This document shows, piece after piece, positions 1 to 52,295 of a stretch of DNA of 52,295 nt. This DNA is from a virus. The position numbers and the translations under genes are program-made. Under the pieces are notes generated by a model. The model was given only the letters and a program-made list of their open reading frames with translations, was not told the DNA's origin and made no database searches. The DNA is taken from the IMG/VR virus record IMGVR_UViG_3300003154_000003, positions 1 to 52,295 of that record. One strand, 5' to 3'. Position 1 is the first letter of the stretch, and the number at the start of each line of letters is the position of its first letter.

Positions 1-22
1 AAATAATATTATTTTTCCCTAT
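1..22. repeat. Terminal direct repeat, identical to 52274-52295 (circular closure or terminal redundancy)
   Basis: aaataatattatttttccctat occurs at both window ends. The match cannot be followed further because the window stops there. Confidence 0.9.
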
Positions 23-68
23 AATATAATATATAGGGAAAATTTGGCTAAAATCTTCGAAAATATAT
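1..68. promoter_or_regulatory. Right part of the 80-bp concentric palindromic element L1 (origin-like); the left part is 52260-52295
   Basis: Inner arms are ttttccctat (13-22) and atagggaaaa (33-42). The outer arm tcttcgaaaatatat (54-68) is the reverse complement of 52260-52274. After joining the ends through the 22-nt overlap, both arm pairs share the symmetry centre 27.5. Confidence 0.6.
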
Positions 69-1900
69 TTTCCTTGTTTGAAAGTGAGTGCCTCTCTCAT
101 CATCTCTTCAAAGTCGCGGCATCGCTTTATTTCAGGACTTGTTATATTTTTTTCTGTAAATTCTAAACCTGTATCCTCAACTGTATAGTTTTCAGTAACC
201 TTTCGGCCGAAACCCCAAGCGGTAACCGCTTTACATTGTTTCTCATTGCAACCTATAGCAAAAACTAAAGAAGTTTCTTTGCCTCCGGGGTCCTTGACCC
301 TGCTCCATGCTTGCCATGTATCGCTATGGGTTGCCTCATCTCTTAAAGCGTCGCTTTCCTCTTTCGTTTCGCGGTATGCATCGAAAGCGTTAGCCGGTTT
401 TTCTGCGGCACCCACGGCAATCATAACCCGGCAAGAAGAAGAAACACCCATCATCGACGGCGCCTTATAATAGGTTACGGCGTGCGGGTGTTTGCAGTTC
501 TTAAGCCCGTCTTCTAATATTTTTGCTTCCCTTATCGAAAGTGTGATTATTACGCAATCCTCGTCTCCGTAGGTTTCTAAAATTTTTATGATTTTATATA
601 GTGTCTCCGTAGAGCGTTTATAAAAACTATTCTTACCCACGGATGAAAACTTTTTAGTATCAGCTAATATAAGCATTTTCTTATTGGTCTGCATCGGGTC
701 CCCACCATGTCCGAATAAAACATTTTTTATAACAGTTTTCGGCGCAAATAATCCATGATAGTCGTAACTACATATTGTTGCCGATGTTAAAAACATACGC
801 CTATCCTCTCGCTTTTGTGCTTTCTTCATAAATTTGCTTATCATGTCCGTAAACATTTTATCGACGGCCACAATAGAAACTTTTATTTCTCCATACTCCG
901 GCACCGCATGGATATTGATAAATTCCGATGACATTATAGCAAGCATTTTGTAAAGTTTTAATACCTCATCGAGTGATAAATCATATTTCCGCCTGACCAC
1001 GGTTAACTCTATCAACTCGTTATAAGTAGCCACGATTTCCCTTTCGGTAATATCGCTATAATTATTTTTAAAAGTCTTTGATAGCTTATGCTTAAAAAAT
1101 TCCCGGTCTTTGCTATCTAAATATACCATCATAACCCCGTTTTTTATTTCCCCCTCATCTAATAGCATCCCGTAATCTGCTATTATTTTACGCAGTTGTG
1201 GAAAGTCCTGTGTAATCCTTAGATAATTAGTAAGGTTAACCCACTTTGCCCCATCGGCCGCGGCATCATTGTAAACCACCATCCCCGCACCCCGGCCATA
1301 TTGTATTTCATGCACTTCATCAAAAATTATATTTTTAACACCCATTATCTTATTTAAAATCCTTTCGGCCGTGGTGTTCGGTCGGCTATGGGCTGCAAGC
1401 TGCAAAGCTACAAGTTTCTGATAAGTAATAACAATGCCCCGGTAATCGTTACAATGTAATATCTGTGTTACCGGACAGCTATAATAATGCTCGCAATCCG
1501 CGCACTTTTCGGCAAGTGGCAGTATAGGCAATTGTGCCAACTCGGGCCATTGGTGACACTTTTCTTCATTCAGTAAGCACCTATGATTTGAAGGTATGTG
1601 AATTATAACCCCGTCCGGGTTGTCCGAATACTTCCGCGCCTCTTTTATAATAGTATCGTCGGCAATCGCGTTAGTAGGCACAACGGCTAAAAATTTTTCT
1701 TTTCTGTTCATTGATTCCGCAATTAATGCGGTAGTAGCCCCGGCCCTTGTTGTTTTATAAGTACTCGCAATTCCACCCTTTATATTCTCATAGATAGACC
1801 ACGCCACTAATAACCGCGGGTCGCGCGTAATCTGACCTAATTCTATTTGAACCGTCTGTAATTGCCTCCTTATTACAGATGTACTGATAACTATATAAGC
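1..1900 (-). CDS. SF2 helicase, XPD/DinG-like with a Cys cluster; 5-prime part of an ORF that leaves the window at nt 1 and continues at 52273
   Basis: My own block-by-block translation shows the minus frame (codon starts = 1 mod 3) open from the TAA at 1903-1901 to nt 1. Motifs read: YKTTRAGATTAL (degenerate motif I), HRCLLNEEKC...EKCADCEHYYSCP (Cys cluster between motifs I and II), FDEVHE (motif II), LTSAT (motif III), WQAWSRVKD (motif VI-like). The start is unclear; the first canonical start is GTG at 1807. Confidence 0.7.
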
Positions 1901-1928
1901 TTATCACTCGATATGTAGCCAGTGAACT

Positions 1929-2225
1929 TTAAAACCTTTTCGTTTGCGCTTTATAAACTTTCTTATGTCCGTTCTCATATAACCGCCTTGTCTTTTCCGC
2001 CTTTCTTTCCTTCCGGGCACGGTCATTCAACTGCTTTTCTATGTGCTGCCATGATAACTCTGTAAGTTCTTTTGCATCAATGTCAATGAACTCTTCACAT
2101 ATCTGTATAAGGCTGTTTTGGGTTACCTCTGCCACGGGCTGAAACGCGCCAGTATTTCTTATAATTGCCTCATTTAATTCTTTATAAATTTCTATCAGGA
2201 CTTGATAAGGTGTTTCGTCGGTCAT
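1929..2225 (-). CDS. hypothetical protein, 98 aa, basic C-terminus
   Basis: Track ORF on the universal coding strand. Its ATG overlaps the stop of the small upstream ORF (ATGA). Confidence 0.55.
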   Translation of the reverse strand: MTDETPYQVLIEIYKELNEAIIRNTGAFQPVAEVTQNSLIQICEEFIDIDAKELTELSWQHIEKQLNDRARKERKAEKTRRLYENGHKKVYKAQTKRF

Positions 2226-2353
2226 ATAATCCCCATTTCTTTTTTTACAATGTTCGGCAGCCCTTCAACATCTTCAATAAACTGCTTTCCCATCTCTTCC
2301 AGTTCCCGGGCATCCGATAACTTCCGCAAAATCTTATTTATTTTTATTCTCAT
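2222..2353 (-). CDS. hypothetical small protein, 43 aa
   Basis: My own translation gives MRIKINKILRKLSDARELEEMGKQFIEDVEGLPNIVKKEMGII. It fills the gap between two track ORFs and its stop overlaps the next ATG. Confidence 0.35.
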   Translation of the reverse strand: MRIKINKILRKLSDARELEEMGKQFIEDVEGLPNIVKKEMGII

Positions 2354-2372
2354 GCTCCCGCATCCATTCCCG

Positions 2373-2627
2373 TTAATGTTTTTTCTCCAATTCGTCTACT
2401 GCATAGTATATTGACCGTCTTAAAGAATCTATACCATCTCTAAACGTTTTAGAAAATTCTTTTTCATGTTCGTTCGCCCTAGATAATTCACATGATATAG
2501 AAAATAATTTGTCACCAATTATATAAAGTTCATTGAGTTTATAAACAATAATCCACAATCCTATAGCAATTGATAATATTATTGTTTCCGTGATAAGTAA
2601 AATAATAGCTACATCCACGTTTACCAT
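2373..2627 (-). CDS. small membrane protein, 84 aa, N-terminal TM helix
   Basis: Track ORF with the hydrophobic stretch VAIILLITETIILSIAIGLWIIVY. It is the first gene after promoter-like element A1. Confidence 0.55.
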   Translation of the reverse strand: MVNVDVAIILLITETIILSIAIGLWIIVYKLNELYIIGDKLFSISCELSRANEHEKEFSKTFRDGIDSLRRSIYYAVDELEKKH

Positions 2628-2643
2628 TTATTGAGCCCCGCAT

Positions 2644-2715
2644 ATCATTTCAATTTAAAGCCACTTTTTAAGCCCGTGGCGAGGTCAGTATATAAAGGGT
2701 GGTGTATTCATATTA
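2644..2715 (-). promoter_or_regulatory. Conserved promoter/leader element A, copy 1
   Basis: This is a roughly 72-bp block nearly identical to 10354-10425 and 39908-39979, and partly to 27531-27594. On the minus strand it carries TTTATATA (2696-2689), a T6 run just upstream (2728-2723), and a conserved ATG 41 nt downstream (2648). Confidence 0.6.
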
Positions 2716-2777
2716 CCCCCACAAAAAACTCGCAGAATCGGGCCGTTTCCGTCAATCTGGCATGGGTTTACAGCATG

Positions 2778-2969
2778 TTACCGCAAAGCTTCCAAAACCT
2801 CCGCGACCATTTCCGCCCGGTCCGACCACGCGGATATTAATATTTTATACACTTCGTTAAATTTTTCAGCTCTTATCTTAAGCGATAAGAGCATAAAAAC
2901 AAGATAAATGTTCCGTCTTCTTTCCCGCTCAAAGGGTTTGTTAATTAGCTTCACAATTGTGAATAGCAT
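2778..2969 (-). CDS. hypothetical protein, 63 aa
   Basis: Track ORF on the coding strand; last ORF before the T-run and element A1. Confidence 0.4.
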   Translation of the reverse strand: MLFTIVKLINKPFERERRRNIYLVFMLLSLKIRAEKFNEVYKILISAWSDRAEMVAEVLEALR

Positions 2970-2987
2970 ACATCCCCCTCGAGCCGG

Positions 2988-3281
2988 TCACGGTTCCGGC
3001 TCGTCCCCCTCGTCTTCCTCAACCTCTGCAAAGTACATAAGTATAAGGTCAACTTTTTCATTAAGTTCCTCGATAGCCTTTTCAATTACCCGCAACCGCT
3101 CCGCGCATGTCTTTTTCTTCGGCACGTATGGTTTTATCGGGCCCGGTTTTACTGGCTGTACTACTGGCTCGGGCACACTGTCCCCGCCGCCTGTCACATC
3201 GTCCGGCAATGGTCCGGGCATTGGTTCACCTTTCTTATATCCTGTTAGGTATTCGTCGCACATGTTTAATCCTCCGTTCAT
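2988..3281 (-). CDS. hypothetical protein, Pro-rich centre and acidic C-terminus
   Basis: Track ORF 2988-3323. The internal ATG at 3281 overlaps the stop of the upstream 42-aa ORF (ATGA), so I prefer it as the start. Confidence 0.5.
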   Translation of the reverse strand: MNGGLNMCDEYLTGYKKGEPMPGPLPDDVTGGGDSVPEPVVQPVKPGPIKPYVPKKKTCAERLRVIEKAIEELNEKVDLILMYFAEVEEDEGDEPEP

Positions 3282-3406
3282 GCCGGGCACCCGCACGGCA
3301 TGGCTTTCTTTCCGTTTCTCCAATCGCTTAGAGCGTCTTCTATTTCCTGCCTTAGTTCCCTGCGTAGTTCTTCGCTGGCCGGTACTTTTTTCCTGCTACC
3401 CATCAT
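3278..3406 (-). CDS. hypothetical small protein, 42 aa
   Basis: My own translation gives MMGSRKKVPASEELRRELRQEIEDALSDWRNGKKAMPCGCPA. A GGGTGAG sits just upstream, and TTTTTATAT lies about 25 nt upstream of the ATG. Confidence 0.35.
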   Translation of the reverse strand: MMGSRKKVPASEELRRELRQEIEDALSDWRNGKKAMPCGCPA

Positions 3407-3542
3407 CTCACCCATCCACAATATAAAAATTTTAGATATCTATATGGAACCTGACACCAAAACCATAATTTTAAGAATATAGGCATTGAACCATATCCCA
3501 TATATTTTTTAGATTCCAGTATAAAACAAAATTCTGGCATTG

Positions 3543-3902
3543 TTAACCCTCGTCAATCACATATTCTTCATCCTGCACAACGGCGGGTTTATCTTCGGAA
3601 GTGTATAATATGAACTTACCCAAAACATAATCATAGGTAATTAATCCTTCCTGCACAATGTATATTAACCCGGTGTGCTTCATGAACGGGATTTGAGCGT
3701 CGAACTCGCGTATTATATCCGCGTCGGTTTCTCCGGCTTCCCGCATGGCATCCAGAATAATATTTAAATCTTTCACATCTTCCGCAGTATTAATAAGTCC
3801 GACCATACCGAACTTAATGTTTTTTCGCGTTTCCTCAAGCTGGCTATATGCGTTTCCCATAGCATTCGCCAGCGCTTCAAGTTTTTTATCAAGTTCTTTC
3901 AC
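3543..3902 (-). CDS. hypothetical protein, 119 aa
   Basis: Track ORF on the coding strand; no motif recognised. Confidence 0.5.
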   Translation of the reverse strand: MKELDKKLEALANAMGNAYSQLEETRKNIKFGMVGLINTAEDVKDLNIILDAMREAGETDADIIREFDAQIPFMKHTGLIYIVQEGLITYDYVLGKFILYTSEDKPAVVQDEEYVIDEG

Positions 3903-3953
3903 TCGTTCACCCTCTTAGTAGACTGCATGAAAAGGTTATTCATATCCGCACGC

Positions 3954-4202
3954 TTAATCTTTTTGATTTTTTTCTCTTTGTCTGGCTTCATCTCTGATTT
4001 GCTCCAATACTCGCCTTATTTCTTTCAATTGTGTATCTATTTTTTCATATTCTTTATTGAAATAATTAACAATGGCCGTTAAGTCCGGGGTTAAAACAGA
4101 CATGTCCGACGCCGATAAGGGCGCGGATAGAAGCACCGGGTCCGCATCTATAATATATTTATCGGGTTTGGTTTTTTTCTTAATCATGTTCTCAATCCTC
4201 AA
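3954..4202 (-). CDS. hypothetical protein, 82 aa, coiled-coil-like
   Basis: Track ORF on the coding strand; abuts its neighbours. Confidence 0.45.
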   Translation of the reverse strand: MRIENMIKKKTKPDKYIIDADPVLLSAPLSASDMSVLTPDLTAIVNYFNKEYEKIDTQLKEIRRVLEQIRDEARQREKNQKD

Positions 4203-4410
4203 ACCCCATCTGATAGCCGAACGGGTCCGGCGTCGGGTCCGGGTCCAATTCTATAAGGGTGGTGTCGCTGATTGGTATCGGCCTAGTATACGCTTTCATT
4301 CGTTCCAGTTCGTCCGATAACCTTTTTAACTCGCCCATAATTTTTATAAGCTTTTCCTCGATAAAATCAAGTCTATCCCCAACGCTCCGCCTATAAATAA
4401 CCTTATTCAT
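4192..4410 (-). CDS. hypothetical protein, 72 aa
   Basis: Track ORF; short overlaps with both neighbours suggest coupled translation. Confidence 0.45.
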   Translation of the reverse strand: MNKVIYRRSVGDRLDFIEEKLIKIMGELKRLSDELERMKAYTRPIPISDTTLIELDPDPTPDPFGYQMGFED

Positions 4411-4733
4411 CTGTTGCCCCCTTTCATATATTCACATTTGGCCTGATAGACCAAACCAGAAATATAAGCATAAATCATCAATTTTTCAAAAACCGTTGTT
4501 TCTTCATCTTTCAAAAGTTCTTTTATGGCTATGGTAACCGGGCCGCCCCGGATAATAAATTTATCAGCTAACCGCAACGCGTTATTTAAAACGTCGCCGA
4601 AAGCCCGGTCGGGCTGCACCATTCCCCGGATACTTTCAGTGTATCCCAAAGGATTCTTGGATGATGGCCATAAATAATTTGGCATGTCTGGCATTTCTAT
4701 AACCAGTACCTCATTATCTTTTAGCTTCCCCAT
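4407..4733 (-). CDS. hypothetical protein, 108 aa
   Basis: Track ORF on the coding strand. Confidence 0.5.
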   Translation of the reverse strand: MGKLKDNEVLVIEMPDMPNYLWPSSKNPLGYTESIRGMVQPDRAFGDVLNNALRLADKFIIRGGPVTIAIKELLKDEETTVFEKLMIYAYISGLVYQAKCEYMKGGNR

Positions 4734-4765
4734 ATTTAAAACATGGGTACCGGATTATATAAATC

Positions 4766-4984
4766 TTACGCGCCGAACAATTCTATATCATCGTGTGTAC
4801 TGGCTGTAAGTTTTCTTACAATGTAATCCATTGCGACTTTCGCTTCGCAGTATTCACCGGGGACCACTTCCAGCGGGCACCCACTGCACCCGGTTAGACT
4901 GCAAGCCATTGTGATTACTTGCAAAGCTTTATGTTTCTCGCTTCGGCTCATTAGGTCTATATCTTCCTTTGTTGGCATTTGCAT
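4766..4984 (-). CDS. hypothetical Cys-containing protein, 72 aa
   Basis: Track ORF 4766-5149, trimmed to the ATG at 4984 (MQMPTKEDIDL...). That ATG directly follows the stop of 4986-5285. The longer version overlaps that ORF by 164 nt. Confidence 0.45.
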   Translation of the reverse strand: MQMPTKEDIDLMSRSEKHKALQVITMACSLTGCSGCPLEVVPGEYCEAKVAMDYIVRKLTASTHDDIELFGA

Positions 4985-4985
4985 A

Positions 4986-5285
4986 CTATTTGTTCCCCCC
5001 GTCGTCGATATCATCCGGCATAACTGACATATCCCGGTATACTGCACTTTTGATAAGATAATAATTTTCAAACCGTGGCATCCATTTTTTACGGCTTCCG
5101 TTATCCGGCGCTTCCCCGAATATTTCCACATACATATGTTGCCCGGCACTGGCTCGGTTGATTGCCATAACTTGCGCTCTCTGTCTCCCGATTAATATAA
5201 CATCTCCTATATTAATCATGGAGCCGGGCACAATTTTAATGGTCGCCTCCGTCACATAGGAATACTTATATACTGGTTCCGTCAT
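4986..5285 (-). CDS. hypothetical protein, 99 aa
   Basis: Track ORF on the coding strand. Confidence 0.5.
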   Translation of the reverse strand: MTEPVYKYSYVTEATIKIVPGSMINIGDVILIGRQRAQVMAINRASAGQHMYVEIFGEAPDNGSRKKWMPRFENYYLIKSAVYRDMSVMPDDIDDGGNK

Positions 5286-5300
5286 GTTTTATTGCCCCCA

Positions 5301-5621
5301 TCACTTTTTAGCTGTTCGTTTTCCTTTAGTGGTATATATAGTTTTCTTCGGTTCCACCGGCGCCGGTTTTTGTTCGATAATCTCCCCGACTTTAAGGGTT
5401 TCATATGGTATAGGCGGATACTGTTTTAATCCGCAATCGTTGCGCTCGGTGTCCCACATCTGGCAAATTTCCTGCCGACATTTCGCAAAAGGTGAACGGA
5501 TAAAAGGACATTCTTTAACATCCCGTTCCAATCTGCCATGTACAAACTCCTTAAGCGTTTCGTTGTCGTCATCGTCCCCGGGATACTCGTCTGTAACCAT
5601 TCCCATAATTAACACTTCCAA
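5301..5621 (-). CDS. hypothetical Cys-rich protein, 106 aa
   Basis: Track ORF containing ECPFIRSPFAKCRQEICQMWDTERNDCG. Confidence 0.5.
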   Translation of the reverse strand: MEVLIMGMVTDEYPGDDDDNETLKEFVHGRLERDVKECPFIRSPFAKCRQEICQMWDTERNDCGLKQYPPIPYETLKVGEIIEQKPAPVEPKKTIYTTKGKRTAKK

Positions 5622-5833
5622 TTAAAGTTTATGTTGTCATCGTCGATTACTGCAACCCCGACGGTTAGCCGGTCGGCTATAAAGGCAAGCACGAAAAAGT
5701 CTGTCCCCTCTGGCAACATGACATAAATTAGATGTGTTCCTGTGGCAACCATTCCCCGGCCGTGGTCGTCGTCCTCATACTTAGCATCCCAATAAGATTG
5801 ATTATACTCTTCGTGTCTCTCAATTGTTATCAT
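5609..5833 (-). CDS. hypothetical protein, 74 aa
   Basis: Track ORF on the coding strand. Confidence 0.45.
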   Translation of the reverse strand: MITIERHEEYNQSYWDAKYEDDDHGRGMVATGTHLIYVMLPEGTDFFVLAFIADRLTVGVAVIDDDNINFNWKC

Positions 5834-5845
5834 CTGATTGCCTCC

Positions 5846-6073
5846 TTAAATAATTTCAAAAGAAATGTCCTCCATTCCCAAATCGCCTGTACCTTCCTTA
5901 AGGTCCTGCTGCTGTTCAACATACAGCATTATTTCCTCAAAAGTAATATCGGCTGTATAAAAACGATAAAATTCTTCATATAGTCTGGCAAGTTCGGTTT
6001 CCCCACATTTTTGTAATGTTGAAATGTGGTCTTCGACAACTTTGTTGTTAAGTTCTATGTCAACGTATAGCAT
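5846..6073 (-). CDS. hypothetical acidic protein, 75 aa
   Basis: Track ORF on the coding strand. Confidence 0.45.
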   Translation of the reverse strand: MLYVDIELNNKVVEDHISTLQKCGETELARLYEEFYRFYTADITFEEIMLYVEQQQDLKEGTGDLGMEDISFEII

Positions 6074-6100
6074 GGTTTAATTCCTTCTATGTAGCTAATG

Positions 6101-6295
6101 TTATATAATCCTTTTCCTTAGAACGCTTCCAAGCCTCAAAACGCCGGTGACTTCCTGCAATGGCTCATATATATAGAAGCGCCGCACCTCTCTATAAATC
6201 CTTAGTTCCTCGCTCATTCCGCACATGCTAAAAGCTTTTGTAGCATCTGCATAATACATAAAGTTTACAACGGTTTGCGCTGTTCTCATATCCAC
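6101..6295 (-). CDS. hypothetical protein, 64 aa
   Basis: Track ORF on the coding strand. Confidence 0.4.
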   Translation of the reverse strand: MDMRTAQTVVNFMYYADATKAFSMCGMSEELRIYREVRRFYIYEPLQEVTGVLRLGSVLRKRII

Positions 6296-6540
6296 CCCTC
6301 TAATGTAGTTTTAACCCCTACTTCTTTACATGCTGATTTAGGCACCCATGCACAAAGTCCGTCCGTAAATCGGAATAAGTGGGCTTTGTCTGTGCTATGC
6401 TCAATAGTTGCCACATGCCCGGTTATCCCCGTCCCATCAAATACCCACGATTCCACGGAATAATATTTTTTATGTTCAGTGTCGTGAATTTTTACACGGG
6501 CCGGGGCTTCATTTATTCGCCCCCTCTGGCATATCTTCAA
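6286..6540 (-). CDS. hypothetical protein, 84 aa (TTG start)
   Basis: Track ORF; GGGGTGGTG lies 5 nt upstream of the TTG. Confidence 0.4.
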   Translation of the reverse strand: MKICQRGRINEAPARVKIHDTEHKKYYSVESWVFDGTGITGHVATIEHSTDKAHLFRFTDGLCAWVPKSACKEVGVKTTLEGWI

Positions 6541-6679
6541 GCGGACACCACCCCGGGATTTTTAACCGGTCATCAATATAATTGTGCGTGACCCCACATT
6601 CACAATAATTTGACACGTTGCCCTTGATAAAATCCAAATACGGGCATTGCCCGCAACTTATAACTTTAATAATTTTCAT
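6509..6679 (-). CDS. small Cys-rich protein, 56 aa (Zn-ribbon-like)
   Basis: My own translation gives MKIIKVISCGQCPYLDFIKGNVSNYCECGVTHNYIDDRLKIPGWCPLEDMPEGANK. It is below the track size cutoff. Confidence 0.4.
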   Translation of the reverse strand: MKIIKVISCGQCPYLDFIKGNVSNYCECGVTHNYIDDRLKIPGWCPLEDMPEGANK

Positions 6680-6817
6680 TTATTTAGTACCCCCGCGTGA
6701 AATGATATCCTCGTTTAACATGTGATAAATTTTTTCAACATGTACCGGGTTGGCCAGTGTTATATTTTTTCTTATAAATACAATCATTGGCTCGTCATCT
6801 GATATAACCATTAACAT
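6680..6817 (-). CDS. hypothetical small protein, 45 aa
   Basis: Track ORF 6680-6874, trimmed to the ATG at 6817. That ATG is preceded by GGAGG and removes the overlap with the ArdC-like gene. Confidence 0.35.
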   Translation of the reverse strand: MLMVISDDEPMIVFIRKNITLANPVHVEKIYHMLNEDIISRGGTK

Positions 6818-6821
6818 ATTT

Positions 6822-7730
6822 TTATTCCTCCACGTTATCGGTTTCGTCGTCATCATCCTTAACGGTGCAAGCACCGCGGGTTATGTACTCCGCGGCCTTT
6901 GCAGCCCTTCCGGCAGCCCAAACGATAAGCTTCTTATCGTTCTGTAACTTTTCAAGCCACCCAACAATATAAGCGCTGTTTATATCGAAAGTTTCTTCGG
7001 CAATCTCCGCGCCCATCATACCAAGCAGTATAGACGCGCCCATTTCGGCTACAAGTTCTTCGCGGCTGTATGATTCACTTGCGAAAACGTGGTCATCGCC
7101 GTCTATTGCAAAACGGTTTAGACGCTTTGGATGTCCGGTGCTGTGGGTCATTTCGTGAAACATGGCACTATAATATAGTTCCGGCTTTTCGAACTTGTTT
7201 ATTTCCGGCACATTAACCTTGTCCAAAACCTCGCAGTAGTAAGCACCATCATCATAGTGTGTTACTTCCTTAAGTTCCTTAGAGTACAGTTCAACCACAT
7301 TTTCACATTCCTTAATAAGTTCATGCTTAACTGTGCTCTGCTTGCTCTCAATCCCTTCAACCTGCGAGATGTGGAACACATAGTAATATCTAAGCATTGG
7401 AATCCTGACAACTTCCGGGTTTCCATCCTTATCCTTCTTATCGGTCTTCTTTTCAAGCATCTTGAAGTATGTTATAAGGTGTCCGTGCTCTCCCTTCTTA
7501 ACACTTCCTCCGGCCTGCTGTGCCTGCTTGAATGTCATGTATTCGCCACCACCCGGCAGCATGAATAGATTGATACCATGATAAGGCTTTTGTGTAACCC
7601 AATTAACGGGCATACCTTCCGTCCATGTTCTGCGCCACGGTATAACGCCCGTTTCCAAAGCCTTAATCATTCTCTCAGTGACGATTTGGTAAACGTCTAC
7701 CGCCTTGTTGTTGTTGGTCTTTGTTGTCAT
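6822..7730 (-). CDS. ardC: ArdC-like protein: N-terminal ssDNA-binding domain plus C-terminal zincin metalloprotease
   Basis: The N-terminus reads VIPWRRTW...NWVTQKPYHGINLFML, which matches the ArdC/DUF1738 pattern. The C-terminal half contains the HExxH motif FHEMTHSTGH. AGGAGG lies upstream of the ATG. Confidence 0.6.
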   Translation of the reverse strand: MTTKTNNNKAVDVYQIVTERMIKALETGVIPWRRTWTEGMPVNWVTQKPYHGINLFMLPGGGEYMTFKQAQQAGGSVKKGEHGHLITYFKMLEKKTDKKDKDGNPEVVRIPMLRYYYVFHISQVEGIESKQSTVKHELIKECENVVELYSKELKEVTHYDDGAYYCEVLDKVNVPEINKFEKPELYYSAMFHEMTHSTGHPKRLNRFAIDGDDHVFASESYSREELVAEMGASILLGMMGAEIAEETFDINSAYIVGWLEKLQNDKKLIVWAAGRAAKAAEYITRGACTVKDDDDETDNVEE

Positions 7731-7785
7731 AATACTTTGCCTCCTATTCGTTAGTTAGTAGTATGCACGGCAAAGTATAAATAGT
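7731..7785 (-). promoter_or_regulatory. Promoter-like element B, copy 1 (upstream of the ArdC-like gene)
   Basis: The minus strand reads CTATTTATA-N7-GTGCATACTACTAACTAAC, then GGAGGCAAAG and the ATG. The same arrangement with the same N7 spacing occurs at 44651-44686. Confidence 0.5.
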
Positions 7786-7895
7786 TATCGTTTTTAAAAA
7801 AGTGTGATAGTTTACATATACATATTACCGTCGGGTCCGTCCACGACATTATAAGATAATTCCCCCTCGTCACCCTCTTCGACAATATCCGTCAT

Positions 7896-8153
7896 TTACT
7901 GTAAAGTTTCTATTAAAGTGGTCCCACATATTACAGCCCACGCAAAAGCCATAACGTCCCGGCGCTGGCCGAACTCTTCCATAACTTTACAAAATATTGT
8001 GAACTTGTCGTTTTCGACCATTAAAATATCGCCGATGAAGTCTAAAATTTCTTCAAAGTTGACCGGGGCTAATCCTTCCTGTATTATAGCCGGTTCGTCG
8101 GTCACATAAATATGTGGCTTTGGGGTTATTGCAAGGTTCTTTACAATGTGCAT
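7896..8153 (-). CDS. hypothetical protein, 85 aa (possible member of a small paralogue family)
   Basis: Track ORF. Its C-terminal EEFGQRRDVMAFAWAVICG resembles a motif in 8915-9271 and 9276-9692. Confidence 0.45.
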   Translation of the reverse strand: MHIVKNLAITPKPHIYVTDEPAIIQEGLAPVNFEEILDFIGDILMVENDKFTIFCKVMEEFGQRRDVMAFAWAVICGTTLIETLQ

Positions 8154-8449
8154 TTTCTCACTTCCTTTTTAGATATCCTAATTTGTTGACCATTTAAAGC
8201 CATGCCGCTTAAGATTCCTTCGGCGTAAAATTCCACCCGGGCCCCATATTTATCTTTATACTTATCGTTTATAGTTTTCAAAGTTTCCAGTTTTGAATCC
8301 CCATGCATAAAACCAAACATTATAATTTTCACAATGTCGCTTTCTACTTTGTCCCATTCCGGCGGATATCCGAAATTGATTTTATGCGTTTCGGAATCAT
8401 ACCCGAGTACCCGCCCGTCCTCTGTTTCGAAAACTTTTACAAATGTCAC
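8141..8449 (-). CDS. hypothetical protein, 102 aa
   Basis: Track ORF on the coding strand. Confidence 0.5.
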   Translation of the reverse strand: MTFVKVFETEDGRVLGYDSETHKINFGYPPEWDKVESDIVKIIMFGFMHGDSKLETLKTINDKYKDKYGARVEFYAEGILSGMALNGQQIRISKKEVRKCTL

Positions 8450-8501
8450 TCCATCGCCCGCCGTATTCGTTCCCTAAATGCATCTATGCGCCGCACCGTG
8501 T

Positions 8502-8888
8502 TTACTTGCGGCCCCCCGCTGATATTACTACGTTCCCCGTTTCCGTTTCCGAGTTCGTCACGGCTCCGGGGTCCGAGTTTATTTCTTTCATTATTTTCAA
8601 AAGTAGTTCATCGTGTAACTTTTGCGTTTCAATGTCATAGGATTTTAGTTTTTCTTCAATATATGATTCCTTTGTTTTAGCTGTTATCTGTGTCAGCATG
8701 TCTATTTTTGCTTCAATCTGTGCAAGCGTTGCCATTACTTCTTTTAAATCATTTGAAGTAAGCGTTTTGACTTCGGCGGCTATGTTATCGTATTCCTTCC
8801 CGGCGGCTATCCCGGCATCCTCCCGCTTAGTTTCCCGGGCCGCGGTCAACTGCCGCACCTGTTCAATATAGTCATTTATCGTTACCAT
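8502..8888 (-). CDS. hypothetical coiled-coil protein, 128 aa
   Basis: Track ORF with a heptad-like charged sequence. Confidence 0.5.
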   Translation of the reverse strand: MVTINDYIEQVRQLTAARETKREDAGIAAGKEYDNIAAEVKTLTSNDLKEVMATLAQIEAKIDMLTQITAKTKESYIEEKLKSYDIETQKLHDELLLKIMKEINSDPGAVTNSETETGNVVISAGGRK

Positions 8889-8914
8889 GTAACCACCTCA
8901 AAAAATTGATGGGG

Positions 8915-9271
8915 TTATTCCTCACCATCCGTGCTATTCATCAATTCAGCCAGCAGTTCACCAAAATTGCTTGGCTTTGGCTTGTACACCTTTTTCATGA
9001 AATCTTCCATACCGAAAAGGACAATTCCATATAGTACCCCATTGTCTCCGTGTATCTCATGAAGTTTTTTGAATATGTCAAAAAACCCCGCGATGTCTTC
9101 ACTTTCATGAAGCTTTGCATATGTTTTATGCACAGCCTCAATAAAGTGAATTTGTTTTATTCCACGGAAATTAAATGAACCGTCGTTCATTAGTTGTACA
9201 TATCCCCCGTCTTCCAATTCCACGCGGTCAACTTCTACCGCGTCGGATTTTTGTTCGGTTACTGTAGCCAT
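8915..9271 (-). CDS. hypothetical protein, 118 aa (paralogue of 9276-9692)
   Basis: Track ORF. It shares the pattern F-x6-H-x4-V...DI-x-K...GD-x-G-x2-Y-x-[IV]-[VL] with the adjacent ORF. Confidence 0.5.
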   Translation of the reverse strand: MATVTEQKSDAVEVDRVELEDGGYVQLMNDGSFNFRGIKQIHFIEAVHKTYAKLHESEDIAGFFDIFKKLHEIHGDNGVLYGIVLFGMEDFMKKVYKPKPSNFGELLAELMNSTDGEE

Positions 9272-9275
9272 TTCT

Positions 9276-9692
9276 TTACCCCCATACCTGCTTAGTTTCC
9301 ATCATTTCCTCTGCTTCGTCGTCCGGCTCATTACCGGATTTTTTGACCTCTCGTTTGGTAATTTCTTTTGCAAGTTCGGCTTCGATTTCTTCAATTGTTG
9401 GCATCGGTTGGCCTGTGATTGTCCGCATCATCATATTGTGTCGGGTGCTTTGTTCGACTTGGGCCCCCATGCAGATAAGAACCGCATAAGTCAACCCATC
9501 GTCTCCGAACTTGCCGGGAATTTCTTTAAGAATGTCTGAGTAGTCCATACCTGCCAGTTTTCTTATACCGATGTATGTAAGAACGCTCCGGGCAAGATGT
9601 GCCTTTGGCATCATGTGGAAATCTATTGTCAAATCGCTTATTTCAAGGTAATGCTCTTCGTCACCATAAAATAATTTAGTTGGTTCACTCAT
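9276..9692 (-). CDS. hypothetical protein, 138 aa (paralogue of 8915-9271), acidic tail
   Basis: Track ORF; carries the motif IPGKFGDDGLTYAVLICMG. Confidence 0.5.
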   Translation of the reverse strand: MSEPTKLFYGDEEHYLEISDLTIDFHMMPKAHLARSVLTYIGIRKLAGMDYSDILKEIPGKFGDDGLTYAVLICMGAQVEQSTRHNMMMRTITGQPMPTIEEIEAELAKEITKREVKKSGNEPDDEAEEMMETKQVWG

Positions 9693-9954
9693 TTGTTTCT
9701 GCCTCCATCTCGTTAATGCTTACGACTTTGAACGCTGACGCCTTAGATGCATTTAATGACGCGCCCGCGTGCAAGCCTAGCAACTTATCTATTTCTTTGA
9801 AGTCAAGCCCCTTAATATGATGCAAATAATAAATTATAGCTTGGTGTAAGCTAAGATTATATTGTGCATACGCTACCCTCAAAAATGAAGTGGGTATTTC
9901 AAAATCAACGGCTTCCTCCATACTATCACGTCTTAAATGTGTACTTCCTGCCAA
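9685..9954 (-). CDS. small HTH protein (sigma-70 region-4 / LuxR-like helix-turn-helix)
   Basis: Track ORF. LSLHQAIIYYLHHIKGLDFKEIDKLLGLHAGASLNASKASAFKV fits the region-4 HTH pattern. Confidence 0.4.
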   Translation of the reverse strand: MAGSTHLRRDSMEEAVDFEIPTSFLRVAYAQYNLSLHQAIIYYLHHIKGLDFKEIDKLLGLHAGASLNASKASAFKVVSINEMEAETNE

Positions 9955-10216
9955 TCCACATTTTATCTTGCTTTGCCATGTCCTGATTTATGCGCCTTAG
10001 TCTGTTTCCGGCGGCCTTTATGACTTCCTGAATCCTCATAAAGACTTCGGGCGGTTTTACTTCCCCGACCTTAAGAACCACATGGATATTATCATTTGTG
10101 ATAATAACCAATTCGTCCGGCACACCATCCACCATAAACACGGCGGGCGCTCCGCACTGCACATAGGCAACTGGCAACTTACTTAAAGGCAATGCTTTAA
10201 CGCTTATTACCTTCAT
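9926..10216 (-). CDS. hypothetical protein, 96 aa
   Basis: Track ORF; first sizeable gene after element A2. Confidence 0.5.
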   Translation of the reverse strand: MKVISVKALPLSKLPVAYVQCGAPAVFMVDGVPDELVIITNDNIHVVLKVGEVKPPEVFMRIQEVIKAAGNRLRRINQDMAKQDKMWIGRKYTFKT

Positions 10217-10353
10217 AGCAAAGTTTTTTTCTTCGTCTATTACATGTTCATACTGTACTTTTATTGTCGTTTCAATGCCCCCATTTTATTACATTTTGGG
10301 ATACTCTCTTTTAATACGCCGGATAATATAAACCTTTCTGTATGTCAACCAAC

Positions 10354-10425
10354 ATCATTTCAATTTAAAGCCACTTTTTAAGCCCGTGGAGAGGTCAGTA
10401 TATAAATGGTGGTGTATTCATATTA
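10354..10425 (-). promoter_or_regulatory. Conserved promoter/leader element A, copy 2
   Basis: Near-identical to A1 and A4. The minus strand has TTTATATA at 10406-10399. The conserved ATG at 10358 opens a 15-codon uORF (MMLVDIQKGLYYPAY). Confidence 0.6.
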
Positions 10426-10657
10426 AACCCCATGTGAAATTAGCACGGCGGGGCAAATCCGGCAAACCTGCACGGGCTAAAAGGGCCTGATATATCTAGC
10501 AAAAAAGCGCTTAATCCAAAGCATCTTATTTTAATATTTTATTTTTTATCTGAAAAATGTAATGTATGAGAATTTATTAAAATTTATTTGAGTCAGTAAA
10601 CGCATGAAGTTTTTATAAAAGATGGCATCCAACAGATAAAACAGTTTTCTTTTATTT

Positions 10658-10737
10658 TATATTTTCGAAGAAATATACAAAAAAGTCCCAATAATATAAA
10701 GTATATGGACAAATTAAACAATTTCTTCGAAAATATA
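10658..10737. repeat. 80-bp concentric palindromic element L2 (origin-like), paralogue of the junction element L1
   Basis: The perfect 17-bp arms TATATTTTCGAAGAAAT (10658-10674) and ATTTCTTCGAAAATATA (10721-10737) flank an imperfect inner dyad, gtcc..ggac (10685-10710), with the same centre (10697.5). An ungapped alignment to L1 gives 59 of 80 identities. The element lies in the most AT-rich intergenic stretch. Confidence 0.65.
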
Positions 10738-10892
10738 ATTATGTATTTATGAGCAATCAACAGATTAAAATAGGATAAAATCATTTATATGATTGCAAGT
10801 ATGAGGATATTATAATGATACCCCGGATTGTGGCCGGGGTGGAATAATATAGTTTCATGCTGCTATCTCAAATCTATAAATCCGTGGGTCTA

Positions 10893-10946
10893 ATATCGGC
10901 GGTGGGGTTTTTCCTCCTGTTTTCCCTAACGCCAAACCGCCGATAT
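10893..10946. terminator. Hairpin just downstream of the last tail gene (possible terminator)
   Basis: The arms atatcggcggt (10893-10903) and accgccgatat (10936-10946) form an 11-bp perfect stem with a 32-nt loop. On the plus strand it is followed by attttttatt. The long loop lowers confidence. Confidence 0.3.
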
Positions 10947-10955
10947 ATTTTTTAT

Positions 10956-12083
10956 TTAAGATATAAAATTCTGTTTTTGTGCCATCATTTGATTTTCTAT
11001 AAATGATAATATTTCGCCATATGTGGGTATATAGCTACCTAATTCCAGCCGGGTTTTATATCCGCTCTCGTCTATTTCATGCGTCACCCTATACACATAT
11101 AAGTTTGCTCCAAACGTATTACCATTGATAACCATCGACGGCACCTTACAATAAACCAAATCCCCGGCTTCGGCTTGCGTTGTCATTTCTAACGTGCATA
11201 CCCCGGATACTAAAGGCAATTGGTGTATATCGAATATAGAAGATGCAAGCCGGGCGCATAGTTCATTTGTTTCTATACTCCGGTCAATATCTAAAATGTC
11301 TTTGTCTCCTATGCCCCCCGTAACCCTTGCGTATTTTTGTACGGTTTCGTCATTACCGTATACGGTTACGGACCGGGCCATTTCTGTTACATCTACAATA
11401 AATTCAGAATCAACGTAGTTACGGGCACCCTCAACCACTTTATATTTATCGGTTGGGGTGGTCGGTAATGGTTGCCAGCTTGCGACGCAATCAACTAAAT
11501 TGTTATCAGCGTCATAAATAGGAATTGTTTTAAATGAGTATGTTAGAAGTTCCGCCTTTTCTAAAAACTTGATAACATCTTTAACATATTTAGTGTCTGC
11601 TTCAATGTTATAACTATCTAAAACTGTGCCGTTAGTGTCTATTAATGATGGATATTGCTCATGTATTCTATATAGTTCCGGCAGGATGGTTTTTAGAATT
11701 AGCCCGGTGCTGGCATCGGCAAACGAATAAGAATTTTTAATAAGTCTGTTGACCAATTCTACCCCGTGCCCGTGTGCCGTAATTGTTATCTGGTTGTCTG
11801 TTGCCTCGGATTTAGCACGCATTACTTTTATAATGCCGCTAAATATTTCACGCCATCTGTAAAGCCGGTTACGTGAATCTTCGTTTGCCTGAACCCGGAT
11901 AATATCGCCGGTCCTCATGCCACTTATAAAACTTTTCCCATCTATCCGGGCCCCGATTGTTAATGTTACTTCGGCGGTGTCTGCTTGCCACGGGAAAGTT
12001 TTTGTAATAGTTGCCCGGGATAACTTCGGGTAATATTTTTCATATGGGTAAACAGTATGCTGTGTTATTATTCTAAATTCCAT
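10956..12083 (-). CDS. distal tail / baseplate protein, 375 aa
   Basis: Track ORF; last gene of the tail module. GGGTGA lies upstream of the ATG. The call rests on position only. Confidence 0.45.
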   Translation of the reverse strand: MEFRIITQHTVYPYEKYYPKLSRATITKTFPWQADTAEVTLTIGARIDGKSFISGMRTGDIIRVQANEDSRNRLYRWREIFSGIIKVMRAKSEATDNQITITAHGHGVELVNRLIKNSYSFADASTGLILKTILPELYRIHEQYPSLIDTNGTVLDSYNIEADTKYVKDVIKFLEKAELLTYSFKTIPIYDADNNLVDCVASWQPLPTTPTDKYKVVEGARNYVDSEFIVDVTEMARSVTVYGNDETVQKYARVTGGIGDKDILDIDRSIETNELCARLASSIFDIHQLPLVSGVCTLEMTTQAEAGDLVYCKVPSMVINGNTFGANLYVYRVTHEIDESGYKTRLELGSYIPTYGEILSFIENQMMAQKQNFIS

Positions 12084-12087
12084 AACG

Positions 12088-14814
12088 TCACCCGAGTTTC
12101 CTTTCTCTGAATATCAACGACAGTGAAGCATCCGTATAAGTACCGCCGCTCTGTTCAAATGTCAAGGTATTAACACCATTGTTTAATTCCAACAGTTGAG
12201 CGCTTGATGTATCAAGTTCTATATTAAGAATCAAATCGTTTAATGCAGCACTTGAAACAATATCAGCGCTTATTTTTAACCATATCACGGTTTCGCCGTC
12301 ATATGTTACGCCATGCACGATAGATTCTAAGCTATAAGTATTTTCACCTGTTAATACTTCGTCGTCTATATCATACCACGCCGCCGGTTCCTGTAAATTC
12401 CCGGGGTCCATTGCTACCATTATCCGCGGGGTACCCTCGTATATGTCCATATCTAAAGTTAGCTGTGGGGTACCTATAACCGGGTAATAAGTCGGCACTT
12501 TGTAAATAATATATCCGTCGCTATCCAGTGTTAAACTTCCCGGTGAAACGGTATCAAGTGACACGTTATCAAATTCGTAAGCGTCGGCCCGCATCTTCCG
12601 GCTGGTGTATGGGTCCCGGTAATAATATGCTCCGGTACCATCGGCGTTTATTTCGACCTCCCCACCGACCAACATACATGAAACTAAATTTTCTTCAATT
12701 GTTGGTCTGTCATCGTTGATAATTGCCGCCCCGGAAACGTGTCCAAACCCTGTAAATTTTATGTATGGGTCTATCATAGGCACTTCATAATATACACTTC
12801 TTACGTGGTGGCTTGCTCCCTCTTCCCCGGTACACATTGAAAACTGAACGTCGCCGGTTGATGAAATTAAAGTCATTTCCATATAATAGTTTACTCCCGG
12901 GGCGAGTGGAATGCCCCGCACCCCGTCAAGCTGGCTATACATGTTTATACTGACTTCACCCACAACGTTTATATATATTGTTCCGTAGCCAATTATATTT
13001 TCGCGGTCTATGCTATCGAATATATAAATTCTATAGCTGCCGGGCAATGTCACCGACCGGACATATAAGCTGATAGTTTCGACGGAAACGGCTAACGGGT
13101 TATTAATGTTAAAAATGTATCCAAACGCTATGCTGTTTGTACAATTTCCTAGCTGCGTTTCTGCAATTCCGCCACTTTGTAAAGTTCCCTCGCCGTTCTT
13201 GGTGTTAAGTGTACCCCCACCCGTGCGCGGGTTATATGTGCATAGCTTAATACGTCCTGCACCACCGGCCCCGCCGTAGTAAGTAGACCCACCATAAGAA
13301 TAAGCATAGCCTGACCCACCGTTTGCAGTAATACCGGCCGGGGCAACAATGCTAATATCCTTTGCTGTTATTAGTATACCACCGCCGGACCCACTGCCTC
13401 CGCGATAACTACCGTATACGCTCCCGGTATCCCCATCTGCTTTTATACTGCCGGTGTTTGTAACTTCTATGGTTTCGGCTCTTAAGATAATGCACCCACC
13501 ACCGCGCCCACCTATGCCGCAAGTACTCTCTAAGTCAGTGTCCCCGGTAGCGCCGCCGCCGGACCCATGATAAATACCCGGTGAACCTGCCGGGGTGTCG
13601 TAAGTAGTACCGGCACTTGATGCATATAATATATGCCCGGGGTTTCCTACCCCACCATATCCACCGCCGCCGCCGCTATAACTTTCTAAACCTTTGCCTC
13701 CGCCCGGTCCGTCGGCGTTGGGATGGCTGACCCTGCCGCCCCAATACCCGGACCCATACGCGCCCAAAGTACCGGCAATTTTAATATGCTGCGCTCTGAT
13801 TTCGAGCGTGGTTAATTCTCCCATATATGATTCTAAGTCACCGGCTCCATACTGTAACATTGTTACACCGGCGGGGACAATAAAGTTTCTAATGTTATAA
13901 TGTAATCCGTTGGCATACATCCCGGCCGTGGCTACCCAATCTTGCCCGCCGTGGTCCCCGCCGCTTTCATTGGTCCATGCTACCCCGGATGTGTAGATAA
14001 TTGAACCCGAACCGGTTTTTGGATAATATGAAAAAACTTTGACACGGCCCATAGCACCCTTGCCGCCTTCATAAGTCACGCCGTTATAAGTGTAATTAAC
14101 ACCCGCGCCGCCGTCGGCTCTTATTATGCCCCCCTCATCTACATTAATATATGAGCATATTATAAGCACACCGCCGCCACTGCCAGCGCCGCCCTTATTG
14201 GTAGATGTTACCCCCCCATAAACCCACGTAAAGCCCGGCTCTCCATCGGCTGCTATTGCTCCGGTGCTCGAAACGTCAACACTTGTTGCTCTAATAATAA
14301 TACATCCACCGCCCCGGCCACCTCTTCCGGTTGCTTCCTCTGTACTGGCTGGCCCGGTAGCACCTCCACCACTTCCGAAATTAATATCCGTTCCGGCAAA
14401 TGTGCCGTAGGGTTGGCCAGCTAGTCCGGGGTATGAAACATAACCCGGCGTTCCTGTATATCCATAACCTCCGCCCGCACCGCTGTATGTAACCGCCAAA
14501 CCATGAGCCCCGCCCGGACCATCTGCGTTAAGGTGTCCATATCGGCCGCCGTGATATCCCGACCCATACGCAGCAAGCCAACCCCGGATTATAACAGTTT
14601 CCGCCCGTATTTCTAACTTCGTGCCCCCGCCCGCCAATGATGCACTGTCACTCATTCCACTTTGATAAACGGCGCGGTTGGTGTCCACGCAAAACGTGCC
14701 AATATTATAATGCAGCCCGTTAATATATTCATTATTTGCCGGATACCAATCATCTCCGCCGTGGTCCCCGCCGCCTTCGTTTGTCCATGTCATATTAAAC
14801 CCACCTATCGACAC
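12088..14814 (-). CDS. glycine-rich tail tip / fibre protein with an internal tandem duplication, 908 aa
   Basis: Track ORF. Two modules of about 270 aa start WTNEGGGDHGGDDW and WTNESGGDHGGQDW. They share LEIRA...AYGSGY.GGR...NADGPGG...GSGGGATG...GRGGRGGGCII.RA...ADG. The position after the tape measure and Dit-like genes supports a tail role. Confidence 0.55.
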   Translation of the reverse strand: MSIGGFNMTWTNEGGGDHGGDDWYPANNEYINGLHYNIGTFCVDTNRAVYQSGMSDSASLAGGGTKLEIRAETVIIRGWLAAYGSGYHGGRYGHLNADGPGGAHGLAVTYSGAGGGYGYTGTPGYVSYPGLAGQPYGTFAGTDINFGSGGGATGPASTEEATGRGGRGGGCIIIRATSVDVSSTGAIAADGEPGFTWVYGGVTSTNKGGAGSGGGVLIICSYINVDEGGIIRADGGAGVNYTYNGVTYEGGKGAMGRVKVFSYYPKTGSGSIIYTSGVAWTNESGGDHGGQDWVATAGMYANGLHYNIRNFIVPAGVTMLQYGAGDLESYMGELTTLEIRAQHIKIAGTLGAYGSGYWGGRVSHPNADGPGGGKGLESYSGGGGGYGGVGNPGHILYASSAGTTYDTPAGSPGIYHGSGGGATGDTDLESTCGIGGRGGGCIILRAETIEVTNTGSIKADGDTGSVYGSYRGGSGSGGGILITAKDISIVAPAGITANGGSGYAYSYGGSTYYGGAGGAGRIKLCTYNPRTGGGTLNTKNGEGTLQSGGIAETQLGNCTNSIAFGYIFNINNPLAVSVETISLYVRSVTLPGSYRIYIFDSIDRENIIGYGTIYINVVGEVSINMYSQLDGVRGIPLAPGVNYYMEMTLISSTGDVQFSMCTGEEGASHHVRSVYYEVPMIDPYIKFTGFGHVSGAAIINDDRPTIEENLVSCMLVGGEVEINADGTGAYYYRDPYTSRKMRADAYEFDNVSLDTVSPGSLTLDSDGYIIYKVPTYYPVIGTPQLTLDMDIYEGTPRIMVAMDPGNLQEPAAWYDIDDEVLTGENTYSLESIVHGVTYDGETVIWLKISADIVSSAALNDLILNIELDTSSAQLLELNNGVNTLTFEQSGGTYTDASLSLIFRERKLG

Positions 14815-15448
14815 GCTTATATATTATAGCGCTGCTTTCGCTCGATGTTAGCAATATATCAACTAATGCCCCCGACTCGCTGGCTGTTATTATGCTTCGT
14901 CCGTCCTCATCTTCGGATATACTCATCGGGTTATCATCGATATAAATATCATACTGTGATTCATTAATCGAATATCTAAAGGGTGTTTCAGATACTAGTC
15001 GAACGGTCCACGGGAAAGATGTTAAAAAGCCTATATCCTCTTCCGGTGTGATTTCTTCCAATTTGACTTTATATATCCACCCTTCATGGAATACAAAATC
15101 ATTAACCTGTTCCCGGGCAAATTCATTTAATACGGCTTGCCTCTGTGCTTCCGTGCGCTCTACCCCGGAAACGTGTAAGGTCATTACATCCCAACCCATC
15201 GGTCTAATAACATTAAAATTGCTTCCCGGGGTTTTTGTTTTCGACTGCACATAACTTAATACAGTTCCAAAATTCGTTACATTACATTCAATGCCGTTTA
15301 TTGTTGCTTTCGGTGGGACTGTATATTGACCCTGTAAATTAATTACAAGTGCTGATTGTGGTGTAAATCCCCGGGTAGCAATAAGCATATCCAAAATATC
15401 GGTGTCGGTTTGAATCCCGCCCCCCGCTATAGCCATGTAGTTAATCAT
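14795..15448 (-). CDS. distal tail protein (Dit-like), 217 aa
   Basis: Track ORF immediately after the tape measure gene and overlapping it by 4 nt. The call rests on synteny. Confidence 0.45.
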   Translation of the reverse strand: MINYMAIAGGGIQTDTDILDMLIATRGFTPQSALVINLQGQYTVPPKATINGIECNVTNFGTVLSYVQSKTKTPGSNFNVIRPMGWDVMTLHVSGVERTEAQRQAVLNEFAREQVNDFVFHEGWIYKVKLEEITPEEDIGFLTSFPWTVRLVSETPFRYSINESQYDIYIDDNPMSISEDEDGRSIITASESGALVDILLTSSESSAIIYKRVDRWV

Positions 15449-17673
15449 TGTCTAACACTTCCCGAACTTTTAGCACCAACCGCCGTAATAACTGACTTGC
15501 TAAAATCATAACTAATGCGCTTAACGTCGCCGGAATTGTTTATACTGCCAACGTTTACCGTCTGATTAACCTCAACCTTTCGGGCATCGGATGAATGTTT
15601 CGCGGCAGCACTTGCGTATATTGTGCCTGTATAGCTTGGATTGTATGACCCGGACCGGATTAAATCGCTCTCTAGTTTCATTTCGTCAATTGTCTGCTTC
15701 CGGGCCGTACTGTTTGCAGCTATAGCGGAAGTATTAGAATTGACCGATTCGGTTAACGCGCTGTTAATATCCGCAAGTAAGTTTGTAGCGTTGGCTTGCC
15801 CGGTTGCGTAGCTGGCCCAATTTGCAAGCGACCCGGTGGCACTTTCTGCTAATGATGCTGTTTGTTCTGCTGTCCTCGGTGTTGTTAGATAACTAAAGAA
15901 GCTTGCCGCTTGCTGTCTCGCTTTCGTGAAATCGGCATTAAGTGTTAATGTGGGTATATTTATACCGAATAGAGCGCCCAAACTGCTTACCGCTTTTGAA
16001 ATGCTATCAACCGTATTTAAAACCGTTGATACTATACCAAAGAACCACTTTGTAACGTTTGTATATACCCATTTGGCAACTTCTACAATTTCGTCTAATT
16101 GACGCCATGCTACTATAGCGGCCCCAATAGGTCCAATAAGCAATAAAGTAGTGTCGGATAAACTGTTTATCCAACCCATTAAACTATTAATAGCATCCGG
16201 TACTTTGACCTTTAACCAATCGTATAAATTGCCTAGTATCATAGTTAAATAGCTGACGGTTTCCGAAACTACCCCGTACCGTTTTTCTAATGCATATAGT
16301 ACTAATATGACTGCCGCAATTGCACCCACTATTAAAAGATATGGAGCCAATGCAGCCCACGACGTCCTGGCCCAAATAAGCTGTAACCCGGACAGCGCTT
16401 TTATACCGGTTGCTATCGGGCCTATCATCATTAAGATAGGTCCTATAGCAGCGCCAACGGCCAATAGCGCAACAACTCCTATCTGTATCGGTGCGGGCAA
16501 GTCTGCGAAAGCCTGACCAATTGCAATAATAGCCGGGGCAATCTGTTCTTTAAATATTGGCAGAAGGGTGTCTCTAAGCAACGGGACAACAATGTCTTTA
16601 AGCATAGGAAGAAAAGCATTTCCTATCTCTGTCGTGACGGCTGCGAAACTCGTTTTCATTTCATTAAGGCTTTGCTTTGCCGTTGCTCCCATTCTTTCGT
16701 AAGCTTGAGCGGCCGCGCCCTCTGCGTTGTTCATATCTTCAATAGCTTTTGCAGTTGTGGCCGAATTTTTACCCATTAATTCTGTAACAGCTGCCGCGGC
16801 TTCTGAACTGCTGAAATATGCATTTAAAGACTGTCCGGTTTTTTTGGAATCATCTTCTATAAGTTTCAATGCCTGTTGAAGTGTTCCCCCGCTTGCTATG
16901 AAATTTTTAAATGTTGTGCCTGAAAGTTCTTCGAATTTTTTCCCGGCTTGCTGTGTGGTATCGCCCAACTCTATAAACATTCTTTCTAGTTGTGTAGCGG
17001 CTACGGTTGTCGGGATACCTTGCATAGTTATTGCCGCAAGTGACCCGGCGACGTCTTCAAACCTTACACCCAACGCGGCGGCAACCGGGTTAACTTTATA
17101 AAGGCTTTGTGACATCTCTTCGAATGTTGTAGCACCAAATGCCGCGGCTTTGAACATGACGTCGCTTGCTCTCTGCACGGTTATAACATCTTTACCGTAT
17201 GCGTTGACCACTTGGGATAAACCTTTTACAACTGTATTTAAGTCAACGACTCCGCCTATAGATGCTTGGCTCGCGGTTTCCATAAAAGTAAATACATTGT
17301 CCTGACTAATTCCCGCGCTTAATGCGTCGTATAATGCCGGTGCTATCTCATCTGTAAAAATTCCATATTTGGCAGACAATGCGAGCACATCATCCGACAT
17401 GTCTTTCATGGCCGTGTCTGAAATGCCGGGCAACATCGTAAAAACCCGGCTCATATTATCTTCAAAAGTCACGGCCTGATTTGTCATAAGTCCGAGGGCA
17501 CCCGCCGCGGCAGTAATTGGCACGGTTAAACCCATCGTTAACCCGGTGCCTATGGTGGACGCCTTAGATGAAAAGTTGTCTATTGCTCTCCACTCTTTAT
17601 CTATATCGTCGGATAATGTCGATTTCAAACCGAACATTACAAAAATTTCGCCTAATATTTCCGCGGCTCCCAT
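15445..17673 (-). CDS. tail tape measure protein, 742 aa
   Basis: The TP901-type core pattern is visible (LSAKYGIFTDEIAPALYDALSAGI...ASIGGVVDLNTVVKGLSQVVNAYG). There are central hydrophobic segments and Ala/Ser-rich helices. The gene sits after the chaperone genes. Confidence 0.85.
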   Translation of the reverse strand: MGAAEILGEIFVMFGLKSTLSDDIDKEWRAIDNFSSKASTIGTGLTMGLTVPITAAAGALGLMTNQAVTFEDNMSRVFTMLPGISDTAMKDMSDDVLALSAKYGIFTDEIAPALYDALSAGISQDNVFTFMETASQASIGGVVDLNTVVKGLSQVVNAYGKDVITVQRASDVMFKAAAFGATTFEEMSQSLYKVNPVAAALGVRFEDVAGSLAAITMQGIPTTVAATQLERMFIELGDTTQQAGKKFEELSGTTFKNFIASGGTLQQALKLIEDDSKKTGQSLNAYFSSSEAAAAVTELMGKNSATTAKAIEDMNNAEGAAAQAYERMGATAKQSLNEMKTSFAAVTTEIGNAFLPMLKDIVVPLLRDTLLPIFKEQIAPAIIAIGQAFADLPAPIQIGVVALLAVGAAIGPILMMIGPIATGIKALSGLQLIWARTSWAALAPYLLIVGAIAAVILVLYALEKRYGVVSETVSYLTMILGNLYDWLKVKVPDAINSLMGWINSLSDTTLLLIGPIGAAIVAWRQLDEIVEVAKWVYTNVTKWFFGIVSTVLNTVDSISKAVSSLGALFGINIPTLTLNADFTKARQQAASFFSYLTTPRTAEQTASLAESATGSLANWASYATGQANATNLLADINSALTESVNSNTSAIAANSTARKQTIDEMKLESDLIRSGSYNPSYTGTIYASAAAKHSSDARKVEVNQTVNVGSINNSGDVKRISYDFSKSVITAVGAKSSGSVRQ

Positions 17674-17676
17674 TTT

Positions 17677-17823
17677 TTAACTCCCCGTGCTTAACCCGTG
17701 CTTCGGTTTCTTTGCTTCCTCTATGATTTTTTGTTCACGTTCGGCCCGTTCATTGTATGCTGCTAAACAAAAAATCCGGTCCGGTTCCGACATTGCCCGG
17801 TATTGTTCCGGGGTAATTCCCAT
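17677..17823 (-). CDS. tail assembly chaperone, second part (small ORF or frameshift extension), 48 aa
   Basis: My own translation gives MGITPEQYRAMSEPDRIFCLAAYNERAEREQKIIEEAKKPKHGLSTGS. The frame is +1 relative to 17858-18331 and is open from about 17 codons before that ORF's stop to 4 nt before the tape measure ATG. No SD precedes the ATG at 17823. Confidence 0.4.
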   Translation of the reverse strand: MGITPEQYRAMSEPDRIFCLAAYNERAEREQKIIEEAKKPKHGLSTGS

Positions 17824-17857
17824 CTTGCACAACAGGTCAAAGAAATTTTGACCTCTA

Positions 17858-18331
17858 TTACTCTTTGCGAAATTCGGCAGCCTCGTTAGTTTGGGCGGCT
17901 CTCTGCTTCGTAACCTCCATAATTATTTTTAACATGTCCTCAAGGGCAAAATATCCGCTTTTAAAGAACTCATAGTTTAGCGATTCGTCTATACATAAAT
18001 CAGCTAGTATGTTATACAGTTCATCGGCTGCGGTTTCTGCTTCCCGGACGTCGTTTGTGGTGCGGGTTTTCTTCATGGAGATTTGCGCAATTTTCATCTG
18101 TAATTCTTGCATATACATAACTTCGGCGGCAAGCGGTACCCGGATAATTACCTTAATATCTTCCCCCAATATTTCAGATTTGAAAGATATTGTTGCCCGC
18201 TGTTCCCATCCCCGAATCATAAGCTTTTCGGCAATGGTCATTTCCCGAGCATCTTTTTGTCTTAACTGCTCTGCTCTTTCCTTAACCTGCGCGGTTATTT
18301 TTTTATTCTCAATTTTGGCTTTGTCGCTCAT
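17858..18331 (-). CDS. tail assembly chaperone, 157 aa
   Basis: Track ORF lying between the major tail protein and the tape measure. The protein is acidic and helical. The call rests on synteny. Confidence 0.55.
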   Translation of the reverse strand: MSDKAKIENKKITAQVKERAEQLRQKDAREMTIAEKLMIRGWEQRATISFKSEILGEDIKVIIRVPLAAEVMYMQELQMKIAQISMKKTRTTNDVREAETAADELYNILADLCIDESLNYEFFKSGYFALEDMLKIIMEVTKQRAAQTNEAAEFRKE

Positions 18332-18369
18332 TGGTTAACCCTCACAAAAAAATAAAGTTCACAAAAAAA

Positions 18370-19107
18370 TTACGTGAACTTGGTTAATATAACCTCATCA
18401 ACTGCAAATTCTAATGACTGTGTATAGAAGTCATCGACTGGCATATTAAGAGTAATGTTACTTGCAGTTATACCGTAAGCAAACCATTTCCTCTTAAGTG
18501 TTCCGCTGCTATCGATTTCTTCCCCAATCAATACGCCAATGTCATTAAATGCATGGAAAGCATTTGTCCATTTGACAATACTTGCTGCATCCGTTCCGGT
18601 GTCACCGCAAGCCTGACCGATTAAGGTAAGGTCATACTGCACGGCTTCAAGTGTCATAGTTGTTTTAATCGCACCGACCTTTTGAAGCTGTGTACTTTGG
18701 CCCTGCACACTTACGCCTTTTGTATCGGCGCTCATGGGTATGCTGACATCTTTACACGTTGCAATATGTGTAAGGGCGGGTGTGCCGGTTTCGACGTCTA
18801 TATAATGTATTACAAGCACGTCATTTTCGGCCAATGCTGCAAATGCAATCTTTACGGTATCGGTTGCATTTGTTGCCGGTGTGGTTCCGTCGCTCTGCAT
18901 TTCCTGAACACTATAATAAACGCCGTTCTTTGTTAGTACTACACTGCCGTATTCTGCATGTTTTGCTAACTCGTATAGTTTGGCGCTGGCCTCTCCACTT
19001 GTTGCGGTGTGGGTTTCGGAATATTTCACGCCGCCCGCATACCATTTTACGTCTGCGGAGTATGGGGCGCCGCTTCCTGTTGCTGTGCTGCTTGATTTCG
19101 TAGACAT
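18370..19107 (-). CDS. major tail protein, 245 aa
   Basis: Track ORF, positioned after the tail terminator-like gene and before the chaperones. Its size and Thr/Ser/Gly-rich composition are typical. Confidence 0.6.
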   Translation of the reverse strand: MSTKSSSTATGSGAPYSADVKWYAGGVKYSETHTATSGEASAKLYELAKHAEYGSVVLTKNGVYYSVQEMQSDGTTPATNATDTVKIAFAALAENDVLVIHYIDVETGTPALTHIATCKDVSIPMSADTKGVSVQGQSTQLQKVGAIKTTMTLEAVQYDLTLIGQACGDTGTDAASIVKWTNAFHAFNDIGVLIGEEIDSSGTLKRKWFAYGITASNITLNMPVDDFYTQSLEFAVDEVILTKFT

Positions 19108-19170
19108 TCGGTTTATCCCCCTTTTCTCAATATATTTATACTACAACTATTTATGCTTTTTTACGCATGT

Positions 19171-19554
19171 TTAAATATCCTTCGTTACGTAGAAGTTAAT
19201 CACAAATAACGGCCTCTCTGCTTCATCATATCCCATGTTAGCCACGGACCCCGCCGCTTCTATTATTTTATACTTTGTTGAACTCACGGAAAAACTCCTT
19301 TTATTATTTAAGGTTGTAAATACTAGCTGTGCCTTTGTTTCGGCTGCATAATATCCACCCTTTGCCCCGCGGATTATTACCTGTACACCGGGGCGTTCAA
19401 CATACGGAATACGCAACGGTGGCTTTCCAGCATATGCAAACAATGCTACACATGCATCTGGCAGTGGTGGCATAATACCATAAAATAAATCGGTTCCGCT
19501 TGTACCAACCCCGGCGGTTTGTAATACATTTCCAATTTGTGCAAGCATACCCAT
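19171..19554 (-). CDS. tail completion / terminator-like protein, 127 aa
   Basis: Track ORF 19171-19596, trimmed to the ATG at 19554, which sits 1 nt after the stop of the upstream gene. The LFYGIMPPLPDACVALFAYAG pattern resembles DUF3168-type proteins. Confidence 0.45.
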   Translation of the reverse strand: MGMLAQIGNVLQTAGVGTSGTDLFYGIMPPLPDACVALFAYAGKPPLRIPYVERPGVQVIIRGAKGGYYAAETKAQLVFTTLNNKRSFSVSSTKYKIIEAAGSVANMGYDEAERPLFVINFYVTKDI

Positions 19555-19555
19555 T

Positions 19556-19930
19556 TTAACCAACCCTCTCAACAATATTTTTAATAAGTACTTCACGCTT
19601 CCTATTAACCGGGTCCTCTAAGAATTTAGATTTACCCGTCGGGTGGTGGAGTTCGGTTCTTTCGTGTACCCAAAACGCATAATTAGCACCATAGCCTAAC
19701 CGGGCCTTTATTGTTCCGGGCCTTTCATCAACGTCTAAACTTCGACTGTCCCTTAAGGTTCCGGTTAGAACCGGGCATTCTTCCGCGCTTTCGCCTAATG
19801 TGTCTTCCATTTCCAGAATGAAAGCGTCTTTTACATCATCGAAACGGTCATCCATCATTCGCTTAAGTTTCTGCTTAAGTCCCGGCTCGGTGACTATTTT
19901 AAACGTGGTTTTAACAACGGGTGCCGACAT
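19556..19930 (-). CDS. HK97 gp10-family neck/tail protein, 124 aa
   Basis: CPVLTGTLRDSRSLDV...GYGANYAFWVHE matches the gp10-family TG-L-S...Y-A-VE pattern. Confidence 0.55.
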   Translation of the reverse strand: MSAPVVKTTFKIVTEPGLKQKLKRMMDDRFDDVKDAFILEMEDTLGESAEECPVLTGTLRDSRSLDVDERPGTIKARLGYGANYAFWVHERTELHHPTGKSKFLEDPVNRKREVLIKNIVERVG

Positions 19931-20244
19931 TAGAAATACACCACCGTATACAGCACATTAGCATATCTATCATACATCTTTGCAAAGTCTTTTATATACA
20001 CGGTGTTGCTTCCGGGCAAAAGTATTTTATCCCGGTCATCTAAATTCGAAACATCGCCCGATATGTATAACCGCCCATTTGATACAATGACCTGACCCGT
20101 CGGGGTTTTGATATATGTTTTTTTGTTGCTTAATCTCGCAAAATAACTAACCCCCGTACCCCATGTAACCGTTCCGTCCGTGCCGGTTGTTGAATATGGG
20201 TAAATGGTAACGGGTGACTTTGTTAAATGCGAAATTTGTGTCAT
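19930..20244 (-). CDS. head closure / head-tail adaptor-like protein, 104 aa
   Basis: Track ORF; called from position and size only. Confidence 0.35.
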   Translation of the reverse strand: MTQISHLTKSPVTIYPYSTTGTDGTVTWGTGVSYFARLSNKKTYIKTPTGQVIVSNGRLYISGDVSNLDDRDKILLPGSNTVYIKDFAKMYDRYANVLYTVVYF

Positions 20245-20257
20245 GGTTTATACTTCC

Positions 20258-20515
20258 TTACATTTTACTGTATAATAAAAGTGCTGTGGTTATAATCCAT
20301 CCGAGTATAACATACAGCAATTTATCATATTTTGCATCTACTTTTCTAAGAACTTCTTTTTGACCGTTTATCATAGCGGTTTGCAATTCTTTTATATCGG
20401 CTTTGATTTCACATGCAAATTTATTTATCATGTCCTGTACTCTGCGCTCGTTTTCTAATTCTCCCTGTGCCCGTAATTTGTCGCAGCGGTCAACGGTCAC
20501 TGCATCGCCATTCAT
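20258..20515 (-). CDS. tail-anchored coiled-coil membrane protein, 85 aa (XhlA-like architecture)
   Basis: Track ORF with a charged helical N-terminus and a single C-terminal TM, LLYVILGWIITTALLLY. Confidence 0.45.
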   Translation of the reverse strand: MNGDAVTVDRCDKLRAQGELENERRVQDMINKFACEIKADIKELQTAMINGQKEVLRKVDAKYDKLLYVILGWIITTALLLYSKM

Positions 20516-20914
20516 TCAAATCATCCCCGGGGTGGTGTTTCTATCGAGTGGGAAACTACCCGCGGCGTCTGTTCTCTCTACTCCTTCGCTTGCGGCATCG
20601 TCGCCCATTGCTTGCGTCAGCATCTTTTCAAATTTCATTCTGTAACTTGATATACCCGGGGTTGCCCGCGTATAAGCATAGTCGCCTATTTGTTCGTGTG
20701 ACATTTCCATGTTCCCGCGGCTAAATTCGAAAAGTTCCAAAATTAAAAACGCTTGCATCATGTCCCTAACACTTGTTGACACTGTGGACGGCACCCTTTC
20801 CATTTCGTCATTAGTTAAAGAAATGTATGATGTTAACGCTGTGCTAGTTATATCGGCGGTGTCTCCCACGGTGTATGGGGATAATAGCGCTATTAAGGTA
20901 CCGTCCACGGTCAT
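20516..20914 (-). CDS. head-tail connector protein (gp6 / DUF4054-like), 132 aa
   Basis: Track ORF. The call rests on position and general resemblance only. Confidence 0.4.
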   Translation of the reverse strand: MTVDGTLIALLSPYTVGDTADITSTALTSYISLTNDEMERVPSTVSTSVRDMMQAFLILELFEFSRGNMEMSHEQIGDYAYTRATPGISSYRMKFEKMLTQAMGDDAASEGVERTDAAGSFPLDRNTTPGMI

Positions 20915-20920
20915 TTTTAT

Positions 20921-21358
20921 TCACTCCTTTATTAATCCGGCTTCCTTTGCTTTTCTCATCACTTCGGCCATATTGTCCGGTGTTTCCGTGGCTGTCACCG
21001 GGTCCGGGGTTACAGCATCCCCCACAACTTCGGCAAGCTGTGTTAATCCTTCTATTTGTTTCTTAGACCCGTTAGCAATGTTAATAAAGCTTACAAGCTT
21101 TGAAAATCCAGCGTTTCCAGCTAATCCCATTGCAAAGGCTCCCATTATATCATAGGTTCCTGCGGTGGTTACGGGTATTTCTAAATAATACATTCCCGCT
21201 GCCAGCATTACAAAAGCCGTTAGTACTGCATAACCGACCATAAATTCGGTAGTTTCACATTTCTGTTTATCTTTTGCTCTTTGGGTAACGTATCCCATCG
21301 CCATAAAGAAAACAGAGCCAATCATTGCCGCAATGGCAAGCATTAAATTTGGTTCCAT
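20921..21358 (-). CDS. membrane protein with 3 predicted TM helices, 145 aa (holin-like topology)
   Basis: Hydrophobic segments are LMLAIAAMIGSVFFMAMGYV, FMVGYAVLTAFVMLAAGMYY and IMGAFAMGLAGNAGFSKLVSF, followed by an acidic soluble tail. Confidence 0.5.
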   Translation of the reverse strand: MEPNLMLAIAAMIGSVFFMAMGYVTQRAKDKQKCETTEFMVGYAVLTAFVMLAAGMYYLEIPVTTAGTYDIMGAFAMGLAGNAGFSKLVSFINIANGSKKQIEGLTQLAEVVGDAVTPDPVTATETPDNMAEVMRKAKEAGLIKE

Positions 21359-21360
21359 GT

Positions 21361-23598
21361 TTACCGTCTCCGCGTGTTGTTTCTATATATTATATATGAA
21401 GCGACAATATAAGAAACTACAAAACTGCCGACAACATAACTATCTTTTATATGTGTACCGCCAACGTCTGCAATCCATGTTTGACTATCTGCTGAAATTA
21501 AGGCAGGTATATTATAATCTGTGCCGCCCGTGTTGTTAAATGTATACGTTGCGGCTGTCACACTTGTATTTGTCTGTACTGTGCTGCCGTTGAGTTTCCA
21601 TGTTACGTTCTCGGCACCATCTAAATTAACAGTGAATGTCTGTGCTGTATTAGGTTTTATATACGGTGTGGTATCCACCGGCAAATATGAAATAATCTGA
21701 TTCGGTGAAACTGTTATTATCCATGTCTGACTATCCCCAAATACTGGGGCAGTTATATTATATTCTCCGGCTGCTGTAGCTGGAAAAGTATAATGTCCTT
21801 CTGTGCTTCCGCTATCTGTTTCCGCTAAACTGCTGTCTACATACCAACTTATATCATCGGCTTGGTCTATGGTAACGTTAAATGTTATGGCGTTATCTTC
21901 GGCCACGGCTGGCGTTGTATCAATTGGTGTAAAATCTGTTATAGCGGTATAATTGTATTCCAAAGCAACATCATAATATTTTGAAGTTCCGGTTGTTAAG
22001 TCGCCTATATCTATTACGATATTGTCACCGCTGCGTTCCACGGTTGCGCCCGTCTGGTTTGATACCATCGACGGGTCGAAAAGCCTATCAGTGACGGCAA
22101 GCGGATATGTTAAGGTTGCTGCCGCCAGGTCATGCGTTGGTGTAAACACGAGATTTACTAAATGATGTGTGCTGTTATCGGTTTCCTGAACCTTTGTATA
22201 ATTTGTTACAAAGTAAAGCAATAAAGAAACATCGTGCGACTGCGTGGAGTTACTAACAAATTTAACATTCTGTAAATTCTTTGGAACGGCTACGCTCTGG
22301 TTTGTGCTCGTTAAAGGTGTTTCGGTTCCAGTAGAATTTATTTGAAACTTTGTGCCCGCATATCCTAAAGTAAATTCTCTTATAATGCTTTGGGGCAATA
22401 CGGTATTATACAATATTGTGTAATCTATGGTACTGTTCCAAAACCCGGCTGAACCTGTAGAACCTATATTAAGGTTTGCGGTGGTACCTGTTACAGATGT
22501 ATAAGACGTTGAACTATTAGCGCTTAGTTCTCCATTCTTATAAAATAGTCCCCTGTCTGTGGTGGGTGAAATTGAAACCGCGTAATGTGTCCAATTATAC
22601 ATAGCCGTTTTTGATTCGTTAACGGCTCCATAAGCGTATTTTGTACCGCCTGAATATACATAACCGGCATGTCTTAATGTTGCTGCACCATCGTATTTTA
22701 TACCGTATTGGTTAGCCTTATAAATAAGACGTGTCCCGTCTGCTTCGGGGTATCTGTATATTCCTGCAAGCATTGTTATTTCGTCGGTAATATTTAATGA
22801 CGCCGTTGACGTACGGTTTAATTGGTCATTACCATCAAAACGTAAAGCGCTGTTTGCATTACCGAAACGGTCATTTACTGGCGTTGCTGTAGTGGCACCG
22901 AGATTATTAGCGTTTGTGCTTATATCGTTATTATTTCCCTCAAACGGCCATGCGGCAACAACATTTGACTGTCTAGGATATGTTGAGATGTTGGACTCGT
23001 CCCAAACTTGATATGTCTGTACATTCGGAAAAATTATATACATGGCTGTTGCATTTGGCACCCCGACGGTTATAGTCATATCGGCAACGTTTCCGTTAAC
23101 CGTTTTATATAGATAACCAACGGCTCCGCCTATAACAACTTCAGAAAAATTTGAAACTATTTCTATATCGCCGTTTTTATCCATAACGTCGGCCGTATTA
23201 TAAATAAGTGCGGTGTCTACAACGCCTTCGTTATTTATATGCACATAGCTAAATTGTTTGCCGTTGTAGTCCTTAAGTTTCTTAAGTGTGTTCTCGTTAA
23301 ATTTCAACTTTGCTTTTTTGTCGGATTTTTCTTTATCTGAAATTAATAGCTTTCCGTCTATATCTGAAACTTTATAATTATTAGCGTTACTATTTTTAGT
23401 AGTTATTTGAATTTCCCCTGAAAATTTAGCGGGGCAATCTATCACTGTTTTATAACTGCCGCCGGTTTGGTCATCAGATGTTTTTTTATCATCGCCCGCG
23501 GCTACGGCTGACGCTGCACAACTTACTAAGAAAATACATGCAATAAATAATATTCCCAATTGTTTTATTTTGGGAATTAAGCTTGTAAACATCTTCAT
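21361..23598 (-). CDS. secreted, lipobox-bearing LamG/ConA-like lectin-fold protein with two Ig-like repeats and a C-terminal TM anchor, 745 aa
   Basis: The N-terminus KQLGILFIACIFLVSCAAS is a signal peptide with an L-V-S-C lipobox. NSALRFDGNDQL...ITMLAGIY fits the LamG_3 pattern. Two C-terminal repeats of about 65 aa follow (F.V......W..[DN][GS]...Y.F...G.Y.I...W). The protein ends VVGSFVVSYIVASYIIYRNNTRRR. There are more than 20 N-x-S/T sequons. Confidence 0.6.
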   Translation of the reverse strand: MKMFTSLIPKIKQLGILFIACIFLVSCAASAVAAGDDKKTSDDQTGGSYKTVIDCPAKFSGEIQITTKNSNANNYKVSDIDGKLLISDKEKSDKKAKLKFNENTLKKLKDYNGKQFSYVHINNEGVVDTALIYNTADVMDKNGDIEIVSNFSEVVIGGAVGYLYKTVNGNVADMTITVGVPNATAMYIIFPNVQTYQVWDESNISTYPRQSNVVAAWPFEGNNNDISTNANNLGATTATPVNDRFGNANSALRFDGNDQLNRTSTASLNITDEITMLAGIYRYPEADGTRLIYKANQYGIKYDGAATLRHAGYVYSGGTKYAYGAVNESKTAMYNWTHYAVSISPTTDRGLFYKNGELSANSSTSYTSVTGTTANLNIGSTGSAGFWNSTIDYTILYNTVLPQSIIREFTLGYAGTKFQINSTGTETPLTSTNQSVAVPKNLQNVKFVSNSTQSHDVSLLLYFVTNYTKVQETDNSTHHLVNLVFTPTHDLAAATLTYPLAVTDRLFDPSMVSNQTGATVERSGDNIVIDIGDLTTGTSKYYDVALEYNYTAITDFTPIDTTPAVAEDNAITFNVTIDQADDISWYVDSSLAETDSGSTEGHYTFPATAAGEYNITAPVFGDSQTWIITVSPNQIISYLPVDTTPYIKPNTAQTFTVNLDGAENVTWKLNGSTVQTNTSVTAATYTFNNTGGTDYNIPALISADSQTWIADVGGTHIKDSYVVGSFVVSYIVASYIIYRNNTRRR

Positions 23599-23613
23599 TT
23601 AACCAACCCTCTT

Positions 23614-24186
23614 TTATGCCTCTTTCAATACTTGCATGTAAACCGTACATGCTTTATCTGTTATAACAGCAATACCCATAGGCATATGTGCAAACGGTAG
23701 ATTAAACGGCCCTAAATACGTCCAATCGCTACTTTTTCCGGCTGATATGTTAAGATTAACATCATCAACATAATTTTCATTAATCGCGCCTGCATCTTTC
23801 CACGCCGAAAGGGGTTTATACACGAATATTATATTTAAAGCCGCGCCATCCGTTGCCATTAATCCAATCCTGCTTAATATAAACGTCTTGGTACCGTTGT
23901 AATCAGGATAAAATATAACGGTTCCGGCTTCTTCTAAAACTGCCTTATATACTCCCGTTGATAGCTTCCCCTCGGTTGTATCGGCCGTTACGACTGTATT
24001 AACCCCGCTTACATCCGTTAAAGCCATTGACTCCAAAACAACTTTCGGGCGATAGATAATAGCGTATACCTGCCGGGCACCTTCCGTATATGCTGTAAAA
24101 TGCACCTCGTTATTATTAGAAAGTGCTTCCAGCGCCGTTTTTGCGGCCGCAAGTGTTGCGTAAACTGCTACTGTGTAGCCGGTCAT
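23614..24186 (-). CDS. hypothetical structural-module protein, 190 aa
   Basis: Track ORF downstream of the capsid gene. Confidence 0.5.
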   Translation of the reverse strand: MTGYTVAVYATLAAAKTALEALSNNNEVHFTAYTEGARQVYAIIYRPKVVLESMALTDVSGVNTVVTADTTEGKLSTGVYKAVLEEAGTVIFYPDYNGTKTFILSRIGLMATDGAALNIIFVYKPLSAWKDAGAINENYVDDVNLNISAGKSSDWTYLGPFNLPFAHMPMGIAVITDKACTVYMQVLKEA

Positions 24187-24199
24187 TATCTACACCCCC

Positions 24200-24709
24200 T
24201 TAAGCTTCCACGTACTCGAGATATACTATAGCGTGCCCGGTTCCGCTGCTGCTGTCGGTGTGGGATATATACAGGTCTAAACGAGTACCGGCGGCAATGG
24301 TTGCGCTTGCGGGTGTGGTGCTGTGGAATGCTTTTGCAGCTTCCCCGGCGGCGGTAAGTGTACGTGTTGCTATAGTGGTCGGGCTGGCGGCGTCATCCTT
24401 TACGGTTATAATGGCGTCGCTGCCTTCTTTAACATAGGCTTCGGTTAGGTAGTCATGCATCTTAATTATAGTCATGGCCACCGGTGCAACAAAAACACCA
24501 TATAATACATAGTCAGAGCCGCTTGCAAGGTCCGCGCCCGTGGTTGCTAGTGCTGTAATTGTGCCTTGATTTGGTGTCAAACATGCGAATTTAGATTTAT
24601 GCACGTCTATTTCGTCGTCTATAAGCCCGAACTCTGTAACTAATTTTTCGGCAAGTGTCCCGGCTTTACCTCTAAAAGTGTTAACTCCAATTGCTGTATA
24701 TCCAGACAT
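24200..24709 (-). CDS. hypothetical structural-module protein, 169 aa
   Basis: Track ORF immediately downstream of the capsid gene. Confidence 0.5.
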   Translation of the reverse strand: MSGYTAIGVNTFRGKAGTLAEKLVTEFGLIDDEIDVHKSKFACLTPNQGTITALATTGADLASGSDYVLYGVFVAPVAMTIIKMHDYLTEAYVKEGSDAIITVKDDAASPTTIATRTLTAAGEAAKAFHSTTPASATIAAGTRLDLYISHTDSSSGTGHAIVYLEYVEA

Positions 24710-24781
24710 TGTAAATTTCTCCTTGATGTAATGTACTTTGGTAGTCCATCAATAAATTAAAGCAGTTGAAAAGTAAACTGC

Positions 24782-25750
24782 TTAAATTCCACTTCCTGCA
24801 TATATAAGACTGTATGCCTCGGTAACTACATACTTACCTTCCCACCAAAATTGTAATATGGTGTCGTGGCTCTTGTCTTCCTCGTATTGGTTGAAATGCA
24901 TACCGTAGTTTGGTGCGGTTTGCCTTACTCTCTGGCCGTCAACGATTGTTTCATAAGATACCTGCGGGGCGCTGAACTTCGGGTCATTGAAATAATGCAG
25001 TTCTATACCGGGGTTATTCCGGTCCATACCCATTATTGAGCCCTCATCAAGTCCACTTATGACACTGTGAACGTCTGCAACGGCCGGAACGGTTAGATTG
25101 TGCTTGTTGGTGGTTGGTAATCCATACATTTCTTTAAGTCTAAGCATCTCAACGTCTACCTGTGTAAGATATTTACGCAGTTCGTAGAAGTTGGTTTTGT
25201 GTAGGAATACATCTGTCAACTCGTACATGTAGCCGTCGCGTTCCATGTCCTGAGACAATGCAAGCAGGTCTATGAACGGGTTAGCGGTTGCGGCGCTCCA
25301 TACAGCACCCGGGCTAAACGTTGAAGTTGTCCCGGCTCCGGCCTTTGCGGCAGTTAGCCATGCATCATTTATGATGTATGCGAGCCAGAATCCGGCGGTG
25401 TTGTATGCCTTCATTAACTCATTTTGTCCGGGTATTTCTTCCCTTATTATATCGTGAGTTATGCGCATACTAAAGCCCTGTGCGCTGGTTACATCTGCGG
25501 CGGTGCTTGCCCTTCCGATGTTGAGTTCTGGCAAGTCGCTGCCTACCTGAACCATTGGTAAGGCTGTTGGGCGGTTAGTGTCTCCACTCATTCCGAGCGC
25601 ATCCGTTCTATATAAAAAGGCTTTCCCCTTTTCAGGAATTGGCCGGGCCAATCCCATAAATTGCAGGAAAGTTTCGGCCTTTTTATAAACCAAAGGTAAC
25701 GCGGCCCCCATCTTAAGATAGCGGTCATTTACTCCCTGTACTTCACCCAT
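24782..25750 (-). CDS. major capsid protein (HK97-fold expected), 322 aa
   Basis: Track ORF. Its size and its position after the protease/scaffold gene support the call. AGGAG lies upstream of the ATG. No motif-level proof. Confidence 0.6.
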   Translation of the reverse strand: MGEVQGVNDRYLKMGAALPLVYKKAETFLQFMGLARPIPEKGKAFLYRTDALGMSGDTNRPTALPMVQVGSDLPELNIGRASTAADVTSAQGFSMRITHDIIREEIPGQNELMKAYNTAGFWLAYIINDAWLTAAKAGAGTTSTFSPGAVWSAATANPFIDLLALSQDMERDGYMYELTDVFLHKTNFYELRKYLTQVDVEMLRLKEMYGLPTTNKHNLTVPAVADVHSVISGLDEGSIMGMDRNNPGIELHYFNDPKFSAPQVSYETIVDGQRVRQTAPNYGMHFNQYEEDKSHDTILQFWWEGKYVVTEAYSLIYAGSGI

Positions 25751-25775
25751 ATTTTTTCAACTCCTGTTAATTAAT

Positions 25776-26411
25776 TTAAGCCCCCGTGGCTGCTATGAAC
25801 ATGCCGGTTATCCCGACCAATGCGCTGTATTCGTCGCCATCTGTTCCGGCCGCTACATAATGCAGTGGAACAACACCGACGCCGCCGCTTGCTGCGCTGT
25901 CAAAGCTTAGTACATGGTCAGCGCTTCCGCCGGTTATATTATACTTAAGAGTTGCCCCGACGCCCTGAACACATGCATTTGACCCGTTACACATGATTGT
26001 TGCTTTCTGTATTGTCAGGAAAGCCCAAAACTCAACCTGTGCAATTCTGTAATACTTCCCGGCTAGTCTTTCGGCCAGTGTATCGGCTGCCGCGCTTGTT
26101 GCTGGCTTGTTCAAAAATTCGGGACGCCCTACGATACGGCCCACGACTAGCGTTTCGCCGTCCTGTGGAACTTCTACCATTGGCAACCCGCCACATGCTG
26201 AAAAAGTGCCCGCGGTATCGTTGCTTATTGCTACAATGTCGCCTTCATAAAGTTCATATTGGAACGTGTAGCCCGTCGCATACTGGCCCAACGCATCATA
26301 TACGCGAGATGTTACGGTTATAGCGCCCTCGTCCAATATGCATGTTAGACGTGGCCCCCTGATTCCATACTCGCCCGGTATTCCGCTTCTTCCGTCTGTC
26401 ATTCTTTCCAA
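25776..26411 (-). CDS. hypothetical head protein, 211 aa (decoration or auxiliary)
   Basis: Track ORF between the scaffold/protease and the capsid gene. Confidence 0.45.
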   Translation of the reverse strand: MERMTDGRSGIPGEYGIRGPRLTCILDEGAITVTSRVYDALGQYATGYTFQYELYEGDIVAISNDTAGTFSACGGLPMVEVPQDGETLVVGRIVGRPEFLNKPATSAAADTLAERLAGKYYRIAQVEFWAFLTIQKATIMCNGSNACVQGVGATLKYNITGGSADHVLSFDSAASGGVGVVPLHYVAAGTDGDEYSALVGITGMFIAATGA

Positions 26412-26426
26412 CTCCTTATATTATTT

Positions 26427-27455
26427 TCAGATTCTCCATAAGGCTTCAAGCGCTCTTTGGGATTCAAGGTCCTCGCTTATTTTTTTCTCCGTCTGCTTAA
26501 ATTCTTCTCCCTGTTCTTCGTCGTCTTCCTTTGTGGTTTTGACCATGTTGAGAACCTTTAAGGTAAATGCGCCGGGGTCCTTGTCAAATTCCTCTCTTAA
26601 TTTGGTTTCGGCTCCCTCTGCCTTAAGCTGGCCTATGGGTATCTGTGCTTTAATGTCGTTCCACTGCTGGTTTTTAATACCTGCAAGTCTTGCGGTTTCG
26701 GCTTCCTTATACGTCTTTAATTCGTCCTTAGTGGTTGTAAGTTCCGTATTCAGAACTTCTATTTTTTCTTTATATTCTGCTTCAAGCGCTTTAATACGCT
26801 CTTCTAAAGTTGGTTCGTTTCCTTCGGGCAAGTTCTTTTCCTCCTTAAATTCTTTATCAGGTTTAGAATTGAATAAATCCTTGACTTGGTTTAATAGTCC
26901 GTCAAGCGTTTTGACGGCGTTTAAAAATCCGCTCCCGCGGTCCGCGGGTATTGTATTGCCATCTTCAACAAAAACTAAAAGATGATTGGGTTTAACAGAC
27001 ATTAATTTATCTTCAACCGATACCCCATAAAATCCCGTTGAAAGTGATAATCTGCCTTCCTCAATAAGTTTATTAAGTTCGTCGGCACGGTTGTTAAAAA
27101 TTGGTTGTGCAAGTAATTTAGCATGTCCGGTTATTTCTATTTTGGGGTTTTGTACTTTCCCCACGACTTCCCCCCTTATTAGCTTAACAGCTTCATCCGG
27201 TGACTTTTCGAATAATTCCATATTCAAATGTTCACCCGCAAAAACTATAGGCAGACCGTCCCAATCAGATAAGTTTTTTTCGAATGCTTCTTTAGAAAAA
27301 AACTTACCATTTATATTGGCGTCCAACGTTTGTAATATTGCGTCGTGAACAGATACAAATTGACCTTTGTTTTCAAATTTTTCTGTCTGTTCCTCTGGCA
27401 TAATTATCACTGTAATATTATTATATCCATTAACTATAAAAATATTTTGTGTCAT
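26427..27455 (-). CDS. prohead protease fused to a coiled-coil scaffold region, 342 aa
   Basis: The N-terminal half reads FSKEAFEKNLSDWDGLPIVFAGEH, which resembles HK97-type prohead proteases. The C-terminal half is a charged coiled coil (LEERIKALEAEYKEKIEVLNTELTTTKDELKTYKEAE). It is the first gene after element A3. The start may instead be the ATG at 27401. Confidence 0.55.
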   Translation of the reverse strand: MTQNIFIVNGYNNITVIIMPEEQTEKFENKGQFVSVHDAILQTLDANINGKFFSKEAFEKNLSDWDGLPIVFAGEHLNMELFEKSPDEAVKLIRGEVVGKVQNPKIEITGHAKLLAQPIFNNRADELNKLIEEGRLSLSTGFYGVSVEDKLMSVKPNHLLVFVEDGNTIPADRGSGFLNAVKTLDGLLNQVKDLFNSKPDKEFKEEKNLPEGNEPTLEERIKALEAEYKEKIEVLNTELTTTKDELKTYKEAETARLAGIKNQQWNDIKAQIPIGQLKAEGAETKLREEFDKDPGAFTLKVLNMVKTTKEDDEEQGEEFKQTEKKISEDLESQRALEALWRI

Positions 27456-27530
27456 TGCACAATTAGTTTAATGATTTTTATAATGCAATGCGTGATAACG
27501 ATTTAAAAAAACGCTATGCGTGGGTGCATC

Positions 27531-27594
27531 GATTTAAAGCCACTTTTTAAGCCCGTGGTGAGGTCAGTATATAAAGGGGTATACTTTCCTATTA
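27531..27594 (-). promoter_or_regulatory. Conserved promoter/leader element A, copy 3 (most diverged)
   Basis: It shares gatttaaagccactttttaagcccgtgg.gaggtcagtatataaagggg with the other copies. The minus strand has TTTATATA at 27575-27568 and a T7 run upstream. The ATG at 27529 opens an 8-codon uORF. Confidence 0.55.
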
Positions 27595-27739
27595 ACAAAA
27601 AAAGTTATGCGTTTTCAGCCATCCGATAGCGAAAAGGGTCTTATATAATTTGAAAAGTCGGCGGTGAAACCCAATCCTATAAAAGTTAGTGTCGGAAATA
27701 CTGTTTAGTAAAAATAAAAGAAGTCGTTTTTAAAGTTTA

Positions 27740-27856
27740 TCAATCATTCAAAGTTCTTGATAAAGTTTCTTCGTCGTGTTCTTCGGCTTGTATAGCAAGC
27801 TTTGCGGCCCGCTTATCAGCCATAATAAACTTTTCAAGTAATATTTCATCTGTCAT
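27740..27856 (-). CDS. small acidic helical protein, 38 aa (candidate immunity/antidote partner of the upstream toxin-like domain)
   Basis: My own translation gives MTDEILLEKFIMADKRAAKLAIQAEEHDEETLSRTLND. GGGGTG lies upstream of the ATG. The ORF starts 37 nt after the MuF-zeta stop and is followed by T-runs. Confidence 0.4.
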   Translation of the reverse strand: MTDEILLEKFIMADKRAAKLAIQAEEHDEETLSRTLND

Positions 27857-27893
27857 ACTTGACACCCCATATATTCAATTTTAAATATCGTGG

Positions 27894-29369
27894 TTATTTA
27901 GTAACTATTAGTTTATAAGGCTTTCCGTATTCCACATCTGTATCGTATACCGCGCCAACATCACACATTTTTAAAACTTCGAATTGATTAATATTAGCTT
28001 GTTCGGCGGTATCTATAACCATTTCAAGCGGCACATATCTATGTTCCGCGCCTTCGCCCACCAACCGGCTAACATTTCGCTGCATGACTTTTTCTAATGG
28101 TAGATTGGTAGCCCTCAATTCAACTTCATAACCTAATGACCTATATTTATTTATGATTTTTTCGGCTTTGTCCTGCCGCTTCAATGTCCCGTCTATTATT
28201 ACGTTGCTACGTTCTTTTTGTATCCGGGCCTCTATTTGGTCTAATACGTCGCTGGCCTCATCGTGGAATAATGCGGCATTCGGGCCAGTATATCCCGGCA
28301 ACATGTGTTTTATATCATCGTTGTTTATATAGTTAAAACTATCAAAATCATTTACATATTTCTTAAGCCCGCCTTTACCTGACCCGGACGGACCCCCGAA
28401 CAATATAACCCGGGGTTTATTTCCCGTGGCGGGCTTCCCGGCAAATGTTTCTATTATTTCATTATGAACCATTTGCCGCTCTTCCGTGTATACCCCGTTA
28501 ACTTGATTCAAAAATTTAGATGTTCGGCCTAATCTAACCTGTTCATCTGTTAAAATTATTTCGTTCATAATAGCCGGATGCTTGCTTATTTCAAGTTGCG
28601 TTTTTATAAGTAGTTGCCGCTTTTCGGCATCCGGGGTTATCTTGGTATATTTCGCGGGTATGCTCTCCGGCAAGTTGACCGGTGGAATATCTGCCGGTTC
28701 GGTGGGTATATTAACCGGCGGCATGTCTCCCGGCTTTGGAATTACCGGTATATAAGTACATCTGCAATTAGGTTCACCCAATGGTGGGGCGTTGTCTATA
28801 CTATACGTTTTGCCGTTTCGGTCGCGGTGTAGCTGCCTAGTTTTTGCATCTCCTACCGCTAACCATTTTAACTCTTTTACCCCATGCTTTTTAAAACGTG
28901 TTTCGGCTCCTTCCCACTGAATGCGTTTTACTTCCGTGCGGGCAACCATTGAAGCATGAGAGCGGCGAGCATTAAAATAATCGTGAAGTTCCGACGCAAT
29001 GGAATCTTTCGGATATCCCCCCCGTTTATATTCCTTAACTCCCGTCGGCTTTCCCTCTTTTACCCCCCGGGCTATTATGTCGGCTACGGTCTTCCGCTGT
29101 TCTTCGGACGATTCTTTAAACCACGGCTTAAATATTTTTTTGTCCATGTTTGGGCCGCCGACTACCCACGTACCCCCCTTTGTAATCAAATCTTTTTTAT
29201 ATTGTTTAGAATATGCTAATGCTTCTTTCTGTACCTGCCTAACATTGATAGATGCTTTTAATAGATTGCTCGCGTCCATGTCACCGGATGCGTGAGATTT
29301 TGCCGCGCCTCTGGCTAATATCTGCGAAAATGCAATGTCAAAAATATTAAAAGCACCATCGAACGGCAT
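27894..29369 (-). CDS. MuF / SPP1 gp7-family minor head protein fused to a zeta-toxin-like P-loop kinase domain, 491 aa
   Basis: The MuF core reads ARTEVKRIQWEG...WLAVGDAKTRQLHRDRNGKTYSID...GEPNCRCTYIPV. A Pro-rich linker follows with repeated PPVN[IL]P. The C-terminal domain reads YTEERQMVHNEII...RVILFGGPSGSGKGG...NVIIDGTL...GYEVELRATNLPLEKVMQRNVSR, which fits the zeta / AAA_33 pattern. Confidence 0.7.
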   Translation of the reverse strand: MPFDGAFNIFDIAFSQILARGAAKSHASGDMDASNLLKASINVRQVQKEALAYSKQYKKDLITKGGTWVVGGPNMDKKIFKPWFKESSEEQRKTVADIIARGVKEGKPTGVKEYKRGGYPKDSIASELHDYFNARRSHASMVARTEVKRIQWEGAETRFKKHGVKELKWLAVGDAKTRQLHRDRNGKTYSIDNAPPLGEPNCRCTYIPVIPKPGDMPPVNIPTEPADIPPVNLPESIPAKYTKITPDAEKRQLLIKTQLEISKHPAIMNEIILTDEQVRLGRTSKFLNQVNGVYTEERQMVHNEIIETFAGKPATGNKPRVILFGGPSGSGKGGLKKYVNDFDSFNYINNDDIKHMLPGYTGPNAALFHDEASDVLDQIEARIQKERSNVIIDGTLKRQDKAEKIINKYRSLGYEVELRATNLPLEKVMQRNVSRLVGEGAEHRYVPLEMVIDTAEQANINQFEVLKMCDVGAVYDTDVEYGKPYKLIVTK

Positions 29370-29380
29370 AATAACACCGA

Positions 29381-30739
29381 TTACTTACCCAACGATTTTA
29401 TAATGGGTTTTTCCAACTTATCAAATTCTTTGTTTATCTGTGTTGTCATCTCTGCCGTTATCTTGTCCTCAACTTTTTTACTCTGTCCCATAAAGTCGCC
29501 GTTCTCATCTATTCCCGGGGCTCCGGTTTCTCCGGCTGATTTGAACTCTATTAGTTCCTGTATTTCCTCATCTGTCAGCGGGTCCATATCGAGCAATTCA
29601 AGCACCCGGGACGGTGGCAAAATTTTATATGTTAAGCATAATTCAGCCTTTTTTAAGTTGGCGTCGGTTTGGTCAATGCGCGGCGATGGAATAGAAATTT
29701 CGATATGCCAACCGGGCGGGAAACTATTATATGTGAAATACCTATTTAAAAGTATTTCAAACTGTTCTTCAATCCAACCGTGTATAGCGCTTATAACTTG
29801 CGAAAGTAATTTCTCGCGTTCCTTTTCTCCGCCAGCTAAACCGTTTTCTCCCTGCCTTGCTATAAATCCGGCGGGGCTTATATAATCAATGACCATGTTA
29901 TAAAGGGCCCCGATAACTTCTAAGTTATTGCTGTCGTCCTTTATGTTAAGGTCTACTAGTTCCATATTCTGCCTTAATTGAAACGCGGTGTCTTTACCCC
30001 AATTTTGCAATAGTATGTTTGCATATTCGATATCCCCAACGTTTCCGTTTTTGGTGCTGGCTGGCTGTGGTTCTGTAACCTTTATAAATAGAACCTTTGC
30101 ACCTACCCGGTTAACCTGTTGCATCTGGCTATTCCATGTGTATTTTAACATGTCTATAATGGGTATAAGTGGCAATAGTTCCGGGTCGCCGTCAATATAT
30201 CGGCTGGTTGGATTCATTATAATAGCGGCATTTTCGATTAATACGGTTTTGCCTTCGCTGTTTGTCTGCCAGCATTCAACCTCTCCCTCTTTGTTTAATG
30301 CTATTCCCTGCAACCTGCGGGCGTATATTGTAGTAACTCCCGGCGGGGCAATTGTGAAACTGTCGGCCGGTAAGTGGCGCAACTTCTTAAGAATAACCGC
30401 GTTGCTGTCTTCTGCTTTTCCCCACACGTCGTTAAAAATGCTTACGCCATGCCATAGGGTATCGTCATACGCTTTTTGCATCTGCGCCCACATACGCACG
30501 TCGTCACACATTTTTGACACTATAGTACTTTGCTCTTCGTCTATATTTCCGTCCGGGTCAATTACTGTAAGGGTGTACTCGTCGGGAAATATCAACGACT
30601 GCAACCGGCGGCTTATTCCTTTACCATAAATATTTTGCCGTGTGTTCTCTACCGTTTCCGGGGTTATTTCATCACTCGAGTAAATTGTCCCGGTCGATGC
30701 TATGTATACGTCGCCTACTTCGCCTTTTTCTTTTACCAT
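29381..30739 (-). CDS. portal protein, 452 aa
   Basis: Track ORF between terL and the MuF gene; the size is appropriate. The call rests on synteny. Confidence 0.65.
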   Translation of the reverse strand: MVKEKGEVGDVYIASTGTIYSSDEITPETVENTRQNIYGKGISRRLQSLIFPDEYTLTVIDPDGNIDEEQSTIVSKMCDDVRMWAQMQKAYDDTLWHGVSIFNDVWGKAEDSNAVILKKLRHLPADSFTIAPPGVTTIYARRLQGIALNKEGEVECWQTNSEGKTVLIENAAIIMNPTSRYIDGDPELLPLIPIIDMLKYTWNSQMQQVNRVGAKVLFIKVTEPQPASTKNGNVGDIEYANILLQNWGKDTAFQLRQNMELVDLNIKDDSNNLEVIGALYNMVIDYISPAGFIARQGENGLAGGEKEREKLLSQVISAIHGWIEEQFEILLNRYFTYNSFPPGWHIEISIPSPRIDQTDANLKKAELCLTYKILPPSRVLELLDMDPLTDEEIQELIEFKSAGETGAPGIDENGDFMGQSKKVEDKITAEMTTQINKEFDKLEKPIIKSLGK

Positions 30740-32154
30740 AATCCCGGCCTCCGGGTTTGTTTAAATATCTCTTTTGCTCTGTACTTGTTCCCTATTGCAT
30801 CTTCTTTGCCCGGCGGTTTATCGGTGGTTTCGTCGATGTTGAACGCCTGACAAACATAACGTAATGCATCCAGCCTATGAAATTTTTCTTTATCTTTTAT
30901 TTTAAGGGTTGGCTGCGCGTTAGCATCCAGCACTCGCGCATAAGTTCCTATTTCATCGAACAGCCCTCTATTATCTTGGTTATCAAAAATGTATAAACGT
31001 TTTTCTTTAAATAATCTTATAATTCTGCCAATGCCCACTTCGACGTCACTATACACCGGTTCCTCTACTTTTATACCCGCGTCGGTCCAATCCATACGAA
31101 ATTGTTTTTCAGACTTCGCGCCACCCATCCACTTAATAACGTGATTAAAATCTTCATATTGTTTAACATCGGCCACATGCTGCCCGGTTGTTTTGTTCCC
31201 GTCTAAACTGCTACGGTAAGCATAGAACCTGCCCCGGGCTTCGTCGGCAGCTACATACACCAATGCAGTGTTAACCGCTCCCGGGTCAATCCCCACATAA
31301 CGCGGCCACGCTGCCGGAATCGTAAAGGGTTTTATTCTGTGTATTTCCTCGTCGTAATCCTCGTATATCATACCGGCGGGCCTTGCATACTCTCCCATGT
31401 AGAACATTTTGAATTTCCACAGAGGCATAGTAAGTTTTCTTTTCTCGTATTCCTTTTTTGGAAAGGTTGGATTCATTATACTAGTAAATTGTATTACATC
31501 TATGTCCGGGTCGCCCGCTTTCCATTTATCATATATTTCTGTCTTCATCCATCCGAGATTATATATTGTTGTGGTGGCTAATACGCGGCCTTCGTATATC
31601 GATAACCTTCTTAATATAGCATCCCACGCCTCTATTCTGAAACTGTCCTGTCCCACTTCGTCAAGATGCGCAGCTTTAATTGTTGCTGATTCGAGCGAGT
31701 CCGGGTTATCTGCACTTGCAAAGAAAATATTATATTCTGTACCGTCCGGCTCGGTAACTTTCATAACTCTTTCGGATTTAACATATTTGCCAATGTGCAT
31801 GTGATAGTCAAAATAATTATTATATTCAGGTAATAATTTGCGCTGTTGAAGCGGATAGGAGGGCGATATTGCCATATAGTCGCCCGGGCCGCATTTCTTC
31901 ATTTCGTTCCATAACCACACCGGCCCTATTGCCGTCTTGCCGCTCTGCGTTCCAGCGAGAGCAAAAATAAAACGTTTTTCAGACATTAAAGCGGCTGCCT
32001 GTCCGTCGTGTGGGTATACTCGAAAAACTCCATCGGCATCAACTTGATATAATTTAGGTAGTTGTTGTTTTTTATTTAGGCTCGGGTGCTCAAGTTTTGT
32101 TCTTTGTTTCATGGTCACCCGCCTTCTTTTTGGTGTCCGGCATGATAATTTCAA
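30733..32154 (-). CDS. terL: terminase large subunit
   Basis: Motifs read: Walker A LAGTQSGKT, Walker B AAHLDEVG, and nuclease-domain acidic motifs VGIDPGAV and HRLDALRY. The start may be the downstream ATG (MKQRTK) at 32112. Confidence 0.85.
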   Translation of the reverse strand: MKLSCRTPKRRRVTMKQRTKLEHPSLNKKQQLPKLYQVDADGVFRVYPHDGQAAALMSEKRFIFALAGTQSGKTAIGPVWLWNEMKKCGPGDYMAISPSYPLQQRKLLPEYNNYFDYHMHIGKYVKSERVMKVTEPDGTEYNIFFASADNPDSLESATIKAAHLDEVGQDSFRIEAWDAILRRLSIYEGRVLATTTIYNLGWMKTEIYDKWKAGDPDIDVIQFTSIMNPTFPKKEYEKRKLTMPLWKFKMFYMGEYARPAGMIYEDYDEEIHRIKPFTIPAAWPRYVGIDPGAVNTALVYVAADEARGRFYAYRSSLDGNKTTGQHVADVKQYEDFNHVIKWMGGAKSEKQFRMDWTDAGIKVEEPVYSDVEVGIGRIIRLFKEKRLYIFDNQDNRGLFDEIGTYARVLDANAQPTLKIKDKEKFHRLDALRYVCQAFNIDETTDKPPGKEDAIGNKYRAKEIFKQTRRPGLW

Positions 32155-32671
32155 TGTGTGTAACTGGCACCTTTCCGGTGGTGTTTTCCCCGTCGCCTAA
32201 TCCTGCGCTTAGTTGTTCCAATTTAACAGCGCTTTCAATCATTTTATATAATGTGTTGATATCAATGTCGGGAGTTTGCCCGTTCTCGATTTGGTCTAAC
32301 AAATCCTTAAGTTTTGCTTCACCAACTTTTTGAACTTTTTGAGCTAGAGCAATATGTCTTTTTCTCATAGCTATTTTTTCTCTCATTTCCTCGGTCTTAA
32401 GTATTTTTAATTCCCATTCATCAATAGCATTTATGCGCTCTCTCCATCTGTAAGTATGACTGTATTGGTATAAAGCATGTGGGTTCTTATATTTTAGTAT
32501 TCTGGCTACGTTTATTATACTCCTATATTCCGGGGTTTTGGGGTTAACGTCTGGCCTTAATTCCATATAAATTTTAAAAGCCGCAAATGCTTTGTCGGTT
32601 TCCTCCGGTAATTGGTCCCACGGATAAACCTCATCGGGTATTAAAAATATATCGTTCTTGCGGCTTGTCAT
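32090..32671 (-). CDS. terS: terminase small subunit, 193 aa
   Basis: It lies directly upstream of terL and overlaps it. The N-terminal HTH-like pattern EETDKAFAAFKIYMEL...RSIINVARIL...YQYSHTYRWRERINAIDEW is followed by a coiled coil. Confidence 0.6.
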   Translation of the reverse strand: MTSRKNDIFLIPDEVYPWDQLPEETDKAFAAFKIYMELRPDVNPKTPEYRSIINVARILKYKNPHALYQYSHTYRWRERINAIDEWELKILKTEEMREKIAMRKRHIALAQKVQKVGEAKLKDLLDQIENGQTPDIDINTLYKMIESAVKLEQLSAGLGDGENTTGKVPVTHIEIIMPDTKKKAGDHETKNKT

Positions 32672-32683
32672 TTATTTGGCTCC

Positions 32684-33202
32684 TTATGTTGTCCTTGATT
32701 TGGTAACGGCTGACCCGCTATCCTGTAAGGTATGTGTTGAAATTATTGTCGCGTCGTCGTCCTCATAGGTTGTTATAGCGGTTTCGGATACGGTTTGTTT
32801 GTTTAATAGTATTGCGTGAATCTCCCGTATTTTCTGGCCGACGGTTGCGTCGGTGTTATGTACGGCGCTGCTTAGTACTTCATCTAATAAAACATCTTCG
32901 GCTGGCGTCACTATATCGACCGTCCGGGTTTCGGGGTCTATACCGGTACCCGTTACAGTTATACACAGTTCCCCGGCAGATGCAACCATAGCCGCGATAC
33001 TTACTAACATTTTATAGACGCCGGGCATGTGGGACGAACTAACCTCTACAAGTGATACCGCGGCCTCTGTTGCGCTGCCGCCGTTGATACTATACCAGAC
33101 GCTTAAACCTGATATTGTCCCGGTCATTCTGCTAATGTGGTCTACACTTTGGGTAATAACCCAATATATATATTTTCCTGTGTCGCCTACGTCTATCCTC
33201 AT
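32684..33202 (-). CDS. hypothetical protein, 172 aa
   Basis: Track ORF; GGCGGGGGA lies upstream of the ATG. Confidence 0.5.
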   Translation of the reverse strand: MRIDVGDTGKYIYWVITQSVDHISRMTGTISGLSVWYSINGGSATEAAVSLVEVSSSHMPGVYKMLVSIAAMVASAGELCITVTGTGIDPETRTVDIVTPAEDVLLDEVLSSAVHNTDATVGQKIREIHAILLNKQTVSETAITTYEDDDATIISTHTLQDSGSAVTKSRTT

Positions 33203-33372
33203 AGTTTGTTCATTCCCCCGCCTAAATTCCTGTTAGTAGTCATGCGTTTATTATATCCGAATTTGCGCGACCTCAACCGGGCGTAAGCGTGGGTAGTGGG
33301 CGGCTCTTCGGTGGTGGTTCCCGGGTAATCTGTACCCGGGTAAGTTGTAGAAGATGGGTATAATGTAGCCGT

Positions 33373-35043
33373 TTAAAATTCCCCCATTACCCACGTTGGA
33401 GCGCTGCTGTAAGTAATGTTTATGACACTTCCCGGGGCAAGGGTAAACCGGCCAGATGTTAGCCCGGTTGTTAACAGCGTGCCGCCAGACTTCGAAACTT
33501 TTATAGCGGAAACCGTGCCGCCGTATATGAACACATCTAAATTTACATGGAAAGTGTTTGTCCAACTTGTGCCGCTGCTTGGCACGGCTGGCGCTGTCAC
33601 GTTTCCAACCGGGTTATATCCATAACAATTAGATATTTCGCTATTGGTTCCCACCAACAAAGCCGCGGCGGTCACATATGATTTTATAAGGCACCCATCA
33701 AATTTATTATAATCCGACGTACCACTTTCTAAAATACCGTAACTGTGCCCCGTTATCATTCTAACCGCGCTTGCTGTGTTCTCGTTTGCATTAACGCAAT
33801 CAATCCCCGCGCCGGTGTTGTTATAACATTCCCCATCTACAAACCCGTTTCGATTTGCGGAAGTTAAAACTATTGCATCCCCGGCAATATCTCTTATCAT
33901 AAAGGTGCTGAAACTATTTCCATGACACCCGCTATCTATCTTTATGCCCTGTGGGGTTGTTGTTATCGGTCCACCGTATATAAACAAATTGTTAAAGTTG
34001 TTTCGGCTGCTGGTTGTCTGCATTAATATTGCTGGTCCTTTCGTATAACGTAAATCAAGATTTGAAAATACATTTTCTGCACATGTTGTTAAGCTTATTC
34101 CCGGGCTGGTTGCTGTTCCGTTGCTCGGGTCCTGCGTGGTTATTATATTGCATCCAACATTAAACCGGCTGTTGTATCCTAAAATGCATTCATTCCATAC
34201 GTTCGAACCCATTATATTACTTATCCGATTTCCGCCTATGTAATAAAGATTTAAAACCGGCCCGTGAATATCAACGGCTGTGATGTTACTTATTATATTA
34301 TTTGAGGTAGTAACCGAGGACCCGGCCCGGACCCGGACACCTGCCGTATTAAAGCCATAACTTGCGCTAAACTGGCTGTACAAATATACCTTATTAATAT
34401 GTAAATTTGTTAATGATGTTGAGCTTATAGTATCTATACCGGTGTCGATTCCGTAACGACATACTATATTATTCATATATAAGTCTGCGCCGTTAATTTG
34501 AATACCGGTATATAGCCATTCAGTAGTAACATTTTCCACTACACCCCCCGCACCCGTTTTAATACCTATTATTGTATTGGTTGCGGCATGTGATGCAAGG
34601 GTTAATGTTACATTGCGCACCGTAAAATATGACGCGGCCGATGCATCTATGCCTATTGTACATGCGTCTATAGTCATCACGGCCCCGTGAAAATCTATAT
34701 CCCCATAACTAACGGCCGTTAAATTTGAACCTAATGCAGCATTGCCGCCTATGTAATGTATGGTTGTATATGGGTGTGCGGCTAATGCCGTTTCTAATGC
34801 GGTTGCTACATCTGCATAGTCATCCACATCATACGTACATAAATTATCGTCGCCCACCGTAATTATTCCATATGTAGCAAAAAGCTGTTCGGGCGTTTTG
34901 CTCCGCCATTTATCAACGTCCGAGCCGCCGCCGCTTCCAGAATGTGCGGCATATATCCCCGCTTCCATCCGGTTAAGTTGTGCGGCGGTTATAGGTGTTG
35001 CCGTGCTCGGGTAATCTTCCCATGTTTCCGGTACAAATACCAT
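33373..35043 (-). CDS. tail fibre / depolymerase with a right-handed beta-helix, 556 aa
   Basis: The N-terminal WEDYPSTATPITAAQLNRMEAGI is a motif common at phage fibre N-termini. Repeated N-[IV]-x-x-x-N-[IV] beta-helix rungs follow (NNIISNITAV, NRISNIMGSN, NNFNNLFIYGG). No signal peptide. Confidence 0.6.
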   Translation of the reverse strand: MVFVPETWEDYPSTATPITAAQLNRMEAGIYAAHSGSGGGSDVDKWRSKTPEQLFATYGIITVGDDNLCTYDVDDYADVATALETALAAHPYTTIHYIGGNAALGSNLTAVSYGDIDFHGAVMTIDACTIGIDASAASYFTVRNVTLTLASHAATNTIIGIKTGAGGVVENVTTEWLYTGIQINGADLYMNNIVCRYGIDTGIDTISSTSLTNLHINKVYLYSQFSASYGFNTAGVRVRAGSSVTTSNNIISNITAVDIHGPVLNLYYIGGNRISNIMGSNVWNECILGYNSRFNVGCNIITTQDPSNGTATSPGISLTTCAENVFSNLDLRYTKGPAILMQTTSSRNNFNNLFIYGGPITTTPQGIKIDSGCHGNSFSTFMIRDIAGDAIVLTSANRNGFVDGECYNNTGAGIDCVNANENTASAVRMITGHSYGILESGTSDYNKFDGCLIKSYVTAAALLVGTNSEISNCYGYNPVGNVTAPAVPSSGTSWTNTFHVNLDVFIYGGTVSAIKVSKSGGTLLTTGLTSGRFTLAPGSVINITYSSAPTWVMGEF

Positions 35044-35061
35044 TTTATTTATCCCCCTGTC

Positions 35062-38000
35062 TTAAGATACATCTGCGTACAATGAAAACCTTTCAGATTC
35101 CGCGCCGTACAAACCACACCACGCCCACAGCGTCACGTTTTCGCCGGGTGCCAGTGCAGTATTAACCGCCTGTGGAGTAGAACTTAGTTTAATGCTATCT
35201 GCCCCCTTTATCGGGTCATTGTCTACCCATATATCTATCGTGGCGGGTGTGTCCCGGTCAAGATATAAATACGGTGTTCCGCTACTTCCCCCGGTGTTGG
35301 TTATTTTCAATGTCGGCTGTGTGCTGTTTTGTGCATAGTTCGGCACCAAGTTAGCCCACCAAAACGCATCAAAGTATAAATAATCCAATGCGTCCCCTGT
35401 ATACCACATTTCGCCGTCCCAATATTGGAACCCATCAATAGGTGGTATTGTGAACCCGAAATTATAATACTTCGATTCTCCGGCGGACTGTGGGCCGGTT
35501 GTAATGGTTATTACTCCATCGTTCTTAACATATTCTGCATTGGTGTTATTTGTACTGAATGAGTTTACAGCGACGCCGTTAAACCGTCTGTCGGCAAGGG
35601 TATATATAATAGTTCCGTTCGTGCTGTCTAATAGCACATCTTGAACCATTGAAACATTTAATTGCCCGCTTGCCCTTGTTTCCTCGGTGGTTAAATCGGT
35701 GTCGTTGAACGTCATCAAAGCGGATACGTCGAACGTAGATAAATTATATGCCGAAAATACCAATTGTGTAAGGTTTCCCATACCATGTGGTAAGCTTACC
35801 GGGTTGTCTGCTACGCTGTCCCACTGATTAGACCACGCACCCAAACCATAGAACCTTATATATTTGTTCACAGTGTCGGTTATGGTAACATTACCACTTA
35901 CCAGATAAGCACCTGTATAAGTTTGTGACAATGTAAAGGGCGTTGTATAATTCATATCGTTAGCGGTTTCGGTATAATATCCACTGTATCCGGTTTTTGG
36001 TACTTCGTAATAATCCGGTTCGCCGTCTTCCCCGTCTTCCAGTACTTCAACCGACCATTCATAACTATCTGATTCCGCGCCTTCAATGACATATAGCATT
36101 ATGGTATAGTACCCGGATGGCATACCTGTACCCCATGTGTATGAGTCACTGGTTGCACCTATTGCCGTATTTCCTGCAATGCCGTTATAATACCAATAGT
36201 AATTAGCTGCTTTATTGGTGCTCGCGCTGAATGTTCTTGTACTATTGTGCGGCAAGGTTGTACTAGCTGCCGGGCTGGTTTCGATAATGTTCAATGTTTC
36301 CGGTTCATATATGGTAATTTCCCACTCCACAAAATCGTCGTCGGTTTCCGCTCTAACCGTATATGTGCCGTTTGTTGTTGAAACGAAATCATATCCGGCT
36401 GCGTATCCCGGGGCGGCTGTTGTGTCGGTTTCCCTTAAGTTTCCGTCAACCTTCCACACAACGGATGTATTCGTATTTGTGGTAACATTAAAAGCTTTTA
36501 TGGTGTTCTTCGGCCAGCTAAATGATGCTGTACCGGGTGCATAGCTTTCTATTGTCTTCGGATTTGGTGCGGTTGCATATATGCTCAATTTCGGGGCTCT
36601 TGATGCATTACCGTTTTCTGAACTGTAGAAAGCTATATAATTATCGTGCTCGTTTCCAGCTTTCAGGAAAAATCCCTTGTTATACTGCGGATACGTTGCA
36701 AAAGATTGTACCAAGTCGGTTACATCTATCGATATATACCCATTTATGGGTATGTCTTCCGCGTTTATGGTATAATTACCGAATGGATACCCCGGCGGTT
36801 CGCTGGTTGGATTTACATAATTTAAGGTGTTTTGATAATCTCCGCCCGGATACGTCCACGCTGCCCCGGTTAATCTACTGTTCCAAGTTACCTGTGATTG
36901 TGTCCACGATTCGGCAGGAACAACTTTATATACTTTTATATCAGTGTCGTTGTTCCTTGTAACCCCGGCCGGATAATACCACCACAAATCAAGGGTAGCA
37001 TATCCAATATCCTCCGGGTCATAGCTGGTTAAATTGAAATACAGCAAATCCCTATAAACTGCACCGGTTGACGCAATTTGTCCCAAGTCTAAATAAGTGC
37101 CCGTTCCGAAATTACTATCGGGTGTAGTTGATTTTATACGTGAATCGGCAACTGTAACCGGTGCTTCCGGCGGGGTTTCGTTGCCAACCGTTACGGATGC
37201 ATAATAATATGTTGAACCTTCTGCATTGGTCAGTGTTAATGTGTAGGTTGTGCTTGCGGTTGGATATACCGCAACGGCTCCGCCGGATACCGGGGTAACG
37301 GCACCCACGCCGGAAATTGAAGCGCTTACCGCGTTGGTACTCGTCCAAATTAAATTAGACGATTCCCCGGCGGTTATACTGGTCGGGTTTGCCGTAAACG
37401 TTCCATACGGATACACGGCCCCACTGGCAGACTTTGACGCTTCGGCGGTGTTACCATACCGGCCGATATTTGCACGCGCACCGTTTGGCTGTGGCTCGAG
37501 ACTATAGGGCATTGTAGCCTTGCCGGTATCTATGCATATACTGTTAACCGTGTCGGCTGTCCATGTGCTCCCTGTCCACCGGCCCGCCGTGCTCTTAAGA
37601 TGATAATCCCGGGACCCATAGGCGCCCGTCATAAGATAAACCGCGGGGTCGCCGTGAATGTTATTAGTCATTGTAAACCCGCCGGACCCGCTGGCGCTGT
37701 ACGTATCCCCTACGTTATTATAGAAACAATTATTCTCTACAACAAAATGATTTCTTGGGAATATGTTAGCAATACCATACCCGGAATTAGTATAACCGGT
37801 TGGAGTTAGGGCGGTATTCATTATAATATTATTTCTAACGTAAGTTGTGTAACTGACCCCGCTTGCCGGTCGGATGTCTCTTTCTTCCCACGCTATAGCC
37901 TGTTGCCCGCAGTCATCGAAAACATTGTGCTCGATACGTGTATTTTGGAAATTCATTATTGAGATACCACTATTTGAATAACCATTATCTGAGTAGTGAC

Positions 38001-38985
38001 CCGTATAAGTAAAGGTGTTGTGGTGTATATAAACACCTTCGCCGTGTACGGTTGTGTCCGATGTGCCCCCGCTCGCGTGTGATAACCAAATACCGGAAGC
38101 GTAACCGTTATAAAATTTATTATTATTGACTTCAATGTCATTAAAATACGGACTTGTTGCGCTGCTTCCTATCTGCACGAGCGGGCCGCTATACGCCCCG
38201 CCGATACTGCTATAAAAAACATTGTTTCTTACATCGGCGTGCTGTATACCATCTGACAGCCTAACACATGAATTTGTACGGCTCTTAAGCACGTTATTTT
38301 CAACAAGTACATATTCGGCCGTCAGGAAATAAAAACATTCGTGCCCCAATTCCCACGCTGTATTATTTGTAATAGTGATATGGTCCGATGTTCTTATATT
38401 CATTCCGTCAATGTCACCGTACTGCATGTGTGTATTATCTATAGTCAGATATGACACATCATTAAACTGTACTAAAATATTCCCGCTGTCGCCTAAAGAG
38501 GTGTCTTGTGGGTGTCCACCGTCTAGGGTTATGTTCCTAATTGCTATATGGTTAGCACCGTTAACAGCATCAATCAAATTTAACCCGGTCGTGGACCGTG
38601 CGGCACTTGTAAATGTTATTACGGCGTCCTCGTCGCCGCTTAGAGTTATACCAGTGTTTGGCCCCACTATTTCAGATGGAACATAATAAGTATGCGGTCC
38701 TTTAAGATATACCGTAGTATACCCGCTCGCTTTGTTGTTATAAGCATAAGCAAGGGCATTAGTAATCATTGTGTGGTCCGTGCTGCTTGATAGCGTGCCC
38801 GTACATGTGTAAGTTGTGCCCCCGGCCGTATCTCCGGCATTGCCTGTATAACCAACGTACAAAACGGGCGGGGCTGCGGCGCCTGACCCGGCGGGGTGTA
38901 ATACTAATACGCTTATCGCAAGCAGTAGCAAAACACCATAAAATAGTTTACTAAAAGTATCAATCGGACCGGTCTTAAAATTCAT
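35062..38985 (-). CDS. secreted multidomain beta-helix glycanase-like protein (disaggregatase-like) with a DNRLRE-type segment and Ig-like repeats, 1307 aa
   Basis: The N-terminal signal or anchor reads FYGVLLLLAISVLVLHPAGSGAAA. PbH1-type rungs are present (ITITNNTAWE, VLVENNVLKS, VRNNVFYSS, IHHNTFTY, IEHNVFDD, VVENNCFYNN). The segment ADSRIKSTTPDSNFGTGTYLDLG...LLYFNL...VTWNSR resembles the DNRLRE domain. Two repeats of about 65 aa belong to the same type as those in 21361-23598. Confidence 0.6.
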   Translation of the reverse strand: MNFKTGPIDTFSKLFYGVLLLLAISVLVLHPAGSGAAAPPVLYVGYTGNAGDTAGGTTYTCTGTLSSSTDHTMITNALAYAYNNKASGYTTVYLKGPHTYYVPSEIVGPNTGITLSGDEDAVITFTSAARSTTGLNLIDAVNGANHIAIRNITLDGGHPQDTSLGDSGNILVQFNDVSYLTIDNTHMQYGDIDGMNIRTSDHITITNNTAWELGHECFYFLTAEYVLVENNVLKSRTNSCVRLSDGIQHADVRNNVFYSSIGGAYSGPLVQIGSSATSPYFNDIEVNNNKFYNGYASGIWLSHASGGTSDTTVHGEGVYIHHNTFTYTGHYSDNGYSNSGISIMNFQNTRIEHNVFDDCGQQAIAWEERDIRPASGVSYTTYVRNNIIMNTALTPTGYTNSGYGIANIFPRNHFVVENNCFYNNVGDTYSASGSGGFTMTNNIHGDPAVYLMTGAYGSRDYHLKSTAGRWTGSTWTADTVNSICIDTGKATMPYSLEPQPNGARANIGRYGNTAEASKSASGAVYPYGTFTANPTSITAGESSNLIWTSTNAVSASISGVGAVTPVSGGAVAVYPTASTTYTLTLTNAEGSTYYYASVTVGNETPPEAPVTVADSRIKSTTPDSNFGTGTYLDLGQIASTGAVYRDLLYFNLTSYDPEDIGYATLDLWWYYPAGVTRNNDTDIKVYKVVPAESWTQSQVTWNSRLTGAAWTYPGGDYQNTLNYVNPTSEPPGYPFGNYTINAEDIPINGYISIDVTDLVQSFATYPQYNKGFFLKAGNEHDNYIAFYSSENGNASRAPKLSIYATAPNPKTIESYAPGTASFSWPKNTIKAFNVTTNTNTSVVWKVDGNLRETDTTAAPGYAAGYDFVSTTNGTYTVRAETDDDFVEWEITIYEPETLNIIETSPAASTTLPHNSTRTFSASTNKAANYYWYYNGIAGNTAIGATSDSYTWGTGMPSGYYTIMLYVIEGAESDSYEWSVEVLEDGEDGEPDYYEVPKTGYSGYYTETANDMNYTTPFTLSQTYTGAYLVSGNVTITDTVNKYIRFYGLGAWSNQWDSVADNPVSLPHGMGNLTQLVFSAYNLSTFDVSALMTFNDTDLTTEETRASGQLNVSMVQDVLLDSTNGTIIYTLADRRFNGVAVNSFSTNNTNAEYVKNDGVITITTGPQSAGESKYYNFGFTIPPIDGFQYWDGEMWYTGDALDYLYFDAFWWANLVPNYAQNSTQPTLKITNTGGSSGTPYLYLDRDTPATIDIWVDNDPIKGADSIKLSSTPQAVNTALAPGENVTLWAWCGLYGAESERFSLYADVS

Positions 38986-39043
38986 GGTATCACTCTATAA
39001 AAATAATAGTGATACATCTATAAATAATTTTCTACGCAGTATC

Positions 39044-39244
39044 TTAAATAGATAAAGGGCATTTGTGCCAAACGTTGCCCGTTAGCACAACATAACCCGG
39101 GATAGTTTCGGGGTGCATGTCTTCGCGGTCCGGGTGTTTACAATAAAAAGTATCCTGCACCCGACACGATTTATTTTTATATCGCTCAAACGTGGCACAT
39201 TGTCCCAAATGTATACACTTATTACATGCTTCTCCGTCGGTCAT
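39044..39244 (-). CDS. small Cys-rich protein, 66 aa
   Basis: Track ORF containing CNKCIHLGQC...SCRVQDTFYC...HKC. Confidence 0.5.
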   Translation of the reverse strand: MTDGEACNKCIHLGQCATFERYKNKSCRVQDTFYCKHPDREDMHPETIPGYVVLTGNVWHKCPLSI

Positions 39245-39253
39245 AATATCCCC

Positions 39254-39445
39254 TCAATCTTTGTAAAATTCTTCTACTTCGTGAACTTTCACGATTTTTG
39301 ATTCGAGTATGCGGTCTAATGCTTCGTGGGCTGCATCAATTTCTTTATGATGTTCCATAGTCCATACCGCCCTTAGCACTTCCCGCACAATTTTAACGTT
39401 TTCTTCCAACGTTGTCATAGTACTTTGCACGCTCCGTCTTTGCAA
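39254..39445 (-). CDS. hypothetical protein, 63 aa
   Basis: Track ORF on the coding strand. Confidence 0.4.
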   Translation of the reverse strand: MQRRSVQSTMTTLEENVKIVREVLRAVWTMEHHKEIDAAHEALDRILESKIVKVHEVEEFYKD

Positions 39446-39912
39446 TCTTCTTTATTGTCGTCTGCCGTCCCGGTTGCCCGCGTTAACCGTTCCTTCCTTA
39501 TAACGGCTAGTTCTTTTTCGACGTTCAATAAACGCCTCCATAGTTCATCACGTTCCCGGTTATCCGCTAACATCCTTTGATAGCAATCAACGTGATAATG
39601 TTCTGTACCCAATAGTATATAGTTCTTTCCCTCTACCTTCTTACCACATGCCGTATAAGGGCATATATACACGTTCGCGGCTTCATTCTCCGGTTTGTAT
39701 ACCAACATAGCGACAGCATCATTAAATTCCGTGGCAAACTGATTAACCCGGCTAATAAAGTCCTGCGTTTGTTCGGTTCTCGGGTCATCTGCGAGCAACA
39801 AATCTAAAGAAGTTTTTCTAAGTTCCTTAAGAATTTTATGTGCATCGTTAAGCACTCTATCATATTTTTGTAGATTCATTCTATAGCACCTGATTATGTT
39901 TACTGATATCAT
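39415..39912 (-). CDS. Zn-ribbon plus coiled-coil protein, 165 aa
   Basis: Track ORF containing CPYTACGKKVEG...HYHVDCY. The listed ATG at 39912 is the conserved ATG of element A4. An alternative start is 39879 (MNLQKYD). Confidence 0.55.
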   Translation of the reverse strand: MISVNIIRCYRMNLQKYDRVLNDAHKILKELRKTSLDLLLADDPRTEQTQDFISRVNQFATEFNDAVAMLVYKPENEAANVYICPYTACGKKVEGKNYILLGTEHYHVDCYQRMLADNRERDELWRRLLNVEKELAVIRKERLTRATGTADDNKEDCKDGACKVL

Positions 39913-39979
39913 TTCAATTTAAAGCCACTTTTTAAGCCCGTGGCGAGGTCAGTATATAAAGGGTGGTATATTCATATTA
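39908..39979 (-). promoter_or_regulatory. Conserved promoter/leader element A, copy 4
   Basis: Near-identical to A1 and A2. The minus strand has TTTATATA at 39960-39953 and a T5 run upstream. It also shares an upstream ATTGACGGAAA box with A1 (40010-40020 versus 2744-2754). Confidence 0.6.
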
Positions 39980-40031
39980 ACCACCCCGAAAAAGTGGGAA
40001 ATCGCCGCCTTTCCGTCAATATATGAATGCA

Positions 40032-40310
40032 TCACATATATGCAATGTAACTAAACAAGGCAATGATTACAACTGACAAAACGGCAATAACAATAGTCAT
40101 AATACTTATTAGCTTATTGACTTCATAACAGCGCACACGAAAGCCCAAATCTTCGCCGCCACAATGCACCCGGCGTATATCCCAATCGGTCGTAAGGTGT
40201 TTACATATCGGGCACACCGGGTATTTTATACCCATTGGTCTATAATTACATGCTGCGGGCTCGTCATGCCACGTTTTAATTCTAACGTCTGTACTCGGGT
40301 CTAAATCCAT
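40032..40310 (-). CDS. Zn-ribbon protein with a C-terminal TM helix, 92 aa
   Basis: Track ORF 40032-40385, trimmed to the ATG at 40310 (MDLDPS), which is preceded by GGTGGGG. It contains CPICKH...HCGG and a tail IMTIVIAVLSVVIIALFSYIAY. Confidence 0.45.
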   Translation of the reverse strand: MDLDPSTDVRIKTWHDEPAACNYRPMGIKYPVCPICKHLTTDWDIRRVHCGGEDLGFRVRCYEVNKLISIMTIVIAVLSVVIIALFSYIAYM

Positions 40311-40443
40311 ATTATCCCCACCTTCATTACTGCTATTATTATTTTTCCGATTTCCGCCACGATTCCCCCGGTCAAGTAAGCACATACCGCAACCAGTATA
40401 AACAATATTATATTCCCGATTGCCTCATAATCTCTATCGTTCA

Positions 40444-40737
40444 TTAATCCACCCCGTCATATTTGAACTTCAATCTTTCCGGGTGCTCTGCTTTATGGCA
40501 AGCAATACAAAGCACCTCAATATTTGTACTTGTCCAATTCTTTATGTTTCGGTCTATGTGGTGTAGATGCATGTCACCTACTGCCCCGCACCGTTCACAC
40601 AAATCTAGCCGCCGCCCGCTTGCCTTCACCACGGCACGCGCACGGTAAAAACACGCTCTCCGGGTATTTGGTATATAATCGCTTATACATTCCCACACCC
40701 CGGGCGCAGTTTCAACAATGTCATTATTTCCACACAT
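40444..40737 (-). CDS. HNH endonuclease, 97 aa
   Basis: CERCGAVGDMHLHHIDRNIKNWTSTNIEVLCIACHKAEH is a classical HNH motif. I trimmed the ORF to the ATG at 40737, which is preceded by AGAGG. Confidence 0.75.
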   Translation of the reverse strand: MCGNNDIVETAPGVWECISDYIPNTRRACFYRARAVVKASGRRLDLCERCGAVGDMHLHHIDRNIKNWTSTNIEVLCIACHKAEHPERLKFKYDGVD

Positions 40738-40823
40738 AATAAAGCCTCTTGTTATGGTTAAGTTTATGTAATCCAAACTATATAAGCATTTCATTAGTTG
40801 AAAATGAATATAGTTACATGTGA

Positions 40824-41357
40824 CTAAAACCCGCGCATCTTGCACTCTTCATTTAATGAACGGGACCCGCGCCACTTGTTGAAATTTGCCCGGCGCTTCT
40901 TACTAAAATTTGTTACATATATAATACTCTGGCCTTCTATGAGCAATTGATGCACAGCAAGCCGTTTAATACGTTTATTCAACTTGCTCCGGGCCGTATG
41001 AAATTCGGCAATCATGCACGTATATAAAAAACAGTAGAGCACTTCAACCGTGTCCGGGTCATGGTATTTATAAGCCAAGTCCTTAATAAGTGTCAATACT
41101 TCCGGGTTAACGGTGTCCGTCGTGTTATCATATATTTTTACATAGTCGTTATATACCCGTTCCCGCCCGTGCTCTTCCGCCACCCCCTCGAGCACTTTGA
41201 AAATTTTATAATCTTTAGGACCATACCCGGATTTTATGGGTATGCACATACTGTTTTGCAAGGTGGCTTTTTGCGTTTTTAAGAAAATACACCATTCATC
41301 AAAGTCACCTTTATCAAAAAACATGTATCCGTGCCAGAATTTCGTTATTAGTTGCAT
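40824..41357 (-). CDS. hypothetical protein, 177 aa
   Basis: Track ORF on the coding strand. Confidence 0.5.
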   Translation of the reverse strand: MQLITKFWHGYMFFDKGDFDEWCIFLKTQKATLQNSMCIPIKSGYGPKDYKIFKVLEGVAEEHGRERVYNDYVKIYDNTTDTVNPEVLTLIKDLAYKYHDPDTVEVLYCFLYTCMIAEFHTARSKLNKRIKRLAVHQLLIEGQSIIYVTNFSKKRRANFNKWRGSRSLNEECKMRGF

Positions 41358-41435
41358 ATTATCCCCTGTTTACCATAATTAATTATTTATGGAGTTATAA
41401 AAAAGTGGTGGGTATAAAACAACTTCTGTAAAATA

Positions 41436-41660
41436 TTAATCTTCTAACATGCCTTGCTTCATTTCGTCGCCTTCCCTGCGGTCCATGTCATCCGTGAAAA
41501 AGTGTAATTGCTGATACATTTTGCTGATAACGGCCCATTCCCACCGGTTAAACTTACACGGTTCTTTCATAATTTTTTCTAATCCGTCCCTTAAGGCTTC
41601 GGCCTCTGGCCTGTCTAATCGTGTTAAAAAATAATGTAGTCCTAATTTTTCATCGTTCAC
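41436..41660 (-). CDS. hypothetical protein, 74 aa (GTG start)
   Basis: Track ORF 41436-41729, trimmed to the GTG at 41660, which is preceded by GGAGGCAAAAA. The longer version overlaps a 44-aa TM micro-ORF that I read on the same strand. Confidence 0.4.
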   Translation of the reverse strand: MNDEKLGLHYFLTRLDRPEAEALRDGLEKIMKEPCKFNRWEWAVISKMYQQLHFFTDDMDRREGDEMKQGMLED

Positions 41661-41791
41661 TTTTTGCCTCCATACCTTAAAGTGTATTGGTGGTTTAGCC
41701 AAAGTATAGCATAGACCCCGGCCGACCACCCCCCAACAGCAACCAACAAAGCCACTATTGCAATACCCACAGCCATTATACCGACTGCCAT

Positions 41792-41977
41792 TTATACACC
41801 ATCTCCATATATCTTACTGTTTATGATTAATCTGAGTTCTTCCATATCGCTATAATCGGGACTGTCCGGTTCGGAATCTACAAATTTTATCAAAAGTTCG
41901 GACAGCTTTAACATTTGTGACCGCGAAAGGCATGTCAGATTATATAATTCAACGGTGAATTTTTGGCATCCTGCCAT
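41792..41977 (-). CDS. hypothetical protein, 61 aa
   Basis: Track ORF; starts directly after the stop of the upstream gene. Confidence 0.4.
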   Translation of the reverse strand: MAGCQKFTVELYNLTCLSRSQMLKLSELLIKFVDSEPDSPDYSDMEELRLIINSKIYGDGV

Positions 41978-42703
41978 TTATTCACCCTCTATATAATCCT
42001 TTATGATGTTTGTAAGTTCCTGCAATGCTCGCAAGGCTAACCGGCTTTGTGCTTCAATATCATCTGCTGATTTAATCCCGAGTATATCATCAAGGTGCTG
42101 GAACACAACACAACGCTGTTTTCTTATTTTATCTTTATATTGTTCTTGCTCCCTTTCCGCGTTCTCCTTGATAAATTCTTTTAGCATGTTGCTGTATTTA
42201 TCGAGCTGTTCGATTTCTTCAACTGTTGCCCCCCCTGCAAAATCGCTGTAGTTCATTGCGCTATATAACAATTTCACGTCTTCCAGTGGCATATCAATTG
42301 TTAAGTTTTTGTTGCATTCGGATTTTTTCATATCGTGTTCGACCTTCTTTAATGTGTTGGATAAATAAAGGTATATCTGTCTCAATTCTTCGCGGCCCGG
42401 GGCAAGGATACCCGTCATTGTATATTCGTTGAAAAGATTGTAATACGTAACGGGCGTATATAAATAGTCGTTTAGGAAAGATTGAATCATATAAGCATGT
42501 TTAAGGCATACAAACGCCCCTTCCTGCCCGGGCGCACGTAAATTTAAGTGTGACAAAACCCCGCCTAGTTCCTGCACGCGAAATTGATAATATGATTCCG
42601 GCCTGTCCCCTTCCATTCTGAAAACGTTGTGTACATAATGGTTAAGCATGAATTTAATAGCTTCGGCTTGGTGTGGCTGCAATGCAATAACGGTTTCCAG
42701 CAT
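41978..42703 (-). CDS. hypothetical protein, 241 aa
   Basis: Track ORF and the largest early-region protein. No motif recognised. Confidence 0.55.
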   Translation of the reverse strand: MLETVIALQPHQAEAIKFMLNHYVHNVFRMEGDRPESYYQFRVQELGGVLSHLNLRAPGQEGAFVCLKHAYMIQSFLNDYLYTPVTYYNLFNEYTMTGILAPGREELRQIYLYLSNTLKKVEHDMKKSECNKNLTIDMPLEDVKLLYSAMNYSDFAGGATVEEIEQLDKYSNMLKEFIKENAEREQEQYKDKIRKQRCVVFQHLDDILGIKSADDIEAQSRLALRALQELTNIIKDYIEGE

Positions 42704-42948
42704 TATGATTGCCCCCGGATGATTTCGTTTAGTTCATAGCCGTATGTTTGTAAACTTTTTTCCAATGCATCATGTAACCGGGCTTTAAACGCTTTTTCGT
42801 ATGCGTCGGCATTCTCACTATGAATGTTTGGCGCCCGCTCTATTATCATCCTCAACAATTCCATTTCTCTTATTGACATACCCATATTAAAATCGCGGGG
42901 TTTCGTCAATTCCTTTTCTATCAATTCCCTTACATTGTCATTCATCAT
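42703..42948 (-). CDS. hypothetical protein, 81 aa
   Basis: Track ORF with coupled overlaps on both sides. Confidence 0.45.
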   Translation of the reverse strand: MMNDNVRELIEKELTKPRDFNMGMSIREMELLRMIIERAPNIHSENADAYEKAFKARLHDALEKSLQTYGYELNEIIRGQS

Positions 42949-43268
42949 TGCACCTCTTTATATTCATAGTATTTCTTATTAAGAGTGTATATTAATTCTT
43001 CTATACATTTGCGGGTTTCTTTTCTTTGTTCCCGGGTCCTGCTGCAATCTAATAAATCTTTAGCGTGTCCGTGTATAAGTTCCGCGGCATTTAGAATTTG
43101 TTTATTAAATTCGATTTCTTTTTCCTCTTCATCTTCAACAATTGTATTATAATGTATATCACATCTTGCACACTTCAAAACGCCATTAACTCTTACAAAA
43201 TATTCATGTTTACATTTATCCGGGGTTGCATACTTAACCGGGCCTTCCATCCTATTTAATTCATTCAT
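42945..43268 (-). CDS. Zn-ribbon protein, 107 aa
   Basis: Track ORF containing CKHEYF...CARCDIHY. Confidence 0.5.
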   Translation of the reverse strand: MNELNRMEGPVKYATPDKCKHEYFVRVNGVLKCARCDIHYNTIVEDEEEKEIEFNKQILNAAELIHGHAKDLLDCSRTREQRKETRKCIEELIYTLNKKYYEYKEVQ

Positions 43269-43271
43269 CTT

Positions 43272-43451
43272 TTATTCCTCTCCCTCTTCTGCCTTTATCC
43301 ATATCTCTAATCCTCCCCGGTATATTATTGTTATTTCATTGTCGGACACATCAACGTCTACAACCCCGTCTAATAATTCTTTTAGCTGTGTAAATGTTAG
43401 AACACTTGCCCGGCTTCCGATGCTATCAAAACCATATCCTATTATTTTCAT
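43272..43451 (-). CDS. hypothetical protein, 59 aa
   Basis: Track ORF 43272-43460 (GTG start). I prefer the ATG at 43451 because of its spacing from GGGGG. Confidence 0.4.
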   Translation of the reverse strand: MKIIGYGFDSIGSRASVLTFTQLKELLDGVVDVDVSDNEITIIYRGGLEIWIKAEEGEE

Positions 43452-43452
43452 T

Positions 43453-43665
43453 TCATGCACCCCCGTATGTGTCCGGGTCTTGCTCCCGGCTACACTCTGT
43501 TAAAATTGTGTGGGTGCCGTCTTCGTAGTCAATTATAATAGTCCCCTGCAATCCGGTTTCTATTCCTTCGGCTCCCCGCATAAGTTGTCGGACATCTTCA
43601 ACCGTTAAAAACTTTACATTGTATTTAATGGTGCCGCCGGGTACGGTGGCATGTGTATATTTCAT
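43453..43665 (-). CDS. hypothetical protein, 70 aa
   Basis: Track ORF, trimmed to the ATG at 43665, which overlaps the upstream stop (ATGA). Confidence 0.4.
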   Translation of the reverse strand: MKYTHATVPGGTIKYNVKFLTVEDVRQLMRGAEGIETGLQGTIIIDYEDGTHTILTECSREQDPDTYGGA

Positions 43666-43952
43666 TTTAATCCCTCTATGAGTTCGGGTTTTATTTCCCA
43701 ATCTCCCCGGATAACTTCGGAAATATACACGACGCCGGGATATGTCCGGTTAATGAAATTTTCGTGCTTGTCTATTTTCGCCGCGTAATTATTATCTGAT
43801 ACGAGCACCTTATTTAAAACGGCTGTATCATAATTGCGGCTCTTTCTTTGTTTGGTTCCTGCCGCGAACTGCTTATATAATTTTTTAATCTCTTCCGCGG
43901 TCATCGTTTCGCCTTGCTTTGCAAGGTATAGTACAAACTTAAAGGTTCCCAT
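43662..43952 (-). CDS. hypothetical protein, 96 aa
   Basis: Track ORF, trimmed to the ATG at 43952 (MGTFKF), which is preceded by GGAGG. Confidence 0.45.
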   Translation of the reverse strand: MGTFKFVLYLAKQGETMTAEEIKKLYKQFAAGTKQRKSRNYDTAVLNKVLVSDNNYAAKIDKHENFINRTYPGVVYISEVIRGDWEIKPELIEGLK

Positions 43953-44341
43953 TTTATAGCCTCCGATTATTAGGCTGCCGGTTCCCCCGTTGCCGGGCTT
44001 GTCCCCCCGAACCGGCCAACCTATGATTAACAATAGGATTGATATAAATATAAAGTTATCGGGTGGTTTTACCCTGCCCGGAAAAAGTGGTATTGTATTC
44101 TTCCTCTATGCGCTTCATATACATAGCATGAGCCACGGCCCGCCATGTATCGGCTGTTGACAACTTTTCTTTATTAGTCGTTGTAATCATCCCTATAATC
44201 GTCTATCATTTCAGACATTAACCGGATGGCTTCACGTTCCCCAAAGTTGGCGAATAGCTGATTAAATAATATATCAGCATCTTCCAACGCCTCCGGGCTC
44301 ATTCCCTCAACCGAAAAATATTTACTTATTTCTGGCATGTG

Positions 44342-44560
44342 TCACACCTCGATAACGGGCGGTTCCCAATAGGTCACATACGGCCTGTTTATCCTGACAT
44401 AAAGCGGAATTAGATTATTATTAAAACTGTCCCAATTGCAAATATCCCATATAGAACTTGTACGGTCCGACCATACACAAATCGCCGCCACCCCTTCAAT
44501 TCTATAATGCTGTTCAATAATTTTTTCTGCTTCATTTGATTTGATAGTTTTCTTTGTCAT
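44342..44560 (-). CDS. hypothetical protein, 72 aa
   Basis: Track ORF preceded by GGAGGCAAAG. It lies downstream of element B2 and a structured leader. Confidence 0.5.
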   Translation of the reverse strand: MTKKTIKSNEAEKIIEQHYRIEGVAAICVWSDRTSSIWDICNWDSFNNNLIPLYVRINRPYVTYWEPPVIEV

Positions 44561-44583
44561 ACTGCTTTGCCTCCGTTTATTAT

Positions 44584-44653
44584 AGGAAAGGATTAATCAG
44601 CTATCCCCCCGCCGCCTGTAATGGTTCCGGTCGGGGTGCCTTTATCCTTTCCT
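44584..44653 (-). promoter_or_regulatory. Structured 5-prime leader (nested stem-loop) between promoter-like element B2 and the 44342-44560 gene
   Basis: The outer 10-bp stem pairs aggaaaggat (44584-44593) with atcctttcct (44644-44653). An inner GC-rich stem pairs ccccccgccg (44605-44614) with ccggtcgggg (44627-44636), with one bulge. This insert is absent from the otherwise parallel B1 leader. Confidence 0.35.
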
Positions 44654-44686
44654 TAGTTAGTAGTATGTACTCAATCATATAAATAG
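44651..44686 (-). promoter_or_regulatory. Promoter-like element B, copy 2
   Basis: The minus strand reads CTATTTATA-N7-GTACATACTACTAACTAAG. The layout and spacing match 7751-7784. Confidence 0.5.
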
Positions 44687-44902
44687 GTGTTGGTCATTGG
44701 GTGCATTGATTGTTACCCCTTCAATTTTCACACCCGGCGAACCCGGTTTATTAGCCGCCCTTATTAATTCTTCCGCAATTCTTAACATCCGAGTCCGTAG
44801 GGCCCTATCTGAAATGTCCGCATTTACACCCTGCAATAGCTGTATAGAGTACTCAATACACTCTTCTTTCAATGTCTTTACACTGTCATGCATTACTTTC
44901 AC
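44675..44902 (-). CDS. hypothetical protein, 75 aa
   Basis: Track ORF; its stop lies inside the TATA-like box of element B2. Confidence 0.45.
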   Translation of the reverse strand: MKVMHDSVKTLKEECIEYSIQLLQGVNADISDRALRTRMLRIAEELIRAANKPGSPGVKIEGVTINAPNDQHLFI

Positions 44903-45037
44903 CCCCGCTTATTTTTCTTATGCCTCGGTGACCGACTGCGTTTTTTATCTTTTTCGCGGTCTATCTCATCTGTTAAATACTGCCAAAATGACTTTTTCGA
45001 CCTCTTAAACTTTGTCCACTCGTCCATGTGTACCCCC

Positions 45038-45436
45038 TTAATCCATGTCTACATAAAACCGTGGCAAGTGTCCGGCTTTTACTCTTTTCTTATTTGGTTT
45101 CCGGGCTTCGAACTTCCTAAACTCCTTAAAGGATGCTTTGCCAACAATTTTAACAGCATAACATTCATACTTTCTGACAAATTCCCGGGTATGGTCGCAG
45201 TTTGTAGAGGCTATAATAATGTCGCCTTCGTGGTAATCGTGCCCTATGTGAAAATGTGCGGCACCACATAGCGGGCACTCTTTTATTACTAAGTCGTTCG
45301 GGCCTAGCATATAGCCATCAACAAGCGGCAACGATACCGTATTTTTGCAATCGGTTAACTCCGCATTTGTTATAACGCGCTCGGTGTCCTGTTCTTCTAA
45401 GGTTTTTTCATCGCCATCAATTTTTATGTTTAGCAT
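45038..45436 (-). CDS. hypothetical Cys/His-containing protein, 132 aa
   Basis: Track ORF containing CPLCGAAHFHIGHDYH...CDH. Confidence 0.5.
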   Translation of the reverse strand: MLNIKIDGDEKTLEEQDTERVITNAELTDCKNTVSLPLVDGYMLGPNDLVIKECPLCGAAHFHIGHDYHEGDIIIASTNCDHTREFVRKYECYAVKIVGKASFKEFRKFEARKPNKKRVKAGHLPRFYVDMD

Positions 45437-45643
45437 TTAGTCACTTCCAAAACATTTTAAATCTCTATCATATTTGTGTTTGTCCACGATATGCACCCGA
45501 CACACTGGTTTTATTTCCAAATCGATTAATAGTTCCTGTTCCCCGGGTATAGTTAGTTTCAATTGTTTTATATCCATACCTGCCGTATTAACTGAAACGG
45601 TGGGCGCCGTATCGCCTATAAATTCCACTTTCAAAACCTGCAT
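45437..45643 (-). CDS. hypothetical protein, 68 aa
   Basis: Track ORF; abuts the next gene. Confidence 0.45.
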   Translation of the reverse strand: MQVLKVEFIGDTAPTVSVNTAGMDIKQLKLTIPGEQELLIDLEIKPVCRVHIVDKHKYDRDLKCFGSD

Positions 45644-45652
45644 ATATTCACC

Positions 45653-46204
45653 TCATGATATTATTATTTCATGGATTTTTATTAATTTTTCGGCGGGCAA
45701 TACACTAAAATTACAGCCTAAAATAATGTGTAAAGCCTTTTCCCGGTCTTGCTGTTGTTTTAAAATTTGTTTGGCTTCATCGGTGGCTGGCTCGAGCCAT
45801 GCAGTTAAACGGCCCCGGTGTACGCTCGTACCGTCGGGGTAGAACATTTCAAGATTATTTTTAACCTTTATCTTTCCTGCCGGTGTGACCCGGACAACAT
45901 AAGTTAGGGTTTTCTTACCATTTGAAAGCGCTATTATAACGTCGTCATCTTCTTTTAATTCGGTTAACCATTTATCAGAAATACAGCTTGCCGGATTTTT
46001 GGGCCGGTAAATATCCACTATTCTATATGCCGAACGAACCGACCCAACCGGGCGACCATTCATATAAAAATCTTTTTTAATCCGGTCCAATTTTACCACA
46101 CCGTCCGATATGCTTATTATACGGTCGGTTACAGTCCCGGTAGTCGTTCGCACATAAACCAAGTCATCGACTTTAAATTTAAAATTCTCAATCTTCGTTC
46201 CCAT
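45653..46204 (-). CDS. hypothetical protein, about 183 aa
   Basis: Track ORF 45653-46231, trimmed to the ATG at 46204, which is preceded by GGTGGGG. Confidence 0.5.
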   Translation of the reverse strand: MGTKIENFKFKVDDLVYVRTTTGTVTDRIISISDGVVKLDRIKKDFYMNGRPVGSVRSAYRIVDIYRPKNPASCISDKWLTELKEDDDVIIALSNGKKTLTYVVRVTPAGKIKVKNNLEMFYPDGTSVHRGRLTAWLEPATDEAKQILKQQQDREKALHIILGCNFSVLPAEKLIKIHEIIIS

Positions 46205-46451
46205 TATTACCCCACCAATACGGCCGGGCATACATTATAGGCTTACCGCCACATATTACGAAAACCTTTTTTTCGGCTCTGTTGCCCGGCTCTAAGATAT
46301 AGTCATATGTCGTTAATGCTGCATAACTTCCGGGCGGCAGATTGTGTTTAAGTCCGTCGTCCTCGGTTGCCACAATTACCTCTATATCTGCATTCCGTGG
46401 GTCCTCCTTGATAAAAGCATTAATTTGTTTCATAAGGTCCTTAAGCAACAT
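46188..46451 (-). CDS. hypothetical protein, 87 aa
   Basis: Track ORF on the coding strand. Confidence 0.45.
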   Translation of the reverse strand: MLLKDLMKQINAFIKEDPRNADIEVIVATEDDGLKHNLPPGSYAALTTYDYILEPGNRAEKKVFVICGGKPIMYARPYWWGNNGNED

Positions 46452-46583
46452 CCATATATTCCCCCGCCTGTTCTTTGATTAGCATGTGCTCGAGCCGGGC
46501 CTTTGAAGTTCCGGCGCGGGCCATAATATGAAGTGAGGTCAACTGTTCCATAAATCTAAGTTCTTTCATATCGTCCGCGAAAT

Positions 46584-46847
46584 TCATATAAAACCCATCT
46601 CCTTAAGCTGCTTAAACACGGTGACACATTGACGGACTTCATAGTTATAAAGTATAAGGTCCGCGTTCTCTTGTAGCTGCTTGTTGACGGGCTGCCATGC
46701 TCCGCCCCACTTCAAAAGTGACAGATAGTTAACGGCATATTGTGTTATATCGGTTACGTCTTCTTTTATCATCCCGTGTGTGAATTGGTCGGCCTCGGTG
46801 TTATTCAGGTCGGCCCAGACTGCAATCTTCTTTGACATCTTCGCCAC
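46584..46847 (-). CDS. hypothetical protein, 87 aa (GTG start)
   Basis: Track ORF; the start codon reads GTG in the sequence. Confidence 0.45.
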   Translation of the reverse strand: MAKMSKKIAVWADLNNTEADQFTHGMIKEDVTDITQYAVNYLSLLKWGGAWQPVNKQLQENADLILYNYEVRQCVTVFKQLKEMGFI

Positions 46848-46850
46848 CCC

Positions 46851-46991
46851 TTACATTTTCTTATAACATCGCTTATGTGCATATGTATCATTCAGTTCCG
46901 GTATTGAACGGCTTGTTATATGTATTGCCGTTGCTGGCCGGGCCTTCTTTCCACAATGCACGCATACAACAGTTTCATGTTTGTTCGTCAT
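46851..46991 (-). CDS. small Zn-ribbon-like protein, 46 aa
   Basis: My own translation gives MTNKHETVVCVHCGKKARPATAIHITSRSIPELNDTYAHKRCYKKM. GGGGG lies upstream of the ATG. It is the first ORF after the 46994-47209 intergenic region. Confidence 0.35.
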   Translation of the reverse strand: MTNKHETVVCVHCGKKARPATAIHITSRSIPELNDTYAHKRCYKKM

Positions 46992-47164
46992 TCTTTACGC
47001 CCCCATTGGTTAGTTTACATTATGTACATGTAAGTATATAAGCTTATCTAAATATATAAAACTTATCCTGCCCGAAACATTTATAAGTTCCAAAGTATTA
47101 TTATAACTTGTTACGGGTTGGCAATCTCGCCCGTGACTGCCTCCATATTGGCGAGTCACTACAA

Positions 47165-47200
47165 CACCACCCCAAGACTTTTTTAAAAAAGTGGCTCGCC
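47165..47200. terminator. Palindromic T6/A6 tract with a degenerate, inverted fragment of element A (probable terminator after 47210-47443)
   Basis: acttttttaaaaaagt is a perfect 16-bp palindrome and gives a T6 run on either strand. The flanks caccaccc and ttaaaaaagtggct match the two ends of element A in the opposite orientation, without the TATA octamer. Confidence 0.35.
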
Positions 47201-47209
47201 GGAAATCTC

Positions 47210-47443
47210 TTAAGACTTCGGCGAATAAACAATTTTCCAGTATTGGGTGTTGCTTGAATCCACGCCCTCGGACGCTATATAACCGCAGTCAATAGCAAGC
47301 ATAAAAGCACTTTTGTTATCCAGATGCTCCGTTTTAAGGTCGCTATACTTCCATACTTTATCTTTGAATTTCGGAAGTAACTGATTTAACCATATCGCAA
47401 CCTTACCCCGGGGCCGCCTATACATCGCTGTCCTTTTCGACAT
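47210..47443 (-). CDS. hypothetical basic protein, 77 aa
   Basis: Track ORF on the coding strand. Confidence 0.45.
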   Translation of the reverse strand: MSKRTAMYRRPRGKVAIWLNQLLPKFKDKVWKYSDLKTEHLDNKSAFMLAIDCGYIASEGVDSSNTQYWKIVYSPKS

Positions 47444-47606
47444 TTAAGCACTCCAAGCCTTTTATTACGGTGCCTATTACCGGGAAATCATAGCCGATAT
47501 CGGCCGCGAGCCTAAGAGCCCCCTTTAATCGCTCTACGTCCCGTTGGTCATCGAAAACAATATCAATTTCATTGCGGTTGTTCTCATCTATTTTTACCAA
47601 GTACAT
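47418..47606 (-). CDS. hypothetical protein, 62 aa
   Basis: Track ORF on the coding strand. Confidence 0.4.
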   Translation of the reverse strand: MYLVKIDENNRNEIDIVFDDQRDVERLKGALRLAADIGYDFPVIGTVIKGLECLNVEKDSDV

Positions 47607-47609
47607 TTA

Positions 47610-47810
47610 TTACCCTCCGAACACTGCCACGGACCCGGCAAATAATAGCACCGTGATTATAAGCAAGCCGAACGCAAGCAGCCCGGGCAAACCCCTTTGC
47701 CTGTCCTGCTTCTTTGTCTGTACCGCTGCCGCCTCAATGAGCAGTAGATAAAACGAATAAAACAACAGCATAGTATAAAGATATGTAACCGGAATAAAAA
47801 CATCGGTCAT
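47610..47810 (-). CDS. small membrane protein, 66 aa, 2 TM helices
   Basis: Track ORF with YLYTMLLFYSFYLLLIEAAAV and GLLAFGLLIITVLLFAGSVAVF. Confidence 0.45.
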   Translation of the reverse strand: MTDVFIPVTYLYTMLLFYSFYLLLIEAAAVQTKKQDRQRGLPGLLAFGLLIITVLLFAGSVAVFGG

Positions 47811-48028
47811 TCTTCGCTTTCCTCCTTTTCAATCCACGGCCCGTTATCATCTTCCCCGTCGTGGTATCCCTCGGAATATCCAATTAACCGGCCAGCGTTC
47901 CACACACTTAAAATTGTTAAGAATTGTTTGTGGTCCAATTCATGCCAACCAATTATAGGATATTTGTGTTTTTCCAAAGCCTCATTAATTTCTCGTTTTA
48001 GTTCATCATCGTGTTTCTGAATGCTCAT
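47807..48028 (-). CDS. hypothetical acidic protein, 73 aa
   Basis: Track ORF 47807-48079, trimmed to the ATG at 48028 (MSIQKHDD), which is preceded by AGGGGA. Confidence 0.45.
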   Translation of the reverse strand: MSIQKHDDELKREINEALEKHKYPIIGWHELDHKQFLTILSVWNAGRLIGYSEGYHDGEDDNGPWIEKEESEE

Positions 48029-48188
48029 AGTTTCCCCTTTCCATTCTGCAACCATGCAGTATATGCGTCTTCTATGCAATGTTCTAAGTCGTGTACTTCG
48101 TTAAGGTTGTCGCAATTCTCAATTATTGCAATGGTTATATTATAACCGTCGGGCTGTGCTGTGGTTGTCCTAAAACCTATTCCCATGT

Positions 48189-48638
48189 TCACACCTTCCA
48201 CCGTTTCGCTATCGGCCCCTTATCCCATGTTACCACAGTAACCGGGGTAAAACACCACTCTTCACCGTAGTTTGTCATATACCAATCGTCGGCATTTTCA
48301 AACCCCTTAAAGCCGTCTTCCTGCGCCCATTTGTTCCGCTCTTCCGGGGTGCTGTGCAAAAGGTCCACATGCTCAATTTTTGTAATGGTGGTATTTCCGA
48401 ACACATTAGTATATCTTTTACATTGAGATACCCGGTCCGGTGGATTATCGCATTTTGTTAGGCACTCTTCGCATAAATTTATTCGCCCGTGCGAAACTTT
48501 ATAAATAATATGCAGTTCATCCCCGACCTTAAGCCCCCGGCCCCTATGGCCAATTATGGTCATTCGGTTTGTCCTGCCGGACTTGATGCTTTCCACATGT
48601 CTTTTATCAACTACTTTTAACTGTCCCGTTATCATCAC
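48189..48638 (-). CDS. ASCH/PUA-like domain protein, 149 aa
   Basis: Track ORF. HVESIKSGRTNRMTIIG...LKVGDELHIIY resembles the ASCH N-terminal pattern. The assignment is weak. Confidence 0.35.
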   Translation of the reverse strand: MMITGQLKVVDKRHVESIKSGRTNRMTIIGHRGRGLKVGDELHIIYKVSHGRINLCEECLTKCDNPPDRVSQCKRYTNVFGNTTITKIEHVDLLHSTPEERNKWAQEDGFKGFENADDWYMTNYGEEWCFTPVTVVTWDKGPIAKRWKV

Positions 48639-48813
48639 ATCCTATGCTATTTTCTTTGTTCAAACGTTCGTATTCTGCTAAAAGTTCTTCCATTTCGCAG
48701 TGTAAAATAAACCGCTTGTCCTGCAATTCCTTAATAGTTTTATCAATTTTGTCTATGCGGTCGGCTCGTAGTCGTATCTTTTGCCATAAGTCGGCCCCCG
48801 TATCGCCTCGCAT
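48607..48813 (-). CDS. hypothetical coiled-coil protein, 68 aa
   Basis: Track ORF on the coding strand. Confidence 0.4.
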   Translation of the reverse strand: MRGDTGADLWQKIRLRADRIDKIDKTIKELQDKRFILHCEMEELLAEYERLNKENSIGCDDNGTVKSS

Positions 48814-48908
48814 TTTCTGCCTCCTAAAATGGGATTAAAAAACAATCCCAACGATTACATAAGATATCAGCATCAAAAGTATATATAAATATCCCTTCGT
48901 GGCTTCTT

Positions 48909-49157
48909 TCAATCAAACACCCCGTCAAAAATAGTTTCTATTATTGCAAAGGTTATTAATATAACCAATCCCAATGCAGCAAGGCATAAATGGAACACTA
49001 TAAAAACAGCATACCAAAACACATAAAAAATGTTTAGTATCAAGCGGAGCACACCGTAAACATTATGTCTAAAATCCTCGTTCGGTTCGTACCTGTGCGC
49101 ATTACGCATAAGCCATTCATAAAATCTTTCTATTGTATTCATACGTCGCCCTCCCAA
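48909..49157 (-). CDS. small membrane protein, 82 aa
   Basis: Track ORF with ILNIFYVFWYAVFIVFHLCLAALGLVILITFAII. Confidence 0.45.
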   Translation of the reverse strand: MGGRRMNTIERFYEWLMRNAHRYEPNEDFRHNVYGVLRLILNIFYVFWYAVFIVFHLCLAALGLVILITFAIIETIFDGVFD

Positions 49158-49414
49158 CCTATCGGGCCCTTGCCCTTTAATACGGGCGTAAAGTCCGGCT
49201 CTTCTTTGATGGAGATAAGCGCCCCCTCTACTGCATCCATTACCGCTGTATATTCGTCAACTTCTTTTTCAAGTTCGTTTAAATAGCGTTCCGGGTCAAT
49301 GTCGCAGAGATGGCAACCTACCCGGCCACAAATCGGCTGAAAAGCTTCACACCGCCGCACCTTGTATTTAAGGGTTTCTTCTATGCTCATATTTAAAAGC
49401 CCCCCGGTCTTCAA
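49139..49414 (-). CDS. hypothetical Cys-containing protein, 91 aa
   Basis: Track ORF on the coding strand. Confidence 0.4.
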   Translation of the reverse strand: MKTGGLLNMSIEETLKYKVRRCEAFQPICGRVGCHLCDIDPERYLNELEKEVDEYTAVMDAVEGALISIKEEPDFTPVLKGKGPIGWEGDV

Positions 49415-49670
49415 GCATCCGGGTTATAATATGTTTTGCGAGTGCTTCCTTTTCGTCCATCTCGCCCATGCGGTCTACATAAATCCTTATCAATATCTTT
49501 GTAATCTGTGTGGGGTTTTGTAGATATTCCCACAAATCGTTCATAAAGAACAGATACGAATACGAATCATTTTTAAACTCGTTGTATATGCCCATCCACT
49601 GTTCGAGCGTCTTAAACATCTCACATTTTTTCATGTGTAGTACTATAAAATCATGCGGTTCTGCCGTCAT
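49368..49670 (-). CDS. hypothetical protein, 100 aa
   Basis: Track ORF on the coding strand. Confidence 0.45.
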   Translation of the reverse strand: MTAEPHDFIVLHMKKCEMFKTLEQWMGIYNEFKNDSYSYLFFMNDLWEYLQNPTQITKILIRIYVDRMGEMDEKEALAKHIITRMLEDRGAFKYEHRRNP

Positions 49671-50099
49671 TTCCTGCGCCTCCCTGATTACTTAATTACA
49701 AACCTAATAGCCCACAAAAAAGCCCCTACTGCAAATATCATATATAAAATATAAAATACCTGCATCCACGCGGGAATCGGGCCGGGCACCTCAATATTAT
49801 TATTTATAAGTGTTGGTGGTATCGGTATCACTTCCCGCGCCTCCGTTCGTCGTGCCTTTTCAGATTAAGGTTTATGGAATCGTCCCACGGGTCCGCGGGT
49901 TTCCTTCGCTTATTATCCGAATGTGTACGCGGGCCCCCTTCGTCCTTAGTCGGTTTCAATTTACCACACCCTATATAAAGCCAGTATTTCAAGTGATGTT
50001 ATACCTCTTAAGGTACGTGTATCATAAAACAAAACCGGCTTTAATTCATCGCTGTTATAATCTACCATCTCGGGTTTATATACATATCCCCGGGGCACA

Positions 50100-50330
50100 C
50101 TATCCCAACCTGTTTACAAAGTCTCTTATCTCACGCTCTGCCGCAACATTGGCAATAAAAAATAAAACCGCCGATACCTCCGCACCATATGGAGGTATTA
50201 AAGAATTTAAAAAGCGCTGTTTTGCTTCCGGCAAGGTTTCTATGAATGCCAATATCTCTTTAGCATCTGCGGTTATGACTATCTCGGTGTCTATGTCCCG
50301 CGGGTCATAAGTTGTTACTAATTCAATCAT
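50100..50330 (-). CDS. hypothetical protein, 76 aa
   Basis: Track ORF on the coding strand. Confidence 0.45.
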   Translation of the reverse strand: MIELVTTYDPRDIDTEIVITADAKEILAFIETLPEAKQRFLNSLIPPYGAEVSAVLFFIANVAAEREIRDFVNRLG

Positions 50331-50577
50331 CGAAACCCCCCGCTAATACTATCCGGTAAAATAGCCACACCGGGAAATATAGGAGCATCAAGCCCAAACG
50401 CACGAACATTAATATTATATCCTGCATGATAAAATACAGCAGAAACATATTAAATACAATCCTCTTAAATCCACGTATTCGGTGCTTATATATGTAAGCA
50501 TAAACATCCGGTGCCGTTAAAGCATCCTCAAAGAATTTATCTATTCCTTTTTGCATCTTTTTAAATATGTCCTTCAT
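50323..50577 (-). CDS. small membrane protein, 84 aa
   Basis: Track ORF with IVFNMFLLYFIMQDIILMFVRLGLMLLYFPVWLFY. Confidence 0.45.
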   Translation of the reverse strand: MKDIFKKMQKGIDKFFEDALTAPDVYAYIYKHRIRGFKRIVFNMFLLYFIMQDIILMFVRLGLMLLYFPVWLFYRIVLAGGFDD

Positions 50578-50841
50578 TGTCCGGCCTCCGTATATTGTAC
50601 TTGCTTAATAATACGGCCTTGTGTACCGTATAAACCCCACCGTCCGGCACGAATCCAATCCGCGCTTAACTTCGTCCTTCATTTTCTAGGTCTCTCCCTG
50701 TCTGCTTTACGTTTAGCCTTCTTGCGTGCGAATATTTCAAGCACCTTTATATACTCGTCTACTTCATGGAATGCCTCAGCCATCAATTCGTCTTTCGATG
50801 CATCCATTTTATTCTTTAAGAAATCCCTTACAGTTTCAGAC

Positions 50842-51255
50842 TCAATTTGCAAGTTTACCCTCTCTTACAAGTTTCTTATATTTAATAATTAAATATTCAC
50901 TTTCGCCCGTTAGCATCCTTAATTCTTTATAGGTTGCTCCCGGGCATTCCTTAGGGGCCTTACCTATCCGGTCAAATGCCTTCATACTATCGGCCCGCAC
51001 ATACTCAATATGTTTCTTTTTATTCGGATAAAACCGACCATAACAATTTAGCAGTTCCCGGGCTTCCTCCACGGTCTCCGGCTTAAAGGTATGTCTTATA
51101 ATTATTTCCCGCTCGGGTGGGTGCTGGCATTCATTGCCACAATGCATACAAACATACTTACGCACTCGCGGCCAACCGATAAGTTGAACCGTCCCGCACA
51201 CCCCGCAATACTTAACCCTCCGCGTTTCCGGCTTTATCCTATAACCCCCACACAT
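50842..51255 (-). CDS. double Zn-ribbon protein, 137 aa
   Basis: Track ORF containing CGVCG...CMHCGNEC. It is the first gene after the primpol domain. Confidence 0.5.
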   Translation of the reverse strand: MCGGYRIKPETRRVKYCGVCGTVQLIGWPRVRKYVCMHCGNECQHPPEREIIIRHTFKPETVEEARELLNCYGRFYPNKKKHIEYVRADSMKAFDRIGKAPKECPGATYKELRMLTGESEYLIIKYKKLVREGKLAN

Positions 51256-51308
51256 TATATAATTCTAATGGTTTATATACCTTCGCATTCTCAATAATTT
51301 GGACCGCG

Positions 51309-52295
51309 CTATTCATGCAGATTCAGCCACGCTTTATAAAAGCCCTCACAATTTTCTATAAGTGTGGTGGTCCTTACACTTGGCAACTCAATACTAATTA
51401 TAGATTCAACGTGATATAGCGACTCGTTGAAATTATAGTCCTTCTGACCCTTAAATAGTTCCGTAAGGGCTACGGGGTCCTTCATACCGGCATTGTAATA
51501 CTCGCGCACACAGTATATACGCAGGTTGTGCCCTTCCTCGCCCTCTAGCTGTTGGGTTAAAGCCCATTCAAAGAACGGCCGAACCTTTCCCGCTCTTACC
51601 TTCATATTCTCCGGCATGTCTACGGCCTCGCTGGCCTCTGCTGCTGGCTCTTTAAATTCAATTCCGCTTATATCGACTATGCCAATTTCCAACTCTGTAA
51701 AATCCTCGCACCATTCACCGTTTATTAAAATTGCTGATTTGTTTCCGGTCTTTCTGTGAGTAGCAAAAGGCAACTTGACAAGATTACCGTATCCTTTTTT
51801 ATCGGCAATCATCTGTTTAGGGTAAACTTCACATTTAACTTTAGCAGTTTTGATAATATGTTTACCGAATAATTTGGCCTGTTTTGCGGCTACCGGTTGC
51901 AATAATATCCAAATATGATATGAAAACGGCGAACCGGACCATTCGAGGATAAAGGGTATGCTTAACGATTTTAGCAAGTTACCAATTTTATTAACATTCT
52001 CGTCTGATTGCTGACATTTTAAATTATATTGACTGTCCGAATCCTCGGGCTTTCTATGAGCATCTATGTCAAAGCATACCCATTTTACCATGTTCCCGGG
52101 TCCTAATGTGTAGGCGCCAACTGTTATTTCACCGGATAAATGACGCTGCAATAGTTCTTCGTCAACTTTACCATTTTCTTTATAGTAACTTCCGCTAGAA
52201 ATTTGTAAAGCGTAAGCGTCCTCCCGTGCTATAAGTAACTGTAAAAAGTTACATCTATTATATATTTTCGAAGAAATAATATTATTTTTCCCTAT
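51309..52295 (-). CDS. archaeo-eukaryotic primase-polymerase (AEP/PrimPol) domain; 3-prime part of the wrap-around helicase-primpol ORF
   Basis: The track lists 51309-52151 from a TTG, but the frame stays open upstream to the window end. AEP motifs read: HLSGEITVGAYTL...WVCFDIDAH (motif I DxD), SGSPFSYHIWILL (motif II), EVYPKQ...GYGNLVKLPFATHRKTGNKS (motif III). Confidence 0.8.
   Translation of the reverse strand: MGKNNIISSKIYNRCNFLQLLIAREDAYALQISSGSYYKENGKVDEELLQRHLSGEITVGAYTLGPGNMVKWVCFDIDAHRKPEDSDSQYNLKCQQSDENVNKIGNLLKSLSIPFILEWSGSPFSYHIWILLQPVAAKQAKLFGKHIIKTAKVKCEVYPKQMIADKKGYGNLVKLPFATHRKTGNKSAILINGEWCEDFTELEIGIVDISGIEFKEPAAEASEAVDMPENMKVRAGKVRPFFEWALTQQLEGEEGHNLRIYCVREYYNAGMKDPVALTELFKGQKDYNFNESLYHVESIISIELPSVRTTTLIENCEGFYKAWLNLHE
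52260..52295. promoter_or_regulatory. Left part of the 80-bp concentric palindromic element L1
   Basis: atatattttcgaaga (52260-52274) is the exact reverse complement of 54-68. The stretch 52261-52277 is identical to the left arm of L2 (10658-10674). Confidence 0.6.
52274..52295. repeat. Terminal direct repeat, identical to 1-22
   Basis: Exact 22-nt match to the window start. Confidence 0.9.

Follow-up and report, generated by a model that had tools for sequence, protein, structure and literature searches.

Which part of an infection would require a tailed virus to encode, beside its packaging genes, a large enzyme-like protein that begins with an export signal and resembles the surface proteins of methanogens? 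The window analysed here, a stretch of 52,295 nucleotides, amounts to nearly the whole genome of a siphovirus-like tailed virus, and it raises this question through two large open reading frames on its minus strand, one for a 1307-aa protein (35062-38985) and one for a 556-aa protein (33373-35043). Next in order come a 172-aa ORF, terS (phrog_6299, 6e-14), terL (phrog_2, 6e-26), the portal gene and the MuF gene. As the packaging genes follow directly and about 16 kb separates these from the tape measure gene and those of the distal tail, both genes lie upstream of packaging and outside the tail module, exactly where an earlier note on this DNA had placed them. The features of the 1307-aa gene, from its upstream region to its 3' end, are the following:

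38986..39032, minus strand: putative archaeal promoter, a purine-rich BRE-like stretch with two TATA-like boxes (ATTTATAGA, TTTTATAGA)
38875..38985, minus strand: Sec-type signal peptide or N-terminal signal anchor, residues 1-37 (K4/K13, core 14-30, PAGSGAAA)
37426..38874, minus strand: right-handed beta-helix catalytic region of the disaggregatase family (Beta_helix plus Disaggr_assoc), residues 38-520
37192..37413, minus strand: extra Ig-like domain, residues ~525-598, missing from the orthologue P0002
36580..37149, minus strand: DNRLRE / Disaggr_repeat domain, residues 613-802, CBM96-like, putatively binding acidic polysaccharide
36031..36570, minus strand: two Ig/Fn3-like beta-sandwich repeats, residues 806-985, common to the 745-aa surface protein
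35446..35943, minus strand: beta-rich middle domain, residues ~1015-1180, conserved in P0002 and P0075
35065..35442, minus strand: all-beta C-terminal module, residues 1182-1307 (FxYWDG...QPTLKITNNG...VDNDN...NVTLWAW)

There is strong support for assigning the 1307-aa protein, with its beta-helix, DNRLRE domain and N-terminal export signal, to the disaggregatase-related proteins. The earlier note had read a beta-helix and a DNRLRE-like, disaggregatase-like segment from the letters alone, and the profile searches bear this out, with matches above cut-off to Pfam Beta_helix (1.2e-13) and to Disaggr_assoc over residues 282-488 (2.2e-40), and above the curated cut-offs to NCBIfam NF033679 (DNRLRE, residues 613-802, 1.2e-34) and Pfam Disaggr_repeat (PF06848, 2.3e-45). 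The DNRLRE domain is thus confirmed, although the literal motif has the degenerate form DSRIKS. Surface proteins of archaea, and not bacterial tailspikes, are the nearest homologues, the nearest named cellular ones being Methanomethylovorans surface proteins with ~40% identity. An alignment of 58 cellular homologues has 70 columns with a conservation of 90% or more; the 1307-aa protein retains 60 of them, and the conserved charged residues are all present (D193, H215, R236, R242, E285, H321, H322, E352, D357, R384 and D486).

Two observations suggest that the substrate may be a uronic-acid polymer. The disaggregatase-family profile matches the A-modules of mannuronan C5-epimerases (AlgE6, 5LW3, 2.2e-10; AlgE4, 2PYG, 1.1e-8), and the DNRLRE domain is related to CBM96: the orthologue P0002 carries a precomputed PF24517 CBM96 match, the alginate-binding CBM96 module TM6-N4 shares about 30% identity with DNRLRE domains (PMC9971899), and the best PDB match of the DNRLRE-domain profile is an alginate lyase chain (7VBO), which is marginal at E 0.03. 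The disaggregatase of Methanosarcina mazei degrades methanochondroitin, which is a uronic acid-containing polymer (PMC12369344). As the catalytic motif of AlgE, YG(F/I)DPH, is not retained, the 1307-aa protein could be a hydrolase, a lyase or an epimerase.

The alignment with P0002 is gapped between residues 524 and 596, and this extra Ig-like segment has a weak GldM_3rd match over residues 550-591. Two regions recur in the 745-aa protein, residues 809-951 matching its residues 573-708 (BLASTP 5e-9) and residues 1063-1178 matching its residues 436-546 (6e-5). The Ig/Fn3-like repeats are predicted with good confidence (AF2 pLDDT 80-94), hit generic Ig/Fn3/MG chains in Foldseek and also resemble repeats of archaeal PGF-CTERM surface proteins, whereas the middle domain, which is preceded by an acidic disordered linker (985-1015), is modelled with low to medium confidence. 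The protein had been described as ending in the Ig-like repeats shared with the 745-aa protein; they are indeed shared, but they are internal (about 806-985), and the end is the distinct 125-aa module (1182-1307).

Secretion or export of the 1307-aa protein is supported by its register with homologues and by a simple signal-peptide rule, which only 2 of the 67 minus-strand ORFs of the window pass, namely those of the 1307-aa and 745-aa proteins. The hydrophobic start that had been noticed before is the sole hydrophobic segment of the protein (residues 11-29, mean Kyte-Doolittle 2.3) and is accompanied by the small-residue stretch PAGSGAAA. All 58 cellular homologues have their signal peptide or lipobox in the same register. 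The segment directly precedes the conserved VYVG..G.Y.C.G sequence with which the mature domain opens, and it is also present in P0002. The cleavage site is only moderately canonical, so that the N-terminus may be an uncleaved anchor, and it is poorer in P0002, where a proline follows the small residues. N-glycosylation sequons are not enriched in the 1307-aa protein (21 observed, 21 expected). With regard to expression, the stretch 38986..39032 is a putative promoter: upstream of the L001 orthologue the two TATA-like boxes recur together with the CAC/GTG half-sites, although protein identity is only 52-59%. The proximal TATA-like box is overlapped by a perfect inverted repeat of 8 bp, GTATCACT-N13-AGTGATAC, a palindrome that occurs a single time within the window. 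That the gene heads a late operon, as had been proposed, is plausible in view of the conserved BRE/TATA-like pair just upstream of it.

The C-terminal module has so far turned up on virus contigs only. An exhaustive search of 1.8 billion representatives returned 35 matches, about 25 of which end in the module; no Pfam family corresponds to these ~125 residues, and a pattern scan of 185,579 species genomes found none. In all six contexts that were looked up the module is on a tailed-virus contig, within or near structural genes, and its ORFs occur exactly once per contig, with the module always at the protein C-terminus (AF2 pLDDT 78-94). The passenger domains N-terminal to it are swapped among LamG, beta-helix, DUF2341 and DNRLRE. 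Sec-type signal peptides are found in 20 of the 21 full-length proteins, and N-glycosylation sequons are 2.1-fold enriched in the family. With a module known so far only from tailed-virus contigs and relatives inside virion gene modules, the 1307-aa protein could possibly be virion-associated or serve in another surface role.

Three further genes have to be considered together with the 1307-aa gene:

33373..35043, minus strand: 556-aa tailspike/fibre-like protein with a fibre-type attachment motif (1-45), a beta-helix (~94-470) and a beta-sandwich (475-556)
32684..33202, minus strand: conserved 172-aa protein, encoded after the fibre gene and before terS, perhaps an adaptor or assembly factor
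21361..23598, minus strand: 745-aa surface protein between head and tail genes, with two regions common to the 1307-aa protein

A virion fibre or tailspike is moderately supported as the identity of the 556-aa protein. Its fibre-type N-terminus, claimed earlier, is recovered over residues 1-43 by PHROG matches to 'minor tail protein' and 'head fiber protein' (~2e-6), its C-terminus matches phrog_31370, and it has no signal peptide by the simple rule. The beta-helix, also claimed earlier, stays below the Pfam Beta_helix cut-off (2.5e-4, 21.2 bits against 25.9), but the orthologue P0072 is annotated with PF13229, the AF2 model, although of modest confidence (pLDDT 62.7), has the repetitive short-strand pattern of a beta-helix, and the best PDB matches in Foldseek are Klebsiella phage depolymerases and the tailspikes of CBA120, Sf6, HK620 and P22 (E about 1e-4). 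The C-terminal beta-sandwich motif GYNPVG...GGTV...TGL.SG is common to the Pectate_lyase_3 proteins P0073 and P0074. The earlier proposal of a virion-borne depolymerase fibre thus gains moderate support in its virion fibre or tailspike part. The 172-aa protein has no Pfam or PHROG match; its first 99 residues are found again in a protein of 436 aa in L010 and in one of 198 aa in L011, both encoded close to the gene for the C-terminal module. The 745-aa protein combines a signal peptide with a lipobox-like LVSC, a LamG-like middle, Ig-like repeats and a C-terminal hydrophobic anchor with RRR, and it carries 23 N-glycosylation sequons where 12.7 are expected. Its L015 homologue retains the signal peptide and the C-terminal anchor, whereas in a distant homologue (P0077, 26% over 346 aa, 2e-7) the C-terminal module replaces the anchor.

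The block of 1307-aa, 556-aa and 172-aa genes is syntenic in three virus lineages, between which TerL identity is only 62-68%. Orthologues of the 556-aa protein are 62% and 48% identical to it, and the 172-aa protein has 59% and 56% identity to its counterparts in the two other lineages. The block is under strong purifying selection, with a pN/pS of 0.03 for the 1307-aa gene, which is as low as that of the portal gene, and of 0.047 for the 556-aa gene. The copy of the 1307-aa gene in lineage L007 contains an in-frame TAA, so that the gene may be dispensable. Another group of tailed viruses likewise encodes disaggregatase-like proteins with signal peptides (P0043, P0037) within its structural modules, and one virus of this group has an additional copy without a signal peptide. 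The host is most likely a methanogen of the Methanosarcinaceae. The best host clue points to Methanomethylovorans rather than to the Methanosarcina named earlier, on the basis of only ~40% protein identity. A search for a host link via provirus, tRNA or spacer found none, and relatives of TerL with 40% identity are also present in bacterial MAGs.

We think that the best reading of the locus, to which we assign a probability of about one half, is that of a matrix depolymerase, exported to aid release and spread, which is encoded together with a virion tailspike. The 1307-aa gene would be transcribed from its own archaeal-type promoter, late and together with the virion proteins, and the product would be carried across the membrane by its Sec signal, cleaved or anchoring, as a non-cytoplasmic enzyme. 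There, the disaggregatase-family beta-helix would cut or modify a uronic-acid-containing polysaccharide of the envelope or matrix, for example methanochondroitin, while the CBM96-like DNRLRE domain keeps the enzyme on the acidic polymer and the Ig-like spacers and the virus-only C-terminal module may retain or target it at the cell surface. With the matrix loosened around infected and neighboring cells, progeny could leave aggregates and reach interior cells, which is the egress or spread role that we infer for this protein. The 556-aa protein, lacking an export signal, would do the corresponding job at entry as a virion-borne tailspike or fibre, with the 172-aa protein as its adaptor or assembly partner. 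In M. mazei aggregates, interior cells resist MetSV, and from the lysis or egress machinery of archaeal tailed viruses only pseudomurein endoisopeptidases are known (PMC10791045). If true, the proposal describes a route by which a virus can breach or escape the sugar matrix that glues methanogen cells together. We found no published description of a virus-encoded exported disaggregatase-like enzyme next to a tailspike-like gene.

It is clearly less probable that the 1307-aa protein is itself a virion component, i.e. a depolymerase receptor-binding protein or a head or neck appendage that docks on the particle via its C-terminal module, possibly through a 172-aa-type protein, and whose N-terminal parts are exchangeable domains for host recognition or degradation. 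The hydrophobic N-terminus would then not be used for export, or the protein would join particles outside the cell. The restriction of the module to tailed-virus contigs, its single gene per contig within or beside structural genes and its swapped passengers have the look of virion docking and of receptor-binding proteins, in three lineages a module gene is accompanied by the N-domain of the 172-aa protein, and the 1307-aa gene adjoins that of the fibre-like 556-aa protein. However, tailed virions assemble in the cytoplasm, yet nearly all full-length module proteins have canonical Sec signal peptides and the family is enriched in sequons. Known tailspikes, moreover, bind the virion by a conserved N-terminal and not C-terminal part, this virus already has the 556-aa fibre without a signal peptide as well as the normal proteins of a distal tail (one of 217 aa that is Dit-like, and others of 908 and 375 aa), and the nonsense-interrupted L007 copy speaks against an essential receptor-binding protein.

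Somewhat less probable again is a protective rather than a releasing function, in which the exported 1307-aa and 745-aa proteins alter the surface of a cell that is infected or lysogenic and destroy or mask the receptor, resulting in superinfection exclusion and avoiding the loss of progeny on debris; the T5 Llp and Cor lipoproteins or receptor-destroying enzymes would be the analogues. Phage lipoproteins with a role in superinfection exclusion are also encoded inside structural modules, and the present virus has two exported or anchored surface proteins with common domains, the 745-aa type being membrane-anchored at its C-terminus in two lineages. The exchange of this anchor for the module in P0077 suggests that the module is a surface-retention device. 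Against this, inspection of the larger ORFs of the window yielded neither an integrase nor another marker of lysogeny, and a 1300-aa enzyme with conserved catalytic residues and a carbohydrate-binding module exceeds the needs of receptor masking. This explanation also overlaps with matrix depolymerization for spread, as destruction of receptor or matrix helps spread as well, and differs mainly in timing and beneficiary. Quite improbable is a host surface-protein gene captured recently as a moron and without a dedicated role in infection, or a non-catalytic adhesin that attaches particles or cells to biofilm matrix, even though the N-terminal 800 residues are built like surface proteins of Methanomethylovorans, similar Ig-like repeats occur on archaeal surfaces and the L007 copy is interrupted. 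An identity of 40% is too low for recent capture, and synteny across the diverged lineages, a pN/pS at the portal value, the retained catalytic-core residues, a C-terminal third that is missing from cellular homologues and the recurrence of the enzyme family in independent virus groups all argue against it.

Of the known systems, the closest are the M. mazei disaggregatase and the 'disaggregatase-related' surface proteins of Methanosarcinaceae (PF08480, PF06848, NF033679), which have the catalytic beta-helix, Disaggr_assoc and DNRLRE in common with the 1307-aa protein, as well as the position of the export signal and the conserved core residues, with identities of about 36-42% for proteins from Methanomethylovorans and Methanosarcina. 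Unlike these cellular proteins, the 1307-aa protein is virus-encoded next to packaging genes, has a single DNRLRE copy instead of 1-5 tandem PKD and DNRLRE units, and lacks a PGF-CTERM or lipobox; it differs as well in its degenerate DSRIKS motif and in a C-terminal extension of ~500 aa that ends in the module known only from virus contigs. Phage tailspikes and free capsule or EPS depolymerases are similar in that they are glycan-active right-handed beta-helices used to cross a polysaccharide layer. The 556-aa protein has its fibre-type N-terminus, and the best matches of its model are the tailspikes of P22, HK620, Sf6 and CBA120 and the Klebsiella phage depolymerases; these matches are weak (TM up to 0.38). 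Some phages release a soluble depolymerase during infection, which follows the same logic as proposed for the 1307-aa protein, but the latter is predicted to be exported in a Sec-type manner, not set free by lysis or incorporated into virions, and its catalytic domain belongs to the archaeal disaggregatase family and not to a known tailspike family. A tblastn search of 50,697 phage records gave no matches.

A more remote relation exists to the C5-epimerases AlgE4 and AlgE6, whose A-modules align over ~330 residues with the disaggregatase-family profile (1e-8 and 2e-10, respectively); AlgE enzymes and CBM96 modules act on or bind polyuronates. At the position of YG(F/I)DPH the 1307-aa protein has D193-G-x-x-x-R198, and only the acid equivalent to D178 is kept (E216; D in homologues); this homology is distant and short of family membership. 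Finally, secretory or SAR endolysins and PeiW/PeiP are, as predicted for the 1307-aa protein, virus-encoded enzymes that degrade the envelope, PeiW and PeiP being the only such enzymes described for methanogen viruses, and secretory endolysins get to their substrate via the host Sec system before lysis. The 1307-aa protein is unrelated to all of these in sequence, much larger and multidomain, and, unlike for endolysins, no holin-like partner was identified next to its gene; whereas endolysins, PeiW and PeiP attack the osmotic wall, its presumed target is the outer polysaccharide matrix.

The window is a near-complete siphovirus-type genome in which all real genes lie on the minus strand, arranged as follows.

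Small early-gene block, minus strand, first in transcription order, including an AEP primase (51309-52151), a DUF7004 protein, an HNH nuclease and cysteine-rich small proteins
38985-35062, minus strand, ORF of the disaggregatase-like 1307-aa protein, after the early block
35043-33373, minus strand, ORF of the fibre-like 556-aa protein, starting 18 nt past the end of the 1307-aa ORF
33202-32684, minus strand, ORF of the 172-aa protein, between the 556-aa ORF and terS
Downstream of the 172-aa ORF, minus strand, terS, terL, portal and MuF-Zeta fusion genes, then scaffold-like and capsid-like genes
21361-23598, minus strand, exported protein of 745 aa, between head and tail genes
Tail genes, minus strand, with the tape measure at 17673-15445, then distal tail proteins, then an ArdC-like gene

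No tRNA was found in the window, nor any integrase among the larger ORFs, and among 50,697 deposited phage and archaeal virus records neither a DNA search nor tblastn with the 1307-aa protein found a relative, while an identical 556-aa protein is recorded in the protein index on a 52.8-kb contig. Some genes outside the block formed by the 1307-aa, 556-aa and 172-aa genes deserve mention. The minor head protein (27894-29369, minus strand) carries a Phage_Mu_F domain (residues 119-206) fused to a C-terminal Zeta-toxin/AAA_33 kinase domain (residues 315-461, 1.5e-22) and has the appearance of a polymorphic toxin of the MuF type that a virus, presumably archaeal, carries in its capsid. For its 575-aa orthologue on L001, a contig of a second virus lineage, the precomputed Pfam list shows MuF alone. 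The genes for the ArdC-like anti-restriction protein (6822-7730, minus strand; ArdcN and zincin metallopeptidase domains; phrog_7245, 1e-67) and for the AEP-TOTE-type primase (51309-52151, minus strand) stand at opposite ends of the window. About 1 kb upstream of the 1307-aa gene, a 117-aa protein (40032-40385, minus strand) has a zinc-ribbon-like CxxC...C pattern and a single C-terminal TM helix, as in tail-anchored proteins. It matches no family and is the sole small membrane protein near the block, and it might, speculatively, be taken as a holin-like candidate.

Four models match the 1307-aa protein, all above their curated thresholds: Pfam Beta_helix at residues 109-257 (1e-13, 51.5 bits against a cut-off of 25.9), Disaggr_assoc (PF08480) at residues 282-488 (2e-40, 139.1 bits against 22.6, profile positions 2-194 of 194), Disaggr_repeat (PF06848) at residues 614-802 (2e-45, 154.9 bits against 33.9, profile positions 1-179 of 179) and NCBIfam DNRLRE (NF033679) at residues 613-802 (1e-34, 119.7 bits against 34, profile positions 1-163 of 164). 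The earlier note had called the protein disaggregatase-like from a beta-helix and a DNRLRE-like segment, and these matches bear that call out. The eponymous DNRLRE motif of the cellular repeats is absent, reading DSRIKS in the 1307-aa protein and DARIKS in its second-lineage orthologue P0002, and the remainder of the domain is well conserved. The N-terminus, MNFKTGPIDTFSKLFYGVLLLLAISVLVLHPAGSGAAAPP, contains the sole hydrophobic stretch of the protein, passes a simple signal-peptide rule and lies in the same register as the signal peptides or lipoboxes of homologues, so that the protein looks like an exported one whose predicted signal peptide is either cleaved or anchoring. N-glycosylation sequons were dropped as evidence for its export, since they are not enriched (21 observed, 21 expected); that argument holds only for the 745-aa protein and for the wider family of proteins sharing its C-terminal module.

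Beyond the viral copies, the homologues of the 1307-aa protein are archaeal surface proteins, which align with its first 500-800 residues at about 36-42% identity. Almost all of the named cellular ones belong to Methanomethylovorans and are labelled 'disaggregatase related repeat-containing' or 'DNRLRE domain-containing', and PGF-pre-PGF proteins of Methanosarcina rank lower. At the start of every one of the 58 homologues aligned over the catalytic region stands either a signal peptide or signal anchor or a lipobox (LAGC). In the cellular proteins this signal directly precedes the conserved VYVG..G.Y.C.G..D, and the viral hydrophobic segment stands in exactly that register. Of 70 columns in which these cellular proteins agree to 90% or more, the viral protein keeps 60; the ten changed ones are mostly conservative hydrophobic exchanges (e.g. 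I to V, L to F), and every conserved charged residue of the catalytic core is retained. Because of these retained columns and charges and the register of the export signal, the catalytic domain looks like that of a working enzyme in an exported protein. The best guess at the host, drawn from the 1307-aa protein by itself, is a member of the Methanosarcinaceae, with Methanomethylovorans as the foremost candidate. TerL gives no host signal, as a scan of species genomes with it returned bacterial MAG relatives at 40% identity only and no provirus.

The C-terminal half of the protein is peculiar to the viral copies. With residues 806-1307, an exhaustive HMMER search of 1.8 billion representatives gave only 35 matches. 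In the AF2 model of this half (pLDDT 72.8), two Ig-like domains modelled with confidence are followed by an acidic linker that is disordered, then by a beta domain of lower confidence and by a confident all-beta terminal module, and fold searches returned generic Ig, Fn3 and MG chains only. That Ig-like repeats are common to this protein and the 745-aa protein, as had been noticed from the sequence, is real (5e-9), but in the 1307-aa protein they are internal and not at its end as first thought.

The end is formed by the terminal module. These last approximately 125 residues, for which there is no Pfam family, recur at the very end of about 25 proteins that otherwise differ from one another and whose heads are LamG, beta-helix, DUF2341, DNRLRE or CarboxypepD_reg domains. 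Textbook signal peptides are present in 19 of the 25; four of the six without a called signal are truncated N-terminally, P0080 shows its signal peptide once the true start is taken and P0087 is the exception, so that 20 of the 21 full-length members carry one. Sequons are 2.1-fold enriched in this virus-encoded family. In contrast, four Methanomethylovorans disaggregatase-related proteins (P0003, P0006, P0017 and P0039) have far fewer N-x-S/T sequons than expected, at 0.2-0.36 of the expected number, and these opposite trends may reflect different glycosylation regimes or hosts. Scanned with a pattern of the module, the 185,579 species genomes (genome_contigs) yielded none of these proteins and metagenome_contigs yielded one 1-kb contig, and a search for named homologues with the module alignment gave one fragment only. 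All six contexts looked up, namely the window lineages and the loci L009, L010, L011, L048 and L049, are tailed-virus contigs, on each of which a single module gene lies within or beside the structural genes.

In another module protein, P0077, the N-terminal 346 residues are homologous to the 745-aa protein but the module forms the end, whereas the 745-aa protein and its homologue on L015 end in a hydrophobic anchor and a basic tail without the module. From this exchange of anchor and module, one may suspect that the module serves in retention or targeting. The 745-aa protein itself, a surface protein of the membrane-anchored type encoded in the virion gene module, consists of a signal peptide with a lipobox-like LVSC, a LamG-like middle, Ig-like repeats and the C-terminal anchor followed by RRR. 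Its sequons are enriched (23 against 12.7 expected), and its signal peptide and anchor are conserved in another lineage (L015 18652-21015).

For the 556-aa protein, the first 43 residues match the PHROG families 'minor tail protein' and 'head fibre protein' (about 2e-6), in agreement with the fibre-type N-terminus recognized earlier, and the last 100 residues match another PHROG. The view that both large proteins are beta-helix proteins stands for the 1307-aa protein with its match above the Pfam cut-off and more weakly for the 556-aa protein, in which the Beta_helix match is below the cut-off. Modest support comes from its AF2 model (pLDDT 62.7), which shows a long series of short strands followed by a C-terminal sandwich and has phage tailspike depolymerases as best PDB matches (E about 1e-4, TM up to 0.38). 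The N-terminal approximately 99 residues of the 172-aa protein (32684-33202, minus strand) are a domain that recurs at L010 14200-15510 and L011 10358-10954, where it is fused to longer C-terminal parts. These are unrelated contigs, and on each the domain lies near a C-terminal-module gene, which is why the 172-aa protein may be a partner.

The closest relative of the 1307-aa protein is 98% identical and encoded on a 12-kb contig, L005, with the same gene order. A second lineage has an orthologue over the full length, P0002, which is 52-59% identical and occurs on four contigs as well as on the IMG/VR UViG 3300038673_000301, and the neighbouring genes are related as follows.

Identity between the second lineage and the window
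556-aa fibre-like gene: 48%
172-aa gene: 59%
terS: 41%
terL: 68%
portal: 66%

In a variant of this lineage (L002 / L004 5359-6755), an IS200/IS605-type insertion with a Y1 transposase and a TnpB/Cas12f-like gene lies, together with additional genes (RNase H, MJ1673-like), some kb upstream of the gene for the disaggregatase-like protein; L001 and L003 have neither the insertion nor these genes. A third lineage (L007/L016) keeps the block, but a single in-frame TAA interrupts the DNRLRE domain of the large gene (L007 1123-1125), so that this copy is either a pseudogene or affected by a sequencing error; pyrrolysine read-through was rejected, because the stop is TAA and not TAG. From 31 further IMG/VR loci with a TerL 40-53% identical, the block is absent. 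Between the window and L005, the 1307-aa gene shows 195 synonymous and 20 non-synonymous differences (pN/pS 0.03), and the values for the 556-aa fibre gene and the portal gene are 0.047 and 0.039, so that the constraint on both genes of interest equals that on a core structural gene.

A purine-rich stretch and two TATA-like boxes lie directly upstream of the 1307-aa ATG. The boxes and the half-sites of an inverted repeat there are conserved in L001 despite the divergence of the protein, which fits a candidate archaeal promoter that stands, with a regulatory site, at the head of the morphogenesis genes; when they are expressed is a matter of inference. This inverted repeat, a perfect 8-bp one (GTATCACT-N13-AGTGATAC, 38987-39015), overlaps the proximal TATA-like box and is unique in the window, and it is possibly an operator for a late-gene regulator.

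The same enzyme family is found in another group of tailed viruses, whose capsid is of the Mu gpT type. Its proteins P0043 and P0037, each with a signal peptide, beta-helix, Disaggr_assoc and LamG, are 38-41% identical to the catalytic region of the window and are encoded between head and tail genes (L050 10001-12772 and L051 919-3705). In addition, L050 encodes a 519-aa disaggregatase-like protein without signal peptide between the MuF and scaffold genes (3186-4745). Exported copies and at least one non-exported copy thus appear to be a repeated feature of these viruses, and the pair of a secreted and a particle-borne enzyme that the earlier note had pictured fits the L050/L051 group in this respect.

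As to the substrate, phmmer searches of the PDB with the 1307-aa and 556-aa sequences gave nothing useful, and family profiles alone gave matches. The profile of the catalytic region matches the A-modules of the alginate C5-epimerases AlgE6 (2.2e-10) and AlgE4 (1e-8) over about 330 residues. AlgE A-modules are beta-helices that act on polyuronate chains. Their catalytic YG(F/I)DPH(D/E) motif is not kept in the viral protein, which reads DGMNIR there, although the position of AlgE D178 is acidic in the viral protein too (E216; D in homologues). With that motif absent, the assignment as a mannuronan C5-epimerase was rejected despite significant fold-level homology, and the likeness is suggestive of fold and substrate class. 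In the PDB, the DNRLRE-domain profile ranks an alginate lyase chain (7VBO) first, with a marginal E of 0.03, and PF24517 (CBM96) is precomputed on P0002 but absent from the Pfam scan of the 1307-aa protein. DNRLRE domains are reported to be about 30% identical to TM6-N4, the structurally characterized alginate-binding module that founded CBM96 (PMC9971899). Disaggregatase activity has been established for the M. mazei enzyme only, an extracellular protein that breaks down methanochondroitin, a polymer of GalNAc and uronic acid, and thereby disperses aggregates (PMC12369344). From the AlgE likeness, the CBM96 relation and this activity, a uronic-acid-containing matrix or envelope polymer would be the most economical guess for the substrate.

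We think that the 1307-aa protein is an exported depolymerase of the disaggregatase family, the 556-aa protein a tailspike or fibre and the 172-aa protein an adaptor or assembly partner, a joint reading to which we give a probability of roughly one half. The depolymerase with its putative polyuronate-binding module would be made alongside the late genes and would attack the polysaccharide of the matrix or envelope, on the infected cell as well as on neighbouring ones, so that progeny are freed and spread, with the 556-aa protein placed on the particle and the 172-aa protein assisting in attachment or assembly. The main rival is that the C-terminal module docks the 1307-aa protein onto virions. 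The confinement of the module to virus contigs and the location of its genes in structural modules favour this, yet the Sec-type signal peptides in 20 of 21 full-length module proteins and the sequon enrichment of the family tell against it, and we regard docking as rather unlikely. A role in surface remodelling or superinfection exclusion overlaps with the depolymerase reading and seems distinctly improbable as the explanation in its place. That the 1307-aa protein is a passenger or an adhesin is unlikely in view of the level of selection and the synteny.

A more far-reaching proposal, which we put forward as a long shot, concerns the module itself. It may define an undescribed class of Sec-exported proteins, one per genome, that are encoded in the virion gene modules of several archaeal tailed-virus lineages and bear heads that degrade or bind glycans and can be exchanged for one another (disaggregatase-like, LamG, DUF2341). 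In its boldest form, this class would supply the missing means by which tailed viruses of S-layer- or matrix-clad methanogens breach the envelope and leave the cell; alternatively, its members could be added to particles outside the cell via the module, as an extracellular arming step.

According to a 2024 review, egress and envelope penetration of archaeal tailed viruses are unknown except for pseudomurein endoisopeptidases (PMC10791045). Methanosarcinaceae are sheltered in aggregates that polysaccharide glues together, and in M. mazei the cells deep inside such aggregates resist the one virus that is well studied (PMC12369344). A virus that carried a homologue of its host's dispersal enzyme would directly counter this protection, and among tailed viruses of the Methanosarcinaceae group the 1307-aa protein would be the first enzyme put forward as a candidate for acting on the envelope. 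The C-terminal module and the recurring signal-peptide proteins in structural modules provide a concrete searchable marker, and in practice such an enzyme could disperse methanogen granules in digesters or aid genetics on aggregated strains. Our literature search gave no paper with both 'disaggregatase' and 'viral', and disaggregatase, virus and Methanosarcina came together only in a Methanosarcina cell-surface review.

Viral depolymerases and secretory lysins are well-known kinds of proteins. In secretory or SAR endolysin systems an adjacent holin is expected, whereas no small multi-TM protein adjoins the 1307-aa gene, and such endolysins act on a load-bearing wall, whereas the presumed substrate here is a matrix polysaccharide. 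What is new in the 1307-aa protein compared with known viral depolymerases is the archaeal disaggregatase-type catalytic domain, together with a predicted Sec-type export signal, a putatively CBM96-like module and an undescribed C-terminal module that is found on virus contigs only.

Follow-up and report, generated by a model that had tools for sequence, protein, structure and literature searches.

Four copies of a predicted promoter cassette with a conserved start-proximal block in a probable Methanosarcina virus

The locus at positions 39,908-39,979 of the viral record IMGVR_UViG_3300003154_000003 is one of four near-identical noncoding cassettes, and it raises the question of what function keeps such a sequence in place ahead of separate gene blocks of a single genome. 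The genome in the window (the whole stretch of 52,295 nucleotides analysed here) is circular, about 52.27 kb in size, and has all of its genes on the minus strand. We consider this virus, hereafter W, to be a tailed virus infecting a methanogen of the Methanosarcina type, the host probably being Methanosarcina: disaggregatase domains are present in the fibre, homologues of the helicase-primpol are found in Methanolobus and Methanosarcina genomes, and a prophage of Methanosarcina horonobensis has the same gene types, all of which bears out the archaeal host implied in a first-pass annotation and places it in the Methanosarcinaceae. Given this probable host, it is reasonable to read the cassettes as archaeal promoters. 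No tRNA or tmRNA was found in a search of the window, the INPHARED phages gave no DNA match (best TerL identity 26%), and scans of IMG/VR with the W tail protein and tape measure as protein queries returned nothing.

The four same-strand copies described in the first-pass annotation were recovered on the minus strand at 2644-2715 (A1), 10354-10425 (A2), 27523-27596 (A3) and 39908-39979 (A4). A 70-nt consensus matches, also on the minus strand, at 2644-2713 without mismatch, at 10354-10423 with two mismatches and at 39908-39977 with one, and found no match in 100 shuffles. The partly diverged A3 came from a repeat finder (27529-27596), with 84-88% identity to the other three copies over 68 nt; its divergence lies upstream of the TATA box and in the last 9 nt of a 32-nt segment that we call block II. 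All four copies hold a 44-nt core with one variable base, TTTATATACTGACCTC[G/T/A]CCACGGGCTTAAAAAGTGGCTTTAAAT, and a further ~45 nt upstream are common to A1, A2 and A4 at 77-86% (a 115-nt family). Several features reported for the cassettes were confirmed alongside their positions: every copy stands between genes, reads in their direction and heads a gene block; the octamer TTTATATA is perfect in every copy (2696-2689, 10406-10399, 27575-27568 and 39960-39953); and an ATG follows the octamer at a distance of 40, 40, 38 and 40 nt, opening uORFs of 6, 15 and 8 codons in A1 to A3 and lying in frame with a 165-aa ORF in A4.

A4, which heads the block of fibre, TerS, TerL, portal and MuF genes, is composed (all on the minus strand) of block I (TAATATGAA, 39979-39971), the TATA octamer (39960-39953) and the 32-nt block II (39939-39908), the last holding box 1 (CTTAAAAA, 39936-39929), a GTG (39928-39926), box 2 (CTTTAAAT, 39924-39917) and the conserved ATG (39912-39910). 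A second in-frame ATG stands 33 nt later, preceded by an AGGTG Shine-Dalgarno sequence. The upstream extension of A4 (39980-40020), common to A1 and A2, holds a T5 run (39993-39989) that may act as oligo-T terminator of the preceding gene (stop codon 40032), as well as the upstream box ATTGACGGAAA, correctly reported as common to A1 and A4. The same box is found in the extension of A1 (2716-2756) together with a T6 run (2728-2723); in this copy the TATA box is at 2696-2689, block II at 2675-2644 and the conserved ATG at 2648-2646, and the 6-codon uORF ends in a TAA that is immediately followed by the ATG (2627) for an 84-aa protein, which has a transmembrane helix at its N terminus. A2 (TATA 10406-10399, block II 10385-10354) has no T-run immediately upstream, and A3, which separates the MuF-zeta gene from the head genes, has its TATA box at 27575-27568, block II at 27554-27523 and a T7 run upstream at 27603-27597. 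T-runs thus precede three copies (T6 at A1, T7 at A3, T5 at A4), as had been noted. An archaeal oligo-T terminator is expected to show five or more T on the non-template strand soon after a gene ends. Runs of five or more T number 80 on the coding strand of the window, many of them inside genes; those of the cassettes are not conserved in the relative R introduced below, and the upstream T-run regions give no hairpin signal, folding no better than shuffles.

In archaeal TBP/TFB promoters the TATA box lies ~25 bp upstream of the start, its usual centre being -26/-27, and primary 5' ends are expected ~19-25 nt beyond the box, where a pyrimidine is followed by a purine. The cassettes carry the methanogen TATA consensus TTTATATA in perfect form in all four W copies, at intergenic positions upstream of and co-oriented with the genes of a virus with an archaeal host. 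The spacing from the TATA box to an A-run is 20 nt, with a pyrimidine-purine step between CTT and A, and the start-site map of Methanolobus psychrophilus, a member of the Methanosarcinaceae, gives a TATA-to-start spacing of 19-22 nt (PMC5378194). A purine-rich BRE was not found before the cassette octamer, where the bases are ACCACCC, ACCACCA or ATACCCC.

A search for the consensus in related viruses, which the first-pass annotation had proposed, was run and revealed that R, a syntenic relative of W with 30-75% protein identity, has a diverged homologue of each cassette at the corresponding site (L011:9183-9255, L011:3590-3650, L001:14880-14940 and L001:2080-2165). Block II (consensus GGGCTTAAAAAGTGGCTTTAAATTGAAATGAT, 32 nt) is 84-85% identical between W and R, as against 64-69% for coding DNA (blastn), and is one of only three noncoding segments detected by blastn between the two. 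The R copies are numbered E1 to E4 by site: W block II agrees with E1, E2 and E4 at 25-27 of 32 positions, and these three agree with one another at 22-26 of 32 and less outside the block. The non-structural genes flanking the cassettes are largely non-homologous between W and R, yet the cassettes persist. There is also a separate conserved palindrome near site 2, which is a better origin candidate than the cassettes. The stress originally laid on the octamer stands only in part: it is perfect in four of four W copies, but it is not the evolutionarily conserved part, being absent from three of the four R copies (E1, E2 and E4). E3 carries TATATAAA as its TATA box. The remaining three, as well as the L030-type copy described below, have weak A/T boxes only, and E1, E2 and E4 are without a good TATA box at the W position; the A/T options there are TTTCTATT ~12 nt further upstream, or [T/C]AAAATG ~6 nt further downstream. 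It follows that either the promoter geometry would be different in these copies, or block II would hold the real TATA box.

A third lineage, the L030 type, has a single copy between TerS and TerL (L030/L032/L033), in which the 25-nt spacing from ATACCAC to GCTT is identical to that of the W cassette; upstream of the pattern used for the search, 26 of 46 bases match, a value reached by none of 20,000 shuffles. In this lineage TerL has the cassette ATG as its start codon and, alone among the listed genes, lacks a Shine-Dalgarno sequence. Judged by these alignments, the part under selection across the three virus lineages is the 32-nt block at the predicted transcript start and not the TATA octamer, in a comparison set of ~7 distinct cassette sequences that is too small for statistics on individual positions. 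The exact W core has no match in IMG/VR, a 19-mer of the cassette gave one unrelated chance match (a Proteobacteria MAG) in 185,579 genomes, and a degenerate cassette pattern gave none in the metagenome collection. A TerL-profile scan of metagenomes recovered 11 relatives at 37-52% identity, with the block in none of them, and neither the cassette nor an analogous repeat is present in the TerL relatives L002-L009, the helicase-primpol relatives L013-L016 or the prophage loci L034-L036. TerL homologues of the L030-type virus gave no usable host information.

The conserved block shows no sign of folding. RNAalifold on eight copies returned 0 pairs and thus no consensus RNA structure, single-copy fold z-scores of -1.2 to +1.0 are non-significant, and Rfam yielded no match at the gathering threshold across the window and none of relevance at E<=10 around A4. 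The best duplex of the leader RNA with an antisense target within the virus (-17.2 kcal/mol) is inside the range of shuffle minima. We rejected a conserved leader peptide or uORF, since the frames opened by the conserved ATG run for 6, 15 and 8 codons in three W copies, are long in the fourth and run for 5, 1 and 12 codons in R, with unrelated peptides, and a coding reading of the block, which has no ORF in W and substitutions not biased toward synonymous ones. Also set aside were a palindromic operator GCCAC-N11-GTGGC, the arms of which are not conserved in R, and a T7-like class promoter for a phage RNA polymerase, no RNAP-like domain being found in the large or small ORFs scanned (Pfam, PHROGs). 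A mobile insertion with target duplications, named at the outset as an observation that would overturn the promoter reading, was checked for, and neither target duplications nor terminal inverted repeats were found; a miniature mobile element carrying a promoter was discarded for the same reasons and for the orthology of the sites in R. A sigma-like or repressor gene was not found among the ORFs scanned, and no DNA-binding Pfam or PHROG family is present among ~70 small proteins, so that no candidate factor can be named.

The cassettes do not, as was further proposed, divide the genome into four operons: TTTATATA occurs 16 times on the coding strand, at least nine times between genes, and a second promoter family exists. 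Its predicted promoters (window positions 7784, 1897, 40790, 44683 and 47040) have the layout BRE-TATA-N8-GTACATA-leader-GGAGG-ATG with CGAAA/GATAA-type BREs, are found directly upstream of ArdC, helicase-primpol and HNH, and are also conserved in R. Both families are repeated, conserved in R and built from a TATA box, a conserved downstream element and a leader; the second family differs in its canonical BRE, its shorter conserved part and its Shine-Dalgarno sequence, and it precedes early-type genes (the three just named), whereas the cassette precedes structural modules and two blocks of small genes of unknown function. At sites 2 and 3, moreover, both W and R have an extra canonical promoter (predicted) between the cassette and the first gene. 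Downstream of A3 (27453-27511, minus strand) there is a T7 run (27511-27505) and, beyond it, a further TATA box, TTATAAAAA (27483-27475), which ends 19 nt before the ATG (27455-27453) of a 342-aa head-module gene without a Shine-Dalgarno sequence, and R has the same layout downstream of its site 3 (L001:15005-15067); from this leaderless geometry the head module has its own predicted promoter. At A2 the first gene has its ATG at 10216, and between it and the cassette, ~20 nt downstream of the latter, stands a BRE/TATA-like site, AAAGGTTTATATT (~10335-10323). With a second family and extra promoters at sites 2 and 3, early-type genes need not be cassette-driven, and the apparent paradox of early and late modules firing together, to which the first-pass annotation had been led, is not forced. 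The extra promoters at sites 2 and 3, together with the T7 run within ~20 nt of A3, likewise mean that the cassette is not needed to account for the expression of those genes.

The explanation that we favour, with a probability of roughly 0.55, is that the cassettes are a BRE-less and probably regulated class of predicted promoters with a conserved element close to the transcription start, made uniform in W by gene conversion. Each cassette would mark the start of a transcription unit at a module boundary for the host (Methanosarcina-type) RNA polymerase, and would combine an oligo-T tract (in three of four copies) at which upstream transcription may stop, a promoter without BRE around the perfect TTTATATA box, and the conserved 32-nt block starting ~16 nt after the TATA box. 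The start is predicted 19-22 nt after the TATA box, where CTT meets AAAAA on the 5' edge of the block, and the block would therefore comprise the start region and the opening ~25-30 nt of each transcript from a cassette, with the conserved AUG at its end. Block II consists of two CTTWAAA boxes 11-12 bp apart, and we infer that it is recognised, as DNA or at the nascent 5' end, by a single shared trans-acting factor. That there is such a factor, and where it comes from, belongs to the inferred part of this model, as do promoter activity, the start position and the temporal class. With one such factor the cassettes would form a single co-regulated promoter class, probably a structural or late one, early-type genes presumably using the second, BRE-containing family. 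The shared regulator envisaged earlier is thus retained as far as a common start-proximal block selected across lineages fits one control, but no DNA-binding candidate was found among the small proteins scanned to fill the role. Gene conversion over ~70 nt in W would account for the identity of non-conserved spacer bases as well.

Some of the same evidence can be accommodated differently. It is possible, if rather doubtful, that block II is itself the complete core promoter, with box 1 (CTTAAAAA, CATAAAAA or CTTTAAAT) as the TATA box, box 2 as an AT-rich promoter-proximal element near -10, and the start at or just after the conserved ATGA; the TTTATATA of W and the TATATAAA of E3 would then belong to an extra upstream promoter, giving tandem promoters ~25 nt apart, and very short transcript leaders would be expected. 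Such an arrangement would explain why no copy in any lineage is without block II while the octamer is missing in E1, E2, E4 and L030, and it agrees with a T-G/A pyrimidine-purine step 18-22 nt after box 1 in every copy, with a start codon inside the block for the L030/L033 TerL, which has no Shine-Dalgarno sequence, and with the gene ATG at A1 of W, 21 nt after the conserved ATG. However, box 1 has its centre only ~20-22 nt away from the conserved ATG, nearer than the -26/-27 that is usual in archaea, it is preceded by G-rich bases (CGGG) that do not resemble a BRE, E1 has a disrupted box 2 (CTTAGAAA), and a transcript started in this way at A3 would reach the T7 run after ~16 nt. We regard it as unlikely that the block works on the RNA, launching the translation of genes that lack a Shine-Dalgarno sequence. 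Transcription from the A-run would place an NUG no more than 5 nt from the transcript's 5' end, and a mini-ORF of 1-4 codons would be opened there in leaderless mode; with the mini-ORF stop touching or overlapping the conserved AUG, ribosomes could then start again on either the first gene or a relay uORF. The codon after the A-run is indeed GTG (W, E1, E2), ATG (L030, L031) or TTG (E3), all valid starts in spite of the varying first base; W reads GTG GCT TTA AAT TGA, one base, ATG, and L030 reads ATG GCC TTA GAA TGA, overlapping the TerL ATG as ATGA. The abutting uORF stop and gene ATG at A1, the in-frame ATG at A4 and the unstructured, A/U-rich block point the same way. Yet E4 has no start codon at the NUG place, the lengths and peptides of mini-ORF and uORF are not conserved, and W A2, R E2 and both site-3 copies are uncoupled from a gene; moreover, GUG and UUG are poor as 5'-terminal starts, chance short ORFs are frequent in AT-rich leaders, and only seven distinct sequences are available.

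Readings at the level of DNA fare worse than either. The near-identity of ~70 nt in W, which includes bases not conserved in R and so reveals recombination or gene conversion, could be taken to make the cassettes recombination hot-spots for module exchange, or replication or packaging sites, whose intergenic same-orientation placement follows only from the gene layout. Their position at module boundaries and their persistence between largely non-homologous non-structural genes would suit this role, which we nevertheless think improbable: E1, E2 and E4, with block II identities of 22-26/32, are too diverged for homologous exchange and have been retained all the same, the palindrome near site 2 is the better candidate for an origin, and the perfect TATA consensus and fixed orientation to genes are left unexplained. 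Hardly credible, finally, are solitary CRISPR-repeat-like units (an RNA anti-CRISPR or mini-array) or a miniature mobile element with a promoter. Block II is repeat-sized (~32 nt) and ends in W with ATTGAAAT, which we take to resemble the crRNA handle AUUGAAAC/G, each unit has its own predicted promoter, and the cassette occurs in otherwise very different viruses. Against this, Rfam has no CRISPR-DR or other family match even at E<=10, the ATTGAAA is not conserved (AACGAAAT or ATTAAAAT in R), there are no spacers or arrays, terminal inverted repeats and target duplications are absent from sites that are orthologous in W and R, and the exact W core is missing from IMG/VR, with one unrelated match in 185,579 genomes.

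To our knowledge, almost nothing is known about the timing of gene expression in tailed methanogen viruses, and we know of no promoter class defined for any Methanosarcina virus. W offers two sequence-defined families of predicted promoters, one of them with a 32-nt start-site element that appears to be selected in three divergent lineages, and the comparison of W with R points to intragenomic gene conversion of predicted promoters in an archaeal virus. The element could serve as a short DNA or RNA bait for a host or viral factor controlling structural-gene expression, and might also be of use in Methanosarcina genetics as a strong or regulated promoter-leader part. Should the block be a mere core promoter variant, the result would be an ordinary one, still useful for annotating such viruses; should it launch translation, terminator, promoter and a relay from leaderless initiation to reinitiation would all be packed into one short cassette, which unrelated viruses with the same hosts would exchange.

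The cassettes resemble the BRE/TATA promoters of Methanosarcinaceae (M. psychrophilus, PMC5378194; M. mazei dRNA-seq) in their TTTATATA-type TATA box, in the ~20 nt to a predicted pyrimidine-purine start, and in their placement before co-oriented genes with short and long 5' UTRs and some leaderless mRNAs. They differ in lacking a purine-rich BRE before the TATA box, in 32 nt of conservation at and after the predicted start, far beyond what a core promoter needs, and in that relatives keep the block while the TATA box is weak or displaced. Among phages, repeated elements include the 23-bp class promoters of the T7 type, the PeSLs of T4-like phages, and the SAS/ESAS elements and stoperators of mycobacteriophages; SAS elements sit between promoter and start codon, and stoperators are asymmetric and oriented relative to transcription. 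These have in common with the cassettes that near-identical, same-orientation intergenic elements before gene blocks define, or in W would define, a co-regulated class, but the cassettes would work with archaeal machinery, have no stem-loop and number four instead of tens, and no viral RNA polymerase, sigma-like or repressor gene was found to accompany them. In the promoters of SIRV1 and SIRV2 a GTC trinucleotide stands just downstream of the TATA-like box. Here too, many promoters of one virus carry an extra virus-specific element near the TATA box, suggesting common regulation; the cassette element is ten times longer, lies at the predicted start site and not adjacent to the TATA box, and is present in only four copies, yet is common to divergent viruses.

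The cassette that recurs at four sites on the minus strand of IMGVR_UViG_3300003154_000003 (W, the virus of the window; copies A1 to A4 at 2644-2715, 10354-10425, 27523-27596 and 39908-39979, hereafter sites 1-4) is real, and its sequence features make a promoter-leader cassette very likely, upholding the core idea of the first-pass annotation, whose description of the copies, octamer, T-runs, boxes, ATG and uORF lengths also holds, with coordinates re-derived here. A 70-nt consensus gave three matches at 0-2 mismatches where none is expected, the fourth copy (A3) was added by a repeat finder, and the invariant core reads TTTATATACTGACCTC[G/T/A]CCACGGGCTTAAAAAGTGGCTTTAAAT. A further ~45 nt upstream is common to A1, A2 and A4 at lower identity. 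The conserved ATG opens uORFs of 6, 15 and 8 codons in A1-A3, and in A4 is in frame with a 165-aa ORF. A4 heads the fibre and packaging block, A3 the head and tail region, A2 a block of small genes without assigned function, and A1 a block whose first gene (2373-2627, minus strand) encodes a small membrane protein of 84 aa with an N-terminal transmembrane helix; it is perhaps holin-like, perhaps another kind of membrane protein, and either would suit a late class.

The sole syntenic relative in IMG/VR, UViG_3300038673_000301 (R; locus L001), is also present in two JGI contigs, L011 and L012. Its proteins show 30-75% identity to those of W, with many non-structural genes lacking detectable homology, and all four syntenic positions carry diverged cassette homologues: E1 before the helicase block (L011:9183-9255), E2 after the tail genes (L011:3590-3650), E3 between the MuF and head genes (L001:14880-14940) and E4 before the fibre block (L001:2080-2165). 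The four-site layout is therefore ancestral, and a recent insertion is ruled out. The part common to both viruses is block II, a 32-nt segment near the predicted transcript start (GGGCTTAAAAAGTGGCTTTAAATTGAAATGAT in W), which shares 25-27 of its 32 bases with E1, E2 and E4; block I, GGTTAATATG, lies ~43 nt upstream of it. Whole-genome blastn places block II among only three conserved noncoding segments, at 84-85% identity as against 64-69% for coding DNA. The octamer TTTATATA, on which emphasis had originally been laid, is not conserved: a G-rich sequence takes its place in E1, E2 and E4, while E3 has TATATAAA 15 nt from block II, the same distance as in W. Two CTTWAAA boxes, 11-12 bp apart, are the only feature that recurs in all eight copies. 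The R copies diverge among themselves about as much as from W. Those of W agree with one another also where R varies freely, so they have been homogenized, with gene conversion as the simplest route. R itself, 46.4 kb, lies at the end of L011, a contig of 121,425 bp (JGI 3300045917; ~2.6 genome lengths); either a concatemer was assembled or this copy is integrated.

Further cassettes were sought by a degenerate pattern scan of IMG/VR, and a third lineage (loci L030 and L032, and ENA contig L033) carries a single one between TerS and TerL, in the order T5 run, TAATATACCAC, 25 nt (the W spacing) and GCTTAAAAATGGCCTTAGAATGAAAATGG. In the sequence preceding the searched pattern, 26 of 46 bases agree with W without gaps, a value reached by none of 20000 shuffles, so the homology is real. 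The cassette ATG in this region (L030:1985-2125, L033:766-885) is the start of TerL, which alone among the genes listed lacks a Shine-Dalgarno sequence. This lineage is distant and podovirus-like, with matches to an SU10-type portal and adaptor; two proteins in common with contigs carrying a Methanosarcinaceae-type helicase-primpol are weak evidence of similar hosts. The block recurs in very similar form on a fourth contig, the AT-rich L031, and was absent from all other fetched relatives and prophages.

The first and last 22 nt of the window are identical (AAATAATATTATTTTTCCCTAT; 1-22 and 52274-52295), and a helicase-primpol fusion ORF is continuous across the junction once this overlap is removed; the genome is thus a circle of ~52.27 kb. 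Its ~95 plausible genes are all encoded on the minus strand, the fusion (helicase plus AEP-TOTE primase) being a single ~950-aa ORF (1900..1 joined to 52273..51309). Functions identified include TerL, TerS, tape measure protein, ArdC, an HNH protein, the AEP primase domain, and a MuF minor head protein fused to a zeta-toxin/AAA_33 kinase domain (27894-29369, minus strand), whose alignment with its R homologue is confined to the MuF part. The fibre proteins (35062-38985 and 33373-35043, minus strand) combine beta-helix and disaggregatase domains, Disaggr_repeat and Disaggr_assoc in the 1307-aa fibre; they are probably depolymerases of the Methanosarcina methanochondroitin layer, and their domains point to Methanosarcina as host. 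Helicase-primpol homologues number more than 130, the named ones being in Methanolobus and Methanosarcina genomes, and one carrier, a Methanosarcina horonobensis prophage, also has disaggregatase-domain proteins and a MuF gene. These host clues justify an archaeal reading of the signals in W; INPHARED holds no described phage close to it (top TerL identity 26%).

A 44-nt direct repeat inside the 908-aa tail gene (13936-13979 and 14746-14789, 86% identity) is kept in R as well (L011:204-248) and points to an internal domain duplication. Within the tail module, two T7 runs 10 nt apart (18346-18369, minus strand), directly after the stop of a 245-aa gene (19107..18370), look like a strong archaeal terminator. 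A palindrome, TCCCTATA-N8-TATAGGGA flanked by TTCGAAAATATA repeats, precedes cassette site 2 by ~250 nt in W (10670-10740) as well as in R (L011:3307-3362) and is a candidate origin; at the circular junction W has a second copy (11-39, with 52274-52295), which falls in the helicase-primpol ORF linker.

The proposed partition into four operons is too simple, because W has further promoters; the haloarchaeal tailed virus HFTV1, by comparison, distributes 80 ORFs over 28 transcription units (PMC12542753). The coding strand carries 16 octamers, at least nine of them intergenic, and a second promoter family has the order BRE (CGAAA or GATAA), TATA, N8, GTACATA, short leader (CTACTAACTAA), GGAGG and ATG. 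Its members (7747-7784, 1879-1905, 40766-40792, 44649-44686 and 47006-47048, minus strand) lie directly upstream of ArdC (7784), helicase-primpol (1897) and HNH (40790), and precede two small-gene blocks (44683 and 47040); the family is also kept in R (L011:16687, L001:365). From the promoter at 44683 to the next gene, a ~110-nt region (44560-44690, minus strand; L011:16687-16800 in R) is 74% identical over 91 nt and counts among the three noncoding segments mentioned above; it possibly represents a long leader or a small RNA. At sites 2 and 3 of both viruses an extra canonical TATA lies between cassette and first gene, accompanied at site 3 by an oligo-T run (T7 in W, T6 in R), and the W head gene has leaderless geometry, TTATAAAAA stopping 19 nt short of the ATG at 27455. 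Nor need the cassettes fire early and late genes simultaneously, as the first-pass annotation had envisaged, since ArdC and the replication gene carry their own promoters.

In Methanolobus psychrophilus, the distance from BRE/TATA to the start site is about 19-22 nt (PMC5378194). The CTT/AAAAA step of W, 20 nt after the octamer, fits this spacing and predicts a start at the 5' border of block II; the block would then make up ~25-30 nt at the 5' end of the transcript and close with the conserved AUG. An A/T box stands at the octamer position in L030 (AAATTTT) and E3 (TATATAAA) too, and E1, E2 and E4 offer only weak candidates. The cassette lacks a BRE, unlike the second family, which suggests dependence on an extra factor. 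We therefore favor, at a probability of roughly 0.55, a co-regulated and probably structural or late promoter class whose start-site block a shared factor would recognize; as the block is common to viruses with almost no proteins in common, the host may encode that factor. The leading alternative, possible but doubtful, takes block II itself as a TATA/PPE/Inr core promoter and the W octamer as an added upstream promoter.

Leaderless initiation at the codon after the A-run, with reinitiation at the conserved AUG, appears unlikely, even with the details in its favor: six of the seven distinct sequences have GTG, ATG or TTG there, and this codon opens a mini-ORF of 1-4 codons whose stop touches the conserved AUG, overlapping the TerL start as ATGA in L030 and followed in W (TGA) by one base and then ATG, and in A1 the stop of a second uORF abuts the gene ATG. 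We consider a DNA-level, non-transcriptional role quite improbable, and a repeat-mimic or mobile nature, given the homologues at all four R sites, more improbable still; the cassette matches no Rfam family, CRISPR repeat families included, and has neither terminal inverted repeats nor target duplications. It likewise shows no consensus RNA structure or unusual stability, no antisense target within the W genome and no conserved encoded peptide. An inverted repeat seen in W, GCCAC-N11-GTGGC, is not conserved in R.

The cassette, read here as a co-regulated promoter class, belongs to a known kind, the repeated virus-specific promoter cassettes, of which it is a variant.

Follow-up and report, generated by a model that had tools for sequence, protein, structure and literature searches.

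A helicase placed ahead of an AEP primase-polymerase in a probable replication protein of methanogen viruses

A probable helicase-primase gene across the circle junction

The window analysed here, the whole 52,295-nucleotide stretch of the IMG/VR record IMGVR_UViG_3300003154_000003, encodes a 923-residue protein in which a predicted SF2 helicase of the XPD/DinG structural type stands N-terminal to an AEP primase-polymerase, and we consider this protein likely to be the replicative helicase-primase of the virus. The first 22 bases of the record are identical to its last 22 bases; the genome in the window is circular, its ends overlapping by 22 bp. It carries TerL, MuF, tape measure and disaggregatase-like genes, and the best explanation, in which we have reasonable confidence, is that this circle of roughly 52.3 kb is the genome of a head-tailed virus of a Methanosarcinales methanogen.

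The gene lies on the minus strand and crosses the circle junction, running from 1807 to 2 and then from 52273 to 51309. It appears as two open-ended ORFs that share the in-frame overlap peptide IGKNNII and hence join as one protein of 923 residues (Table 1). Two separate genes are ruled out, because every full-length homologue is one ORF, and these homologues are single proteins of about 900–990 residues. The span given in the original prediction, 51309–52295, takes in no more than the AEP half at the C-terminus, and the helicase half is encoded at 2–1807. After this correction and two others, concerning the cysteines and motif I, the motifs and the domain order that had been described are real, and the reversed order, helicase before AEP, is borne out on the joined protein.

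Table 1. Features of the helicase-primase gene and of the associated palindromes (window positions)
Feature	Position	Strand	Evidence or remark
N-terminal gene part, residues 1–602 from GTG at 1807	2..1807	-	helicase (~1–580) and start of linker
Deviant motif I/P-loop, K18-T-T-R-A-G-A-T-T26	1730..1756	-	conservation and covariation of positions 18/24
Cys cluster C77...C102-x2-C105-x5-C111, candidate 4Fe-4S domain	1475..1579	-	cysteine conservation, pLDDT, Foldseek, weak hhalign
Motif II DEVH (Walker B/DExH), residues 163–166	1310..1321	-	D163, E164, H166 invariant
Insertion of ~150 residues (~185–335) between motifs II and III, inferred Arch position	803..1255	-	model secondary structure, Foldseek
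HD2 (second RecA-like domain), residues ~336–580	68..802	-	motifs, conservation, model
Motif III LTSAT	776-790	-	within HD2
Motif VI QAWSR	299-313	-	within HD2
AEP primase-polymerase domain, residues ~600–805 of joined protein	51666..52283	-	PF22548, PDB profile, AF2, Foldseek
AEP motif DIDAH	52056-52070	-	
AEP motif SGSPFSYH	51915-51938	-	
AEP motif EVYPKQ	51813-51830	-	
AEP motif GNLVKLP	51768-51788	-	
C-terminal helical domain, last ~94 residues, PriL-CTD/PriCT-like	51312..51593	-	C-half model, PriL matches of homologues
Stop codon of helicase-primase gene	51309-51311	-	
Nested palindrome in linker-coding DNA, candidate origin	1..68, continuing 52250-52273 over the junction	.	fold of joined sequence
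Second copy of outer palindrome arms, intergenic	10657..10738	.	arms TTATATTTTCGAAGAAAT / ATTTCTTCGAAAATATAA

Domain order and distribution of the family

The order had also been taken to be unlike that of described viruses, and this stands only in part. We found no description of a helicase-before-primase arrangement in the literature covered, outside which lies the methanogen-virus compendium of Nature Microbiology, but the order is not rare, being the one seen in most members of a large metagenomic family. A search with a helicase-only profile returned 505 clusters, most of which have the helicase followed by the AEP domain, from viruses and proviruses of Methanosarcinales. Homologues are present on IMG/VR contigs and in a Methanolobus provirus remnant, where the gene adjoins ParB-MTase and TerL, and the genomes that carry the family belong to Methanolobus, Methanosarcina, Methanococcoides and Methanothrix; a tblastn search of 50,697 GenBank phage records gave no match. 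Fusion is not obligatory, because 38 of the 130 cluster representatives have the helicase only, some of these being fragments. Moreover, a sister clade shows the conventional order, with a primase-like N-terminal part followed by the same type of helicase, and at one locus of this clade (L009) PolB is the next gene, directly downstream. Neither Pfam nor PDB profiles assigned an AEP family to this N-terminal extension; its DxD and SGxG motifs and a PriL-like segment suggest that it may be a catalytic AEP.

Primase-helicase fusions stand at the heart of replication in many plasmids and viruses, the described forms having a ring-shaped SF3, SF4 or MCM motor behind the primase, and primase and helicase share one polypeptide in pRN1 ORF904, in proteins of the PrimPol-PV1 supergroup, in poxvirus D5 and, by analogy, in T7 gp4/Twinkle. 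In mobile elements such a fusion is often the sole replication protein of the element and has a PriCT/PriL-like helper after the AEP domain (PMC5862659). The primase of the mobile-element fusions is N-terminal and is followed by a C-terminal helicase that is hexameric (SF3, SF4 or MCM) or a remote SF2, whereas the viral protein has the reversed order and an XPD/DinG-type motor. In two surveys of AEP proteins, too, the helicase domains described all follow the prim-pol domain (PMC5862659, PMC8211822).

Fold and relatives of the helicase half

The helicase half (580 residues) was modelled by AF2 with a pLDDT of 90.4 and a pTM of 0.87, and when this model was compared with the PDB by Foldseek, the best 22 matches were all XPD, DinG or CasDinG (E 4.5e-13 to 1e-9). 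Hna came next and then, after a gap, reverse gyrase, UvrB and SecA at ∼1e-6. The alignments to XPD/DinG extend over the full length (590–720 columns) at an identity of 8–14%. Two RecA-like SF2 domains are present, with motifs I, Ia (PTN, residues 44–46), II, III and VI in order, and the DEVH, LTSAT and QAWSR motifs noted at the outset are all found (Table 1); D163, E164, H166, Q499, R503 and the TSAT motif are invariant in the homologue alignments. A chance occurrence of these motifs is ruled out by their invariance across the 500-cluster family. The insertion of ∼150 residues between motifs II and III contains helices and strands in the model and may occupy the position of the XPD Arch domain.

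XPD/Rad3, DinG and CasDinG are SF2 helicases that possess an Arch domain and an Fe-S or Fe-S-derived domain. They share with the viral helicase the overall four-part fold, a four-Cys cluster placed after motif Ia and ahead of motif II, a sizeable insertion that separates motif II from motif III, and the DExH, TSAT-like motif III and Q..R motif VI. The viral helicase differs from XPD/DinG in its P-loop, which is without the GK[ST] lysine, in its Cys domain, which is much shorter and has C-x2-C-x5-C spacing, and in being primase-fused and virus-encoded.

At the sequence level the relationship is faint. In the window's own helicase half, Pfam (HMMER) found ResIII only, at E 6e-6, and in 27 family members ResIII and DEAD were matched but DEAD_2 (PF06733) and Helicase_C_2 were not. 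Searches of the PDB gave nothing meaningful for this half, either with its single sequence or with the full-length profile, and with the helicase-only profile, at E ≤ 10, Rad3 came up only at a non-significant E of 0.55. PHROGs held no family for the helicase half, and NCBIfam returned sub-threshold Cas3′ noise only. The sole sequence-level link to XPD/DinG is the match of the PADLOC model typeIV_DinG to one homologue (P0020, E 2.9e-6). Local hhalign of the family with the host XPD was weak (E 0.0054, probability 6.7%) and collinear, pairing motifs I, Ia, II, III and VI of the two; in global mode it gave a nonsense alignment. It is the predicted structure that supports the original assignment of the N-terminal half to the true SF2 helicases of the Fe-S (XPD/Rad3/DinG) structural type.

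The cysteine cluster

Six cysteines (C77, C84, C102, C105, C111 and C119), and not five as first counted, lie between motifs I and II, and four of the six are invariant or nearly so. C77 and C111 are kept in all aligned sequences and C102 and C105 in ∼90%, the remaining sequences forming one clade with a different Cys spacing. The conserved pattern C-x24-C-x2-C-x5-C is located between the PTN of motif Ia and the DEVH of motif II, and residues 71–120 have a pLDDT of 84–95 in the AF2 model. The placement of the cluster at the 4Fe-4S site of XPD, between motifs Ia and II, agrees with the Foldseek comparison and with the weak hhalign alignment to the host XPD. In EndoIII/MutY, AddB, Dna2 and Cas4 the classic 4Fe-4S signature consists of C-x2-C-x5-C preceded at a distance by the first Cys, and the domain is most likely of the 4Fe-4S type.

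Four cysteines could equally bind zinc, and their number alone does not discriminate. A module forming a structural zinc knuckle, in a protein otherwise as described here, would also be in line with the short length of the Cys domain (∼45 residues) and with the different Cys spacing in the sister clade. However, the spacing with its distant first Cys is the signature named above, XPD and DinG have their Fe-S domain inserted at the same site, and the hosts live as strict anaerobes with an abundance of Fe-S proteins, and we regard zinc binding as unlikely, though it deserves to be taken seriously.

Motif I and ATP hydrolysis

Motif I reads KTTRAGATT, without the canonical GxGK[ST], and within its TTRAGATT (residues 19–26) the canonical lysine position, 24, is Ala. 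The motif had been called degenerate, which is correct as to the missing GK[ST] lysine but not in the sense of decay: across 97 homologues K18, T20, R21, G23, T25 and T26 show little or no variation, and the motif (KTTRAGxTT) is among the best conserved segments of the family. Among the 218 aligned family members that have the motif, 210 lack the canonical Walker A lysine. K18 is combined with a non-basic residue at position 24 (A, C, F, V or L) in 209 sequences, and G18 with K or R at position 24 in 5, while basic residues at both positions occur in 0 sequences; the G18 forms occupy two separate places on the family tree. Because positions 18 and 24 co-vary, the alignment suggests that the P-loop lysine has relocated from position 24 to K18. 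ATP hydrolysis would then probably be retained, with the lysine apparently moved to the first position of the loop and with an invariant Arg21, and the doubt originally expressed about ATPase competence is softened by this covariation. In these terms the family may serve as a natural experiment in P-loop chemistry, the lysine swap being backed by the covariation of its sequences.

Without the canonical Walker A lysine, the helicase might have an inactive motor. The protein would then be a pseudo-helicase that has lost ATP hydrolysis and acts as a DNA-binding or origin-melting scaffold positioning the primase, while host MCM unwinds the DNA, and the virus, in which no further replication enzyme was recognised, has to draw on host factors in any case. 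The absence of the lysine from the 210 members counted above fits such a loss, but D163, E164, Q499, R503 and the whole P-loop are invariant or nearly so at identities down to 22–28%, which is hard to explain without nucleotide chemistry, and in two lineages that have lost K18 a K or R has appeared in the canonical place. We consequently hold an inactive motor to be improbable and favour an ATP-hydrolysing helicase.

The primase half and its C-terminal helical domain

The AEP domain matches Pfam AEP-TOTE (PF22548) with 89 bits against a cut-off of 27, and 26 of 27 family members match this model too. Its profile aligns with PDB entries 7nqd/7nqf at E 2e-35, the catalytic motifs being aligned with those of the crystallised CAPP prim-pol domain, and the AF2 model of the C-half (pLDDT 94.6) matches CAPP in Foldseek with E 3e-13, a TM of 0.72–0.75 and an rmsd of about 2.5. 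The catalytic motifs reported for this half are thus present (DIDAH, SGSPFSYH, EVYPKQ and GNLVKLP), in line with DxD, SG..YH, E.FPKQ and GNL.K.P of the Marinitoga CAPP (7nqd/7nqf/7p9j), with which the AEP core is shared at 25–28% identity. CAPP proteins are encoded in cas operons and come with a TPR or a helicase at the C-terminus or with a reverse transcriptase at the N-terminus (PMC8211822); in the viral protein, in contrast, the helicase precedes the AEP domain, a PriL-like domain comes after it, and the location is viral.

Directly after the AEP domain, helices 240–327 of the C-half model form a helical domain. PriL matches were obtained in homologues only (NCBIfam E 7.6e-4; Pfam DNA_primase_lrg 2.2e-6, in 2 of 27 members), the window's own C-terminal tail giving no direct PriL match, and hhalign between the two family classes gave 94.9% for the PriL-like segment. 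The homologue profiles and the model together suggest that the domain may be like a PriL-CTD/PriCT helper. The tail in the window has 2 Cys, with RPF instead of RPC, and is without the four PriL-type cysteines; at least 4 Cys and a terminal CxxC are found in the tails of 99 of 134 complete homologues. AEP and a PriL-CTD-like domain are also combined in PolpTN2, the PriS-PriL fusion of the Thermococcus plasmid pTN2 (PMC5862659). In most members of the viral family the PriL-CTD-like domain carries a 4-Cys cluster. PolpTN2 is without a helicase, and the window's protein has lost the PriL-type cysteines.

Replication, repair or conflict

XPD and DinG are repair helicases and not replicative ones, and the characterised members of the XPD/DinG type are monomeric. 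The protein could be read as a repair or damage-tolerance enzyme for fork restart or repriming, in which a PrimPol is joined to an XPD/DinG-type repair helicase, and not as a replicative helicase-primase; XPD, DinG and FANCJ-type enzymes, its structural relatives, act in repair, and the prim-pols of the CAPP clade are not replicative (PMC8211822). We consider this very unlikely, because no other protein of replication type was recognised in this complete viral genome of 52 kb, the sister-clade gene of L009 is directly upstream of PolB, and the gene contains a palindrome.

For want of partner genes, a conflict effector of the TOTE or CRISPR kind was rejected, and an anti-host or inter-virus effector of the TOTE/CAPP kind carried by the virus is scarcely credible. 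In its favour are the NCBI name 'TOTE conflict system AEP domain-containing protein' and the AEP domain, a member of Pfam AEP-TOTE that also matches models for CRISPR-associated PrimPol and DRT UG10. However, neither the larger ORFs of the window nor the neighbourhoods of two homologues (P0026 and P0115) yielded a TPR, OB-fold/CSD or TBP partner, no cas gene was found in those ORFs or in the loci examined, and the context is one of early viral genes, terminase and ParB-MTase. The components that define TOTE are TPR, OB, TBP and Effector (PMC12458937), and our literature search found no paper coupling TOTE with AEP primases. The database name is misleading on viral replication genes in methanogen genomes, and would be corrected.

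The replicative helicase-primase is the reading that we prefer, and under it an XPD/DinG motor before a primase would show that a repair-type, probably Fe-S helicase can be recruited as a replicative motor, from a group whose characterised members are monomeric, in a large and so far unnamed family of Methanosarcinales viruses. More tentatively, and with somewhat less than even confidence, we propose that these proteins are a new virus-dedicated replicative SF2 family of the XPD/DinG Fe-S lineage, in which the lysine has migrated from GK[ST] to the first residue of K-x-T-R-x-G-x-T-T and the AEP partner is obligate, two AEP types having been fused in opposite orders. If this is true, the relocated-lysine P-loop would be the helicase analogue of the 'with-no-lysine' kinases.

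Candidate origin and proposed mechanism

The inter-domain linker is modelled with low confidence (residues 585–602, pLDDT <50), and the DNA that encodes it contains a nested palindrome at the junction. In the fold of the joined sequence, the outer arms are ATATATTTTCGAAGA / TCTTCGAAAATATAT and the inner arms TTTTCCCTATA / TATAGGGAAAA. No origin-binding domain was identified in the 923-residue protein. The protein may nevertheless be a self-contained initiator, as the original prediction supposed, and the one pointer to such a role is the linker-DNA palindrome with its second copy.

In the mechanism that we propose, the protein would work as four modules, an XPD/DinG-type SF2 helicase, a short flexible linker, a CAPP-type AEP and a PriL-CTD/PriCT-like helical helper. 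It would load at the palindromic element in its own linker-coding DNA and at the second, intergenic copy, and, by analogy with XPD-family enzymes, the helicase would travel 5′→3′ on the lagging-strand template, with the Cys-cluster domain (most likely 4Fe-4S) as a strand-separating wedge. The primase module, tethered behind HD2, would prime the emerging single strand, while the helical domain would hold the initiating nucleotide and the template. Primer extension would fall to host polymerases, because no DNA polymerase was recognised in the virus: a scan of its 20 larger ORFs (137–1307 aa) showed no polymerase, MCM or other helicase. Small ORFs of the early region, without recognisable function, might include other replication factors. 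The protein and the palindrome together would make a compact candidate replicon for methanogen genetic tools.

One gene across the junction of a circular contig

The first 22 bases of the window are identical to the last 22, so the contig is circular, and its ends fall within a gene. On the minus strand, two open-ended ORFs meet at this junction and share the peptide IGKNNII in frame; joined, they encode one protein of 923 residues, whose numbering is used here (positions of features in the Table). The original prediction placed the whole protein at 51309-52295, but only its C-terminal third lies there, and the helicase that was described is encoded at 2-1807. The GTG start listed at 1807 probably cuts the protein short: 31 further codons separate it from an in-frame stop upstream, and their translation, ...ITRDPRLLVAW, agrees with the N-terminus that homologues conserve (consensus N.D.R..TA..IY), with synonymous differences between the window and the homologue locus L001. 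ATG, GTG and TTG are all absent from this stretch, and the window has AGG where another locus, L003, has ATG; ATA/ATT-GAA is found at the same aligned place in the window and L001, so a non-canonical start is possible.

Positions of motifs, genes and other features (window nucleotides unless residues or a locus are named)
Feature	Position	Strand	Remark
ORF, helicase side	2-1807	minus	open-ended; 602 codons counted from GTG
ORF, AEP side	51309-52295	minus	open-ended; 328 codons
Upstream open frame	1805-1900	minus	31 codons
Upstream in-frame stop	1901-1903
AGG (ATG in L003)	1868-1870
Motif I, TTRAGATT	residues 19-26
Motif II, DEVH	residues 163-166
Motif III, LTSAT	residues 340-344
Motif VI, QAWSR	residues 499-503
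PriL-like tail lacking the four cysteines	51312-51593
Repeat of palindrome outer arms	10657-10738
ArdC-like protein	6822-7730	minus	N-terminal ssDNA-binding ArdC domain and zincin metallopeptidase (Pfam E about 1e-28 each)
Early-region protein	40824-41357	minus	177 residues; strong Pfam DUF7004 match (E 7.5e-39)
Sister-clade gene	L009:4510-8124
Sister-clade gene	L010:4243-8088
Sister-clade gene	L011:4462-8136
Provirus-like island L012	CP133592.1, 896042-918942		Methanolobus sediminis

The genome is that of a head-tailed virus, with genes for a terminase large subunit, a MuF-zeta fusion and a tape measure protein, and it also encodes a large protein with disaggregatase repeats, which are typical of Methanosarcinaceae. 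A scan of the larger ORFs (20, of 137-1307 aa) revealed neither a DNA polymerase nor an MCM, a clamp or a second helicase, and the 923-residue protein is the sole recognisable replication enzyme. The ArdC-like protein of this archaeal virus is of the anti-restriction type.

The helicase half and its P-loop

The four helicase motifs quoted in the original prediction are all present in the joined protein. ResIII was the only Pfam match of this half (E 6e-6), and sequence searches against PHROGs and the PDB gave no match. An AlphaFold2 model built from 97 homologues was confident (pLDDT 90.4, pTM 0.87), and its best 22 Foldseek matches in the PDB were all XPD, DinG or CasDinG (TM up to 0.50; E 4.5e-13 to 1e-9 over 590-720 alignment columns). 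Hna came next, and reverse gyrase, UvrB and SecA followed after a gap, with E values of about 1e-6 to 1e-5; this ranking bears out the proposed SF2 helicase of Fe-S structural type. Moreover, the homologue P0020 was matched by the PADLOC CasDinG model at 2.9e-6, and when profiles of the family and of XPD genes from host genomes were aligned locally, motifs I, Ia, II, III and VI lined up, although the alignment is statistically weak (E 0.0054). Predicted DinG/Rad3-type proteins already occur in viruses, hence the fold is not new to them.

Six cysteines, rather than the five reported earlier, lie between motifs I and II. The conserved pattern is C-x24-C-x2-C-x5-C, with C77 and C111 in every aligned family sequence and C102 and C105 in about 90%; the remaining clade spaces them differently and still keeps four cysteines. 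The cluster lies between the strand that follows motif Ia and the one that precedes motif II, and is thus where it had been placed; XPD and DinG have their Fe-S domain at this site. EndoIII/MutY, AddB, Dna2 and Cas4 show the same C-x2-C-x5-C arrangement, a classic 4Fe-4S spacing, and the cluster is a candidate Fe-S domain.

Motif I had been called degenerate, but K18, T20, R21, G23, T25 and T26 belong to the most strongly conserved positions in the protein and are still kept in relatives at 22-28% identity. Because GxTRSGK[ST] is the textbook GxxxxGK[ST] loop, position 24 is the canonical lysine site. When positions 18 and 24 were tallied from 250 family members aligned to the helicase-only HMM, 209 sequences had K at 18 with a non-basic residue (C, A, F, V, L and others) at 24, three had G with K, two G with R, one R with T, and three were non-basic at both; K at 18 together with K or R at 24 was found in none. 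In a tree rooted at its midpoint, the three G/K sequences lie at one place within the K18 majority and the two G/R sequences at another. Our reading of this covariation, which comprises few independent events, is that one basic residue would be needed at either position, so that the P-loop would still bind nucleotide through a lysine that has moved; DExH, Q499 and R503, all invariant, point in this direction too. The protein is a kind of primase-helicase fusion, a known class, and the unusual P-loop is a testable oddity beyond the fusion itself.

The primase half

The primase half matched Pfam AEP-TOTE at 89 bits (cut-off 27), and the family profile matched the crystallised Marinitoga CAPP prim-pol domain at E 2e-35, with DxD, SG..YH, E.FPKQ and GNL.K.P aligned; the AEP catalytic motifs reported earlier are therefore present. 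Superposition of the model of this half (pLDDT 94.6) on CAPP gave TM 0.72-0.75 and an rmsd of about 2.5 Å. Helices make up the final 90 or so residues, and in homologues this tail matches PriL. At least four cysteines and a terminal CxxC (RPC...C...CxxC...C) occur in the tail of 99 of the 134 complete family proteins (74%). These cysteines were lost in the clade of the window protein and its homologues P0001-P0010, a loss paralleled by the cluster-free PriX and PriCT-1 domains.

TOTE stands for TPR, OB, TBP, Effector (PMC12458937). The NCBI TOTE name is a label at domain level and not an assignment of function: a TOTE or CRISPR component was rejected, as TPR, OB and TBP partners and cas genes were absent from the window and from two homologue neighbourhoods, one of them a provirus remnant in Methanolobus sediminis. 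This remnant, the short provirus-like island in L012, carries the homologue P0026, an IstB-like ATPase, a ParB-methyltransferase (ParB-MTase), a terminase large subunit (TerL) and numerous small ORFs; the 23-kb locus has BrxL (BREX) genes at its opposite end, some 7 kb upstream of the P0026 gene.

Domain order, distribution and possible mechanism

In two surveys of prim-pol proteins, by Kazlauskas et al. 2018 (PMC5862659) and Zabrady et al. 2021 (PMC8211822), helicase domains are described only C-terminal to the prim-pol. No description of an XPD-like helicase fused to an AEP was found in the literature searched, and an earlier mention in methanogen-virus work is possible. A word-indexed search returned 138 relatives, all with a C-terminal AEP; most have 900-990 residues and 40-55% identity. 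The helicase-only profile gave 505 matches in 1.84 billion cluster representatives (316 at E<=1e-30); among 130 new representatives returned, 61 had the helicase followed by a CAPP-type AEP, 38 the helicase only (some being fragments), 25 an N-terminal extension of 420-530 residues before the helicase and six other C-terminal extensions. Hence the order noted in the original prediction is real, but it is not rare.

The 25 extended proteins form one clade on the tree. DxD and SGxG motifs suggest that their extension is AEP-like, and a PriL-like four-cysteine segment follows (hhalign 94.9%; Pfam DNA_primase_lrg in 3/9). The same helicase is thus joined to primase modules in both orders, which argues for a functional partnership rather than an accidental fusion. 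These sister-clade proteins have 1100-1290 residues, running from the divergent AEP-like domain through the PriL-like domain to a K.TR.G.TT helicase; three of their genes are on IMG/VR contigs of 44-86 kb, and in L009 a family B DNA polymerase (PolB) gene directly follows.

Genomes with the gene belong to Methanolobus, Methanosarcina, Methanococcoides and Methanothrix/Methanotrichaceae, and 11 IMG/VR contigs carry it. A few short contigs whose bins belong to unrelated taxa carry it as well: L016, L024 and L026 (3.5-12 kb), in MAGs labelled Micrarchaeota, Dehalococcoidales and Chloroflexota, are most likely mis-binned fragments of Methanosarcinales viruses. One uncultured Methanolobus genome has two copies (P0021 and P0025).

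The original observation is confirmed and its interpretation was largely right, with the initiator role, the Fe-S cluster and the enzymatic activities standing as predictions. The best reading is a replicative helicase-primase with polymerases supplied by the host, in which an XPD-type motor would move 5'->3' on the lagging-strand template and the tethered primase would act on the strand emerging from it. A nested palindrome lies exactly within the DNA for the low-confidence linker of the model, and its outer arms are repeated elsewhere in the genome.
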